From Takakia lepidozioides (lineage: Eukaryota; Plantae; Bryophyta), in the NCBI GenBank assembly GCA_030704615.1, contig CM060733.1:34348001-34412000 (forward strand): a stretch of DNA of 64,000 bases, given 5' to 3'. The stretch's first letter is position 1. Every line of letters begins with the position of its first letter. Positions 1 through 64,000 of this stretch are shown here, in pieces. The notes under the pieces are model-generated. The model was not told the DNA's origin. It worked only from the letters and a program-made list of their open reading frames with translations, and searched no databases. A program made the position numbers and the translations under genes.

Positions 1-630
1 AAAAAAATCAAGAATTCCTGCTAGCTAAACTGCCCCATTATCACATGGCTGGTACCACCAAAGTCTCATGGGGATCATTTCTAGTCAAATTCCCGGGACT
101 TAGCTATAACCCGGTGGCTCATATTCTGGCATTAATGGAAGAGGCTGACATCTATGGGTACGGGGATCATCGTGGGTGAAGAAAAGCATCCTTTTGGGAG
201 CCATGGGGTACTGCCAAGCTGAAACCACGCTACAGGGAAACACTCATCAATGCCTTCGACATTCTCGAGGCAATTCTGGAAGCAGAGGTGGATGAAGACA
301 ATCACAGGAGGGATCTTCAGAGGACTCGTGATCACCTTTATGGAGCTAGGCCAGCACCCTCCCCATCCTCCTCCTCCAGTGTCTCGGGGCGCTCTTTGGT
401 ACTTGCACCTTCAATGCCCAGTCAGCCTGCAGCTAATGACCCATCTGAGCAAGGCGTTTCTCCGTCCCCAAGCTCTGATGCCCTGGTTCCTTCAACGCTC
501 ACCCCGCCCCCCTACCTCCTGCTCCCCAGTCCAACGAGAAGGAAGATATTAGATCAACATTGACCAGGTTCCCTCCCCCCTCCACCCTTGCTTTATTTTC
601 TATGCTGATAAAATTGACTCTAAACGATGT
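1..630 (+). mobile_element. LINE ORF1-region fragment, inverted paralogue of ~12100-12738
   Basis: Near-identical to the reverse complement of ~12100-12738 (ORFs 250..552 and 11789..12487 share MPSTFSRQFWKQRWMKT...); that paralogue lies between a CCHC knuckle and endonuclease remnants of a LINE. Confidence 0.7.
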
Positions 631-631
631 T

Positions 632-952
632 GGGTGCAACAAGCCTGGGTAGAGGCTTTTGTACCGTCAGGAGAGGAGGACAGTGCGGGGATTGCACCAG
701 GACCACCTCAGTTGTCACCATTGGACACCACACCGATCGTGTGGCAGTATCCAGATGAAGGCATTTGTCTTCTGGACTTGTTTGGCAGGTTCAGCACCGG
801 ATTGGCTGTTGTGTTACAGGCAGGTGTACGAGTTCGGCGTTACATGTATGTGGAGAGGGATGAGACTGCACGACGCGTTTCACTTCGCCATGTTGCTCAG
901 TTGGTGTAGCAGTACCCTGAGTTGTTGCCGGTGTCTGCAGTTCGTGGATATC
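632..952 (+). mobile_element. Isolated fragment of the DNMT-Gypsy pol (linker plus methyltransferase motif I region)
   Basis: Matches ~24841-25158 and ~39570-39888; encodes QQAWVEAFVPSG...GICLLDLFG; in-frame stop at 907-909; abrupt junctions on both sides. Confidence 0.9.
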
Positions 953-1093
953 GCTGTGATTTTTCATCCGATAACGCGATAGTTCATACGCTGACGAGAT
1001 TTCATCCTCCGGCGCAGTTTCATCCACTGCATCCGATTCTCATCCATGAGCGCCGATTTTCATCCACTGGCTCAATAGTTCATCCGATTGGAC

Positions 1094-2208
1094 AATGGTG
1101 GTGCTCCCAACTCTGGGGCAATGTTCCCACACGTTCCTATGTGTTCCCACAAGTTCCTAAGGAGTTCCCAAGCGTTCTCACGTGTTCCCAAGGAGTTTAC
1201 ATGCGTTCCCAAGCGTTCCCACGCGTTCCCAAGAGTGCCTCTAACTCCCTGAGCAAGCTATTTGCCACACAACAAGCTCTCTTTCTCCATAGAACTTATT
1301 GAAACAAGTATAGAACAAGCTATTGAGCTTTCTATGGCATACGCTCTTCTAGCCATCGCATGCACTCATAGTGCTTCCTTCCATGGCCATAGTGCACCTC
1401 TTAGAGCTCATAATCCAGCCCTGCACTTACCACTTCCATAGACATGCTCTTCCCAAGCTTGGGATTGAAACCCCAACTCAAAGCATGCTCTACAAATACA
1501 TTATTCTGCCCCAAAGAGAAATCAGATGTCTACCTCCACTCATAGCTCTCATAAGCTTGAAGTTGAAGACTCCCACAAGCTGAAACCATGCTCCACACAT
1601 GCACCGCTTGCTTCCTTAACACCCGAGCTCTTCTTGAACTCCTCAAACCCTGCAACACTTGCAGAACAAGAGTTTCTTCACAAGCTCTCAAACTTTTCAA
1701 TGGGGCTCTCCTTAAAGACCTCCTCTTGTATATAAACACCACAAGACTTTCTTCTTGCAAACCCTGTAACACCTTGTAACTTAAGAGCTATCTATCAAGC
1801 TCTCTTCCACACACAAGTGCTAATTATGCTAACACCTTGCACTCATAGATGTAAGCAGGTCTTCTTCTAGTGATACAAAAATGGTGAAAAGAGGAGAAAC
1901 CACTCTATCACGTTATATAAGTCAAACCAATGGCACCTTTGCTAAAGGACTCCACCATACAGACCTCACCCACTCTCCATCTCAAGTACTAGAGCTATGG
2001 CAGCGAGAGAGGCCTCGGGAGGCTCGACTAGAAGAAGACGAGCCTGCCTACGTCTCACGTGGAGATAACCTCCCCACGTCCCAAGTGAGGTTCGCCACCT
2101 CACTTGGCACATGGAACAAATGAAGTCCCAATGCCAACAGAAAAATGTATAATGTCCTAATTAGTTAGAAATAATTATTTCTAACTAATCACAAACAAAA
2201 CCATGACA
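1094..2208 (-). mobile_element. 5' terminus and 5' leader of a relative of the DNMT-Gypsy family (truncated)
   Basis: Minus strand starts TGTCATGG at 2208; shares GGTTATCT-CACG...AGGCTC-TCTT...GAGCCT and leader blocks (GAGTTGGGGTTTCAA, GCATGTGTGGAGCATG) with 18458-19800; ends in a short GTTCCCA-type repeat array (~1120-1232). Confidence 0.7.
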
Positions 2209-3506
2209 GCAGAACGATGGCGACCTCGTGCTTCTTTGCCAGTTGCAAGACCATAGCACGTTCAATGTTTGGAGGTCCCGAGATCACAATAACTAATACA
2301 ACACTTAGTGTGGATCCCAACTACTCTCATTGGTAAAATAGTGTGGGCCACCTAATAGGTGTGTCGTCTAGTATATGTTCACTCCACTTGGGTCTTTTTA
2401 TAAAGCTATACAGATTTTAAAGTATATGTCAAAGAATATGAAGTCTTTTTTAGCATTTCATATCTGAAACAGAGGCTAACATTTTAGAGTTATGTATTTA
2501 AATGTTTAATTTTAAGAACATAATCTAAAATATGTATTTACCCACATTAATTTGAGCTCCCCAAATTAGTGTGGCCACACTAATACATGATGTGTGAGTT
2601 CTCCAAACGCATTTTGTTCCCCTGCTTGTATGTTTTCTCTTGCTTTGTGTTTGGCTACATGTAAAGCTTTCCTTACATTGCTCACGTATACTCTCACTTT
2701 TTGCAAGCTCTCATAGATCCCCAAGGTTCATTAAGGCATTGCACCACTTTCCCTTTTGTCTCCTATTGAACACACTAACTACTTTGGGCGTGGGGGAATT
2801 TACATGCTAGTTCTCTATTTGAAGAGGTCATATTAGATAGTGTATTTTGGCAAGTAAAATTTTCGTATGATAGGAAGCCTTGCTAGTGCAGGTGGTTGTC
2901 CAGCAGCAGTTGTGGTTTGCAGATAGACATTCAACTCTACTGTAACTTGGGTTTGAGTAGATGCGGTGTAGTTGCTATTTTCCATTTTGTGGGTTAGCTG
3001 GACCTGAGGTCTGCTGTTGCATTTTCGTGTGCAATTACAACTGGTTTAAGAATATATCAATGGCGATGCTATAAATTTTGTAGGGCTGCTAGTGTAGCTC
3101 ACGGTCATTAGAAAGCTTTGTCGTAAGTCGATACTAGGTGTTAGTCCCCTGGCCAAATGGGGGTGTACACAAAAAGAGGGATGCGCCCCCTTGTGTTCAT
3201 GCATGAGGTGTCAGGTGGGACAATTCCATGGGTTTAAATCCCACTCATGTAATTCAAGCAAAACACAACAACTGGGAGCACAATAGTCGAAATGAAAAAA
3301 CTACCCCCCCCCACCAACTTTGAGCAAGTGTCACGCCTACATGGCTTGGCCAAATCCTTTGGTTTTTATCTTGTTAAATGATGCATCGCATGGGAATGGA
3401 CTGGAAGTAGAGTTAGTTCAAATGAATGTCATCCCGTCATTCAATTTCTGAAATTTATCAACTCAATTTGATTTTTCTTACTAAGGGATCCAGAAATGGC
3501 CCACTT

Positions 3507-3980
3507 TGTGAAGCCTCAAAACGAGCCGGAAGCATATAAGTACTCCCTTCCTCTCAAAAAACGTGTTTTACAACAAAAGGGCAAGCGGAAGAACATGCAA
3601 TGCGCGAGAGGAGGATCAAGCAAGCAGATCTGACACACACAGGAGCTCTCATCCAAAGTTTGTACACCCAAATCACATATACACTAACACTTGAATACAC
3701 CGCTCTGACCTTGTGTCAGGGCGCCGTCTTTATATAAAAGCCCTAACCGTAGTGGCCCACCGCATGGCAAGGCTTTATAGGCCCAAGCCCACGGTGTTGC
3801 CTTGCAGCCCTAGATCTAATGAAGGGCCAGGATCAAGCCACCAGCCTAAACTAACCCTAACCTAAACATCATTGTAACGGATCAACGGCTTTATACGCCA
3901 AAAAAAAATACTATAAATGTGTATCGCCGTTTTGGATAAAATGGGTTATTTCCAGGCGTAAGCAAGTATGGGGCTTTACA
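3507..3980 (-). repeat. 3' LTR of Gypsy family B
   Basis: Minus strand reads TGTAAAGCC...GGCTTCACA (imperfect 9-bp inverted ends); reverse complement matches 54019-54480. Confidence 0.8.
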
Positions 3981-4422
3981 TCTGTGAAGCCTACCCCCCA
4001 CGAAAAATCCTGAGCTCCGCGAAGGAAAACAAATAATGAAAATATATATCACCCTCCACTGCTGGGTGAAAAACCTACCAAGGGAAAACCTGGCACCTGC
4101 AAGTTGGGCCGAGGACAAAACCCCTGGCTAGGAAAACCGTGCAGGGGTACAAATGGTGAGATGTCATAAAATGTTCTAAGTCCTAGAGAGGCCAAGTCCG
4201 AGGACCCTAAGAGGCATCAGCCCTAAACTAAAGCCGCTGAGAAGAGAAGTGGAGTAAGCTGAAGAAGATCGCTAAGAAGATCAAGGCATACCCCACCGTG
4301 CGCCCCTCCACATTGATACATATGAGATAAAAAACTAGCTCGGAATGCACCAGGTCCGTCAAGGAAACAAGTTCATCGGACCGTACTTCAGTGTTAGAGC
4401 CTTGGGGAAGAAGAAGAGCACG

Positions 4423-7310
4423 TCAGCCACGTAAAATCTGATAGATCAAGTATGGAGCATCGATCTTGAGCTTAGATTTGCATACATGCTTGTCATGCTG
4501 TAATCGAACGCACACGGTCTGTCCCACCTGAAACATGTTAGAATACTTGACACGCTTGTTAAAATTACGGGTCTGGGTGAGTTGAGCCTTACCAATGTTC
4601 GTCTTGGCATCATGGATAGACACCGCATGTCGAGCATGAAGATCCTCAACAAAGGTCTCAAGATCAACTGGATCAGCAACAATAGAAATAAGAAGGGTAG
4701 AATGCAAAGGAGAGACACACTTGCGACCATACAACAACTCAAAAGGAGTATTCTTGGTGCTAGCATACACGGCGGTGCGATAAACAAAAAGAATAGGGGG
4801 AAGAAAGATATGCCACTCCGTGGTAAGTGCGCCATTCTTCTCCAACATTCGGCAAAGAGTTTGGTTGAAGCGTTTTGTAAGGCCATTGGTCTGGGGATGG
4901 TATGGGGCGGTGGTGGAATGCTTGATACCGAAGTTGAAGCAAACCACCGTGAGGAGCTAGTTACAAAACTCCTTGCCCTGATCCATTAGTATCTCCCGAG
5001 GACACCCATGCCGCATAAGGATCTCATTGAAGAAGAACTGAGCTACGGCATCACTAGCCTTGGAACGCAAAGGCCGGACTTCTACCCACTTAGTCAAGTA
5101 GTCGGTAGCAACACAAAGGTAGCTTCGACCCTTTGATGTGAGTGCGAGGGGACCTACCAAGTCAATGCCAACACGAGCAAAAGCATGGGTGACAGGCAAA
5201 GGCTACAGCTCATACAAGATCCGGGCCCTAGGGAGAGCAATGTTAGTACGACAACCTTCACACTTAGAGATGAACTCGGTGACGTCTCGGTGAATGCCCA
5301 GCCAATAGTATACCTCTTGGATGCGGGCCACCGTTTTCTTGATACCAAGGTGACCTGCATACAAGGAACAATGGAAACGCTCCAATAAAGCATTCAGCTG
5401 GCTTCGTGGTGGCACCTCCAAGTAGCATGGCACTCCTCCTCGAGTGAGATCCTTGAAAAGCTTATCTCCCATAAAACGGTGAGTAGACACATGATAGAGA
5501 ATTTGTTTACGGAAGGACTCGGAAAGGCCAGCTGGCGAACGCACTGATTGGCATCGCTGGAGTAGCGCAACATGTAGCTGATCATCCATGACTGCACTGC
5601 ACATAAGAGGTAGACAATGGGTTTAGATAAGGTGGTCTGGAGTGCCTGCACCTATGATCTTCAGCCAGGAATACCTTCACCTCATTTGTTACTACTCATG
5701 GACAGCCATATCAGGCCTTGAGGCTCAAGCCAATAGTCACACCGGAGTGCAGCAACTGAGTCACAACAAACTCGGGGGCCTAAGAGAGAGAAAGACTGAA
5801 ACACAACAAGGAACTTCTACCAAACTTATCCGAATTCTCACGAAGCGATAGATCCACCACACATACTAACACATGAATAAATCAACCAGGATCATCCAAT
5901 AGGCTGGACCAGCCCCAAACAGACAATATGCCATGTGAATCCAGGGCCAAGGATTGCTGATCTGCACAAAGAAGGTTGAGAAGAGGGGCAAAATCAGGAG
6001 GAGGGGCAGCATCAGCAGCAACCAGGTCATCCAAGGTGAGCATGGGCCTGCTGACAGGAGGATCAACCCGTGTGAGTACATCAGCGTTCGTGTTTTCCTT
6101 GCCCTTCTTGTAGACTATATCCATGTCAAATTCCTGCAGGTACATAGCCCATCTAGCAAGTCTGCCATGAAGTTCCCTAGGCTTAACAAGAGCCTTTAGT
6201 GGAAGATGCTCAGTTTCTACCACAAATCGGCTGCCATGTAAATATTGCCAAAAATGCTTCACACCAAAGACCAGGGTTAGACCCTCCTTATCAGATATGG
6301 AATAATTCCTTTCATGACGATCTAGACGACGAGATGCATAAGCTATGACATGTTCCTTGCCTTCTACAACTTGACATAAGATTGCAGAGATGGCAACATC
6401 AGATGCATCAATCTGGAGCAAGAAAGGTAACTCAAAGTTGGGAAACATTAGGATGGGAGCTGAACACAAAGCCTTGCGAACAAAGGCAGCCTGTTGGGAG
6501 AAGGTCCATTCAAACCTGGCATCTTTGCATAACACCTTGGTCAGAGGGTGAGCAAGCTTGGCAAAGTTCTTTATGAAACGCCTATAATAAGAAGCCAGAC
6601 CAAGGAAGGATTTGATACAATGTTTATTCCTGGGGATAGGAAAGCCCCAAACAGACTCAAGTTTGGCAGGATCAGGAAGCAAACCATCTTTGGACAGAAT
6701 ATGACCAAGGAAGTGTAGCTCAGGCATGAACAACTCACATTTCTTGGGCTTCACTTTGAGACCTGCAGTGCGCAATTTGCTGAAAACACGCTGCAGATCA
6801 GCTAAGTGAGCGTCAAAGCTGGTTGAGTAAACATTGATATCAAAAATTGAATCCAGTGGCCTCGTCCCACGACGTAGCGTGCGGCTCCAAGCCGAGACAT
6901 GCTCAATACACATTTCGAACCCATGGCAATATCTCCACGGGTTTGTGCATCTCCTTGATTGAGTTCAGATGAGTGAACACACGGAGCACCCGGTCAATAA
7001 TCACCAAACTCCAATGAGACTTGCCACAATGCAGGGCACATCAACATAAATTAAAACACACTCCCAGCGAAGATTGCCCAAGACAATGTCCATGAGGTGT
7101 TGGAAAGTAGAGGTGGCATTGCACAAACCAAAAAGCATGGTCTCATATTGGTACTTATCCATGCGACACACAAAGGAGGTCTTTTCCTTGGCTGCTTCAG
7201 TAAGAGGAACTTGCCAAAAGCCAGATGCAAGATTAAGAGAGGAGAAAATTGTAGCACCATGCAATTGATCCAAGGTTTCATTGATCCTGGGTAGAGGGTA
7301 GACAAGTTCT
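4423..7310 (-). pseudogene. pol: Disrupted pol (RT-RH-INT) of Gypsy family B
   Basis: ORFs 7001..7330, 5882..6913, 5203..5604, 4957..5199 and 4423..4947 are consecutive pol pieces broken by stops and one insertion. Confidence 0.9.
6842..7039 (-). other. 198-bp insertion in the RT YVDD motif, encoding a Ulp1/peptidase C48-like fragment
   Basis: Sits between YVD (ends 7040) and D-I-N-V-Y (starts 6841); one minus frame reads LHCGKSHWSLVIIDRVLRVFTHLNSI, like the C48 HWxL...xDS motif. Confidence 0.6.
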
Positions 7311-8201
7311 TTTAATAACGAACGTGGCAACCTGTTTGTACTAAAGTTTTCACCTAAATTGATTGTGGTGTGTGCAGCAAATTTGGATTTGAAGAACAGG
7401 GTCGACTTTTTGTCTCAGATGGTAGTGTTTCTCTTATGGTAGTGTTTCTCTGTATGCTTGTCCAACAGAGTCTCAGGGTGGATAGGTGCAAGTGGGCAAC
7501 TTGGAGGATGCCATGTAGAACACATAGATGAGGTGTTGTAGGGTGTAAAAAAGGGCTATCTTAAACGAGCGTATCGCATTCTCATATCCTGATGCAGTGG
7601 CCAAATATGGTAGGGCTCTTGGGCTCATATAACATGCTTGAACTCAATGTTGAATGTCTAGAGTGTCACGGAAATGTAGTGGCTCAGACGCGTGAGACCG
7701 AAGCACTTATTGGTATATAAGTGAAGTCCTTAACTCAAATCCTTATGGATTACATATATCTTTTGCAACATAAATATCTTTCCTTCCCCTTTTCCTATGG
7801 CAAGTTTAGATGTGTCATTTTGGTTCTTTATTTGTTTCCCTTTGCATCTCAAGTCCTAAGCTATTAAGATATTAATCAACCTAGTCTGCTCCTAGAATAT
7901 AAATGCTTTTTTTATATCCCCATGCATTTAGGATATCGAAGACCCCTGGAAAATATATTATGTTTTTATTTATTAATTTTTTGCCTTTAAATCCCTTGGC
8001 CCATATTTGACTTCCCTCCTCGAAATTCAAAAATATAAATTCCCTCTTTATTACCCTATGAATTTTAAAAATATAATTTCCTTATTTGAAGTCCCATGGA
8101 GATATGTTAATTTCTCTATTTATTCTGTTTGCTTGCAATTCCCTGGGATATGAATTTCCCTCCTAACTTAATTCCTAGAACATAGATTCCCTCTTTATTT
8201 C

Positions 8202-8703
8202 CTCTAATATAATTTCCCTCTTTCTTTCCCTATGCATTTTGGGATGTGATTTCCCCTGTTGAAGTCCCTAGACTATATCTATTTCCCGGTCTTTTTCCCT
8301 TTGCATTCAAGTCACTTCCCTCCTTGAAATGCCTCTAATATAATTTCCCTCTTTCTTTCCCTATGCATTTTGGGATGTGATTTCCCCTGTTGAAGTCCCT
8401 AGACTATATCTATTTCCTGGTCTTTTTCCCTTTGCATTCAAGTCACTTCCCTCCTTGAAATCCCTCTAATATAATTTCCCTCTTTCTTCCCTATGCATTT
8501 TAGGATGTGATTTCCCCTGTTGAAGTCCCTAGACTATATTTATTTCCCGGTCTTTTCCCTTTGCATTCAAGTCACTTCCCTCCTTGAAATCCCTCTAATA
8601 TAATTTCCCTCTTTCTTCCCTATGCATTTTCGGATGTGATTTCCCCTGTTGAAGTCCCTAGACTATATATATTTCCCGGACTTTTTCCCTTTGCATTCAA
8701 GTC
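8202..8703. repeat. Tandem repeat, ~130-bp unit, ~4 copies (more degenerate copies upstream to ~7780)
   Basis: CTCTAATATAATTTCCC recurs at 8202, 8333, 8464 and 8593. Confidence 0.9.
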
Positions 8704-9515
8704 CCTAGGACATACCTTCCCATTCTAGATCTATGCAATTCCATCTCCAAGAGAAATATCTCTTCATGGGAATGTATTAATTGTAATCCCTAGGTGATAT
8801 TTTCCCTTCTAAGTAATAGGGAACAGTCCCAAATGCAATTTTCCCACATGTGAGTATGACACCTAGGGACTTATAAGGGAAAGACAATACATTTCCCACT
8901 AGGGACAGAGTTATAAGCACCTTGTGCCAGTATCAAGGAACCACTAAGTACAAACTTCCGGAATGGTGGAGATACACAGACCAGCCCCTCTCCAGCTCAG
9001 ATATTTAGGATGCAGTGGAGCCTGAATCATCCAATGCCCTTACAAGAGGATATGGAGAAGGAGAGACGAACAAGTATTTGGGTTGTAAGATTATGTCCTC
9101 GTTGAAGATGGGAATGGGTCTCTAAGGGGTACTGATTCCCCAAGTGATCCGCTCCTTCATCAGCTCTTGCCTAATGAGTCTATTTCTGGCATGCTTGGAA
9201 AAGATTTCCAGACATCTTGGGTTTGAGGCAGCAGGGGTGCTGTAGAGAGCCCGTGTCATGAAAAGAAGTGGAAACACACCAGTGATTACAAATTTGGACG
9301 CGCAAGGGACCAAAAGAGTTCACCGGGAATGTTCGTGAGGGTTCAGCTCTTCTTCTGACGCACGCTACAGGGGCCTTGTCTCTTTATCGTCTCGGTCGGT
9401 TCATTGACCATTGGAGCTCTTTAAAACGTGGTGGAATCTCAAACCTTTCCTCTTAAAAATCTTAAAGTTGAGTACGGAAACCCATTCCAGAACTTTCCAC
9501 GGTTTTCCCGGTGTA

Positions 9516-10322
9516 CAGTCGACCCTTGCTAAATGTGCCCTCTTTATGTGTTATAAGGGGTGCAATTGTTATCTTCTTTTTACTCCCTAAAATCTTACAT
9601 TATGCTGCAGTAGGGATGTTATATGTTAAACGTTACATAATGGTACTCCCTCCTTTGTAAAGTGACCCTTGATATACGTTACGTCCACCTCTTTGTTAGG
9701 TAAGTGCATTGAAGGCCGCCTGATTATTATACTCTTCCAAATCTAAACGAAACTCCCAATATTTCTATGGATGATGAAATTGAAGAGGTGGCTGGTCTCT
9801 TGGAGCAATTGGCTTTAATTTCTGAGCATGCTGATACACTTCGACTATGGGGCTCACGAGGAAGAATTCGATTTGAACACTCCATATGCACCTAACTTAC
9901 GAAAAGTGAGATATGGGAACTCGTTGATCCATGTGCAAACGTTGAAATTGAAGATGACAAAGACGAACGTATTTTAGATCCAGTAGCAGGAGATGAGTGA
10001 CATTTTCCAATGTTCACGAAGCATCAAAGTGATTAATATGTTTCTAGAACAACAACCCTCGGTGGTTGAGACACTTTAGAAGATAGTCTATCTACGTTGT
10101 AGGTTGCAAATTGTCAATAGGAAACCATTGACAGTTATTTTCAGTCGTTTTGACATGTAACTCTATAAATGTTATATTTTTTGAAATCATCCCTGGTTTA
10201 CTGCTACATGGATGAATGCTAAGAAGAGTCTTGGTCGCCCTCTTTAATTGGTAATATGTTACTACTCTGTTATTGTTATTTTTTTCTTACTCCCAAGGCC
10301 TAACAATAAAGGAGGTCGACTG
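9516..10322. mobile_element. Non-autonomous Tc1/mariner-pogo-like element
   Basis: TA|CAGTCGACC ... GGTCGACTG|TA (9-bp TIRs, TA on both flanks); internal acidic remnant (DDEIEEVAGLLEQL). Confidence 0.7.
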
Positions 10323-10639
10323 TACAATGTTTCAGCTTTGCTCCGGGGATTGGAATATATGTGCAGCCATATGACATGTAAGCCCACGTGTTCCCTTGAT
10401 TATTGAGACCAGGAATCTCAAATTATAGAAAATATTTGGCAGGAACTTCACCTTTTCTCACTTTACTCAACTAAAACAAAACCAGCCTTACAGCACAATT
10501 AGAATGGCATTTGCCAGCACCGTCGTAATTTACTTGACAGATTCCGCTAGTGGGAAGTTGTTGCACCATGAAAAACAGACTAACCTCTTCGAAATAGTTA
10601 TAAGTTAGAGAGCGGTGCTAGGGCCCGCCCTCAAAGTAG

Positions 10640-13600
10640 TTAGCCAGGCTGGAGGCACCTAACTTCTTTGATAACTGTGAAGCCAGATGAGGTTCTGGTA
10701 GCACCGACCACCCCAGCAATAGAGGAAGAGTTCAAGAAGTCATTGTTATCCCAGATGTGTCTTACTTGTGAGAGACCAACTCTATCCCAGATTGACCAAT
10801 GTTTAGCCTGTGATCTTTTAGCTTCGTCCGGGGCGGTTGGTATTCAAAAATAAGTGTTGTCTGAGGGTCTCTTCATATGATTGGGGTTCCCCTTTCACAA
10901 GAAAACATCTAAGCCTTCCCCAAGCATGCCAGATGGTACTCCACAAGGAGGAGCCTGTGGTTTTATGTTTGAATCCTTGAGCCACCCATCGCAAGGAGGG
11001 TGCCCAGAGCGTGTTCCAATTGTCCATTTCTACCGAGGTTGGGTTAAAGGCTGAGGGGCATGATCTACGGTCTTTTGGGGCTTCCACCATATTGAAGTCT
11101 CCCATAGTGACCCAGCTATCAACAAAGTCAATTTCTGTATAGTGCTAGCCAGAATTCTGCTCTTTCCGAGGTAGAGTTTGGCGCGTAGATATTGATGATG
11201 CCAAGAGAGCCCGTGTTGTTAGGAAGGTCAAGGGCACAAAATTGAGTCCTCCCGGGAATTCAGGAGGCGGACAAAATGAGGTTCAACCATCTCCTCATCC
11301 TCCATTTCCACAGCCTGTAATTCTTCGGGCCCATCACTCGTCTGCCCGCCCCCTGTATCGCATTGTGGAGGGGCCCTGGATACACAACTTCATGAAGGTC
11401 ACGTTGAGCCTCAAAAAGGTTTTTGACACATTCTTGACTTGATTGGTCATGAGCTCGGACTTATCTGCATCGGGGAAAAGACAAAGGTTTTAGTCATGGA
11501 ACAAGGTTTTTGCAAGAGCAAGTTGGGTTACAACGAGGGACGTTACACACAACGGAGGAGAGAGTGGAGAGAGGGTGAGAGGAGGATAGCACTCCTCCTC
11601 TGGAGCCAGTGGAAGTTGGTTTCCATAGAGAGAGATTGAGAGACCAAAGATTATCTGTGAACTGGGATATTTTGAGAATGTCTAACTTGTGTTCTTGGAA
11701 GGATATTATGGCGTCTTCAAGAAGAAGTGGCTGGACTTAGGTTTTGAGGCGGACTCTTTTAAGTGAATCAGGGCCCTAGCCTAGCCCTCTAATGTTCCAG
11801 GAGGCAAGGTTTGGGTAAAAGCTTCTTGACCTGGATCATAGTTACTGTGGCTGGGGGGGGATGTTGCAGGATAGGTTGGGGAGAGGACAAATTGACAGGG
11901 GGGAGGATGGAAAAGGGAGATAGATAGCAGTTGGGTAGAACAAAGGAAAAACATTTCTGGAAGAGGGAGTTGGAGAGAGAGGGGAGGGTGTTGGTGAGAG
12001 CCATGGTAGTAGGGCAGGGGAAAGGTAAAAGGAAGAGAGATAGATGGAAGGCTCCTACGAACTGACCTTTTGAGAGGGTTTTTTCGACAAAGAAGCCAGC
12101 ATCGTTTAGAGTCAATTTTATCAGCATAGAAAATAAAGCAAGGGTGGAGGGGGGAGGGAACCTGGTCAATGTTGACCTATTATCTTCCTTCTCGTTGGAC
12201 TGGGGAGCAGGAGGTGGGGGGGGGGGGGGGGGGGGAGAGCGTTGAAAGAACCAGGGCAGCAGAGCTTGGGGATGGAGAAACGCCTTGCTCAGATGGGTCA
12301 CTAGCTGCAGGCTGACTGGGCATTGAAGGTGCAAGCACCAAAGAGGGCCCCGAGACATTGGAGGAGGAGGATGGGGAGGGTGCTGGCCTAGCTCCATAAA
12401 GGTGATCACGAGTCCTCTGAAGATCCCTCCTGTGATTGTCTTCATCCACCTCTGCTTCCAGAATTGCCTCGAGAATGTCGAAGGCATTGATGAGTGTTTC
12501 CCTGTAGCGTGGTTTCAGCTTGGCAGTACCCCATGGCTCCAAAAGGATGCTTTTCTTCACCCACGATGATCCCCGTACCCATAGATGTCAGCCTCTTCCA
12601 TTAATGCCAGAATATGAGCCACCGGGTTATAGCTAAGTCCCGGGAATTTGACTAGAAATGATCCCCATGAGACTTTGGTGGTACCAGCCAGGTGATAATG
12701 GGGCAGTTTAGCCAGCATGAATTCTTTGAATTTTTTTTTCTTAGCATATCTTCGAGACATCTATTGGGTGAGCAGTTTGCAAAGAATTGGTGAACATCCT
12801 GAACAGTGACCCAAAGCGATGCAAACCATCCCATGCAACCTCTGTAACGAGGAAAGACTGTGGCAGTCATTTCCTAGAAATCAGAGGGGTGATGCATGAG
12901 GCATGCGGACTTTCTTCAGAGTTAACCTTCGTGGAGCTGCGGAGAGTCAGGTGAGGAAACGATCTGATGCTTCCAAGTGCTGTGGCTATGGCCGAGTGGT
13001 TTGCTATGCCAATTAGCAATATTGTAGATGTAGAGTGTTGCGAGGGCCCCTTTAGAAGAATGCCTGAGGCAACCGGTGGTGAGGTAGGTGTATGCAGCCC
13101 TCCCATTGGGACCCATTTGCCCTTGTTGCTCCATGGAGCCTTGACATGTGTAGATTCCATTCTCATTGGGTCCGTGGATTCCCTGTGCTTTTCTGGGACT
13201 GGAAGAGAGGGGCTGGTGAATTGTGGCTCTGAACCCGCAGCTTCCATGGGACTTTTGATTTGCAGCAAATCAGCTGGGTCGTCTGAAGGGTTGGGGGAGC
13301 TTGTGGCGGCAACTCGGACCGGCCTCACAGGAAGAGTCCTATCTCCAGAGAGGAGAATCGGTTTAGCTGGGGATGGAGGCCTATTCCTGCCTCCTACTCT
13401 TTTCCTTTTCCCTTCCTTGCAGTCAGCTTTGAGATATCCCACCTTGCCACAGTTGAAACATGTCGAAGATGAGATGTCCTCCACAAGCCTGATGGTGTAG
13501 TAGTTGTCCTTCTTGTCAATGGGTAGCCTTACGAAGGGTGGGAGGGTATCCTCATTAGGCATCATAACGACGAATTTGGCACTGCCAGTATCATTGAGTT

Positions 13601-13790
13601 TTTCCTTATGTTTTCAGTACTCATGAAGGGATCAAAGACTGAAATGCAACAAAGGTAAAACCCAAAAAGTTTGGCTATATCTGGAAGTTTAAACAGATAT
13701 TGGTCTGGGATAAAGGGGACATAAATTATTCTTGGCCCCCAAAGCTTGCCATTCATGTTTCCCATCCGGGAAGACCATGGAAAAAGGGAT
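10640..13790 (-). mobile_element. Decayed, internally deleted LINE (ORF1 with CCHC knuckle, endonuclease and ORF2 remnants)
   Basis: CFNCGKVGYLKADC in ORF 12867..13565; NIYAPN and GDFNMVE endonuclease motifs at ~11080-11200; similar to the LINE at 31164-49909. Confidence 0.75.
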
Positions 13791-14021
13791 TGCTAAAGCG
13801 TGAGCAAAAAATTCCGTGAGCCAAATTCTGCTCACGCTTCAGGATCTGCTCACCCATAACCGCGGACACCTATTCGGCTTAGAGGACCTATTACTGCAGG
13901 TAGTGTCCAGTACAACATGCATACCAATTCATCGTTATGGATGAATGACGGGTGAATGATGGATGAATGGGCGATGAATGTATGTTGGACGAATGGCACA
14001 TGGATAAATGTAGTTTGTGGA

Positions 14022-14890
14022 TGGTGTGCTATTTGAGGTGGATGACATCTACAAATTGCTCGGACCACATAACTTATGATTCGTTGTCATGTCCTTCTTC
14101 CATGTGACCAAAAATCCATGCTGGGTAAACACCATGTCTTTTGCTTGCAAAGCAAGGGTTAGGTTCATTTTGCAAGTTTTCCAAATATATATATATATTC
14201 CCGAATGTGCCAGGTGTCATTGACGACACCTTAATCTGGCTGGTCTTCTGGTGTGCTATTTGGGGTGAATAGCATCTACAAGTTGCTCGGACCACATAAC
14301 TTATGATTCGTTGTCATGCCTTCTTCCAGGTGACCAGAAAATCCATGCTGGGTAAACGCCAGGTCTTTTGTTTGCAAAGCAGGGGTTGGGTTCATTTGCA
14401 AGTTTTCCCAAATTTTATTTATTTTTATTATTATTATTTTCTCCCGAATGTGCCAGCCTTAATCTGGCTGGTCTTCTGGTGTGCTATTTGGGGTGAATGA
14501 CATCTACAAATTGCTCGGACCACATAACTTATGATTCGTTGTCATGTCCTTCTTCCAGGTGACCAGAAATCCATGTTGGGTAAACGCCAAGTCTTTTGCT
14601 TGCAAAGCAGGGGATGGGTTTATTTGCAAGTTTTCCATTATTTATTTATTTATTCTCCGAATGTGCCAGATTAAGGTGTCGTCCAGATTAAAGTGTCGTC
14701 AACGTCACCTTATTCTGGTTGATCTTCTGGTGTGCTATTTGGGATGAATGGCATGTACAAATTGCTCGAACTACAAAACTTATGATTCATTGTCATGTCC
14801 TTCTTTCTAGTGACTAGAAATCCATGTTGGGTAAACGCCAGGTCTTTTGCTTGCAAAACAGGGGTTGGGTTCATTTGCAAGTTTTTCAAA
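14022..14890. repeat. Tandem repeat, ~230-250-bp unit, ~4 copies
   Basis: CATCTACAAATTGCTCGGACCACATAACTTATGATTC-like block recurs near 14046, 14273, 14501 and 14752. Confidence 0.9.
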
Positions 14891-15366
14891 AAGCAAAAAA
14901 ATAAAAATTAACATTTTTTTTTCTTGTTTTTTCCCTGGTCTTCTGGGCTGGAATTAAGCTTCCGCCAAATTAAAATACACTTATTTAAACTCAACAACAC
15001 ATGGATCCATGCGCACAAGCTTATCGGTAAGGATACACGTTGTTGCAGTCATCCATGGTTCACTCATCTGGGCAATTTTTCATCCGACACTCATCCAACG
15101 TTCATCCAATGTTCATCCATTCCTTTTTACGTTCATCACAGATACATTCATCCGTCAATTTTTCATCGCACATTTGTGCCACATTGTCGTCATGGAGCTT
15201 GTCTGTCTTCGGTCCGATGGAGAGGAGATTGCGTCGTTGCAGTGGAGTTTGCGTCCACGGCAATAGGCCCACTTGTTCCCTCGGTTTTAGGGTCTGCATC
15301 AGTAATCTGCTCACTTTTCAATCTGCTCACACTTCGGGGAATCTGCTCATGCATAAAGAAATCTGC

Positions 15367-15957
15367 TCACGGCTTTGCTGCTCTCCATGGAAAGATATTA
15401 ACATTCATGCCTATGAGGTGGGGGTTGAAGTTCAAGGCTTGAGCTGCCGCCTCATGGGTTTCAAAAACGATAGAGAAGAATCCCCTACCTTTGGCATGAC
15501 ATAAATGCTGTTTTAATTCGCCCGAACCTCCGAGATGACGAATGGCCCATTCCCTTATATAGGCCCAAGAGACCTTTTTCCCTCGAAAGTGGACCAGGAT
15601 TCCACTTTCTTCAAATTCAGTCACCATGATGAAAAGGTCGTCGATGTCGATATCTACCATGGGAAATTCTCCAGTCATTGCCTCCTGCTCCTCTGCACCG
15701 TCGTTGATGAGATCCAAGAGATCCGCGAAGGGTGGTGGTCCGCGAATGGCTGAAGTTCGAAGGACAGCCTGCCCAATTGTGGATGAGCTTGAACTGCAGG
15801 GACGATGATGCGTGCTGGAGGGGTGGGCTCCACTAGCTGAGGCCGCGGAGGAAAGGATGACTGAGCCTGGTGGGCCAGGAAGAAGCCCGTTCCTAAAGAG
15901 GGTTGCGGGTGAAACGAGTGCGGGAGTCTGGAGGGCCCTGAAAGGTAACACTTCCAT
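15367..15957 (-). mobile_element. LINE ORF1 N-terminal fragment (DUF4283/RRM-like)
   Basis: ILVHFRG...KGRGFFSIVFE...AAQAL...IFPW resembles plant LINE ORF1 N-termini and the RGVLIYFPG...GRGFYL segment at ~31450-31600. Confidence 0.65.
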
Positions 15958-17869
15958 GGCTTACTGCTGTGTCCGAGGTGGGAGGCGTCGAGTGGCCCCA
16001 TGGCAAGAGATAGAGCAAGGTTGTGGAGGAGGGTACCGGTAGAGGAAGCAAGAGTTGAGCGATGCGAGTTAAGGGAAATGAGAGCTGGTGACGAGGGAGC
16101 GAGGAGAAGCTTAGTAGAGGTAGACTAGCGGGGGGAGGGGGATGGCGGCTGGGGGAGCCGACCAGGTGGCAGGGATGAAATTATAGGACTTGAAGGTGAC
16201 GGCTTTAGCAAAGGCGTGGGAAGCCAGAGGTTGATGAATGGCGCCGCATATTGCCTTAGAAGTTAAGATGGTGGGTCAGGACGATGAAGGACGTACGATG
16301 ATGTTAATATGTGAAGGTGTTGATTAAGAAGAAGGATGATGTTAAAACAAGTGCAAGAAGCTTAAACCAAGTGCAAGAAGCAAGTGCAAAGAGCAAATCT
16401 GATTTATGAAACTTAGTGCAAGGAATAAAGGTTAGGACAGAATAATCCATGGACTGCTGGTATAGTCCACCCAGAATCGATCGGGATGGCGAAGCAACGA
16501 GAGAGACGAAGAGACGAAGAGACCGTTGGGGGCCTCGCTCTCTCACCGCGAACTGCGGAGCTCCTCCGCTGCGCCATCGCAGTCTTTTCTGTATTTTCAA
16601 TCTTACATTTACCCTCCGGTTAAGGGTATATTGCTGCTAGTGGATTTGAAGGATATAAATAAATAATAAAAATTCACCTTTATGCCCGGTATAGTCAAAT
16701 ATATGTATATTTATATTGTTTGTCTAGTTACATGTTCAAGATATATGAATGATATATTCAACATTGCTTGTAATAAAATAATCCAAGGTAACTTAGCTAC
16801 ATAACACAACTGCTCCAAAAACTAAGATTGTATAGAGGATGGTTGGAGCACAAGCTATATTGGAAGCGCCACAAAAGGGCCACAAAAGGGATTGATCTGC
16901 AAGTGCCACAAGAGATTGGGGCTAGCTGAGCTTAAATACACCATGGGCAAGGGTGACAACCAAGTTGTAGCCCACTGGTCATGCAAACATACCACCTTCG
17001 AAGTGGTTTTGGGTTCAATCTACCTATAGGTGTCACAAAAGGTGTCCAGTGTCCACTTTCCTCCCTAGAGCTAGGTGCGATTGCTAGGTGATACCAACTC
17101 CTGTAATAAAACTCTCCCCCATTTATCTCGTCGTTGCCAGCTTCAAGTAGTGTTTATGGGTCTATGCACATATGATCTGACCTAGCTACAGGTGAGGATC
17201 ATGTCATGTTTATGGTTTTCAAAAGACTGTTCAAAACAGCGCAGCTCTCGACAAGGGCTGTTCACAAGAATAGCCACATTGAAAAGGACAGTTTTCTTTG
17301 GAGGAGCTTTGGCTCTATCTAGTAGGGTTGGCTGAGGCATGTGAAGATGTCATTACTTATGTAAAGGGCAAACCATTTGCACCCCAACAAGTAGCACATT
17401 GCCCAATGGTTGGCCAGCGGTCATTCGAGTGAACGAGTCTTGCAGATGAGGTACTCCAGATCTACAAAGTATACCCACCCCAAACCATGTCAATATTCTA
17501 AATTGACATTCACGTTTCAATTAATTAATTAATTCATGTTTGCTATTTGCTTTTTTTTTTGGGGGCCCTGCCTTTGCAGAGCCCACTATTTATTAATTTA
17601 GTAGGTAGTAAAGGGGGGGGGGGCTCCCTTATATACCCTCTCAGGGGGGTGGGACCCTTCTAGAAGCCCACCAACCCTCGGACACTTCTAGAAGGCGCTG
17701 GACACATGTCAATCCTACAAGACTCTCTATTCTAAATTCAGCCAATTCCTCCCTTCTTTTTTTGGACCCTCTCATCTCATTCCTTAATACACGTGGCCTT
17801 CCTACATAAGCGCCCCACTCTAATTCCTGGGCCACAGTAATTCCTGGACCACTCTACAATCAGGGCCGA

Positions 17870-18457
17870 ATCAAACTGCTCTATATATTATGTATTATTT
17901 TGAATTCTTCAATGGATTACATGCCCCTGCTCTAGAAAACCTTTTGTGCAATCTCTTACGTCACCCGATATTTATGTCATCCGATTTGGCTTATAGATTG
18001 CTGGTTCGTCCATAAATCATTTCTTGCGTGGATGAAGAAAGAGTTCCCATATATTTGTGTGCTATTTATTCCTGCAAATTGCACATCAAAGCTCCAACTT
18101 GCAGATGTCATTCTTCATCTGCTTTTGAAATGTGGTTTCACAACACCGTTCAAGCATGGTCGTGGTAGCATCAATTCAATATCAATTGAGAATGGTGTCT
18201 AAATGTTCAGCTTGATCTCAGAATAGGTACACTACGTAAGAAGTTGTGTACTTGGCTTCTGGATACTTGGAAAGTTGTGGGATGTCAGACAGAGATAATT
18301 GTGAAAGGGTGGGGCAAGTGTGGGTTGTTGATGGCATTTGACAAAGGTTTTAAGCAGAGGCTATGGAATCAAATGCACATGCTTCCTTGTTTTCCAACTT
18401 GGAGGACGGTTGTGAAGATATTCATGAACAACAAGACATGGAGGAGTTGTTTGAAGA
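17870..18457 (+). mobile_element. pogo/Tigger-like DDE transposase relic, target of DNMT-Gypsy copy 1 (resumes at 29789)
   Basis: FIPANCTSKLQLADV and IVKGWGKCG resemble DDE_1 motifs; removing the insertion and one AAGA restores GAGGAGTTGTTTGAAGATCATGGATAT (EELFEDHGY). Confidence 0.6.
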
Positions 18458-19964
18458 TGTCAAGTTATTTTACCACTAGTGTGAAACTAGCTAGGAAATA
18501 GCTAGCTTTTACATATTGACATTTGGGATTGGCCCAAGTGTCAATCCAGGGGTCAAGGCAGATTTAGGCCCTGGAGTGGTTATCTTCACGGCAAGCGTGG
18601 AGGCTCATCTTTCTCGAGTTGAGCCTCACCGCGCCTAGCTATGGCGCCGTAGTGTGGATTCCCCATGGCGTGGGGTGCACTTGGCTTGACTTGTATTTGA
18701 GTGATGAGGTTATATATGCATGAGTTTATGCTTCGGCTTTGTGAGCTCGCATGAGCTTGTGCTTGTATTCTTCCTCTTTATCACTCGAGAAAGATGAGCT
18801 CGTATCTATGAGTGCTAGATACGAGTTAGTTGTAGCACTTGTGGTTTTTGCTTGAGAATGAGAGAAACCAAGTTGTTATGCAAGGAGCACCGTGGAGCTC
18901 TTGGTTGTTAGAAGCGGAGGCGATGTGGGTTACGAGGTGGTAAACCTTGGCATTCGATCTTCAGCTTCAGAGATGAAAGCACCATACTGCAGGACCCAAG
19001 CGAAAGGGCTATTGGCTTGGGGCAAATCAGTGCACTTTGTGGAGTATGGTGAGATTGGGTTTCAATCCGAGCTTCAGCATTGAGAGGGCTCTTTCATGGC
19101 GCGAGAGGGCAGGGTTGTGGAACAAGAGCTAAGAGGTGCGGCAAGGCCATGGAATGTGCACCTAGGGTTACAGAGCTTGGAAGAAGAGCTCTTGCACCAC
19201 AAGAGAAGTGTCTTGTGGCTGGAAATGTAAGCCTTAGGGTTTCAGGAGCTTGGCAAAGGCTATGGAGTGCTTAGTCTTGTCATAGAGAGCATCAAGGAGC
19301 CAAGGAGCCAAGATAGGGGGCTGATATCTCTTGTGTGAAGAGGTTGCATGTGTGGAGCATGTATTCAGCTCATTGAAAGCTTCACTTCAAGCTTGGAGGG
19401 CAAGCAAGGAAGAGGGAAGGGCTGACTTCCTTTTATGTGAGGGCAATGTATGTGGGAGCATGCCTTCAGCCCATTGAGGCTCTTGTTTTCAAGCCTTAGA
19501 GAGCTAGAACGGAAGGTCTAGGGCTGGTTTCCACTTGGAGTGAAAGAACAGCACTTGTAGGGCCTATGTGAGTTGGGGTTTCAACTTCAAGCTTGAAGGG
19601 AGCGCAACTCTTGAAGCAACAGGTGTAGAGGGCTGGAATAGTCTCTAAGACAGATGCTATGGCCAAGGAGAGTGCTTGAATGAGTGCTCACAAGGGCTGG
19701 GAACCAGCAGGGCTTGGTTGTTTGCCATTGAGTTTAGTGGCGTGTTTGGGTAGGCTAAGTGAGAAAGAAGGCTTGGTTTGTGGCAACCACCTCATGGCTT
19801 AGGGCTACTATGGTGGTGTGTGGGAGCCGAAAGAGCAAGGATACCTTGCTGATTTCTCACAGCCACCATAGCTCGGTGGAAAGAAGCCTAGAGTCCAAGA
19901 GACACAAACCCTAGCTTGGCGTGGCTAAACCCCTTGGAGAAATGGCTAAACTGCCAGAGCGGCC

Positions 19965-21800
19965 ATGGTGGGGCTGTGGGGAGGTGTGTGCTGTGGGTGT
20001 GTGTGACAGGGTTTGTGGTGGCGAGCATGGTGTGTGACGGGCTTGTGACGGGCTGTGACAGGCTGTGGCAAGCGATGGGCTTGACAGGCTGTGCCCTGTG
20101 CCCTGTGGGGCTGTGACGGGCTGTGTCAGGCTGTGACAGGCTATGCCCGTGGCCTTTTGGGCTGTGACGGGCTGTGCGGGGCTGTGTGACAGGCTGTGCC
20201 TGAGGCCTGTGGGGGGCTGTGACGGGCTGTGACAGGCGGCGTGCCTGAGGGCCTTTGAGGCTGTGTGTGAGGGGCTGTGAGGGGCTGTGACAGGCCGTGC
20301 CAAGGCCTTTGGGCTGTGGTGTGCGGGCTGTGAGGGCTGTGACAGGCCGTGCCCATGGCTTTGGGGCTCTGACGGGCTGTGAGGGGCTGTTGTGACAGGC
20401 CGTGCCTGAGGCCTTTGGGGCTGTGAGGGGCTGTGACAGGCCCTGCCGAGGCCTTTGGGGGCTTGTGACAGGCCGTGCCTGAGGCCTTTGAGGCTGTGAC
20501 GGCTGGAGGGCTGTGAGGTGTGGTGACAGGGCGTGCCCTGGCTTTGGGGCTGTGACGGGGCTGTGAGGGGCTGTGACAGGCCGCGCCTGAGGCCTTTGGG
20601 GGCTGTGATGGGCTGTGAGGGGCTGTGTGACAGGCCGTGCCTGAGGCCTTTGGGGCTGTGATGGGCTGTGACAGGCCGTGCCTGAGGCTTTGGGCTTTTG
20701 ACGGGCTGTGAGGGGCTGTGAGGGGTGTGACAGTCGTGCTGAGGCCTTTGAGGCTGTGACGGGCTGTGACAGGCTGTGCCATGGCCTTTGGGGCTGTGAC
20801 GGGCTGTGACAGGCCGTGCCCATGGCCTTTGGGGCTGTGACGGGCTGTGAGGGGCTGTGACAGGCCGTGCCTGAGGCCTTTGGGGCTGTGGTGTGATGGG
20901 CTGTGAGGGGCTGACTGTGACAGGCCCTGCCTGAGGCCTTGGGGCTGTGATGGGCTGTGACAGGCCGTGCCTGAGGCCTTTGAGGCTGTGTGTGACGGCT
21001 GTGACAGGCCGTGCCCATGGCCTTTGGGGGCTGACAGGCTGTGACGGGCTGTGACAGGCCGTGCCTGAGGCCTTTGGGCTGTGACGGGCTGTGAGGGGCT
21101 GTGACAGGCTGTGACACGGTTGGTGCTGATGGCCTTGGGGCTGTGATGGGGCTGTGACAGGCCGTGCCTGAGGCTTTGAGGCCTTTGAGGCTGTGACGGG
21201 CTGTGAGGGGCTGTGAAGGCCGGCCCAAGGCTTTGGGGCTGTGCGGGTGTGTGTGATGTGGCTGTGACGGCTGTGAGGGGCTGTGACAGGCCGTGCCTGA
21301 GGCCTTTGGGGCTGTGACGGGCTGTGAGGGGCTGTGACAGGCCGTGCCTGAGGCTTTGAGGCTGTGAGGGCTGTGAGGGCTGTGACAGTCCGTGCCTGAG
21401 GCCTTTGAGGCTGTGACGGGCTGTGAGGGGCTGTGTGCAGGCCGTGCCCATGGCCTTTGGGGCTGTGGACGGGCTGTGAGGGGCTGTGACAGGCCGTGCC
21501 TGAGGCCTTTGGGGCTGTGACGGGCTGTGAGGGGCTGTGACAGGCCGGGCTGAGGCCTTTGGGGCTGTGATGGGCTGTGACAGGCCGTGCCATGGCCTTT
21601 GGGGCTGTGACGGGCTGTGTTGGACAGCGCGCCTGAGGCCTTTGGGTCTGTGACGGGCTGTGAGGGCTGTGACAGGCTGTGCCTGAGGCCTTTGGGGCTG
21701 TGACGAGCTGTGAGGGGCTTGTGTGACAGGCTGTGCCCAGTGGCCTGTGGACTGTGACGGCTGTGACCAGTGAGCTGTGTGGGCTGTGCTGGTCTGTGGT
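19965..21800. repeat. G/T-rich minisatellite in the 5' leader of copy 1
   Basis: Iterated GGGCTGTGA(C/G) and CAGGCCGTGCCTGAGGCCTTTG units. Confidence 0.95.
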
Positions 21801-24800
21801 GGCCCGTTGACCTGTGGATGGCCTGTGCTGACTCGTGGAGGCACTGGTGGACTAAGGACTGGCATGTGGTCTGGAAGGCCGAATTTTGAAGCTCGTGGAG
21901 GGCGGTTGAGGAGTATCTTCATGATATTCCCATGGTCATGCAAGTCAGGTGTAGGCTATGTTAGGAACTTAGTATTCCAAACCATAAGCCGCAACAGGTT
22001 CTCTACCCGGTTACCTTGTGGAGAGGGGGTTAGGGACATGTTCATGACCGGTTGAGTGTCAACACGGAGGTGCCACTAGTTGCTGGGGACAGTGCCGGTT
22101 CGAGCACTAGCGATACTAGTGGGTACACGAGACGAGGTGTGCGGTTTAGGCCACCTTCACCTCCTGTGTCTTCCACGGAAGGTTCTGATTCGGATTGTGA
22201 ATCAGGAGGGCTCATACCGGCGGTGCAAGTTGTTTCTTTGCCATTGTTGTGGGACACAATGGAGGAGATGTATGGAGCTACCAAGGGGCCACGAAGGTAC
22301 TCTGGGGCGGTGGGCACCATTGAGTTGGATGATTTTATCCAAGAGTTTGATAGTTGGTGTGATTTGCAGCAAATGCGCAATCCACAACTATTTACGCCGT
22401 TCATGGCATGGAAAGGGCTGTTTCAGCACCTTGAGGGGCCGCCTATGGATGATTACCATGAGTTCAGGCGGGGGCATGAGGTTGAGATCGAGGAGTGGAG
22501 GATGTACTGGTCACCCGACTATGTCTCCATCACTAGGGGCACTAGAGCCACGAGGGCAGTGTGGCTACACCTGCCGCTGCACCGGCAGCTTCAGCAAGCA
22601 GCAGTGGGACTGGTGGTACAGTAGCTACGACGTCCACCCAAGCCACTACCGCACCAGCACTAGCACCCGTGCCTGCCTTCAACCCTGTTGTGGAGTTCTT
22701 CGAAGAGTTGAGAGGGAACTACCAAGGGGTGAGGACAGAGAAGTTGCGGAGCTTGCAAGAGTTCCAACGGAAGCCGACCGAGAGCTTGAGGGAGGCTTTC
22801 ACTCGCATGAGGCGCTTGATAAATGTAACCCAAGGGGTTACGGAAGCTCAGGCAGTCCAATTCTGGTATGGGATATTGGACAAGGAGCTGAGGAGAAGGG
22901 TGCGGGATGCAACTCTCCTACAAGCGGCCCAACCCACCTTAGCAAATGTGTTTTTGCTGGCAGAGCGGATAGAGCTCAACATGGTGGAGGAACGAGTGGT
23001 CATGGTGGGATTTGCTAAGGAGACACCACGGGGTAGTGGTGCTCCTAGCCAACCACTACCTCAACGTGCTCAAGGCAACAAGGGGGCTCAGGTGAAGCTC
23101 AGGGAAGGGCAGAGAGGACCTCAGATGCAGGGGTCTCTCCCTTCATTTGCTGGCCAACAACGGGCGGATGTGGTGTGCTGGACATGTGGAGGACCCCATG
23201 TCAAGAAGGATTGTCCAGAGGGAGGCAAAGGGCGGCACATGCACAGCCTGCACAGTTACAGTGTGGGCATTGTGGCAAACACGGGCATGGAGAGGCTCAG
23301 TGTTATGGTTTGCATCCTGAGTTGCGCCCAGGCCAGTTCCAAGGGAACAATGGTGGCCGGGGGCGAGGTGGAGCAGCCCAGAGGGACGAGGTGGCCAGCC
23401 ACGAGGTGCAGGCCAAGGGCAAGCTCAACGTGGCCAAGGACGCGGAGGTCAGGGTGTTGACCAAGGCATGGCCAACCGGCTTCAGCAGCTAGAGCAGAGG
23501 CTCGCTGCCATGGCTACAGCTCAGGTGGTACCGGCTCTAAGGCCGGATGGTCCACCTCCTGCTCCTGAGGGAGGAGATATGGGAGGCATGGGATTCATGT
23601 GTGGAGCAGCACTACCACTAGTGCAGGTGGAGTCTGCTGCAGCCGTGACTCGAGGAGCAGCACGAGTTCCTGAGCCACGAGGTGCAGAGGTGGAGTTGGA
23701 TCCACAGCGTGGGGAGGCAAGCCGTCAGGCTAGGCTTCCTCAGTCATTCACATTGGCGGAGACAGTGTCGACGCCATCCATGGCACCTAGTTCTCGCCCG
23801 ACTGTTACCGAGGCGGAGGTTACTATGCCATTATTGGGGAGAGCTACACGGGTAGCACCACTACCTAGTGTTGCCAAGGCTACGGCAGCTAGTGTGCTGC
23901 TAGGAGCGGCCACATCTGTGTGCCAGGCTCCATTGTTCTCGGCTACCATGATTGCGACGCCGGGGGTAAGACCAGCTGAGGTGTTCAGGCTGGCAGCTAC
24001 ACTCTGTGAGAGTGGGGAGGTTACTTCATCTTCTGCGGAGATAGTGGGAGGTGTAGTGCCGGAGGGATCCTCGGATTTGAGGGTCAAGACTGCCACGGCG
24101 GCGCCATGGCAAGCTGCAGCTGCCAGGTTGATGGAGCTGCCAGCTAGGCCAGCCATTGAGCGCGCCATGGTGACACCTGGAGTTGTCATGTTAGACAACC
24201 AGGATGGCATTTTCTGTTTGAGTGGACCGGCAGGCAAGAGGTACCGGCCACTGCGAGTCTTGTTGGACTCGGGAGCTCAGCCACTGATGCTGGGCAGAGC
24301 TGCTATTGCAGGCTTGGGCCTCACGGAGGCGGATATGGAGCCTTGTCCTTTCCAGATACAGACGTCTCTGGGAGGATCGGAGCAGGCTCGGGGCATGACA
24401 CGGCATGAGTTGGCTATCAGACTACGGCCGGATCACCCTATAGATGGCTCAGTGATGCGAGCCAAGGCCATTGTGACAGACGCAGTCTCATACGATGTCT
24501 GGTTGGTGGGGCAGTGTTGTACCCATGGGCTTCACTGGATTTTGGGAGGAGTCAGATCCTATAGGCCTGCATGGCCAGTCAGGGGAGGGCCGGCGTGTGC
24601 AGCTCCCTGTGACGTTCATAGGAGGAGTGCGGTTGCCCAGCGAGCAAGTGCCGACACTAGCAGCATTCACAGCGGCAGTGAGTTGGCTAGAGAGTTGCTT
24701 GAGGGCAATGCTCATTCAGAGGATGACCACCTCCGGGAGAGAAGAGATGACATGTATGGTATGGCGGAGTTGCCTACCATGGTTGCTCAGACTCCATTGT

Positions 24801-24959
24801 GGGGCACGAACAAGGATTTGCAGCGGGATGCTGATCGACGGGTGCAACAAGCCTGGGTGGAGGCTTTTGTACCGTCAGGAGAGGAGGAGGTGTGGGGGAT
24901 TGCACCAGGACCACCTCAATTGTCTCCATTGGACACCACACCTATTGTGTGGCAGTCTC

Positions 24960-25925
24960 CGGATGAAGGCATTTGTCTTCTGGACTTGTTTGGCGGGATC
25001 AGCACCGATTGGCTGCTGTGTGTTACAGGCAGGTGTACGAGTTCGGCGTTACATATATGTGGAGAGGGATGAGACTGCACGACGCGTTTCACTTCGCATG
25101 TTGCTTAGTTGGCAGCGGTACCCTGAGTTGTTGTCGGTGTCTGCAATTCGTGGATATCAGCAGGCCTTGCCAGCAGACATTTCGTTGCTGGGGGTGCAGG
25201 ATTGGAGCGGGTTGGCTCCATTGATCTGGTAGTGGCAGGTTGGCCCTGCCAAGGGCATTCATCAGCCGGGCATGGCAATGGATTGCGAGACTCGAGGTCG
25301 GGTCTGTTTGGGAGATGGTACGGGTTTTGCGCCACTTGCAGCTTCATCAAGCTGTATCTCCAGCATACATCTTGGAGAATGTGCCACTGATGGGCGATTC
25401 TCGGGCCAGGGTGATGGCCAGTGTGCATCAAGTCGGTCGTGGCTTGGGACAGCAGTGTTGCTAGATGCAGCTACAGTGGGGTCACGGGCTCATCGTCCAC
25501 GGCTATGGTGGACTAAAATGATGCCACCCGCACTGCTCAAGCGGTGCATTTGATGGGGTGCAGCGGCCAGCACAATCTCACAGTGGATAACATTCTGGAC
25601 ACAGGGAGGCAGTCTCAACGTGTGAGACACGATGACCGTTCGCCTTTGGCAGTGGTCAACAAGGTGGGTCAACCACGAGCAGCATTACCTACACTGCTCA
25701 GCTTCCCAGGATCGCATGCTTTCCGGGATAGTGGACCTGGCCTCCTGTGGGATGCTCAGTTGCAGCAGTTAGTGGAGCCTAATGCTGACGAGCGTGAGCG
25801 GGCAATGGGTTTTACCACTGGTACCACGGCGGTGTCGTCTCTTTCTGAGGCATCACGTCGTCAAGTGTTGGGGCAAGCAATGGATCTCAATTGCTTGACC
25901 TGGATTATCAGCTTGGCTCTAGCTG
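24960..25925 (+). pseudogene. C5 cytosine DNA methyltransferase domain (DNMT3-like) within pol, copy 1
   Basis: Motifs in order: I LLDLFGGIS, II YVERD, IV VVAGWPCQG, VI ILENV, VIII RAHRPRLWW, IX ERERAMGF, X RRQVLGQAM; split by 1-nt indels. Confidence 0.9.
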
Positions 25926-28900
25926 AGCAACGCAGAGTGCGGAATACACTTCCCTCAATGGTCTCTCTCCTACCGAGACGGTACAGGCAGTGAGTGGGGG
26001 CGAGCATATGAGGACCACGGGGGTGCATGCATCCATGGCACACGTGGGAGGTGCTCGAGGTTCAGAGGGAGTTGGCAGCCAAGGCGGCTGTGATGGATGA
26101 GGTTGGGGATTCTTCTCGAGTTGAGGAGGTCCTCAAGGATGAGATGATGGGGCAGGATGATGCCTTGTCATGACTGAGCAGGTAGGGAGTACTGCTCAAG
26201 AGGTTGCAGCATAGCAACCACGGGACGCGTCCTCTACCTCTAAGCCCACTGGACTTAAGGTTGTAGTTATGGAGGACAATTGGGAGCCTGAATTGGACCC
26301 ATTGTCACCGGAGGAGAGAGACGACGTATACGGCGGTTCCTGAGGGCTTACAGGAATTGCTTTGCCTTCAGTTTGAAGGACTTGGAGCACTGAAGGGTCA
26401 AGAGATCCGTATTGAGTTGGCCACTGACACGCCAATCTTTCGGAGACCCTATAGATACAGTGACATGGAGAGGTCTTTGATTCAGATGAGGACTCAAGAT
26501 CTCTGGGAGGTAGGTTTGGTGGAGCTCTCTGGTGGAGAGTATGCTTCAGCCACAATGATGCCAGCCAAGAAGGATGTCTATGGCAATTGGACGGAGAGAC
26601 GTATGTGCGGTGATTACCGGCCTGTAAATCGTCAGACCGAGTCCGATAAATATGCCATGCCAACACCAGAGGAGATCTTTGATGCCATCGGGCATGCTAG
26701 GCCTTTAGCACTTTGGATTTACGATCCGGATATCACCAGTTGCCAATCAAGGAGGCGGTCAAGCAGAAGACGGCATTCTGGGGGATCAATGAGCACGGCA
26801 AGGATTGCCTATATCAGTGGGCGGTTCTTACCATTTGGGCTTAAGAATGCTCCTGCAGAGTTTCAGAGAGTCATGGATAGGATTCTAGCAGGGGTGGTGG
26901 ACTTTGCTCGGTGCTACATAGATGACATCATCATCTTTAGTGTACGATGGAGGAGCATGAGAGACACCTTCAGGTGGTATTGGAGCGCTTGAGAGCGCAC
27001 GGATGAAGTTGCATCCGGGGAAGTGCAAGTTTTTCCACAACCAGATTGAGTAATCTGGGTCACATGATATAATCCTGGAGGATTGGGGGTACAGCAGACT
27101 AAGGTAGAGGCCATTGCACAAATTCCACGCCCCACGGATGTGAGCCGAGTTCGAGCTTTCATGGGGTTGGCAAACTATTATAGACGGTTTGTCAAGGGAT
27201 TTAGTACCATTGCAAAGGCTCTAACCAAGCTGACCAAGATGGACCAGGAGTGGCAGTGGGAAGATGAGCAGGAACGAGCTTTTCAAGAGCTCAAGGCGAG
27301 GTTGACCTCGGCGCCTATCTTGAGACGACCTATCAGGGGGCGTCCCTTTCAGCTGCATACGGATTGGAGCATGCTGGGGCTTGGAGCGGTGCTCACACAG
27401 GTGGATGATGAGGGAAGAGAGTTGTAGTGGCTTACACTAGCCGCTCGAACAACGCTGCAGAGGCTAAGTACAGCTCATATGAGGGAGAGTGCTTAGCTGC
27501 AGTGTGGGCCGTGGCACACTTCAGGTGCTATCTATACGGCAATCTTTCACCCTTGTCACAGATCACCAGCCACTCAAGTGGTTGATGGAGTCAGACAAGC
27601 TTACGGGGAAGCTTGCACGGTGGGCACTTATACTCCAGGAGTATGACTTTCAGGTTGTGCATCGACCGGGTTTGGTTGGTCATCGGGATGCGGATGGATT
27701 GAGTCGCAATCCATGCATGAGCCAGCAGGATGACACTGGAGCTCAGTGGCATGGTGAGACGGACGAGGAGATGGTGCCGGGATGGCACGCATCTGCTTTT
27801 TTGTGTATCTTGGCATCGGGAGGTCAGATTGGACCTACAACAGGGATGACTGTAGACGGAGTGTCTGAGGACCCTGAGGCTAGTGATGAGCTAGGTGGTG
27901 CCAGAGATATACATGAGGATTCGGCTGTGTTGGACTACCTCCGCACGGGAGACACGGCAGCCATTGTGACTGCCAGGGAGAGGGATCGGATCCTGCAACG
28001 AGCCAAGAGGTTCAAGTGGGAGGGATACACCTACTCGAGTGTGGGAGGATGGTCGGGTGAGGATTGTGCCTCACCCACAGAGCGTGCACGGTTAGTGCGG
28101 CATGCCCATGAGGAGTTGGGGCATTTTGGAGTGCGACGCACTCACAGTACTGCAGGGCAGGGCAGTATTGGTGGCGTGGTATGCATACAGAGGGTGCAAC
28201 AGTTTGTGGCTAGGTGCATGGTGTGTGACAGGGTGCGTGCTTCATTCAACGCCCCTACACCACAGTTGCATCCTTTACCAATCATGGGATTGGGCTACAG
28301 GTGGAGTCTTGACTTCGCAGGACCGTTGCCACTGACTATGCGCCACCACAGATATGTGTTGGTGATGGTGGAGCACTTCTCCAAGTGGATTGAGTTGGTT
28401 CCATTGCCTGACAAGGCTAGTGAGGGGGCTGCGTATGCATTCTTGGATCGTGTGCTTAGCCGATTTGGTGCTCCAGCTGAGGTACTCACGGACCAAGGGA
28501 GAGAGTTCTTGGGGGAGTTTCAGGCTTGGTGTGATAAAGCCTTGATAGACCACCGCACCACTTCTCGGGATCATCCTGAGGCCGATGGCTTAGCAGAGAG
28601 AGTTGTTCAGACGGTGAAGAGGGGTTTGCGCAAGTATGGCTTGCAGAAGGGACACCTAGGAGATTGGGATCTTCAGGTCCTTGGTTAGCCATGGGCTACA
28701 GGTCAGCAAACAAGCATCACTTGCCTCCTTCTCACCATATTTCCTTCTCTTTGGCCGAGAGCCGGATTTGCCTGCAGCCATTCGTAGGGACACTGCTCAA
28801 GTCCTTAACCTTGACAATCCGGACGTGTGGGTACGTGCATGTGATCAGCGTGCAGAGTGTGTTCAGAAAGTCATGCCCATGGCTTTTGAGAACCTTGCCA

Positions 28901-29204
28901 TTGCACAGCACCGTGATACGTTGAGGTATGCCACTATACGTGGTGGAGGATATCGTCCTGGGGTTCGGAGGTTTAGCCCTGGTGACTATGTTTATTTGCA
29001 GCAGACTGCTCCTACGACTCTGGATGTTACTGCAGGGCGTGTGTTATTCTGAGGTTCGAGAGGTGTTGCCCTCAGGGGTCCTGATCTTGGAGGGTCGGGA
29101 TGGCATGACTTGGAAGGACCATGTGCGTAATTGTGCGCCATGTCACCTTCCAATGTCGATGGCAGAGTTGACCCAAACTTGGCAGTGGTACCTGCAGGTT
29201 GAGG

Positions 29205-29338
29205 TGCATGCTCTGTGGGTCTGCCAAAGGGGCAGCCACCATGGTGGTGTGTGATCGATGCTCAAGGGGTTGGCATATGGGATGCTTGACACCACCTCTT
29301 GAGAAGGTCCTGACGGAGATTGGTTGTGTCCACACTGC
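29205..29338 (+). other. PHD finger at the integrase C-terminus, copy 1
   Basis: CMLC...CDRC..GWHMGC...(frameshift) WLCPHC, a C4HC3 pattern; intact in copy 2. Confidence 0.85.
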
Positions 29339-32300
29339 TTGGGATAGTGGCAGTGGACATGACTGGAGGCAGCTAACAAGACATGGGAGGCCAAGCTCAT
29401 AGGAGTCAATACATGAGATCCCAAGCTCAAGTTCACAGGTTGCAAGACGGCGACTAACGATGGGGCAACTCTTGCACCCGGCCTCTTGATCTATCGAGTT
29501 TGAGTGTAGTAGGGATAGTGGTGGAGGACTTAGTGAGGCTATGGTCACTATCACATCTTGTGGCTACCTGGACTTAGAGGGACCTAAGCACCAGCTAGGG
29601 GGGCGATTGTGTGGACTAGTGATTGCCATAGTGGGCAGCGTAGTGGCAGCCTAGTGACTGACTAGTTGTAGGCCTAGTGGTTGGACTAGTGGAGACTAGT
29701 GGTTATACTAGTGTGTGGTATGCACATGTGTTGTGTGGTTTTGGACAGCGATGTAGTTGTGTAGCGATATGTATGCGCACGACAAAGATCATGGATATGA
29801 TGCTCCAATGTGCTATGAGTGAAGCTTGAAGTGCACTAGGTTTAGTTGCTAGTTGATAAGTGGATTCAGATTTGTATTTTCCATTTTCAAACCACTTGTC
29901 TTCTATTTGCAGGTTACAACCCTACTGACCACCCCAACCCATTCTATCGGCAATTGCAATACACATGTACCTACATCTCAGATTCTGTGACTCATTTCAT
30001 CACTTATGTACAACAATATTATGGAACATATGCCCTGATCTCACTACAATCTGCTACACGACTATGACAAAGCAAAACTCCTTAACGATAAGGAATGGGC
30101 GCGCCAGGCAACTTACCCTGCGGGGTCACCAGCGGCTTGCCCATTCCCTAATATGTAAAGAATTTTCAAAATGAAAGTGCCTTGCCAGTCTGGCAAGGAG
30201 CGTTACGGAGATTATAAGCCACTCGCGCGAGGTGCTTACACTCCGTAAGCCATTCTAGCAACGTGGCACTATATTCCATGAAATAAGCCCACTGGAAATA
30301 CAAAGGATTGTTTTTGGAAATTCGTAGGGGGATGTTCCCGATGGTACATTGGGCTCCGCAGATTGCGGTGAGAGAGCTGGGGACTTAGTTTTTTTTCCCC
30401 AAGCTCTCTCCCGCTGATGCACCCTGAACCCCTCTCCCAATCTGACGTGAACTGAAGCTAGGTGCAGCTTTCAGTAACTCCTCAAGACAGATATGACGTC
30501 TTGACGTCTTGATGGCAATGCCCTAACCCCTCTTTCTCTCTAATGAACAAATAGAAATTTGCTCCATCCTCACGTTTTCCCCTTCTCCCTTCTCTCTTCC
30601 TACCGCGGGCATCCCCTCTCTCCCTGCTATCATCCACAAGCTCCCTCCTCTGATCTCTACTGCCATTTATGGGCCGCCATTGCACGCCGCAGCACGTCCT
30701 CCCAAGTTCACATAATATGTCGCTCCTTATCTCTGCAGAAGCCGCCATCCTCTGCAAAGTATTTAAGAGCACAATTATATTTGTTGCAATCCCCATCTCA
30801 TGGCGACAACCCCCTCTCCTCGTGCAGCGAGAAAGTATGCGGTGTTGAAAAGGCCAATGTCGGCGATTTTACTTCCGCATGCTTAGATCCTGGCGGCTTT
30901 CTAATTTCCAGCCGCCGAAAGCAGGAAAGTGATCAATTCCCTCGGCTCCTTATCCTGTCTTTTCTCTCAGCTGATAAGGCTCTCAGCACTCTTACCGCTT
31001 ATTCACCTTGCCCCTTGGTTGCTTAGCTGTTTCAGTTTCTCTTCTTTTCCCTGAAAGTCTTATCAGTGACTCTATAGAAAGATCAGGAGAGGGGAAAGAG
31101 GTTCTCTCTGCTCACTTGTGCCAGGTGTTGGGCTGACGTCTCTCTCTTAGCTAGGCCGCAAAAATGAGCTCTCGAGGCACCACAAGCAAAAGAGGGAACA
31201 AGGGGAGCTCAGCAATGCGCAGCAGCTCAGCGCTCACTGCCAAAGGAGGAAAGACTTCTTGGATAATAAAAAACAACACCAACTCTATCGGCTCAGGGGA
31301 TTCAATTTTGGGCAAAGGCCCGAGTCCCACCATCAATGCACAATCCCCTTCTCGGACGAGGGGGTGTGGGAAGACCATCCCTCAGGATGTCCCTGATCAG
31401 CCTGTACTAAAGTTGGATACAGAAAAGCTCAAATTGCAGACGCAGAAGCTAACCCTAAGGGGGGTTCTAATCTATTTCCCAGGGAAGCTAAAGCCAAGGG
31501 ATCACAGTAAGAAGATGGATTGTACAACACTTAGGTGCTGGCGGGAGGCTGGCTCAGACTTTTGCCTTTCGATGGGAAGGGGGTTCTACTTGGCCCTTTT
31601 TTGCCTCACAGAGGGACTGGGGTCATAGGCAAGGGATTTTGTGGAGACCAAGGGTGATAGTAATTCCTTACCTCCCTGCCACTTACCTAATGTCGCTTCC
31701 AGAAATTGGTGCCAGTTTTGGCACCTTTATTGGTTCCCTGAATGTCGTCGAACAAGTCCAGGACAACATCAAGAGTGTCGACAACGAGGCGATTCATGTT
31801 GACCTCGCAAAAGACGTCGGAGTGTTAAAGATTGTAGTCCTCATGCTGGAGTCCAAATCGATTGGGTCTCCAATCAAGCTCCCCAGGTGGACGATTCCTA
31901 CATCGTTATCTCAATCAAGGAGGAGCTCATCTCCACAATTTGCTTTTTGTGCAACGGAGAGGGTCACATTCGGGCCAACTACCCGAAGCTGCGCAAAAAC
32001 AGGCTTTCGAAAGTTTCCAAGCAGCCTGCTATACCAAATGACAAGACAACTCCTCAATGAGAACTTCATCGCCAGGTGCCATTGTGGGAGACAACCAGCA
32101 AGTAAACTCGGAGTTGTTACACAGGGGCCACACTGCCAAAAAAAGGAAGCATGAAGGGAACGGGACGACTGGAATCCATCTTAACCGCCCATACGATCTG
32201 GCCCCGGTCAGAATCCCAAAAGCATGGACTTCCTACCCATTCTCAGAACAAGAGTTGAATCCTTTGGAGAGCAACAGCCTCGCCATTGCATTTTTGGAGC

Positions 32301-34764
32301 TGCATTCATTCTCAAGGAGGCCTCTAGCAGGGTGGGCTCCCGGGACTGCCTATGCCAAAGACAGGGCAACAGTCTGTGTAACCCCCCTCATTTACAAATT
32401 CTTTGACGACTACACAAACTTTTTGTCCCTAACAGCAGAGAAGGCTTCTGCTCTGCATGGGTCACTGAAGCCTTGGCCGCAGATATGTTTGGTGGACCAG
32501 CATTGACTTCGCTCTCCACTTGACAAACCAAGTGCTCAGGGAGTTCTTCCCCCCCATATCCATCTCTCAAACTCGCATGCAGCACATAAGCGTTATGGTT
32601 GAGAATAATGCTGCTCTTGTCAATTTGGCAGTCATCCACGTGCTACCCATTTTCAAATTTGAAGACCCGGCTGCCGCTGACGACCCTATATTTGGAACTT
32701 GGGGTGGACAAGTTTGGCCTTTCTTGCAAGGTTGTTGATCCCAATGCATGGGCTCGCAGCTCTGTCATCATGGAAGAAGGGCTGAAAATGGTGGTTGAAC
32801 TCTCTAGCATGCAGAAACAAAAAGCCCCGACTATTGTGGACTCAATCAACACTGAGGACAAAGAGCCCAACAAGGAGATGGTGCTCTACAATCAAGACCA
32901 CATGCTGCTCTCTTCCAATGAGGCCCACAAATGCACAGATTTGGTCCAGCCAGAGGAGACAATGGACTCACCACCGGCGGTAAGTGTCAAGTTATTTTAC
33001 CACTAGTGTGAAACTAGCTAGGAAATAGCTAGCTTTTACATATTGACATTTGGGATTGGCCCAAGTGTCAATCCAGGGGTCAAGGCAGATTTAGGCCCTG
33101 GAGTGGTTATCTTCACGGCAAGCGCGGAAGGCTCATCTTTCTCGAGTTGAGCCTCACCGCGCCTAGCTATGGCGCCGCAGTGTGGATTCCCCATGGCGTG
33201 GGGTGCACTTGGCTTGACTTGTATTTGAGTGATGAGGTTATATATGCATGAGTTTATGCTTCAGCTTTGTGAGCTCGCATGAGCTTGTGTTTGTATTCTT
33301 TTTCTTTATCACTCGAGAAAGATGAGCTCGTATCTGTGAGTGCCAGATACGAGTTAGTTGTAGCACTTGTGGTTTTTGCTTGAGAATGAGAGAAACCAAG
33401 TTGTTATGCAAGGAGCCCTGTAGAGCTCTTGGTTGTTAGAAGCGGAGGCGATGTGGGTTACGAGGTGGTAGACCTTGGCATTCGATCTTCAGCTTCAGAG
33501 ATGAAAGCACCATGCTGCAGGTAATTCCAGAGCACCTTGATGGTTTCAGATTGTGTACATGCATGAGCAATCACGATTGGGAAGAGGACCAGTCAAGAGC
33601 AGGTTATAGTGGCTTTGGTGGCAAAGCTGAGAACTGGACTTGGGAATGCGAGCTTTCATTGTGTGAAGGATTGCAAGACCAAGCGAAAGGCTGATTTGGC
33701 TTGGGGCAAATCAATGCACTTTGTGGAGTATGGTGAGATGGGTTTCAATCTCGAGCTTCAGCATTGAGAGGGCTCTTGTCATGCAGGAAGAGCAGGGCTA
33801 GAACAGGAGCTAAGAGGTGCGGCAAGGCCATGGAATGTGCACCTAGGGTTTCAGAGCTTGGAAGAAGAGCTCTTGCACCACAAGAGAAGTGTCTTGTGGC
33901 TGGAAATGTAAGCCTTAGGGTTCCAGGAGCTTGGCAAAGGCTGTGGAGTGCTTAGTCTTGTCTTAGAGAGCATCAAGGAGCCAAGGGAGCCAAGATAGGG
34001 GGCTGATATCTCTTGTGTGAAGAGGTTGCATGTGTGGAGCATGTATTCAGCTCATTGAAGCTTCCATCTTCAAGCTTGGAGGGCAAGCAAGGAAGTGGGA
34101 AGGGCTGACTTCCCTTATGTGAGGGCAATGCATGTGTGGAGGCATGCTTTCAGCCTGCTGAAGCTTGTATTTTCAGGTTTGTGGGTGCAAGAAATGAAGC
34201 AAAGGAGCTGATTCTCTTATGGTGAGAGTGGGGCATGTGTGGAGCATGCCTTCAGCCCATTGAGGCTCTTGTTTTCAAGCTTTAGAGAGCTAGAACGGAA
34301 GGTCTAGGGCTGGTTTCCACTTGGAGTGAAAGAAAAGCACTTGTAGGGCCTATGTGAGTTGGGGTTTTCAACTTCAAGCTTGAAGGGAGCGCAACTCTTG
34401 AAGCAGCAGGGTGTAGGGGCTGGAATAGGCTCTAAGATACATGCTATGGCCAAGGAGAGTGCTTGAATGAGTGCTCACAAGGGCTGGGAACCAGCAGGGC
34501 TTGGTTGTTTGCCATTGAGTTAGTGGCGTGTTTGGGGGTGTTTGGGGAGGCTAAGTGAGAAAGAAGGCTTGGTTTGTGGCAACCACCTCATGGCTTAGGG
34601 CTACTATGGTGGTGTGGGGAGTCGAAAGAGCAAGAATACCTTGCTGATTTCCTCACAGCTGCCATAGCTCGGTGGAAAGAAGCCTAGAGTCCAAGAGACA
34701 CAAACCCTAGCTTGGCGTGGCTAAACCCCTTGGAGAAATGGCTAAACTGCCAGAGCGGCCATGG

Positions 34765-36060
34765 ATGGGCTGTGAGGGGCGTGTGTTTGTGACAGGCTGT
34801 GCCCATGGCCTTCGGGGCTGTGTGACGGGCTGTGAGGGCCTGTGACGGGCTTGCCCGGTGGCTTGGGGGCTGTGATGGGCTGTGCCCAGTGGCCTGTGGG
34901 GCTGTGACGGGTTGTGAGGGCTGTGTGACAGGCTGGTGCCCATGGCCTTTGGGGCTGTGATGATGTGAGGGCCTTACTGGGTGTGGCTGGGGGCTGTGAC
35001 AGGCCGTGCCTGAGGCCTTTGGGGCTGTGACGGGGCGTGTGACGGGCTGTGTCAGGCCGTGCCTGAGGCTGTGGGGCTTGTGACAGGCTGTGCCCAGTGG
35101 CCTGAGGGGCTGTGTGACAGGCTGTGCATGGCCTTTGGGGCTGTGATGGGCTGTGAGGGGCTGTGACATGCCGTGCCTGAGGCCTGTGGGGCTGTGTGTG
35201 ACGGATGTGCAGTGGCCTGAGGGGCTGTGTGTGAAAGGCTGTGCCCATGGCCGTGGGGGGGTTGTGATGGGCTGTGAGGGGCTGTTGGTTGTGACATGCC
35301 GTGCCTGAGGCTGTGGGGCTGTGGGGTTGTGACGGGCTGTGAGGGGCTGTGACAGGCTGTGCCCAGTGGCCTGGGGATGTGGGCTGTGATGTGATGGGCT
35401 TGTGAGGGGTGTGACAGGCGTGCCTGAGGCATTGGGGATTGCTGCGTGTGTTGTTGGTGTGTGACGGGCTGTGAGGGGCTGTGTCAGGCCGTGCCTGAGG
35501 CTTGTGGGGCTGTGACAGGCTGTGCCATGGCCGTTGGGGCTGTTGTGTGATGTGGGTATGAGGGCTGTGCTGTTGACAGGCCGTGCCTGAGGCCTTTGGG
35601 GCTGTGACGGGCTGTGAGGGGCTGTGACAGGCCGTGCCTGAGGCCTTTGGGGTTGTGACGGGCTGTGAGGGGTATGTCAGGCCGTGCTGAGGCTTGTGGG
35701 GCTGTGACAGGCTGTGCCCGTGGCCGTGGGGCTGTGACGGGCTGTGAGGGGCTGTGACAGGCTATGCCCGTGGCCTTTGGGGCTGTGAGGGGCTGTGACA
35801 GGCCGTGCTGAGGCCTTTGGGGCTTGTGTGACGGGCTGTGAAGGGTGTGACGGCTGTGTTAGGCCGGGCCTGAGGCCTTTGGGGGCTGTGAGGGGCTGTG
35901 CGAGCTCTGTGTGAAAGGCTGTGCCCAGTGGCCTGTGGGCTGTGATGGCGTGTGTGTGCGGGGCTGTGACAGGCGTGTGGGGTGTGAGGGCTTGGCCCAG
36001 TGGCCTGTGGGACTGTGAGGCTGTGACCAGTGAGCTGTGTGGGCCTGTGCTGGTCTGTGT
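34765..36060. repeat. G/T-rich minisatellite in the 5' leader of copy 2
   Basis: Same GGGCTGTGA-type units as 19965-21800, shorter array. Confidence 0.95.
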
Positions 36061-39000
36061 TGGCCCGTGTTGACCTGTGGACGGCCTGTGCTGACTCGTG
36101 GAGGCACTGATGGACTGCCTAAGGACTGGCATGTGTCTGGAAGGCCGAATTTTGAAGCTCGTGGATGGCGGTTTGAGGAGTATCTTCATGATATTCCCAT
36201 GGTCATGCAAGTGAGGGAGAGAGGAGAGGAGAGTGTTGGGATGAGGGCATGCTGGGGTTAGGCATTGCTTTAGCTTCTCTTCTCGTAGTTTCCACCCTCT
36301 CATTAGGCCAAGACCTTTCCGTAGGTGGAGGCAAGAGTCAGTCCGGGTTTGGGCTGGGGTGTCCTTGCAGGAGCAACACCGTGGAGTTGTTTTTGGTGTG
36401 GGGGAGTTGTCGTTCTGATTTCTTGTGTTTGGATCCCCTCCATACCTGCATGCTTGACTGTGCGCCATGCTAGTTTTGTGTGGGCGCTTGTTTTTATAGG
36501 TGATTGGTCCGGATTTGATCACCGGCCAGTCCTAGAGCATGCTGTCGATGGTGAGGTTGGGTGATGACCAGCCAGACCATCATTGTTTCTCCTGTGGTGA
36601 GGTTGGAGGTGATGACCAGCCAACCATAGGAGTGCTTGCGGTGGATGCAGGTACAGGTGTAGGCTATGTTAGGAACTTAGTATTCCAAACCATAAGCCGC
36701 AACAGGTTCTCTACCCGGTTACCTTGTGGAGAGGGGGTTAGGGACATGTTCATGACCGGTTGAGTGTCAACACGGAGGTGCCACTAGTTGCTGGGGACAG
36801 TGCCGGTTCGAGCACTAGCGATACTAGTGGGTACACGAGACGAGGTGTGCGGTTTAGGCCACCTTCACCTCCTGTGTCTTCCACGGAAGGTTCTGATTCG
36901 GATTGTGAATCAGGAGGACTCATACCGGCGGTGCAAGTTGTTTCTTTGCCATTGTTGTGGGACACAATGGAGGAGATGTATGGAGCTACCAAGGGGCCAC
37001 GAAGGTACTCTGGGGCGGTGGGCACCATCGAGTTGGATGATTTTATCCAAGAGTTTGATAGTTGGTGTGATTTGCAGCAAATGCGCAATCCACAACTATT
37101 TACGCCTTTCATGGCATGGAAGGGGCTGTTTCAGCACCTTGAGGGGCCGCCTATGGATGATTACCATGAGTTCAGGCGGGGGCATGAGGTTGAGATCAAG
37201 GAGTGGAGGATGTACTGGTCACCCGACTATGTCTCCATCACTAGGGGCACTAGAGCCACGAGGGCAGTGGCTACACCTGCCGCTGCACCGGCAGCTTCAG
37301 CAAGTAGCAGAGGGGACTAGTGGGACTGGTGGTACAGTAGCTACGACGTCCACCCAAGCCACTACCGCACCAGCACTAGTACCCGTGCCTGCCTTCAACC
37401 CTGTTGTGGAGTTCTTCGAAGAGAGTTGAGAGGGAACTACCAAGGGGTGAGGACAGAGAAGTTGCGGAGCTTGCAAGAGTTCCAACGGAAGCCGACCGAG
37501 AGCTTGAGGGAGGCTTTCACTCGCATGAGGCGCTTGATAAATGTAACCCAAGGGGTTACGGAAGCTCAGGCAGTCCAATTCTGGTATGGGATATTGGACA
37601 AGGAGCTGAGGAGAAGGGTGCGGGATGCAAACTCTCCTACAAGCGGCCCAACCCACCTTAGCAAATGTGTTTTTGCTGGCAGAGCGGATAGAGCTCAACA
37701 TGGTGGAGGAACGAGTGGTCATGGTGGGATTTGCTAAGGAGACACCACGGGGTAGTGGTGCTCCTAGCCAACCACTACCTCAACGTGCTCAAGGCAACAA
37801 GGGGGCTCAGGTGAAGCTCAGGGAAGGGCAGAGAGGACCTCAGATGCAGGGGTCTCTCCCTTCATTTGCTGGCCAACAACGGGCGGATGTGGGTGTGCTG
37901 GACATGTGGAGGACCCCATGTCAAGAAGGATTGCCCAGAGGGAGGCAAAAGGACGGCACATGCACAGCCTGCACAGTTGCAGTGTGGGCATTGTGGCAAG
38001 CACGGGCATGGAGAGGCCCAGTGTTATGGTTTGCATCCTGAGTTGCGCCCAGGCCAGTTCCAAGGGAACAATGGTGGCCGGGGGCGAGGTGGAGCAGCCC
38101 AGAGAGGACGAGGTGGCCAGCCACGAGGTGCAGGCCAAGGGCAAGCTCAACGTGGCCAAGGACGCGGAGGTCAGGGTGTTGACCAAGGCATGGCCAACCG
38201 GCTTCAGCAGCTAGAGCAGAGGCTCGCTGCCATGGCTACAGCTCAGGTGGTACCGGCTCTAAGGCCGGATGGTCCCACCTCCTGCTCCTGAGGGAGGAGA
38301 TATGGGAGGCATGGGATTCATGTGTGGAGCAGCACTACCACTAGTGCAGGTGGAGTCTGCTGCAGCCGTGACTCGAGGAGCAGCACGAGTTCCTGAGCCA
38401 CGAGGTGCAGAGGTGGAGTTGGATCCACAGCATGGGGAGGCAAGCCGTCAGGCTAGGCTTCCTCAGTCATTCACATTGGCGGAGACAGTGTCGACGCCAT
38501 CCATGGCACCTAGTTCTCGCCCGACTGTTACCGAGGCGGAGGTTACTATGCCATTGGGGAGAGCTACACGGGTAGCACCACTACCTAGTGTTGCCAAGGC
38601 TACGGCAGCTAGTGTGCTGCTAGGAGCGGCCACATCTGTGTGCCAGGCTCCATTGTTCTCGGCTACCATGATTGCGACGCCGGGGGTAAAACCAGCTGAG
38701 GTGTTCAGGCTGGCAGCTACACTCTGTGAGAGTGGGGAGGTTACTTCATCTTCTGCGGAGATAGTGGGAGGGTGTAGTGCCGGAGGGATCCTCGGATTTG
38801 AGGGTCAAGACTGCCACGGCGGCGCCATGGCAAAGCAAGCTGCCAGGTTGATGGAGCTGCCAGCTAGCCAGCCATTGAGCGCGCCATGGTGACACCTGAG
38901 TTGTCATGTTAGACAACCAGGATGGCATTTTCTGTTTGAGTGGACCGCAGGCAAGAGGTACCGGCCACTGCCGGGTCTTGTTGGACTCGAGAGCTCAGCC

Positions 39001-39689
39001 ATTGATGCTGGGCAGAGCTGCTATTGCAGGCTTGGGCCTCACGGAGGCGGATATGGAGCCTTGTCCTTTCCAGATACAGACGTCTCTGGGAGGATCGGAG
39101 CAGGCTTGGGGCATGACACGGCGTGAGTTGGCTATCAGACTACGGCCGGATCACCCTACAGATGGCTCAGTGATGCGAGCCAAGGCATTGTGACAGACAC
39201 AGTCTCATACGATGTCCTGGTTGGTGGGGGGCAGTGTTGTACCCCATGGGCTTCACCCTGGATTTTTGGGAGGAGTCAGCTTCCTATAGGCCTGCATGGC
39301 AGTCAGGGGAGGGCCGGCGTGTGCAGCTCCCTGTGACGTTCATAGGAGGAGTTGCGGTTGCCCAGCGAGGCAAGATGCCGACACTAGCAGCATTCACAGC
39401 GGCAGTGAGTTGGCCTAGAGAGTTGCTTGAGGGCAATGCTCATTCAGAGGATGTACCACCTCCGGGAGAGCAGGATGACATGTATGGTATGGTGGAGTTG
39501 CCTACCATGGTTGCTCAGACTCCATTGTGGGGCACGAGCAAGGATTTGCAGCGGGATGCTGATCGACGGGTGCAACAAGCCTGGGTGGAGGCTTTTGTAC
39601 CGTCAGGAGAGGAGGAGAGTGTGGGGATTGCACCAGGACCACCTCAATTGTCTCCATTGGACACCACACCTATTGTGTGGCAGTATCCG

Positions 39690-40680
39690 GATGAAGGCAT
39701 TTGTCTTCTGGACTTGTTTGGCGGGATCAGCACCGGATTGGCTGCTGTGTTACAAGCAGGTGTACGAGTTCGGCGTTACCTGTATGTGGAGAGGGATGAG
39801 ACTGCACGACGCGTTTCACTTCGCCATGTTGCTCAGTTGGTGCAGCGGTACCCTGAGTTGTTGTCGGTGTCTGCAATTCGTGGATATCAGCAGGCCTTGC
39901 CAGCAGACATTTCGTTGCTGGGGGCGCAGGATTTGGAGCGGGTTGGCTCCATTGATCTGGTAGTGGCAGGTGGCCCTGCCAAGGGCATTCATCAGCCGGG
40001 CATGGCAATGGATTGCGAGACTCGAGGTCGGGTCTGTTTTGGGAGATGGTGCGGGTTTTGCGCCACTTGCAGCTTCATCAAGCTGTATCTCCAGCATACA
40101 TCTTGGAGAATGTGCCACTGATGGGCGATTCTCGGGCCAGGGTGATGGCCAGTGTGCATCAAGTCCGGTCGTGGCTTGGGTCAGCAGTGTTGCTAGATGC
40201 AGCTACAGTGGGGTCATGGGATCACGGCTCATCGTCCACGGCTATGGTGGACTAACTTGATGCCACCCGCACTGCTCAAGCGTGCATTTGATGGGGGTGC
40301 AGCGGCCAGCACATCTCACAGTGGATAACATTCTGGACACAGGGAGGCAGTCTCAGGTGTGAGACACGATGACCGTTCGCCTTTGGCAGTGGTCAACAAG
40401 GTGGGTCAACCACGAGCAGCATTACCTACACTGCTCAGCTTCCCAGGATCGCATGCTTTCCGGGATAGTGGACCTGGCCTCCTGTGGGATGCTCAGTTGC
40501 AGCAGTTAGTGGAGCCTAATGCTGACGAGCGTGAGCGGGCAATGGGTTTGGTACCACGGTGTCACCTGGTACCACGGCGGTGTCGTCTCTTTCTGAGGCA
40601 TCACGTCGTCAAGTGTTGGGGCAAGCAATGGATCTCAATTGCTTGACCTGGATTATCAGCTTGGCTCTGGCTGAGCAACG
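39690..40680 (+). pseudogene. C5 cytosine DNA methyltransferase domain (DNMT3-like), copy 2
   Basis: LLDLFGGISTGL...YVERD...IDLVVAG continuous in ORF 39234..40121; then PCQG, ILENV, ERERAMG and RRQVLGQAM in shifted frames. Confidence 0.9.
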
Positions 40681-43610
40681 CAGAGTGCGGAGTACACTTC
40701 CCTCAATGGTCTCTCTGCCTACCGAGACGGTACAGGCAGTGAGGGGGCGAGCATGTGAGGACCACGGGGTGCATGCATCCATGGCACACGTGGGAGGTGC
40801 TCGAGGTTCAGAGGGAGTTGGCAGCCAAGGCGGCTGTGATGGATGAGGTTGGGGATTCTTCTCGGGTTGAGGAGGTCCTCAAGGATGAGATGATGGGGCA
40901 GGATGAGGCCTTGTCATTGACTGAGCAGGCAGGGAGTACTGCTCAAGAGGTTGCAACATAGCAACCACTGGACGCGTCCTCTACCTCTAAGCCCACTGGA
41001 CTTAAGGTTGCAGTTACGGAGGACAATTGGGAGCCTGACATTGGACCCATTGTCACCGGAGGAGAGAGACGACGTATACGGCGGTTCCTGAGGGCTTACA
41101 GGAATTGCTTTGCCTTCAGTTTGAAGGACTTGGGAGCACTGAAGGGTCAAGAGATCCGTATTGAGTTGGCCACTGACACGCCAATCTTTCGGAGACCCTA
41201 TAGATACAGTGACATGGAGAGGTCTTTGATTCAGATGAGGACTCAAGATCTCTGGGAGGCAGGTTTGGTGAGCTCTCTGGTGGAGAGTATGCTTCAGCCA
41301 CAGTGATGCCAGCCAAGAAGGATGTCTATGGCAATTGGACGGAGAGACGTATGTGCGGTGATTACCGGCCTGTAAATCGTCAGACCAAGTCCGATAAGTA
41401 TGCCATGCCAACACCAGAGGAGATCTTTGATGCCATCGGGCATGCTAAGCCTTTAGCATTTGGATTTACGATCCGGATATCACCAGTTGCCAATCAAGGA
41501 GGCGGACAAGCAGAAGACGCATTCTGGGGGATCAATGAGCACGGCAAGGATTGCCTATATCAGTGGCGGTTCTTACCATTTGGGCTTAAGAATGCTCCTG
41601 CAGAGTTCAGAGAGTCATGGATAGGATTCTAGCAGGGGGTGGACTTTGCTCGGTGCTACATAGATGACATCATCATCTTTAGTGTTACGATGGAGGAGCA
41701 TGAGAGACACCTTCAGGTGGTATTGGAGCGCTTGAGAGCGCACGGATTGAAGTTGCATCCGGGGAAGTGCAAGTTTTTCCACAACCAGATTGAGTATCTG
41801 GGTCACATGATATATCCTGGAGGATTGGGGGTACAGCAGACTAAGGTAGAGGCCATTGCACAAATTCCACGCCCCACGGATGTGAGCCGAGTTCGAGCTT
41901 TCATGGGGTTGGCAAACTATTATAGACGGTTTGTCAAGGGATTTAGTACCATTGCAAAGGCTCTAACCAAGCTGACCAAGGTGGACCAGGAGTGGCAGTG
42001 GGAAGATGAGCAGGAACGAGCTTTTCAAGAGCTCAAGGCGAGGTTGACCTCGGCGCCTATCCTGAGACGACCTATCAGGGGGCGTCCCTTTCAGCTGCAT
42101 ACGGATTGGAGCATGCTGGGGCTTGGAGCGGTGCTCACACAGGTGGATGATGAGGGAAGAGAGTTTGTAGTGGCTTACACTAGCCGCTCGAACAACGCTG
42201 CAGAGGCTAAGTACAGCTCATATGAGGGAGGAGAGTGCTTAGCTGCAGTGTGGGCCGTGGCACACTTCAGGTGCTATCTATACGGCAATCTTTTCACCCT
42301 TGTCAAGATCAACCAGCCACTCAAGTGGTTGATGGAGTCAGACAAGCTTACGGGGAAGCTTGCACGGTGGGCACTCATACTCCAGGAGTATGACTTTCAG
42401 GTTGTGCATCGACCGGGTTTGGTCAATCGGGATGCGGATGGATTGAGTCGCAATCCATGCATGAGCCAGCAGGATGACACTGGAGCTCGGTGGCATGGTG
42501 AGACGGACGAGGAGATGGTGCCGGGATGGCACGCATCTGCATTTTGTGTATCTTGGCATCGGGAGGTCAGATTGGACCTACAATAGGGATGACTGTAGAC
42601 GGAGTGTCTGAGGACCCTGAGGCTAGTGATGAGCTAGTGGTGCCAGAGATATACATGAGGATTCGGCTGTGTTAGACTACCTCCGCACGGGAGACACGGC
42701 AGCCATTGTGACTGCCAGGACAGGGATCGGATCCTGCAACGAGCCAAGAGGTTCAAGTGGGAGGGGATACACCTACTTCGAGTGTGGGAGAATGGTCGGG
42801 TGAGGATTGTGCCTCACCCCACACAGCGTGCACGGTTAGTGCGGCATGCCCATGAGGAGTTGGGGCATTTTGGAGTGCGACGCACTCACAGTTTACTGCA
42901 GGGGCAGTATTGGTGGCGTGGTATGCATACAAAGGTGCAACAGTTCGTGGCTAGGTGCATGGTGTGTGACAGGGTGTGTGCTTCATTCAACGCCCCTACA
43001 CCACAGTTGCATCCTTTACCAATCATGGGATTGGGCTACAGGTGGAGTCTTGACTTCGCAGGACCGTTGCCACTGACTATGCGCCACCACAGATATGTGT
43101 TGGTGATGGTGGAGCACTTCTCCAAGTGGATTGAGTTGGTTCCATTGCCTGACAAGGCTAGTGAGGGGCTGCGTATGCATTCTTGGATCGTGTGCTTAGC
43201 CGATTTGGTGCTCCAGCTGAGGTACTCACGGACCAAGGGAGAGAGTTTTTGGGGGAGTTTCAGGCTTTGTGTGATAAAACCTTGATAGACCACCGCACCA
43301 CTTCTCGAGATCATCCTGAGGCCGATGGCTTAGCAGAGAGAGTTGTTCAGACGGTGAAGAGGGGTTTGCGCAAGTATGGCTTGCAGAAGGGACACCTAGG
43401 AGATTGGGATCTTCCGGTTCCTTGGTTAGCCATGGGCTACAGGTTCAGCAAACAAGCATCACTTGCCTCCTTCTCACCATATTTCCTTCTCTTTGGCCGA
43501 GAGCCGGATTTGCCTGCAGCCATTCGTAGGGACACTGCTCCAGTCCTTAACCTTGACGATCCGGACGTGTGGGTACGTGCATGTGATCAGCGTGCAGAGT
43601 TGTTCAAGAG

Positions 43611-43978
43611 AAGAAGAATACAAGCACAAGCTCATGCGAGCTCACAAAGCTGAAGCATAAACTCATGCATATATAACCTCATCACTCAAATACAAGTCAA
43701 GCCAAGTGCACCCCACGCCATGGGGAATCCACACTACGGCGCCATAGCTAGGCGCGGTGAGGCTCAACTCGAGAAAGATGAGCCTTCCGCGCTTGCCGTG
43801 AAGATAACCACTCCAGGGCCTAAATCTGCCTTGACCCCTGGATTGACACTTGGGCCAATCCCAAATGTCAATATGTAAAAGCTAGCTATTTTCTAGCTAG
43901 TTTCACACTAGTGGTAAAATAACTTGACAGCTGTCGTGCACATACATATCGCTACACAACTACATTGCTGTCCAAACC
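43611..43978 (-). other. Inverted captured fragment spanning the element's 3'-end/5'-end junction
   Basis: Minus strand reads the element's last ~47 bp (...CACGACA), then GC, then its first ~320 bp (TGTCAAG...); absent from copy 1. Confidence 0.9.
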
Positions 43979-44296
43979 ATGCCCATGGCTTTTGAGAACC
44001 ACCGTGATACGTTGAGGTATGCCACTATACGTGGTGGAGGATATCGTCCTTGGGTTCGGAGGTTTAGCCCTGGTGACTATGTTTATTTGCAGCAGACTGC
44101 TCCTACGACTCTGGATGTTACTGCAGGGCGTGTTATTCTGAGGGTTCGAGAGGTGTTGCCCTCAGGGGTCCTGATCTTGGAGGGTCGGGATGGCATGACT
44201 TGGAAGGACCATGTGCGTAATTGTGCGCCATGTCACCTTCCCAATATCGATGGCAGAGTTGACCCAAACTTGGCAGTGGTACCTGTAGGTTTGAGG

Positions 44297-44431
44297 TGCA
44301 TGCTTTGTGGGTCTGCCAAAGGGGCAGCCACCATGCTGGTGTGTGATCGATGCTCAACGGGTTGGCATATGGGATGTTTGACACCACCTCTTGAGAAGGT
44401 TCCTGACGGAGATTGGTTGTGTCCACACTGC
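44297..44431 (+). other. PHD finger at the integrase C-terminus, copy 2
   Basis: CMLCGSAKGAATMLVCDRCSTGWHMGCLTPPLEKVPDGDWLCPHC, canonical C4HC3. Confidence 0.92.
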
Positions 44432-44700
44432 TTGGGATAGTGGCAGTGGACATGACTGGAATCAGCTAACAAGACATGGGAGGCCAAGCTCATAGGAGTC
44501 AATACATGAGATCCCAAGCTCAAGTTCACAGGTTGCAAGACGACGACTAACGATGGGGCAACTCTTGCACCCGGCCTCTTGATCTATCGAGTTTGAGTGT
44601 AGTAGGGATAGTGGTGGAGGACTTAGTGAGGCTATGGTCACTATCACATCTTGTGGCTACCTGGAATTAGAGGGACCTAAGCACCAGCTAGGGGGGCGAT

Positions 44701-44970
44701 TGTGTGGACTAGTGACTGCCATAGTGGGCAGCATAGTGGCAGCCTAGTGACTGACTAGTTGTAGCCTAGTGGTTGGACTAGTGGCTGGACTAGTGGTGGA
44801 CTAGTGGTATACTAGTGTGTGGTGTGTACATGTGTTGTGTGGACTAGTGACTGCCATAGTGGGCAGCATAGTGGCAGCCTAGTGACTGACTAGTTGTAGC
44901 CTAGTGGTTGGACTAGTGGTTGGACTAGTGGTGGACTAGTGGTATACTAGTGTGTGGTGTGCACATGTGT
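44701..44970. repeat. 135-bp tandem duplication in the 3' terminal segment of copy 2
   Basis: TGTGTGGACTAGTGACTGCCATAG at 44701 and 44836; single in copy 1; rich in ACTAGT. Confidence 0.9.
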
Positions 44971-45462
44971 TGTGTGGTTTTGGACAGCGATGTAGTTGTG
45001 TAGCGATATGTATGCGCACGACATAAGCATAACTGCTCATGCTTACTCTCCACTCATCTTCTTTTTTCCTGATGCTTTCACTATCAATCGTGGTTGGTCA
45101 GTAGTCCTCGATCACCATTCTCTGGAACACAAAGTCCTGCTAGGCTCGTTGGAAAAATCTATTTCCATTTTCTCTGAAAAGGCTGCTTGCTTCCTGTCCT
45201 CTATTCTTGCTTGGGAGCTTCCTGTGGAGGAGCTGTTTATGCTGATTGATAACAAAAGTCAATTCTTAGAACTAGACTCTTTGAGTAAAAGAAAGAGGTC
45301 TAGGCAGATTTTTGTTTGGAAGCTACATTTGATCCTCCCTCTACCTGAGGGCTTTAAGTGGATCAACACATTGCAGCCCTCTGATAAGAAAACCAAGTTC
45401 CGCTTTGCTCCCACCTGGCCATCAAATTGCCAAGACATGGCGGGCCATATCAATGCGGTTAC

Positions 45463-48400
45463 ATGAACTTCACAATTTTTAGCTGGAACATTAGAGATAT
45501 AGGCTCTGATCACTCGGCTCCAAAAAGGGCAAGGATCAAACACTGGGCCTCAAATCTTCTCAATCGCTCCTCCGTCGTCTTTCTCCAAGAACATAAGCTT
45601 GACCCTGCTAAAATAACCTCCCTAGGGAGTTCTATCTGGCCCTCTATCTCCGCTTACTGGAACCCTACGGTTGCTGACTCAAGAGGGGGAACTGCTATTT
45701 TCGTCTCTCCTTCCTTAAGCCCAAGTATCCTGTCAAACGACATATGGGTTCAGGGTCATGTACAATCTATCATCATGAACCTGGGCCCATCTATCGGGAA
45801 GGTAGGGCTGCTAAATATCTATGCTCCAAATAACGAACTAGAACGTGTTGATCTATGGTCCTTGTTGAGGCTCAAAACTATGCAGTTGACTGACATTCAA
45901 CATTGGGTTATTGGAGATGACTTTAATATGGTTGAGACAGATGAGGATAGAGCAAGTCCTAATGATCACAACCTTTCAGCCATTGAAAGAGACTCATGGG
46001 ATTCCTTTTGCTTAGCCATTGGTCTATTGGACGCCTCCCCCCCACAAAGGGATGAGCTCAAATATACATGGTCTAACAATAGGCAGCCTCCCAACCTTGC
46101 GCTTCCTCGCCTAGATAGGTTTTACTGCTCTGCCCACCTGTTGAACTGGTCAGTCAGATCTCCTATTGTTCCTATCACCCCAGGTTTTGATCACTCTCTT
46201 GTCCAGATATCCCTTCATACCCCAGGTTCTAGAGTGAGAGGTAGAAGCTTCTTTAAGCTTAACCCTGCTCTTCTCTCTGACCCAGAGGTCGTGACCACTC
46301 TTCAAAGGGCCTGGTCCTCTGCTAACCTCCCCTTCTCCTCTCCCACTCTCCTTTTTCTCTCCAAACTCCAAATTCTAAGGAACATCTGCATAGACCTCTC
46401 CAAGAAAATGACAGAAGAGAAGTCTCAAAAAGAAAAAGCTCTCACAAAGTGCCTACACGTCTGTCAGTTCCAAATGCAGAGTGGCAGGGACGATCCACAA
46501 ACCTACATCTCCTATAAGGCTGCCAAGCAAAACCTCTCGCTGCTATTCCATGATAGAGAACAATTTATTAAAATTAAGGCTGGGGTTAATTGGTCTCTCA
46601 AGGGGGAGAAAATGTCTAAATATTTTTTTGCTAAGGCAGCTCAACATGGAGCATTCCTTCCTTACGTGATGTGTCGGGTCTGCCCTCCTCTGTCCCCAAG
46701 AAGATGTCCACCATTGTTGCTGATTTCTTCATGAAGCTCTTTGAAAAGAGACCCCAATCACCTCTGATGGAGGAAGCCAGAAGCACTTTGCTGAACAATA
46801 TCCCATGTTCGCTATCTTCTATGGATAAGGCCAAGATGGCAGAGCCTTTTTCTGAAGAAGAGTTGGGCAAAGCAGTGGATGCTTTGGCTTCTAAGAAAAG
46901 TCCCGGCCTTGATGGCCTGCCGATTGAATTCTTTAAGACCCTTTGGCCAACCATTGGGGGGGATTTCCTGCACATGGCTAATGATATTTTGCAGAAGAAG
47001 GTGATGCCCTCACAGATGTCTGAAGGTCTCATCACCCTTATCTACAAAAAAGGAGAGAGAGACAATGTGGCTAGCTACCGTCCCATCACACTTCTCAATT
47101 CTACTTACAAAATTATAGCCAAGACACTGGCTTTAAGGTTGCAACCCTTGCTACCTAGAATCATAAGAAAGGACCAGACTGATTTTCTCAAAGATCGCAT
47201 GATACTTGACAACATTTTGTTGGTACATGAGGCACTTCACAGAGCTACTCTAAATAACCAACCCCTTGCCCTCCTCATGCTAGACTTCGAGAAAGCTTTT
47301 GATTCTATAGATTGGTCCTTTCTGCTGGCAGCTTTGGATAAGTTTGGTCTTGGTGGCCATTTCTCGTCTTGGGTGAAAATTTTGCTTGAGTCTGCTTCTA
47401 GTAATGTTATAGTTAATGTAGTGATCTCCAAATCTTTCCTATTTCTAGATCAGTTAGGCAAGGGTGCCCATTGGCACCCTTCCTCTTTCTGATTGCTGCA
47501 GACTCGCTCGGGCATCTGTTTCAAGCTAGACAAGACATCATGGGCCTTCAGCTACCAACCTTTATGCCAGAAATGGTCAAACTCTCCATGTATGCTGACG
47601 ACACTACTCTTTCGCTGGACAACTCCACCCAAGACAATATTGACCGAGCTCTGCAGGCTTTGCAAATTTTTTGCTTGGGATCTGGTCTGAAAATCAATTG
47701 GAGGAAATCCATGGGCCTCCTCTCCTTGTTACAAAACCAGGCACCTACCTCGCATTGCAATTCTTGGGGACTGGACATTGGCCTGAATTGGCTTCAAGTG
47801 GGAGAGTCTCACACACTACTGGGCCATCAAATTGGTATAAACATATCCCAGCAACGTAGAATGCAGGCTGTCATTGCTAAGCTAAGGAGAACTTTGGCCC
47901 ATTGGAGCTCCTCCATGCTCTCCATTGCGGGGAGAACCCTGGTGGCCAACCAAGTGCTCCTTGCTTCCACATGGTTTTCTGCTGCTGTCTGGGACCCGGG
48001 TACCTCAATGGTGAAAGAAATAAAGGCTCTGATTTGGAATTTCATATGGGGTGCGACCACACAAGCGCCAGTGAGAATGGCCCCAATCTCTTGGGAGCAG
48101 CTGTGCCAACCCAAATCCAAAGGAGGGCTTGGGATTCTTGATCCGGTAACGCGGATAAAAACACTTTTGGCCAAATGGATACCTCAAGCCGTAGCTCATC
48201 GCCACAGCCCCTAGAGCAAACTTATTCAACCCTACCTGATGGGAGCCATGCCCTCTTCCTCTCCTCTATGGGCTCAATCATTGCACTGGATTGTTGCATT
48301 GGGACAAGAAGTGAGATGGGCTTCATAATCTACTTTCACCTGGTTTCTTTCGTGCCCCCTGGCTGCCCTGCAGTTTGACCCTGGGGAGTGGAGATGGAAG

Positions 48401-49221
48401 GACAACCAAAAATCCCCCTTCTTCTCTTATTCTGCTAAGAAGGGTTACTTGATGTTGAAACCAACCATGTCATTCCTTTCCAAGTGGACAGAAAAGTGGG
48501 GTCACTTAAATCTGGCACAGGCCAGCTGGGACCTGATATGGAAGGATATGTGGAAGAAGGAGAGAGCGGCCAAGATTTCGAGATTTTTGTGGAAGCTTGT
48601 GCATAGAGTTTTGCCCGTGAATGCTTAGACCCTTCTCAACAATACCTCCTGCAACTTGTGTAATGCTTTGCCAGAATTGATAGAGCACTGCTTGACTGGA
48701 TGTCAGTTCTCCTCTAACATCTGGGCAGCAGTGATGAGGTTCTATGCCAACTGAACATCCTTTCCATCTCCCCCCCCCCACCCTCTTTGTTGCTTCTGAA
48801 CATCTTGCCTGACCAAACTCTATGTAACTGCCCTGTCTGGACAAGTCTTAGGGCTATTACTTTGTGGAACATTTGGAAAGTTAGGTGCTCATTTGTGTAT
48901 GAGGGCAAACCCCCCAGGGGTAGGTCAAGCATTTTTTGCATATATCAAGACCTGCTTACTGAGGGGAGAAAAGAATGGGGCGTAATGTCTGCACCTATTT
49001 CCACATCTTCAGAACTGCGTGGGAGGAAGCTCCTCACTGATTTTCAACAGTCCTGGGTAAAAATGGCATTCTCGGAGCTAGTGTTTCCAACGAATGCTTT
49101 TGCTGGCAAATCTCCACTCCAACTACATGGGATGTCTCCTGGTGATGGAGACGGAGGGGACTTCAATTGGAGGCACAAGAAGGTTCGAGTGACCAAGTTT
49201 CGAACCCAATTGCGCTTCTAG
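45463..49221 (+). pseudogene. LINE ORF2 (AP endonuclease plus reverse transcriptase), frameshifted
   Basis: SWNIR, FLQEH, NIYAPN, DFN, RLDRFY, DH; KSPGLDG, YRPITLLN, LDFEKAFD, YADD, GGLGI. Confidence 0.92.
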
Positions 49222-49944
49222 ATGGCTTCCTTTCTAGAGGCTTCCTTTCTTACGATTCTAAGTGTTTTTTTTCGCACGCAGGCCCTGTTTGGGATCACCT
49301 CTTGCAGATTTGTTGTCCATCTCTGCTTGCCAGCAAGCGGTGGGGCCTTTGGTATATTTCTTTTTAGTTTTGCTGCCTCGGCCAATTGGTCATGGGACCT
49401 TTCTTCTCCCTCAGTCTGGGTCTTCAGCCTAGGGCCATTGGGTTTGCAGGCCAAATTCTCCTTTAGGCTTATCTGAAGCCTGTATCTCTGGTTGCAGGCG
49501 GTGGGGCCTTTGGTATCTTTTTTTTTTTAGATTGCAGCTTCGCCAGTTGGTTATGGGACCTTCTTCTCCTTCAGTTTGGGTCTTCAGCCTAGGGCCATTG
49601 TGTTTGCAGACTCAATTTCTCCTTTAGGCTTATCTGAAACTTGCATCTCTCGTTGCTTCCTTGACGCTGCTTACCAGCAATCTCCCTTACGCTTTGCTAC
49701 TTGTCCATCTCTCTCTCCTCTGCCCGACTTGCTTTGCTATCTGCTCTGCGTTGTTTCTTTTCATATAGCTCGTTTGCTATGGCTACGGGATGTTTCCCTT
49801 CAGTTATTAGCCTTACAGCCTCCCCGGTGGTTATTTTTTCCACCTTATGTGAACCTTATTTATTTAATTTGATTAAAAGGGCCTCTGTCCCCTTTCCAAA
49901 AAAAATAAATCTGTAGGGCTAGGTGCTACCGCGTCCTTTACTTG

Positions 49945-50076
49945 CGTAAAGAGATTGTCATTATTTTTCTTTGTATTTATTGGATCTCCCTCTACCCAAA
50001 ATCCATCTGGCCCAGGCCTGGAGATGTCGTCTGATGACATGACAATACGATAAAAAATAATGGCAATTTCTTTACG
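49945..50076. mobile_element. MITE-like foldback, 132 bp
   Basis: ~33-bp imperfect inverted repeats CGTAAAGAGATTGTCATTATTTTT / AAAAAATAATGGCAATTTCTTTACG. Confidence 0.6.
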
Positions 50077-50651
50077 TCAGGGGAAGTGGCATTTCTCGAC
50101 GTTGTTCCGCAGCGACGGTAAACTTCAGAGGCGTCGGTACACATGTTTGAATTTTGTAATGTTGCAATGTCGGTGTCAGTGATCTAATGGTGTAAGCATG
50201 TGGGTGACCGTGTCGGAGTTTGAACTTATTGCTCCGCAGTGTCCGCGACTTGGGTACATAAGCACGTGGGAGGCCAAACGTGTGGGTCCCATGATCCATC
50301 CCACTCGTGACTCGGTTTTGGGGGCGCATTACAATCCCCCCAGCGCTCTTCATTTTTCATTGTTTCCTCGCTCTCTCTCTCTTGCTCTACTTTGTCTCGT
50401 AATCTTTGAGCCTGTGTACCTCTGTTGCTTGCATTCTATTTGCTTACACAATTCTGAGCCTGTTTGGAGGAGATGGAATGTTGTTAAAAGCTCGGCTAGC
50501 CTGCACTGATATACCGCTCTTGCTGTAGCTTGATATTAGCTTCTTTCAGGAACTGAGCCTGGTTTGTCAATCCATTACTCAAACAAGTTGCACTGACATC
50601 AGGATATCTTCTACTTGGCTAGTGTATGATATATAGTTTGATCTTCCTGTG

Positions 50652-52437
50652 ATGTCACTTTCTCGGATCATATATCCTGTGCGGCAGCTCTGGCCACGGC
50701 CCGCAGCTGATAGCAACCCCTTGCCAGTGCACGATGAACCAGAGTTGGTTGTCATTCTCTTCCATGGTCTACAATTTGCCAGTGGCGGAGCAGCCTGGAT
50801 AGATACATGGAAGCAGCGTGGAACGGATGTGTGCTGGGCAGAGAAGTGGCTGCCAGAGGATCTGGGTGGCAACGTTCGAGTTCTGTCCCTCGACTACGAT
50901 GCTCACGCCACAGGCCACACTGAATCCGTGAGTGACATCGGCCAGAATCTAATCGGCAGCTTGGTTGACATGTAAGTGATCCTAATCCTAATCAATGTTT
51001 TAGATTAGATCTAATTTCCATGCTAAATAAATCTAAGCCTTCTAATGTGAATTTCTCTTCAAATGGTGACCAACTTATTCTTTCACTCCTTTCTGCTATA
51101 ATGCAATATGCTATACTATAAATGTTTGAAGTTGTGGTTAGAGCTTATCTGGCTTCTTTAGTGAAACTAAGTATGATAGACAGCAAGTGAGTGATTGTGG
51201 GCTATTGTGTGTGTGCAGGCCACAGTGGGATCTTACAACGGCACGATCCATTGTGCTGATAGGCCACAGCTTGGGAGGACTTGTAATCAAGAGCTTGGTT
51301 GTTGAAGCAGGAAGGGCCAAGGTCAGACCACCCAGAAATTCCTTGGATACACGCAAGGCAAAGTATTGCGCAGCTTTTCTCGAGAATTTACAAGGTGTGG
51401 TGTTCTACGGTGTGCCCCATACTGGAGCAGACATTGCAGCCTTTGGGAAGCTGTGCAAGAAGGGCATTTTCGGGGGTAAATTATTTGCTGGTATCCTTAA
51501 AGACTTGGACCCCTTCCAGAAAAAAATGGTGGAGCTATCTAATGATTTTATAGACACGGTTCCCGACTCTATCAACATATATGCGTTTGCAGAGGCGCTT
51601 TCCACCCAAGGGCCGGTAAGTCATATGTCTTGTATAGCTAGGAGACAGTACGTCGGAGTTGGCTGAATGCAACCATCCACCAACATTCTGTAGATGTGTA
51701 TGTGTAAGATAGTTGACTAGAAATTTCTATACGTTATCAATTGACGTACGTATAGCACATAATAGCACAGAAGACGTCATGCGTATTGACGCGTCTTCTA
51801 TGCTCTTATGTGGGCAATGGATTACATTTTGAGAATTTCTAGAAAGACCCATCGATTACTGTTGGATTTAATCTCAGGGACTAGGATGTAATTAACGACT
51901 GGGAGTTGAAACTGCATCTTTCTGAACCTTAAATCCTCTAGTTCAGATATCACTCGAGGATGTAGTTTGTACTATAGATGGTTTTCTCATGAAGAATATC
52001 CGAGGATTTTTACCCTCATGATCATGACTTGATGGATGCAGACAGTAATAGTGCCAAAGGCATCGGCTATGGAACTTGCACGCAGTCACCATTACACTGT
52101 TGAAGACGCAAACCACTTCAATGTTTCCAAGCCTGTTAATAAGCAACATCCAAGCTACCGTTTGATGCTGGAGTTCATGAAAACTGCGACATCAGACAAA
52201 ATATACTGGCCTGCTAGATCTACATCTACGTATACAGCTACGGTTCTCTTTTGGAGTGTTCACTGGAAGGTTTTGTGTATTATCGCAGTTGGAGTGATAG
52301 CTATTATCTACCTGTTGGTAACTGTACTGCTGACAAAGGTGTCTTTGGACAGAATGTCGGATATGTTCCAAACAGTTCGGCGCGAGCAGGAAAATATGAT
52401 GAACAACCAGTGGAATCAGAGGAGCAACTGGCCTTGA
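50652..52437 (+). CDS. Three-exon alpha/beta-hydrolase (PGAP1/SERAC1-like) with a C-terminal hydrophobic segment; exons 50652-50971, 51219-51615, 52042-52437 (370 aa; start uncertain)
   Basis: VILFHGL, WLPEDL, RVLSLDYDA, nucleophile elbow GHSLGG, FYGVPHTGA, DANHFNVSKP; GT-AG introns keep the frame. Confidence 0.85.
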
Positions 52438-52789
52438 ACGTGGACCGGGCAGGACGGCAACTCGCATCCAGAGACGTGGACGTGGAACGCTCCTGAACTA
52501 GAGCAACACCAACCGTAAATTGTACAATGTTCATTCATCCATTCATTGTGCTGTTTATTGGAATATAAATGTAAATATAAGTTCTACCATCCATAGAAAA
52601 TTACAAGAAATGTCTTAAACGTCAATGTATGCATGAATGAACAATGCATCGTGCGTGATAGTGGTCTTCTCAGGGATTTGATTTCTTTCCCCCTTAATTC
52701 CAAATAAAGTTTCCAGGCCCCTGTTGCCTGTTTTAATCTTTATTGATGGATATAAGTTTTTATTCTTGAAGGAAAAACCAAGACATACT

Positions 52790-53030
52790 AGGGTAGCATG
52801 TGCCCTTGGCCCAAGTGTCCAATGTCATCTATGTCCAAGTGCAATCCCCTATGTATCCAGAGACCCCCTTGTTTGGGAGATCTTGGGTAGCCTGTGCTGC
52901 TGGCCCAAGTGTCCAATGTCATCTAAGTCTAAGTGCAATCCCCTATGTATCAAAGTGCGTTTCCTATGTCGAGGCCCAAATGCAACCTTAGGGTAGCCTT
53001 TGTCGTTGGCCCAAGTGTCCAATGTCATTT
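52790..53030. repeat. Three ~100-bp tandem units
   Basis: GGGTAGC...GGCCCAAGTGTCCAATGTCAT occurs three times. Confidence 0.8.
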
Positions 53031-54789
53031 AAGTAAGTTTTTATCTACAGAGCTTACGACCAAATTTGAACCGGAGACCTTTCCCTTTATATCTCTCCCA
53101 TCGAGGCTCCAACCATTGTCCCGGGAATGCCCACTTTGCCATTTTTGCTATTTTTTGTGAATTTTCAGCGACCAAAAGTACTCGGAATTCCACATCTCCC
53201 TCACCGCTTGTCCAAAAATCATGAGACCAAGCCGGTGCATCCCTCCTCATCAAGGGCTTTTCAACGCAACCAAGCACCCGCGCTGGCCCGCGGTTTGAGA
53301 GATCTCAACGACGCTACAAAACAAAACAAAACAAAACAAAACAAACGTCTCGCTTCATGTATTGATGGTGGATAGTTGTTTTTGGACCAAGAGCTTTTAA
53401 ATAGGTCGCATATTATTAATCTCAAAACTTGGTAGGGTATCTACATTCTTTGTATAAATTTTCTTGTAAGTAGATTTGTCATGACTGCAAGTACGTTTTC
53501 ATAGGTGCTTTGTTTATTAGATTCAATCCAATGTCCACTACCTTTCCACTGAATTTGTTTCACTCTCCAAGAGCATAGTATTGTATAAATGACGCTTCCA
53601 TTTGTTTGAAATTTGTAGAGACCTTGTTACCTCAACACTTCACGCTCATAAAAGAAAATCACCAACAAACCCAAACTGCAATATATGTTCAAGGATATGG
53701 ACCACAGCTTGGAAAACTCAAACAAAACATGTACATCCGTGCATTAAGACAGCTTTATTTGTTCTCAATTGACACGTACAATATATTGCTCGGATGAATT
53801 GGCTGTTATAAAGAGAGAGAGAGAAAGGCTCTTGATTAAATTGCCTATTTTAGGCCCCGTAACGCCCAGTGGGTGTCATTGACTCTTCCAAAAATTGAGA
53901 CCCTTGCAGTGAAAACTGGAAATCACTTTATGAGAACTGAAATTTAAAATTTTGACCGCACCTTATGTGCCCAATTGGAGGCAATCCGTTCAGATTTGGA
54001 AAATTCCTGCCATTGAGTTGTAGCCCCATACTTGCTTATGCCTGGAAATAACCTGTTTCATCCAAAACGGCGATACACATTCATAGTATATTTTTTTTGG
54101 CGTATAAAGCCGTTGATCCGTTACAATGATGTTTAGGTTAGGGTTAGTTTAGGCTGGTGGCTTGATCCTGGCCCTTCATTAGATCTAGGGCTGCAAGGCA
54201 GCACCGTGGGCTTGGGCCTATAAAGCCTCGCCACGCGGCGGGCCACTACGGTTAGGGCTTTTGTGTAAAGACGGCGCCCTGACACAAGGTCAGAGCGGTG
54301 TATTCAGGAGTTAGTGTGTATGTGATTTGGGTGTACAAACTTTGGATGAGAGCTCCTGTGTGTGTCAGATCCGCTCGCTTGATCCTCCTCTCGCGCATTG
54401 CCTACTCTTCTGCTTGCCCCTTTGTTGTGAAAACACGTTTCTTGAGAGGAAGGGAGGATATGCTTCAGGCTCGTTTTGTGGTGGAGGAAAGCCGGGTAGC
54501 ATTCAGGTGTTTTAGCATCCACTGCCCGCTCTGACACCATTTGCTGGGTTGTTGAGGGATCTGCGCGCTAATCTTTGTTTTTGCTCTCTAATCAGTCTTG
54601 TCTGATGGAGGCCAGCCACCTTGCGATGTTTTCTCCTGTTGTTTCGTATTTGCCTTGCATGCCCCTGCCAGGCGGCCCGAGTGGCTCTCGCGAACCAGAC
54701 ATGAAACTTTGTCTACCAAATCGCAACCAAGAACTTGCAGATGCGTTTGGCAGGCAAAAACAAAGACAATTGTGGAAAAGAAAGAACCT

Positions 54790-55993
54790 CTAAGCCGCCG
54801 GAATGAGCAGTCGCGGCCTCGGGCTCGGCACCCGTGAAGCTTCGGAAGTCCAGACAGAGCAAGAAAGAAGCTTGAGCAGGTCGTGAGAATCAGAACTATA
54901 CACTGCCAACGCTAGCCACTCCCACACCTTCTCGTCCTTAATCCATAAGCCCACCCGCGTCGTGCCATTGTCCTCCCACGTCCGGGACAACACTGAGGAG
55001 TTGGGAAAACTATCCAGGCGAAGGACACGCTGTTCTTCAAAGCAGGTACCTGGCAAAATCACGATGTCGGACGACTGGACATGCAAACTACCTCCCACGA
55101 GACCATCCACCAAGTCCACCGTCGTGGGCTTGTAACGACAGACCCGGGCATGAAATCGAAGAGCTCGCAACAACAAGGCTCCAGAGCCTTCAAGCAGCAA
55201 TGAGAGCCACGAGCCTGCTGTCCGTTCGGTCGTCTGCCACAGGCTTGACTCACGGCGAACTGACAATGGTAGGTGGAGCCCGAACGCTTCCTAGGCCACC
55301 TGCCGATGATGAAGAAGATGAGCCTTGAACACCTCTGGTCTCAAGCACAGGGAGTTTCTGACAGCCACAACGGCTTGGGTCTGGCACAACGCACTCTCTC
55401 TCCAAGAGCCAGAACTAGACCCAGGGCGCACAAAAATTGCTTCGTGATGACTGTTCAGACGACGAGCATCCTCGCGCACAAATGCTTCAAACTTCTCAAA
55501 CCACTGCACATCCTCCGGAAGCAATTCCCCTAGAGACTCATCATACTCCTGAGAGCGCTCAATATCCCTCTCAAACTCTCTCTCTCTCTCGTTCTCTCGG
55601 ACACTCATAATCAGGACCTGGATCATAGAAATTGTCAAAATTATAGTATTCAGGATCGTAGCTATCTAAAGAGCTGGGAGACCTCGCATCTCTTGGTGAC
55701 TAGACCTCATCCTCATTCACATCAACATCATATCTAGGGTTATTTGAATTCATATGCACGACAAGACCAAGACCAACAGTGCTGGGTTCAGGCAGGGGTG
55801 ACACTGGTGAGACAACAATGCCAAGCAGCGCACGTCGAGAGGGGTTAGTGACAACAAGATCAGTCGCTACTGTCAAAGCAGGGTCAGTCACAATTTCAAG
55901 AACCAAATCAATTTGCATCGACAGACTTTCTCCCTCTCTGCGTGCTACACAGCTAGAACTACGCACCGAAGCCATCGTCCTGCAACATAACAC
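54790..55993 (-). pseudogene. Decayed antisense extra ORF of Gypsy family B, function unknown
   Basis: ORFs 55700..55993, 55291..55638 and 54790..55266 join through two TAG stops and one frameshift in a (GA)n run. Confidence 0.5.
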
Positions 55994-56041
55994 AAATCAG
56001 ACAACCTCCAAGCAGGTAATGCCTCGGTTGATGACGTTTCC

Positions 56042-57816
56042 TTGGACTCTGGTAATTTTGAGGAGGACTTAGAATTGTTGCATGATGATGGTGTCGTGAG
56101 GATAGATAGGGAGGGCTCTATTGTTTTGCCCATAAGATCGGGGATGGCAAAAATTGCGATTCTTCCTATTCAGATTAGTGGGGCCATGGAAGTTCAAGGT
56201 AGTGAGCCCATGGTGCAGTCTGGTCATGGACAAGGTAGAATCGGGTTGGTCTCGGACGTTAGGGCTATTACGAGCAGTATGCCGGCCCAGGGTGCTAACG
56301 TGAGTCCTAGTGTGTTGCATGTTGTGGATTTCCCTAGTCCCACTCCGGGGGAGGGAATTTGTTGCCTGCAAGTTCAGGCGTGCATGTGGGCAGTTTTCCT
56401 GTGTTGAATGTGCATGGTGTTGTTCAAAGTGGGGGTATCATGATGCCAGGGCACTCTAGTGTGTCTACTGCTCTGACTTCTGCCATCACAGGTCAATCAA
56501 TGGGGGCCCTTTCTGCTCCACAGGCTGGGGTGCCACCACACCTTGTCTCTAGTCAGTCCATGGGTATGTACGTTGGTAATATCCCTCCTAATGGTCTAAG
56601 ATCAGTGTCAACACAACCGGTGGGAGTGGCATCCACTCTTCCCATGAGTGGAATGCCACAAATCCACTTGCAGTCGACCTACCCTGCTGCTCAGCCAAAT
56701 GTGGCAACACCTGCTCTCCCCATGGGCACGGTGGCATCACATCTGTCAACTTCTACTGCTGTAGGATCAGCCAGCAATAATAATATGAGTTGTAATTCTG
56801 CATCTAATATTGGATATGTGCATGGTAATACTGCTGTTATGGTTCCTTGTTGCCCTACTCATGGGTCTTTCCTCCCTGGTCACATTAACCATAGCCTGCC
56901 TTGTCATCTGATCCCTCAGCTGACTACTCAACCTTACCCGGAATATACCATGGGAGAAGACTTTGATAGATATCTTCAGATGTTTGAGGTTATTGCTGGT
57001 GTCAATGGAGTGCCTGAGAATTTCAAAATGGCAATTTTTAGGATGAGCATGAAGGGACCAGCTCGTGACTTACTACATGCGCCTGTCATGGATGATCCCG
57101 ACCTCATCTGGGCAGCTCTGGTGGAATGGGCAAAGACCTTGTTCAAACCACCTGAGAGGCCTCTGGATTGCTTTGCCAAGCTTTCTGCTAGGACTTACCA
57201 ACCTGGGGAATCATTGTGGAAGTATTACATGGATCTTAAATTTGCTGCTGTTGAAAATATCATAGACCCTGCAGAGAGAGATCGTATGGTTAAAAGGTAT
57301 TTTCTCTTTGGGTTGCCTTCCACTGTTCAGAATTGGGCTCAGCGACGTCATTTTGTCAATGACAAGACTATGTTAGCAGAAATTAATCTTAAAATGGCAG
57401 ACTTGGCTGACAGCAAATCAATGCAACGTCATGTCAAGTTTCAAGCTCCAATGGGCTCCGAGCTTGGCATGCCTGCAACATCTTCACCATATGTTCCTCC
57501 TGTCATGATATGCAAAGCTGATGATTTTAATCTTCAGGGATTGGCTAATACTATGGGAAGTCTTAGTGAGTCTGTTGCCACTCAGTTTGCTGCCATGCAG
57601 GCTCATCAACAGAGGTGGCAGCCTCGACATGGCCAAGGACCAACAGGTGGTAACAATAGGGGTCGAACCCAGACTGGGCAAGCCTATGAGGGTAATTGTG
57701 CTGCCTGTTATATTTGTGGGTCATTTGAACACTGGACGAAGCATTGTCCAGACAGAGCAGGGCTACCTAAGCTGATCAAGAACAAGAAGACAGCTAGTGG
57801 CTCTTCCCCTCTTTAA
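56042..57816 (+). pseudogene. gag: gag of Gypsy family B (one frameshift near 56380)
   Basis: 485-aa ORF with a capsid-like region (EDFDRYLQMFE, QPGESL, FLFGLP) and knuckle CYICGSFEHWTKHC. Confidence 0.85.
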
Positions 57817-57949
57817 AAAACTAGAAAGATCTCTTGGGAAGGGAGCAAGAGGTCCATCATCTACCAACCCTACTTCTTCTATTCCAATTCAAGGTGTTTT
57901 ATCTACTAACTTTAAAGCTTTGCATTGTCCTCTCAGTAGACAGACTATT

Positions 57950-59534
57950 GGGCAGCAGATCAGTCCCCCTCATGGCCCAGTGCCATATCCACAAGCTCAG
58001 CTTTCCCTGTGTGATTGATACTGGATGCACTATATCTGCTATACCTTTAAGTGTTGTGAGAGTTTTTGGTCTTATGCCATGGGTATTGAGGTGTTTATTG
58101 TAGATGGATCCAGGTATGAGCCCTTAGGACTAGTCACTATTCCCATTAGAATTCATAAAAGGGAGGTTGTGGTAACCTGCATAGTCACCATTGGTGATCA
58201 ATTCCTTCTAGGCCTTGACTGGATGACTGGAGCTGGTGCCACCATCAGCTTAGCAGACTACTCCCTTTGCTTTAATAATGGAGAAAGGCATGAAGTAGTG
58301 GTTCCCTTGAAAGCAGTGAAGATCAAGGTTGGGTCTGCCACAGCCAATTTGTCCAGAGTCCAGGCCCTGGTCAAGGAGGTACAGCAGAACACTCACTCCA
58401 ATCTCAATTGGCATGATTTCTACAAATATCAACCTGATCTTCAACTCTTATATCAGTGGCATGTTCTTGGTGCTAGAGATAGGACAGGGGGTGCCCATAG
58501 CCATTCCAAAGAATTCTATTCTGATTCATGTACCTCTCAACATCACCATCCATGCCTTGACCCAGAAGGTGGTCAAGTCTGGTCTGGCCTTCTTGTGTCC
58601 AGTTGCTCATTTCCTAGGAGTTGAAGGATGGAGGAAGCAGACTGCCCTTAAGCATTGCCTGGTAGCCAATGGTGTTCTAGATAGAGGATATCGGCAGGAA
58701 GTCAAGATTCTGATTGCTAATCCCGAGCGCTTCCCTGTGACTATAAAAAAGGGGCAGGTTCTGGCTCACATCACTGCTCTTTCCATTGCTAACATACACA
58801 AGGTGCAAGCTGGTTTTGGACTTAAGGCCATTGGCATCCAACATGGTCCCTTAGATGAGGTTGCTGCTTTTGCTGCAATTGCACCACCACTGTTCCTGAT
58901 CTCAGCCTAGGAGGTAAGAAGGCCCTCACCAAAGTCTTATCTGAAATGAAGTTGGGCACAACTCTCTCCTCAGGACAAAGGAGGAAAGTATAAATGCTTA
59001 TTGCAAGGAATCTAGATGTTTTCAGTTTGGGGTCCACTGATTTATGGCGCACTCCTATTCTTCAACATGACATTCTCACTGAAAGGGCCCCTATCAAACA
59101 ATTTGCTTACCGAGAGAGTGTCAAGGAAGGTGCTATAATCCAAGAAGAAGTCCAGAAAATGCTTGATGTTGGTGTGATTAAACCTTCAGTCTCTCCTTGG
59201 GCTAGTCCAATTGTCCTAGTTGGTAAGAAAGATGGCACAACCCGCTTCTGTGTTGACTTCAGGAAGCTGAATGACATCACAAAAAAAAATGTCTACCCTC
59301 TACCTAAGATCAATGAAACCTTGGATCAATTGCATGGTGCTACAATTTTCTCCTCTCTTAATCTTGCATTTGGCTTTTGGCAAGTTCCTCTTACTAAAGC
59401 AGCCAAGGAAAAGACCTCCTTTGTGTGTCGCATGGGTAAGTACCAATATGAGACCATGCCTTTTGGTTTGTGCAATGCCACCTCTACTTTCCAACGCCTC
59501 ATGGACATTGTCTTGGGCAATCTTCGCTGGGAGT
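57950..59534 (+). pseudogene. pol: pol 5' part of family B: protease, dUTPase-like domain, RT N-terminus
   Basis: VIDTG and LLGLDW (protease); GVLDRGYRQEVKILIAN...IKKGQVLAHI; SPWASPIVLV, RFCVDFRKLN, MPFGLCNA. Confidence 0.85.
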
Positions 59535-60359
59535 CACTAGAAGCATTCGTGTCTTTTCCGAATCGACTGCATGTCCAAAACCACTGAGGGAACAACTTTG
59601 AGATGTTTGTTACTACTGCACAGTCGTAACGGATAAATTCACATTTCTAATGGCGGATAGAAGTTGCATCAATGACTCCGCAGTCGGCACAATATTCGCG
59701 GCGATTTAATTCAATTACGTAAATTGTTTTTTTTTTAAACAACAATTACAAGTGGTTTTAAGCACTAGAGAACGACTCTTAACAACTAGGCATTCATTGC
59801 ACACCCTATTCAAAAATGGAATTTTTATAAGTGATCCACATGGCTCATGACGTGGAATATTTTAATGTATTTTAGGGCTTGTGTGGCTCGTAGAGATTGT
59901 TCTAATCATCGGATGTAAAATGATCTAAGGGTGGAAGAGTAACTTTGTCTTTTGCCTGAATTTGTCTAAGTGTTGGGAGAGGGATGGAGGCTTGAGAGAG
60001 AGACGAACAAGTGATGCGAGAAGGACGAAGACCAAATCGAGGCCCATGTCCTGTTGTTGCAAGCGTTTATGGCGTCAAGGGCGCATTATGTGCAAATGTG
60101 GGCTCTTGGCTCCCCTTTGTACGATGATTTGGTATTCTTCTTGATGATCACAAGGTTCTTGGGGGAATCAGCTTGGTCTTAGCAGCCCATATTTTAATCT
60201 CTGCCCGCTCAGCTGCACCGTGGTGGTTCTTACAAACCAATCCCACATTACCTGACTACAGATACAAGCAGCACGCACAAGAGGTCTTCTTGGGTTCATG
60301 GTCAGTCTAATCCGCAATGGGTCATGACACAAGGTAGAGGACAATGTGGTGAGGGCACC

Positions 60360-61200
60360 TTCTTCTTCGAGCTATTTCAGCATGTTTTGCCGAGATGTAG
60401 TGTCGTGGAGTGCGATGCTTGCAGGGTATGCACAGCAGGGACGTGGGATGGAGGCTTTGGAGACCTATGAAGTTGCGAAAGGAGAGGTTGATAACATGGC
60501 TGAACAAGATGTTGTCTCAAGGAACATGCTGAATCTTGCAAGATATGGTCAGCATGTGTGCGGGATGAGGGCATTGGAGACATATGAGCAAATGTTGCGA
60601 GAAGGGGTGTAGCCTGACCGGGTCACGTTCATTTGTGTTTGCAATGCATGTGCAAACCTGGCAGCCCTGGAGACTTGGTAAAGGGCAAAGAGGTCCATCG
60701 TGACATTGTCAAAGCTGGAACTATACCAGATGTAACAATACCTTGTCGACATGTATGCCAAACGTGGGAGCATTCCCTTGTGGACAAGGAGTGTTCAACA
60801 ATATGGCTGAGCAAAATGTGGTGTGGTGGAACGTGATGATCGCAGGACATGCACAACATGGGCGGGGATTGCGGGTTTTGGAGACCTATGAGCAAATGAT
60901 GTGGGTCTAAGGGGTGAAGCCCGAGCACATAACGTTTGTTTGTGTTTGTAGTGCATGTGCGAGCCTGTTGGAGAAGGGCAAAGAGGTCCATGGTTGCATC
61001 GTCAAAGCTGGAATTGTGGTAGATGTCATTTTTGAACATGAATACCCTTCTAGATAGGGAGTGTTCAACAATATGGCTGAGCGAAATGTGGTGTCGTGGA
61101 AAGTGATGATCGCAAGGACATGCACAACAGGGGCGGGGATTGCAGGTTTTGGAGACCTATGAGCAGGTTATGTGGGAGGGGGTGAAGTCTGACCACATTA
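60360..61200 (+). pseudogene. PLS-class pentatricopeptide repeat pseudogene
   Basis: DVVSWSAMLAGYAQQGRGMEAL, EQMLREGV-PDRVTF..ACA, GKEVH..IVKAG and FNNMAERNVVSW repeats, with stops and frameshifts. Confidence 0.8.
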
Positions 61201-62539
61201 CGTTCAGAGAGTTCAAATGCCTCTCCACCATGACCTTGCTTAGCTAACCATGCCTTGCTGATATTGTTGTCTTGCACTTGAGCTGTTTTTGGACACTGGC
61301 TGGAACATCCACAAGGCGGCTCTGCTCGAGAGAGAAATCAGCTTGAATGCAGGGGCAGATTTTGAGATCACAATCGCCACTCAGAACGTTGTTCTTTGCA
61401 CCGGCATGGCATGTGAGCATGCATATCAGCCCAAACTCATTACTCCGTGAGCCTTCCACTGCCGAAGTGTGCCCATTCAAGCCATATCTTCGAAACGCAG
61501 GGATGGAATGGGGTTTTGAAACCAGCATTGCCTAACTGGATACCCAATTCAGCTCCGCATCTTGGTCCATTAATCTGCTGCACATTGTGAAATTTTCTGC
61601 CCGTTCACCGCAAGTTGAAGAAGGAGTATTCTTAAAACACGGGTACTCATAATCTGAAAATGGCTCCAGCTTATGTTGCTTGAGTGCGAATATGAGTGTG
61701 GTTGGCTTGGCAGCTTTACATCTGGTCCATCCCACTCGATATGTTGAGCAGGTTCAGCTTGACTTCTCTCACACAAAGACGCTGCCAAGATGGGGTTTGC
61801 TGCCCTAGATGACTTCCCGTCGTTGTTCTGGGCTGCAACATACAATTAATCTGGCCCATGGCGAGGGGCCTTGCCTTCCACCAATCATCTGTAAGTCATG
61901 TGAAACTGTTTTTGTGGCAGTTTGTAAGCAGTGGGTAGCGATGGTGGGCTGTTGTAGGATTTGATGAACTCAATGCCGTGCACTGACAGCAACCCCTCAT
62001 ATCTTATGCAAGCATTCAACAAGCCAAGTTGACTGCAGAGCATATTCAGCCCCCCACGTTTCTAGTTGCATAATGTTCTTCATCTCCTGGGCAGAGCATT
62101 TTCCAGGGTCTCCATCTGTGATGACACACTATCTTCTTATGTGGTTCAGCTTCTGGTCTTGCTCTTGTTTGCACCACCCCAATGAAGGGCAGTTCCCACC
62201 TGCTTGATTCTCTCCATATGGTTGTCTTGGGCCTTGGCAGGGTTTCCCACAACTGCCTTTCCTTTTCATACTGCCAGTCATCAGCCTCGTTCTCCAATGC
62301 TTCACTTTCTTCCCAAGTGAAGTGCTCTCATCTTTTATGCTTCAACGTCCCTGCAGGTGTCTTTTTCTTCATCTCCCGTGGTGCTTTCGAATGAATGAGC
62401 ACTGATTTGCATCTGTTGGCAACACTTACGGTGTCCCTTTCCTTGCATGCCACTGCAGGCCCGTCATTGACTTTCTTGGCAGGGAAGTCTCCTCCTTCTC
62501 CCTCATTTTCTGGCTCTGTTGGTGCCCCACTCACCATGC

Positions 62540-62712
62540 TATCCTTCTTAGCTGGCATCACCGTTGCCGAGGCATACTCCCCGCCTGACAACTCCACCAA
62601 TCCAGCTTCGAACAACTCCATAGTCCGTGACTGGATCAAAGACCTCTCCATATCACTATACCTGTAGGGCCTTCGAAAAATTGGCGTGTCACTTGCCAAA
62701 TCAATACGAACT
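62540..62712 (-). mobile_element. Short RT-start fragment of a DNMT-Gypsy relative
   Basis: DTPIFRRPYRYSDMERSLIQ...GLVELSGGEYASATVMPAKKD matches ~26420-26575 at protein level, with many synonymous changes. Confidence 0.85.
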
Positions 62713-62876
62713 ATACGACTACATCACTACACGTGTCATTTTGAAAGCAAATACACGAATGTATTCATCCATTGGACGAGTTCATCCACAACATGATATG
62801 ACATGTAAACTTATGACTGTCAAACTGCAGATTGTTTCATGACTCTATATATATGACTACATCACTACACGTGGCA

Positions 62877-63080
62877 TGTCATGGTTTTAGTCATGGTTAT
62901 CTAGAATTACCTACTTCTAGTTAACTATGACATTTTAGATATTTATATTTATATTTTGTGTGTTGGGATTTCATTGGGTCTCACATGCCAAGTGAGGTGT
63001 CAAGCCTCACTTGGGACATGAGGATAGGTTTTCCCCTTATGAGGATGGAGGAGGCTCATCTTCTTGTAGTTGAGCCTCCA
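62877..63080 (+). mobile_element. 5' terminal fragment of another DNMT-Gypsy relative
   Basis: Starts TGTCATGGTTTT like 2208(-); same hairpin series. Confidence 0.7.
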
Positions 63081-63084
63081 TGAG

Positions 63085-63871
63085 CATCTCTCACCTCTCT
63101 CTTACATTCTTCCAACTCGTTTGGTGCTAATCGATAATGGACTTTACAAGAAGGAGTACTACTTGGAACAACCTCAATCTTATGATCTACTCTTCTATTT
63201 GGCGGAAGCCGTGCTGGTAGGTCATCTGGAAAGACATCTTGGAACTCTTTCAATATACTCTGTAATTCTATAGGGACCTCACTCATGTTTTTTTTCGGAT
63301 TTTCCACGTATCTTATTAAACCTACAAATAATAAGTCTTTCTTACATATAGCTGTAGTACCTATAACAAATGATGGTAGGTTTCGATATGGTGTCATCAC
63401 TCGATCTCCCCATATTTTTCAATTCTGGGTTTTGACTATCTTTCGACGCCAATCAACATCAAGGTTGTGAGATTCCATTCAAAGCATGCCTAATATTACG
63501 TCATATTGAGCCAGTCTGACCACTCGTCATTCTAAGGTTTCTCTATATTTACCAATCGACAACTCTATGTTTTTAGGTAGTGTCTCAATGGCCTCTGTAT
63601 GTCCATTTGACATTTCTACTTCCTCTCTTTCATCATTTTCTAAGGGGAGTCCTAGTTTCAAGACAGCCTTTCTAGATAAGAAGTTTTATGTTGCCCCAGG
63701 GTCTATCAACATTCTCACATGAATACCTTCCAAGGTTCCATCTGCCACAATTAACTGCGTCTCTTTCTTGCCCGCATGATTGATTTGTCTCTTCTCTTTG
63801 TAGGCCCCTCGCCTCTTCTCTTCTTTGTAGAACCAGTCAGACCTCGAGGTTGTCCTCGTTTTCCTGCTCAT
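63085..63871 (-). mobile_element. Decayed Ty3/Gypsy protease/pre-RT fragment (third family)
   Basis: VRMLIDPGAT; EFQDVFPDDLPARLPPNRRVDHKIEV...YRLAPNELEE. Confidence 0.8.
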
Positions 63872-64000
63872 TGTGATGTTCGTTATTTTCTCCTCTCCTT
63901 AAACTGTTAAGAGATTTTCGATAAGTTTGTTGATTGTATCTTCCCCTTCGGTAGTTGGCTGCAAGATGTCCGTATTTTCCACAGTTGTAACATAGTCTAG

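What the first reader, a model, noticed from the sequence alone, without database searches (positions are those of the whole stretch)
24960..25925. Cytosine DNA methyltransferase embedded in pol between protease and RT
Seen: C5-MTase motifs I, II, IV (PCQ catalytic Cys), VI (ENV), VIII, IX and X occur in order in both copies (also 39690-40680), with a third fragment at 632-952. The short target-recognition region and LFGGI, RxRLWW and ERxMGF motifs look DNMT3-like. Established: DNMT-bearing retrotransposons were reported in Symbiodinium and the charophyte Klebsormidium (de Mendoza et al. 2018), so the concept has precedent. Inference: a recently mobile family in an apparent land plant would extend that range. 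The enzyme would be packaged with RT and integrase and might methylate the new cDNA or the target site.
Basis: partly seen in the sequence, partly recalled or inferred. Interest (0 to 1): 0.85.

Follow-up and report, generated by a model that had tools for sequence, protein, structure and literature searches.

The report
Plant retrotransposon carrying its own DNMT3
These are two young, frame-broken copies of a very abundant jumping gene, likely from a land plant, that encodes a DNMT3-like DNA methyltransferase; the enzyme is likely made in bulk with the coat protein through a leaky stop codon and likely methylates the element's own new DNA, which is predicted to insert by being cut at a short palindrome inside its terminal repeat.

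Summary
Both copies (24950-25930, 39678-40678) encode a DNMT3-like C5 methyltransferase between protease and RT: PF00145 scores above cut-off, the best solved relative is DNMT3A, catalytic motifs are intact and the domain is under purifying selection. The frame breaks are copy-specific. The concept is published (KnitGypsy-Dnmt3, 2018). Three things go beyond it. (1) Range: the domain occurs in named mosses, liverworts, Closterium and chlorophytes, and this family is very high-copy. (2) It is not simply a Pol domain: a conserved in-frame stop, here TAG-CAA-CCA (tobamovirus-type readthrough signal), lies between methyltransferase and RT, so the enzyme likely appears at Gag levels. (3) The element has no terminal LTRs. 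The family layout is A-coding-B-GC-A-B with 4-bp target duplications; a purine tract precedes B and a self-priming site follows A, so the true LTR is B-GC-A and integration likely cuts its internal palindrome. One predicted permutation was not found (0 of 18). The scan reported this family and the same reading earlier on other DNA, including this genome.

The parts
18458..29784 (+). Element copy 1, form A-coding-B, ends TGTC...GACA, no terminal direct repeat
   Evidence: flanked by AAGA (18454-18457) and AAGA (29785-29788)
18458..18783 (+). Repeat A (5' terminal part of the split LTR)
   Evidence: contigs branch at the matching place 33311 in copy 2
18603..18619 (+). Predicted self-primer, 17-nt exact complement of 18783-18799
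   Evidence: 0 of 30 control windows reach it
18783..18799 (+). Predicted primer-binding site directly after A
19970..21830 (+). G+T-rich tandem array (units of about 10 and 40-50 nt) in the 5' leader; limits approximate
22200..23500 (+). gag with zinc knuckles; limits approximate, frames broken
   Evidence: weak PF03732 (E 0.0022); knuckle motif 23262; aligns to ORF1 of L081
24200..24560 (+). Aspartic protease; limits approximate
   Evidence: LLDSGAQ at 24260; PF13650 weak in intact relatives
24950..25930 (+). DNMT3-like C5 methyltransferase, copy 1, six frame breaks near 25013, 25204, 25308, 25433, 25545, 25573
26212..26220 (+). Conserved in-frame stop with readthrough-type hexamer, TAG CAA CCA
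   Evidence: consensus UAG CAR YYA from PMC3542737
26328..29338 (+). RT, RNase H, integrase (H2C2, rve) and C-terminal PHD finger; 19 frame breaks, no in-frame stop
   Evidence: PHD E 2.9e-11 on the copy 2 equivalent
29597..29605 (+). Purine tract directly before B (predicted plus-strand primer)
   Evidence: same place in relatives
29606..29784 (+). Repeat B (3' terminal part of the split LTR)
   Evidence: a contig of doubled depth starts at 29606
32985..45023 (+). Element copy 2, rearranged; flanked by TAAG on both sides
39678..40678 (+). DNMT3-like methyltransferase, copy 2, five frame breaks near 39970, 40226, 40296, 40358, 40567
40959..40967 (+). Conserved stop TAG CAA CCA, copy 2
43609..43976 (-). 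Inverted piece inside the integrase tail: last 45 nt of B, GC, first 321 nt of A, with the palindrome GACAGCTGTC at 43926-43935
44700..45023 (+). First 135 nt of B followed by a whole B
632..952 (+). Decayed fragment: linker and motifs I-II of the methyltransferase

Best explanation
This is a Gypsy-type retrotransposon that encodes a DNMT3-like methyltransferase at the end of a Gag-protease reading frame; the enzyme is likely made at coat-protein levels because RT-integrase likely needs readthrough of the stop behind it, it likely methylates the element's own cDNA, and that cDNA is predicted to integrate from a circle cut at the palindrome inside the LTR. Steps. Shown: domain identity, order, selection, the conserved stop, the A-coding-B-GC-A-B layout, 4-bp target duplications, a purine tract before B, a complement of an internal A sequence directly after A. 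Inferred: the RNA starts at the self-primer in A1 and ends in A2; reverse transcription is the standard LTR route and yields [B-GC-A]-coding-[B-GC-A]; the ends join (the A|B joint); integrase nicks after CA on both strands of GACA-GC-TGTC, leaving the usual 2-nt overhangs; two-LTR circles give the full form and one-LTR circles or later B-B recombination give A-coding-B as in copy 1. Least secure: the enzyme's substrate and purpose. I favour marking of the new DNA so that it passes as host-like or is protected while extrachromosomal.
For: Identity: DNMT3A E 1.4e-17; a DRM-type entry 4.7e-7 and DRM2 3.7e-5; HaeIII/HhaI 1e-5 to 4e-5; model of the L009 domain, pLDDT 93; top fold DNMT3A, TM 0.73. 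PCQ, ENV, H184 and R187 are at least 90% invariant in 70 sequences. Window copies against four intact relatives: pN 0.16-0.34, pS 0.74-0.82; omega 0.08-0.27 in the 11 between-subfamily pairs with finite dS. Stop: 50 of 74 rows with an upstream stop show stop+CAR at a fixed place, 7 with the exact UAG-CARYYA in four different spellings. L036 has one 1369-codon Gag-PR-DNMT frame, the stop, then 1034 codons of RT-integrase. Layout: run X7 depths coding 75, B 142, A 133-157, junction 69; junction seen in 4 of 4 runs. Repeat boundaries coincide with the purine tract and primer site. Self-primer match in 11 of 15 A1 repeats, with different sequences in each clade. 7 of 8 loci with both ends readable have identical 4-bp flanks. 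Precedents: integrase cleavage of palindromic circle junctions (PMC1180852, abstract); self-priming (PMC4600332, passages).
Against: The simplest circle model predicts a second permutation (A-B-GC-A-coding-B); 0 of 18 loci with A1 in view show it. The Klebsormidium enzyme gave no methylation in yeast, called inconclusive by the authors. 43 of the 50 stop+CAR rows have a hexamer ending in C, not the optimal A (CAACCC in 42), and that subfamily has an ATG two codons after the stop, so reinitiation is possible there. A second clade and the Klebsormidium protein have no such stop, so bulk expression is not needed in all lineages. CpG depletion of the element (o/e 0.53) is no stronger than in neighbouring elements without the enzyme (0.17-0.49). 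Junction variants in run X3 are mostly C>T or G>A types, so the junctions seen are chromosomal and do not show free circles. The A|B joint was seen clearly in relatives but only in minor rows for this family.
Confidence: 0.55

Rival explanations
1. The methyltransferase acts mainly on host DNA at the insertion site or on host chromatin, travelling with the integrase whose PHD finger reads histones.
For: PHD finger on integrase; DNMT3-type de novo fold; in Klebsormidium and the second clade the enzyme is in the RT-integrase chain.
Against: In this clade most enzyme would be made without integrase because of the stop; no tool result shows flank methylation.
Confidence: 0.15
2. The enzyme licenses integration like a restriction-modification pair: it methylates one of the two identical palindromes (which hold CAG/CTG) and so shields it from integrase, giving only the replication-competent permutation.
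For: It would explain the missing permutation (0 of 18) and why enzyme and split repeats occur together here and in Klebsormidium.
Against: After strand displacement both palindromes should be equally hemimethylated (inference); C>T decay at the junction is also expected from host methylation; nothing tested.
Confidence: 0.1
3. The domain is kept as a nucleic-acid-binding or structural part of the particle, or acts on RNA, rather than as a DNA methyltransferase.
For: Fusion to Gag-protease and predicted high copy per particle; no activity of the Klebsormidium enzyme in yeast.
Against: Catalytic Cys, ENV and motif VIII Arg are conserved across 70 sequences; DNMT2-type RNA enzymes rank far below DNMT3 (E about 1e-3).
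Confidence: 0.1
4. The split repeats are rebuilt from a linear intermediate by template switches onto the internal B-GC-A junction, as proposed for DIRS-type elements, and integrase trims GC from two true ends; no circle is needed.
For: It gives only the observed permutation; both ends would carry CA-GC like normal retroviral ends.
Against: A2 ends exactly at the primer site boundary and B2 starts exactly at the purine-tract boundary in two clades, as expected if linear LTR ends were joined; a template-switch route would have to match these by coincidence.
Confidence: 0.25

Closest known systems
KnitGypsy-Dnmt3 of Klebsormidium nitens (de Mendoza et al. 2018, PMC5890265; seen: abstract, term passages, main text parts 2-4 of 7, term search of 3 supplement files; figures not visible)
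   Same: Gypsy RT/integrase with an unpermuted DNMT3-like domain under purifying selection; repeats laid out 'as in a DIRS retrotransposon'. The Klebsormidium protein KFL_009030040 is hit at 47% by the window's integrase and has protease-DNMT-RT order.
   Different: There the domain shares one ORF with RT; here a conserved stop separates them. Land-plant host likely, very high copy. In the parts read the paper gives no mechanism for the repeats and the word PHD does not occur in its main text.
SymbioDIRS-Dnmt3 and DIRS elements with split direct repeats (same paper)
   Same: A-coding-B-A-B repeats; DNMT3-like domain, shown there to methylate CG de novo in yeast.
   Different: They integrate with a tyrosine recombinase; this element has a DDE integrase and makes 4-bp target duplications.
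Tf1/Tj1 self-priming LTR retrotransposons (PMC4600332, passages)
   Same: [quoted passage not shown]
   Different: They have ordinary terminal LTRs (recalled) and no methyltransferase; here the stop follows Gag-protease-DNMT.
Foamy virus integrase cleavage of 2-LTR circle junctions (PMC1180852, abstract only)
   Same: A DDE integrase cuts a palindromic junction in circular cDNA.
   Different: There the palindrome forms at the LTR-LTR joint; here it lies inside each LTR and the joint is left uncut.
Gypsy-7a_cRei of Chlamydomonas (PMC9940879, passages)
   Same: Green-lineage Gypsy with a PHD finger.
   Different: The domain list in the passage read names no methyltransferase and describes left and right LTRs; relationship not tested.

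Membership tests
C5 cytosine methyltransferases, DNMT3-like | Motifs I-X in unpermuted order with catalytic PC, ENV and motif VIII Arg | tested here: met
C5 cytosine methyltransferases, DNMT3-like | PF00145 above gathering score | tested here: met
   37.6 and 27.2 bits against 22; none on the 28 ORFs
C5 cytosine methyltransferases, DNMT3-like | Closer to DNMT3 than to DRM, DNMT2 or bacterial enzymes by profile and fold | tested here: met
   (fold tested on relative L009, not on the broken window copies)
C5 cytosine methyltransferases, DNMT3-like | Groups with DNMT3 in a tree with host DNMT3, DRM and Dcm | not tested
   no host DNMT3, DRM or Dcm sequences were fetched
C5 cytosine methyltransferases, DNMT3-like | Methylates DNA | not testable with these tools
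   needs an enzyme assay
KnitGypsy-Dnmt3 | Gypsy domain set with DNMT between protease and RT | tested here: met
KnitGypsy-Dnmt3 | DNMT in the same ORF as RT | tested here: not met
   conserved in-frame stop in this clade; met in the second clade of loci
KnitGypsy-Dnmt3 | DIRS-like A-coding-B-A-B repeats | tested here: met
   met for the family; copy 1 is A-coding-B and copy 2 is rearranged
KnitGypsy-Dnmt3 | Purifying selection on the DNMT | tested here: met
KnitGypsy-Dnmt3 | One clade with the Klebsormidium element | tested here: inconclusive
   the base of the tree is open, no outgroup, quick search only
Canonical Ty3/Gypsy LTR retrotransposon | Direct LTRs at both ends | tested here: not met
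   no repeat between the ends at word size 7
Canonical Ty3/Gypsy LTR retrotransposon | TG...CA ends, short target duplication, DDE integrase after RNase H | tested here: met
DIRS (tyrosine-recombinase) retrotransposon | Tyrosine recombinase in place of a DDE integrase | tested here: not met
   rve found; no recombinase family among the ORFs scanned (selected ORFs, mostly 100 codons or more)

The most novel reading that the evidence does not exclude
A green-plant-wide lineage of Gypsy elements that integrates by a route not established for LTR retrotransposons: circular cDNA cut by a DDE integrase at a palindrome inside the LTR, with an element-encoded DNMT3, made at Gag levels in the land-plant clade, that methylates the circle and may decide which palindrome is cut. 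At thousands of copies it would also be a dispersed second source of de novo methylation in seed-free plants.
Probability: 0.3. Interest if true: 0.85.

Novelty: new variant of a known kind. Interest (0 to 1): 0.62.

Why it matters
It moves methyltransferase-carrying retrotransposons from an algal curiosity to an old, abundant lineage present in the model liverwort Marchantia and in Sphagnum, where the enzyme's role can be tested. The stop codon predicts that the methyltransferase is a major particle protein. The layout revives, in testable form, the old question of whether circular cDNA can be the normal substrate of a DDE integrase, and offers one explanation for split repeats outside tyrosine-recombinase elements. 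It also warns that LTR finders will miss these elements and that DNMT3 counts in bryophyte annotations include transposon copies.

Tried and rejected
No whole genome is held, so no census of copies or forms was possible. Pfam on 28 long ORFs gave no PF00145; a single-piece homolog search found 0 of 13 candidates and the profile-free search gave 7 hits, mostly out-of-frame translations. Viral contigs: none of 67 candidate stretches. Prokaryote genomes: 1 of 38 stretches, locus L081 in a cyanobacterial bin; I read it as plant contamination because it sits among the plant elements in the tree, so it is no evidence of bacterial origin. No RNA holder listed. ESM Atlas on the neighbouring LINE did not name the host group. 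RNA structure after the stop is weak and uneven (z -0.6 to -2.7, mononucleotide shuffles): not used. The self-primer test failed in L010, L017, L029 and was marginal in L044. RT dN/dS values involving L007, L010 and L033 are spoiled by frame breaks and were ignored. Alignment A3 had misaligned rows and was replaced by A4. Rejected: chance motifs; assembly chimera (60 of 81 loci carry the domain before RT); shared programmed frameshift in the DNMT (no break shared by both copies against L009; one place in RT near 26703 is broken in both); Ginger-like DNA transposon (RT present).

Full report
OBSERVATION. The window holds two copies of one element, 18458-29784 and 32985-45023, each with ends TGTC...GACA and a 4-bp target duplication (AAGA; TAAG). 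In both, C5-methyltransferase motifs lie in order between the protease and RT. The domain is broken by 6 and 5 frame changes and has no in-frame stop. Pfam missed it on 28 long ORFs but two single-frame pieces pass the PF00145 cut-off, and a profile from six intact relatives covers nearly the whole domain in each copy. The piece at 632-952 is a decayed fragment with motifs I-II only.

STATE OF THE COPIES. The copies differ by 13 substitutions and 15 indel events over the domain, 26 and 29 over RT-integrase, 26 and 32 over gag-protease. Indels outnumbering substitutions suggests long-read error rather than age (inference). Against the nearest intact domain no break is at the same place in both copies (closest pair 12 nt apart); one place in RT is broken in both. 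Contigs from four runs differ from copy 1 at four of its six break places among the rows shown (113 rows were not shown). Depth over the element is hundreds to thousands of times that of the flank (run X3: 290,000-1,240,000 against 219-578); the tool warns this is no copy number, so I claim only very high copy.

IDENTITY. A profile of the domain ranks DNMT3A first among solved proteins (E 1.4e-17), far above a DRM-type entry (4.7e-7), DRM2 (3.7e-5), HaeIII/HhaI (1e-5 to 4e-5) and DNMT2 (about 1e-3). A model of the intact L009 domain (pLDDT 93) matches DNMT3A-DNA at TM 0.73. Catalytic residues are at least 90% invariant in 70 sequences. Window copies against four intact relatives have saturated synonymous sites (pS 0.74-0.82) and pN 0.16-0.34. 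Omega is 0.08-0.27 in 11 between-subfamily pairs with finite dS, 7 pairs are saturated, and 3 within-subfamily pairs give 0.62-0.90, as expected for decay after insertion. RT is more constrained (0.03-0.04 in the three intact pairs).

RANGE. The integrase region hit 301 longer proteins; of the 120 listed, 56 match the methyltransferase profile, including 49 of the 53 of 1300 residues or more. Named carriers: Klebsormidium, Closterium, Pleodorina, Tetrabaena; Sphagnum troendelagicum, S. tenellum, Calypogeia fissa, Marchantia polymorpha, M. paleacea, Riccia sorocarpa (120 of 620 hits listed). Of 81 related loci, 60 carry the domain before RT; 19 of the rest end within 600 nt of the RT start and 2 have an internal deletion. 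Several loci are one insertion in different assemblies, so counts overstate independence. In an RT-integrase tree (57 of 129 rows; 61 dropped for coverage, among them the named chlorophytes, 11 by thinning; quick search, unrooted) the window copies fall in an 8-row group with Calypogeia elements (SH-aLRT 98).

THE STOP. Walking upstream from RT in 81 loci and 2 window copies, 74 rows met a stop; 50 show stop+CAR at a fixed place behind the domain: TAG CAACCC 32, TAA CAACCC 10, and TAG with CAACCA 3, CAATCA 2, CAACTA, CAGTTA, CAACTC 1 each. The other 24 are 15 rows of a second clade without this stop, 3 that look like C>T decay of it, and 6 with frame breaks or insertions, including copy 1, whose TAG CAA CCA is at 26212. 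UAG CAR YYA is the tobamovirus readthrough signal (PMC3542737, passage). Intact L036 has a 1369-codon Gag-protease-DNMT frame, the stop, then RT-RNase H-integrase in frame. So the enzyme likely accumulates at Gag levels. Against: the commonest hexamer ends in C and is followed by ATG; nothing was measured.

THE ENDS. No LTR joins the two ends of copy 1. Copy 2 holds an inverted end-to-start junction GACA-GC-TGTC in its integrase tail. That junction is in 4 of 4 runs and 2 of 4 (the other two barely cover it). In run X7 the depths are coding 75, B 142, A 133-157, junction 69, which fits A-coding-B-GC-A-B. Relatives show this layout directly; about 20 rows have the junction and about 15 end in a single B. 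Seven of 8 loci with both ends readable have identical 4-bp flanks. A purine tract precedes B1, and A1 is followed by a 10-17 nt complement of a sequence inside A in 11 of 15 cases, above all 30 control windows, with different letters in each clade; L036 and L081 show it by eye. This fits self-priming as in Tf1/Tj1 (PMC4600332, passages). The A2|B2 joint falls at those two boundaries. Hence the unit that reverse transcription would place at the ends is B-GC-A, and the element's real ends lie at the palindrome inside it. The simplest route is end-joined circular cDNA cut after CA on both strands, for which foamy virus gives a precedent (PMC1180852, abstract). Against: the mirror permutation is absent in 0 of 18 loci, and the junctions seen are decaying chromosomal DNA, not free circles.

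WHAT IS KNOWN. De Mendoza et al. 2018 describe KnitGypsy-Dnmt3, with the domain in Pol, purifying selection, DIRS-like repeats and no activity in yeast. A 2025 paper from the field repeats this for streptophytes and dinoflagellates without bryophyte cases in the passages seen (PMC12344493). Ten searches listed no paper on land-plant members, the stop, or internal cutting; I saw most hits as listings only, and the library lacks most subscription papers, theses, Repbase reports and figures, so prior description is not excluded. Four earlier notes of this scan, two from this genome, reach the same reading; I looked them up after recording my own and they are not independent support.

VERDICT. Real, and a variant of a known kind. 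Domain identity about 0.97; readthrough about 0.75; integrase cutting at the internal palindrome about 0.75, through a circle about 0.55; cDNA as the enzyme's main substrate about 0.55. Interest 0.62.

Noticed in passing
window 56338-59587 (+): A different retroelement with gag-like ORF, protease-like piece, a dUTPase (PF00692, E 5.3e-9) and RT in that order; strongly CpG-depleted (o/e 0.17).
   Followed up: partly
window 60300-61230 (+): Broken PPR gene (PF01535, E 3.9e-7); its motif pattern looks like the PLS class of land-plant RNA-editing factors (class recalled, not tested).
   Followed up: partly
window 45388-48214 (+) and about 31155-32984 (+): LINE with endonuclease and RT just after copy 2; the DNA before copy 2 was not identified.
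   Followed up: no
window 4426-7414 (-): Another Gypsy element (RT, RNase H, integrase), not found to carry the methyltransferase.
   Followed up: partly
window 62541-62708 (-): RT fragment of a sister subfamily, 77% identical to the element's RT.
   Followed up: no
window 19970-21830 and 34760-36130: About 2-kb G+T-rich tandem array in the leader of both copies, far more diverged between copies than the coding region; function unknown, may be poorly assembled.
   Followed up: no
window 1380-1603, 2019-2084 (-) and 63050-63078: Weak matches to the element's 5' region, probably old relics.
   Followed up: no
window 51142-51663 (+): Short weak match to PGAP1-like alpha/beta domain (E 0.0018), possibly a host exon.
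   Followed up: no
L013, L016, L069: Relatives also show inverted pieces of repeat A near their 3' ends, like copy 2, suggesting the end region rearranges often.
   Followed up: partly
P0046, P0060, P0067, P0105: Chlorophyte (Pleodorina, Tetrabaena) polyproteins match the methyltransferase profile (best E 5.8e-58) but my motif patterns did not find the catalytic motifs in them.
   Followed up: partly
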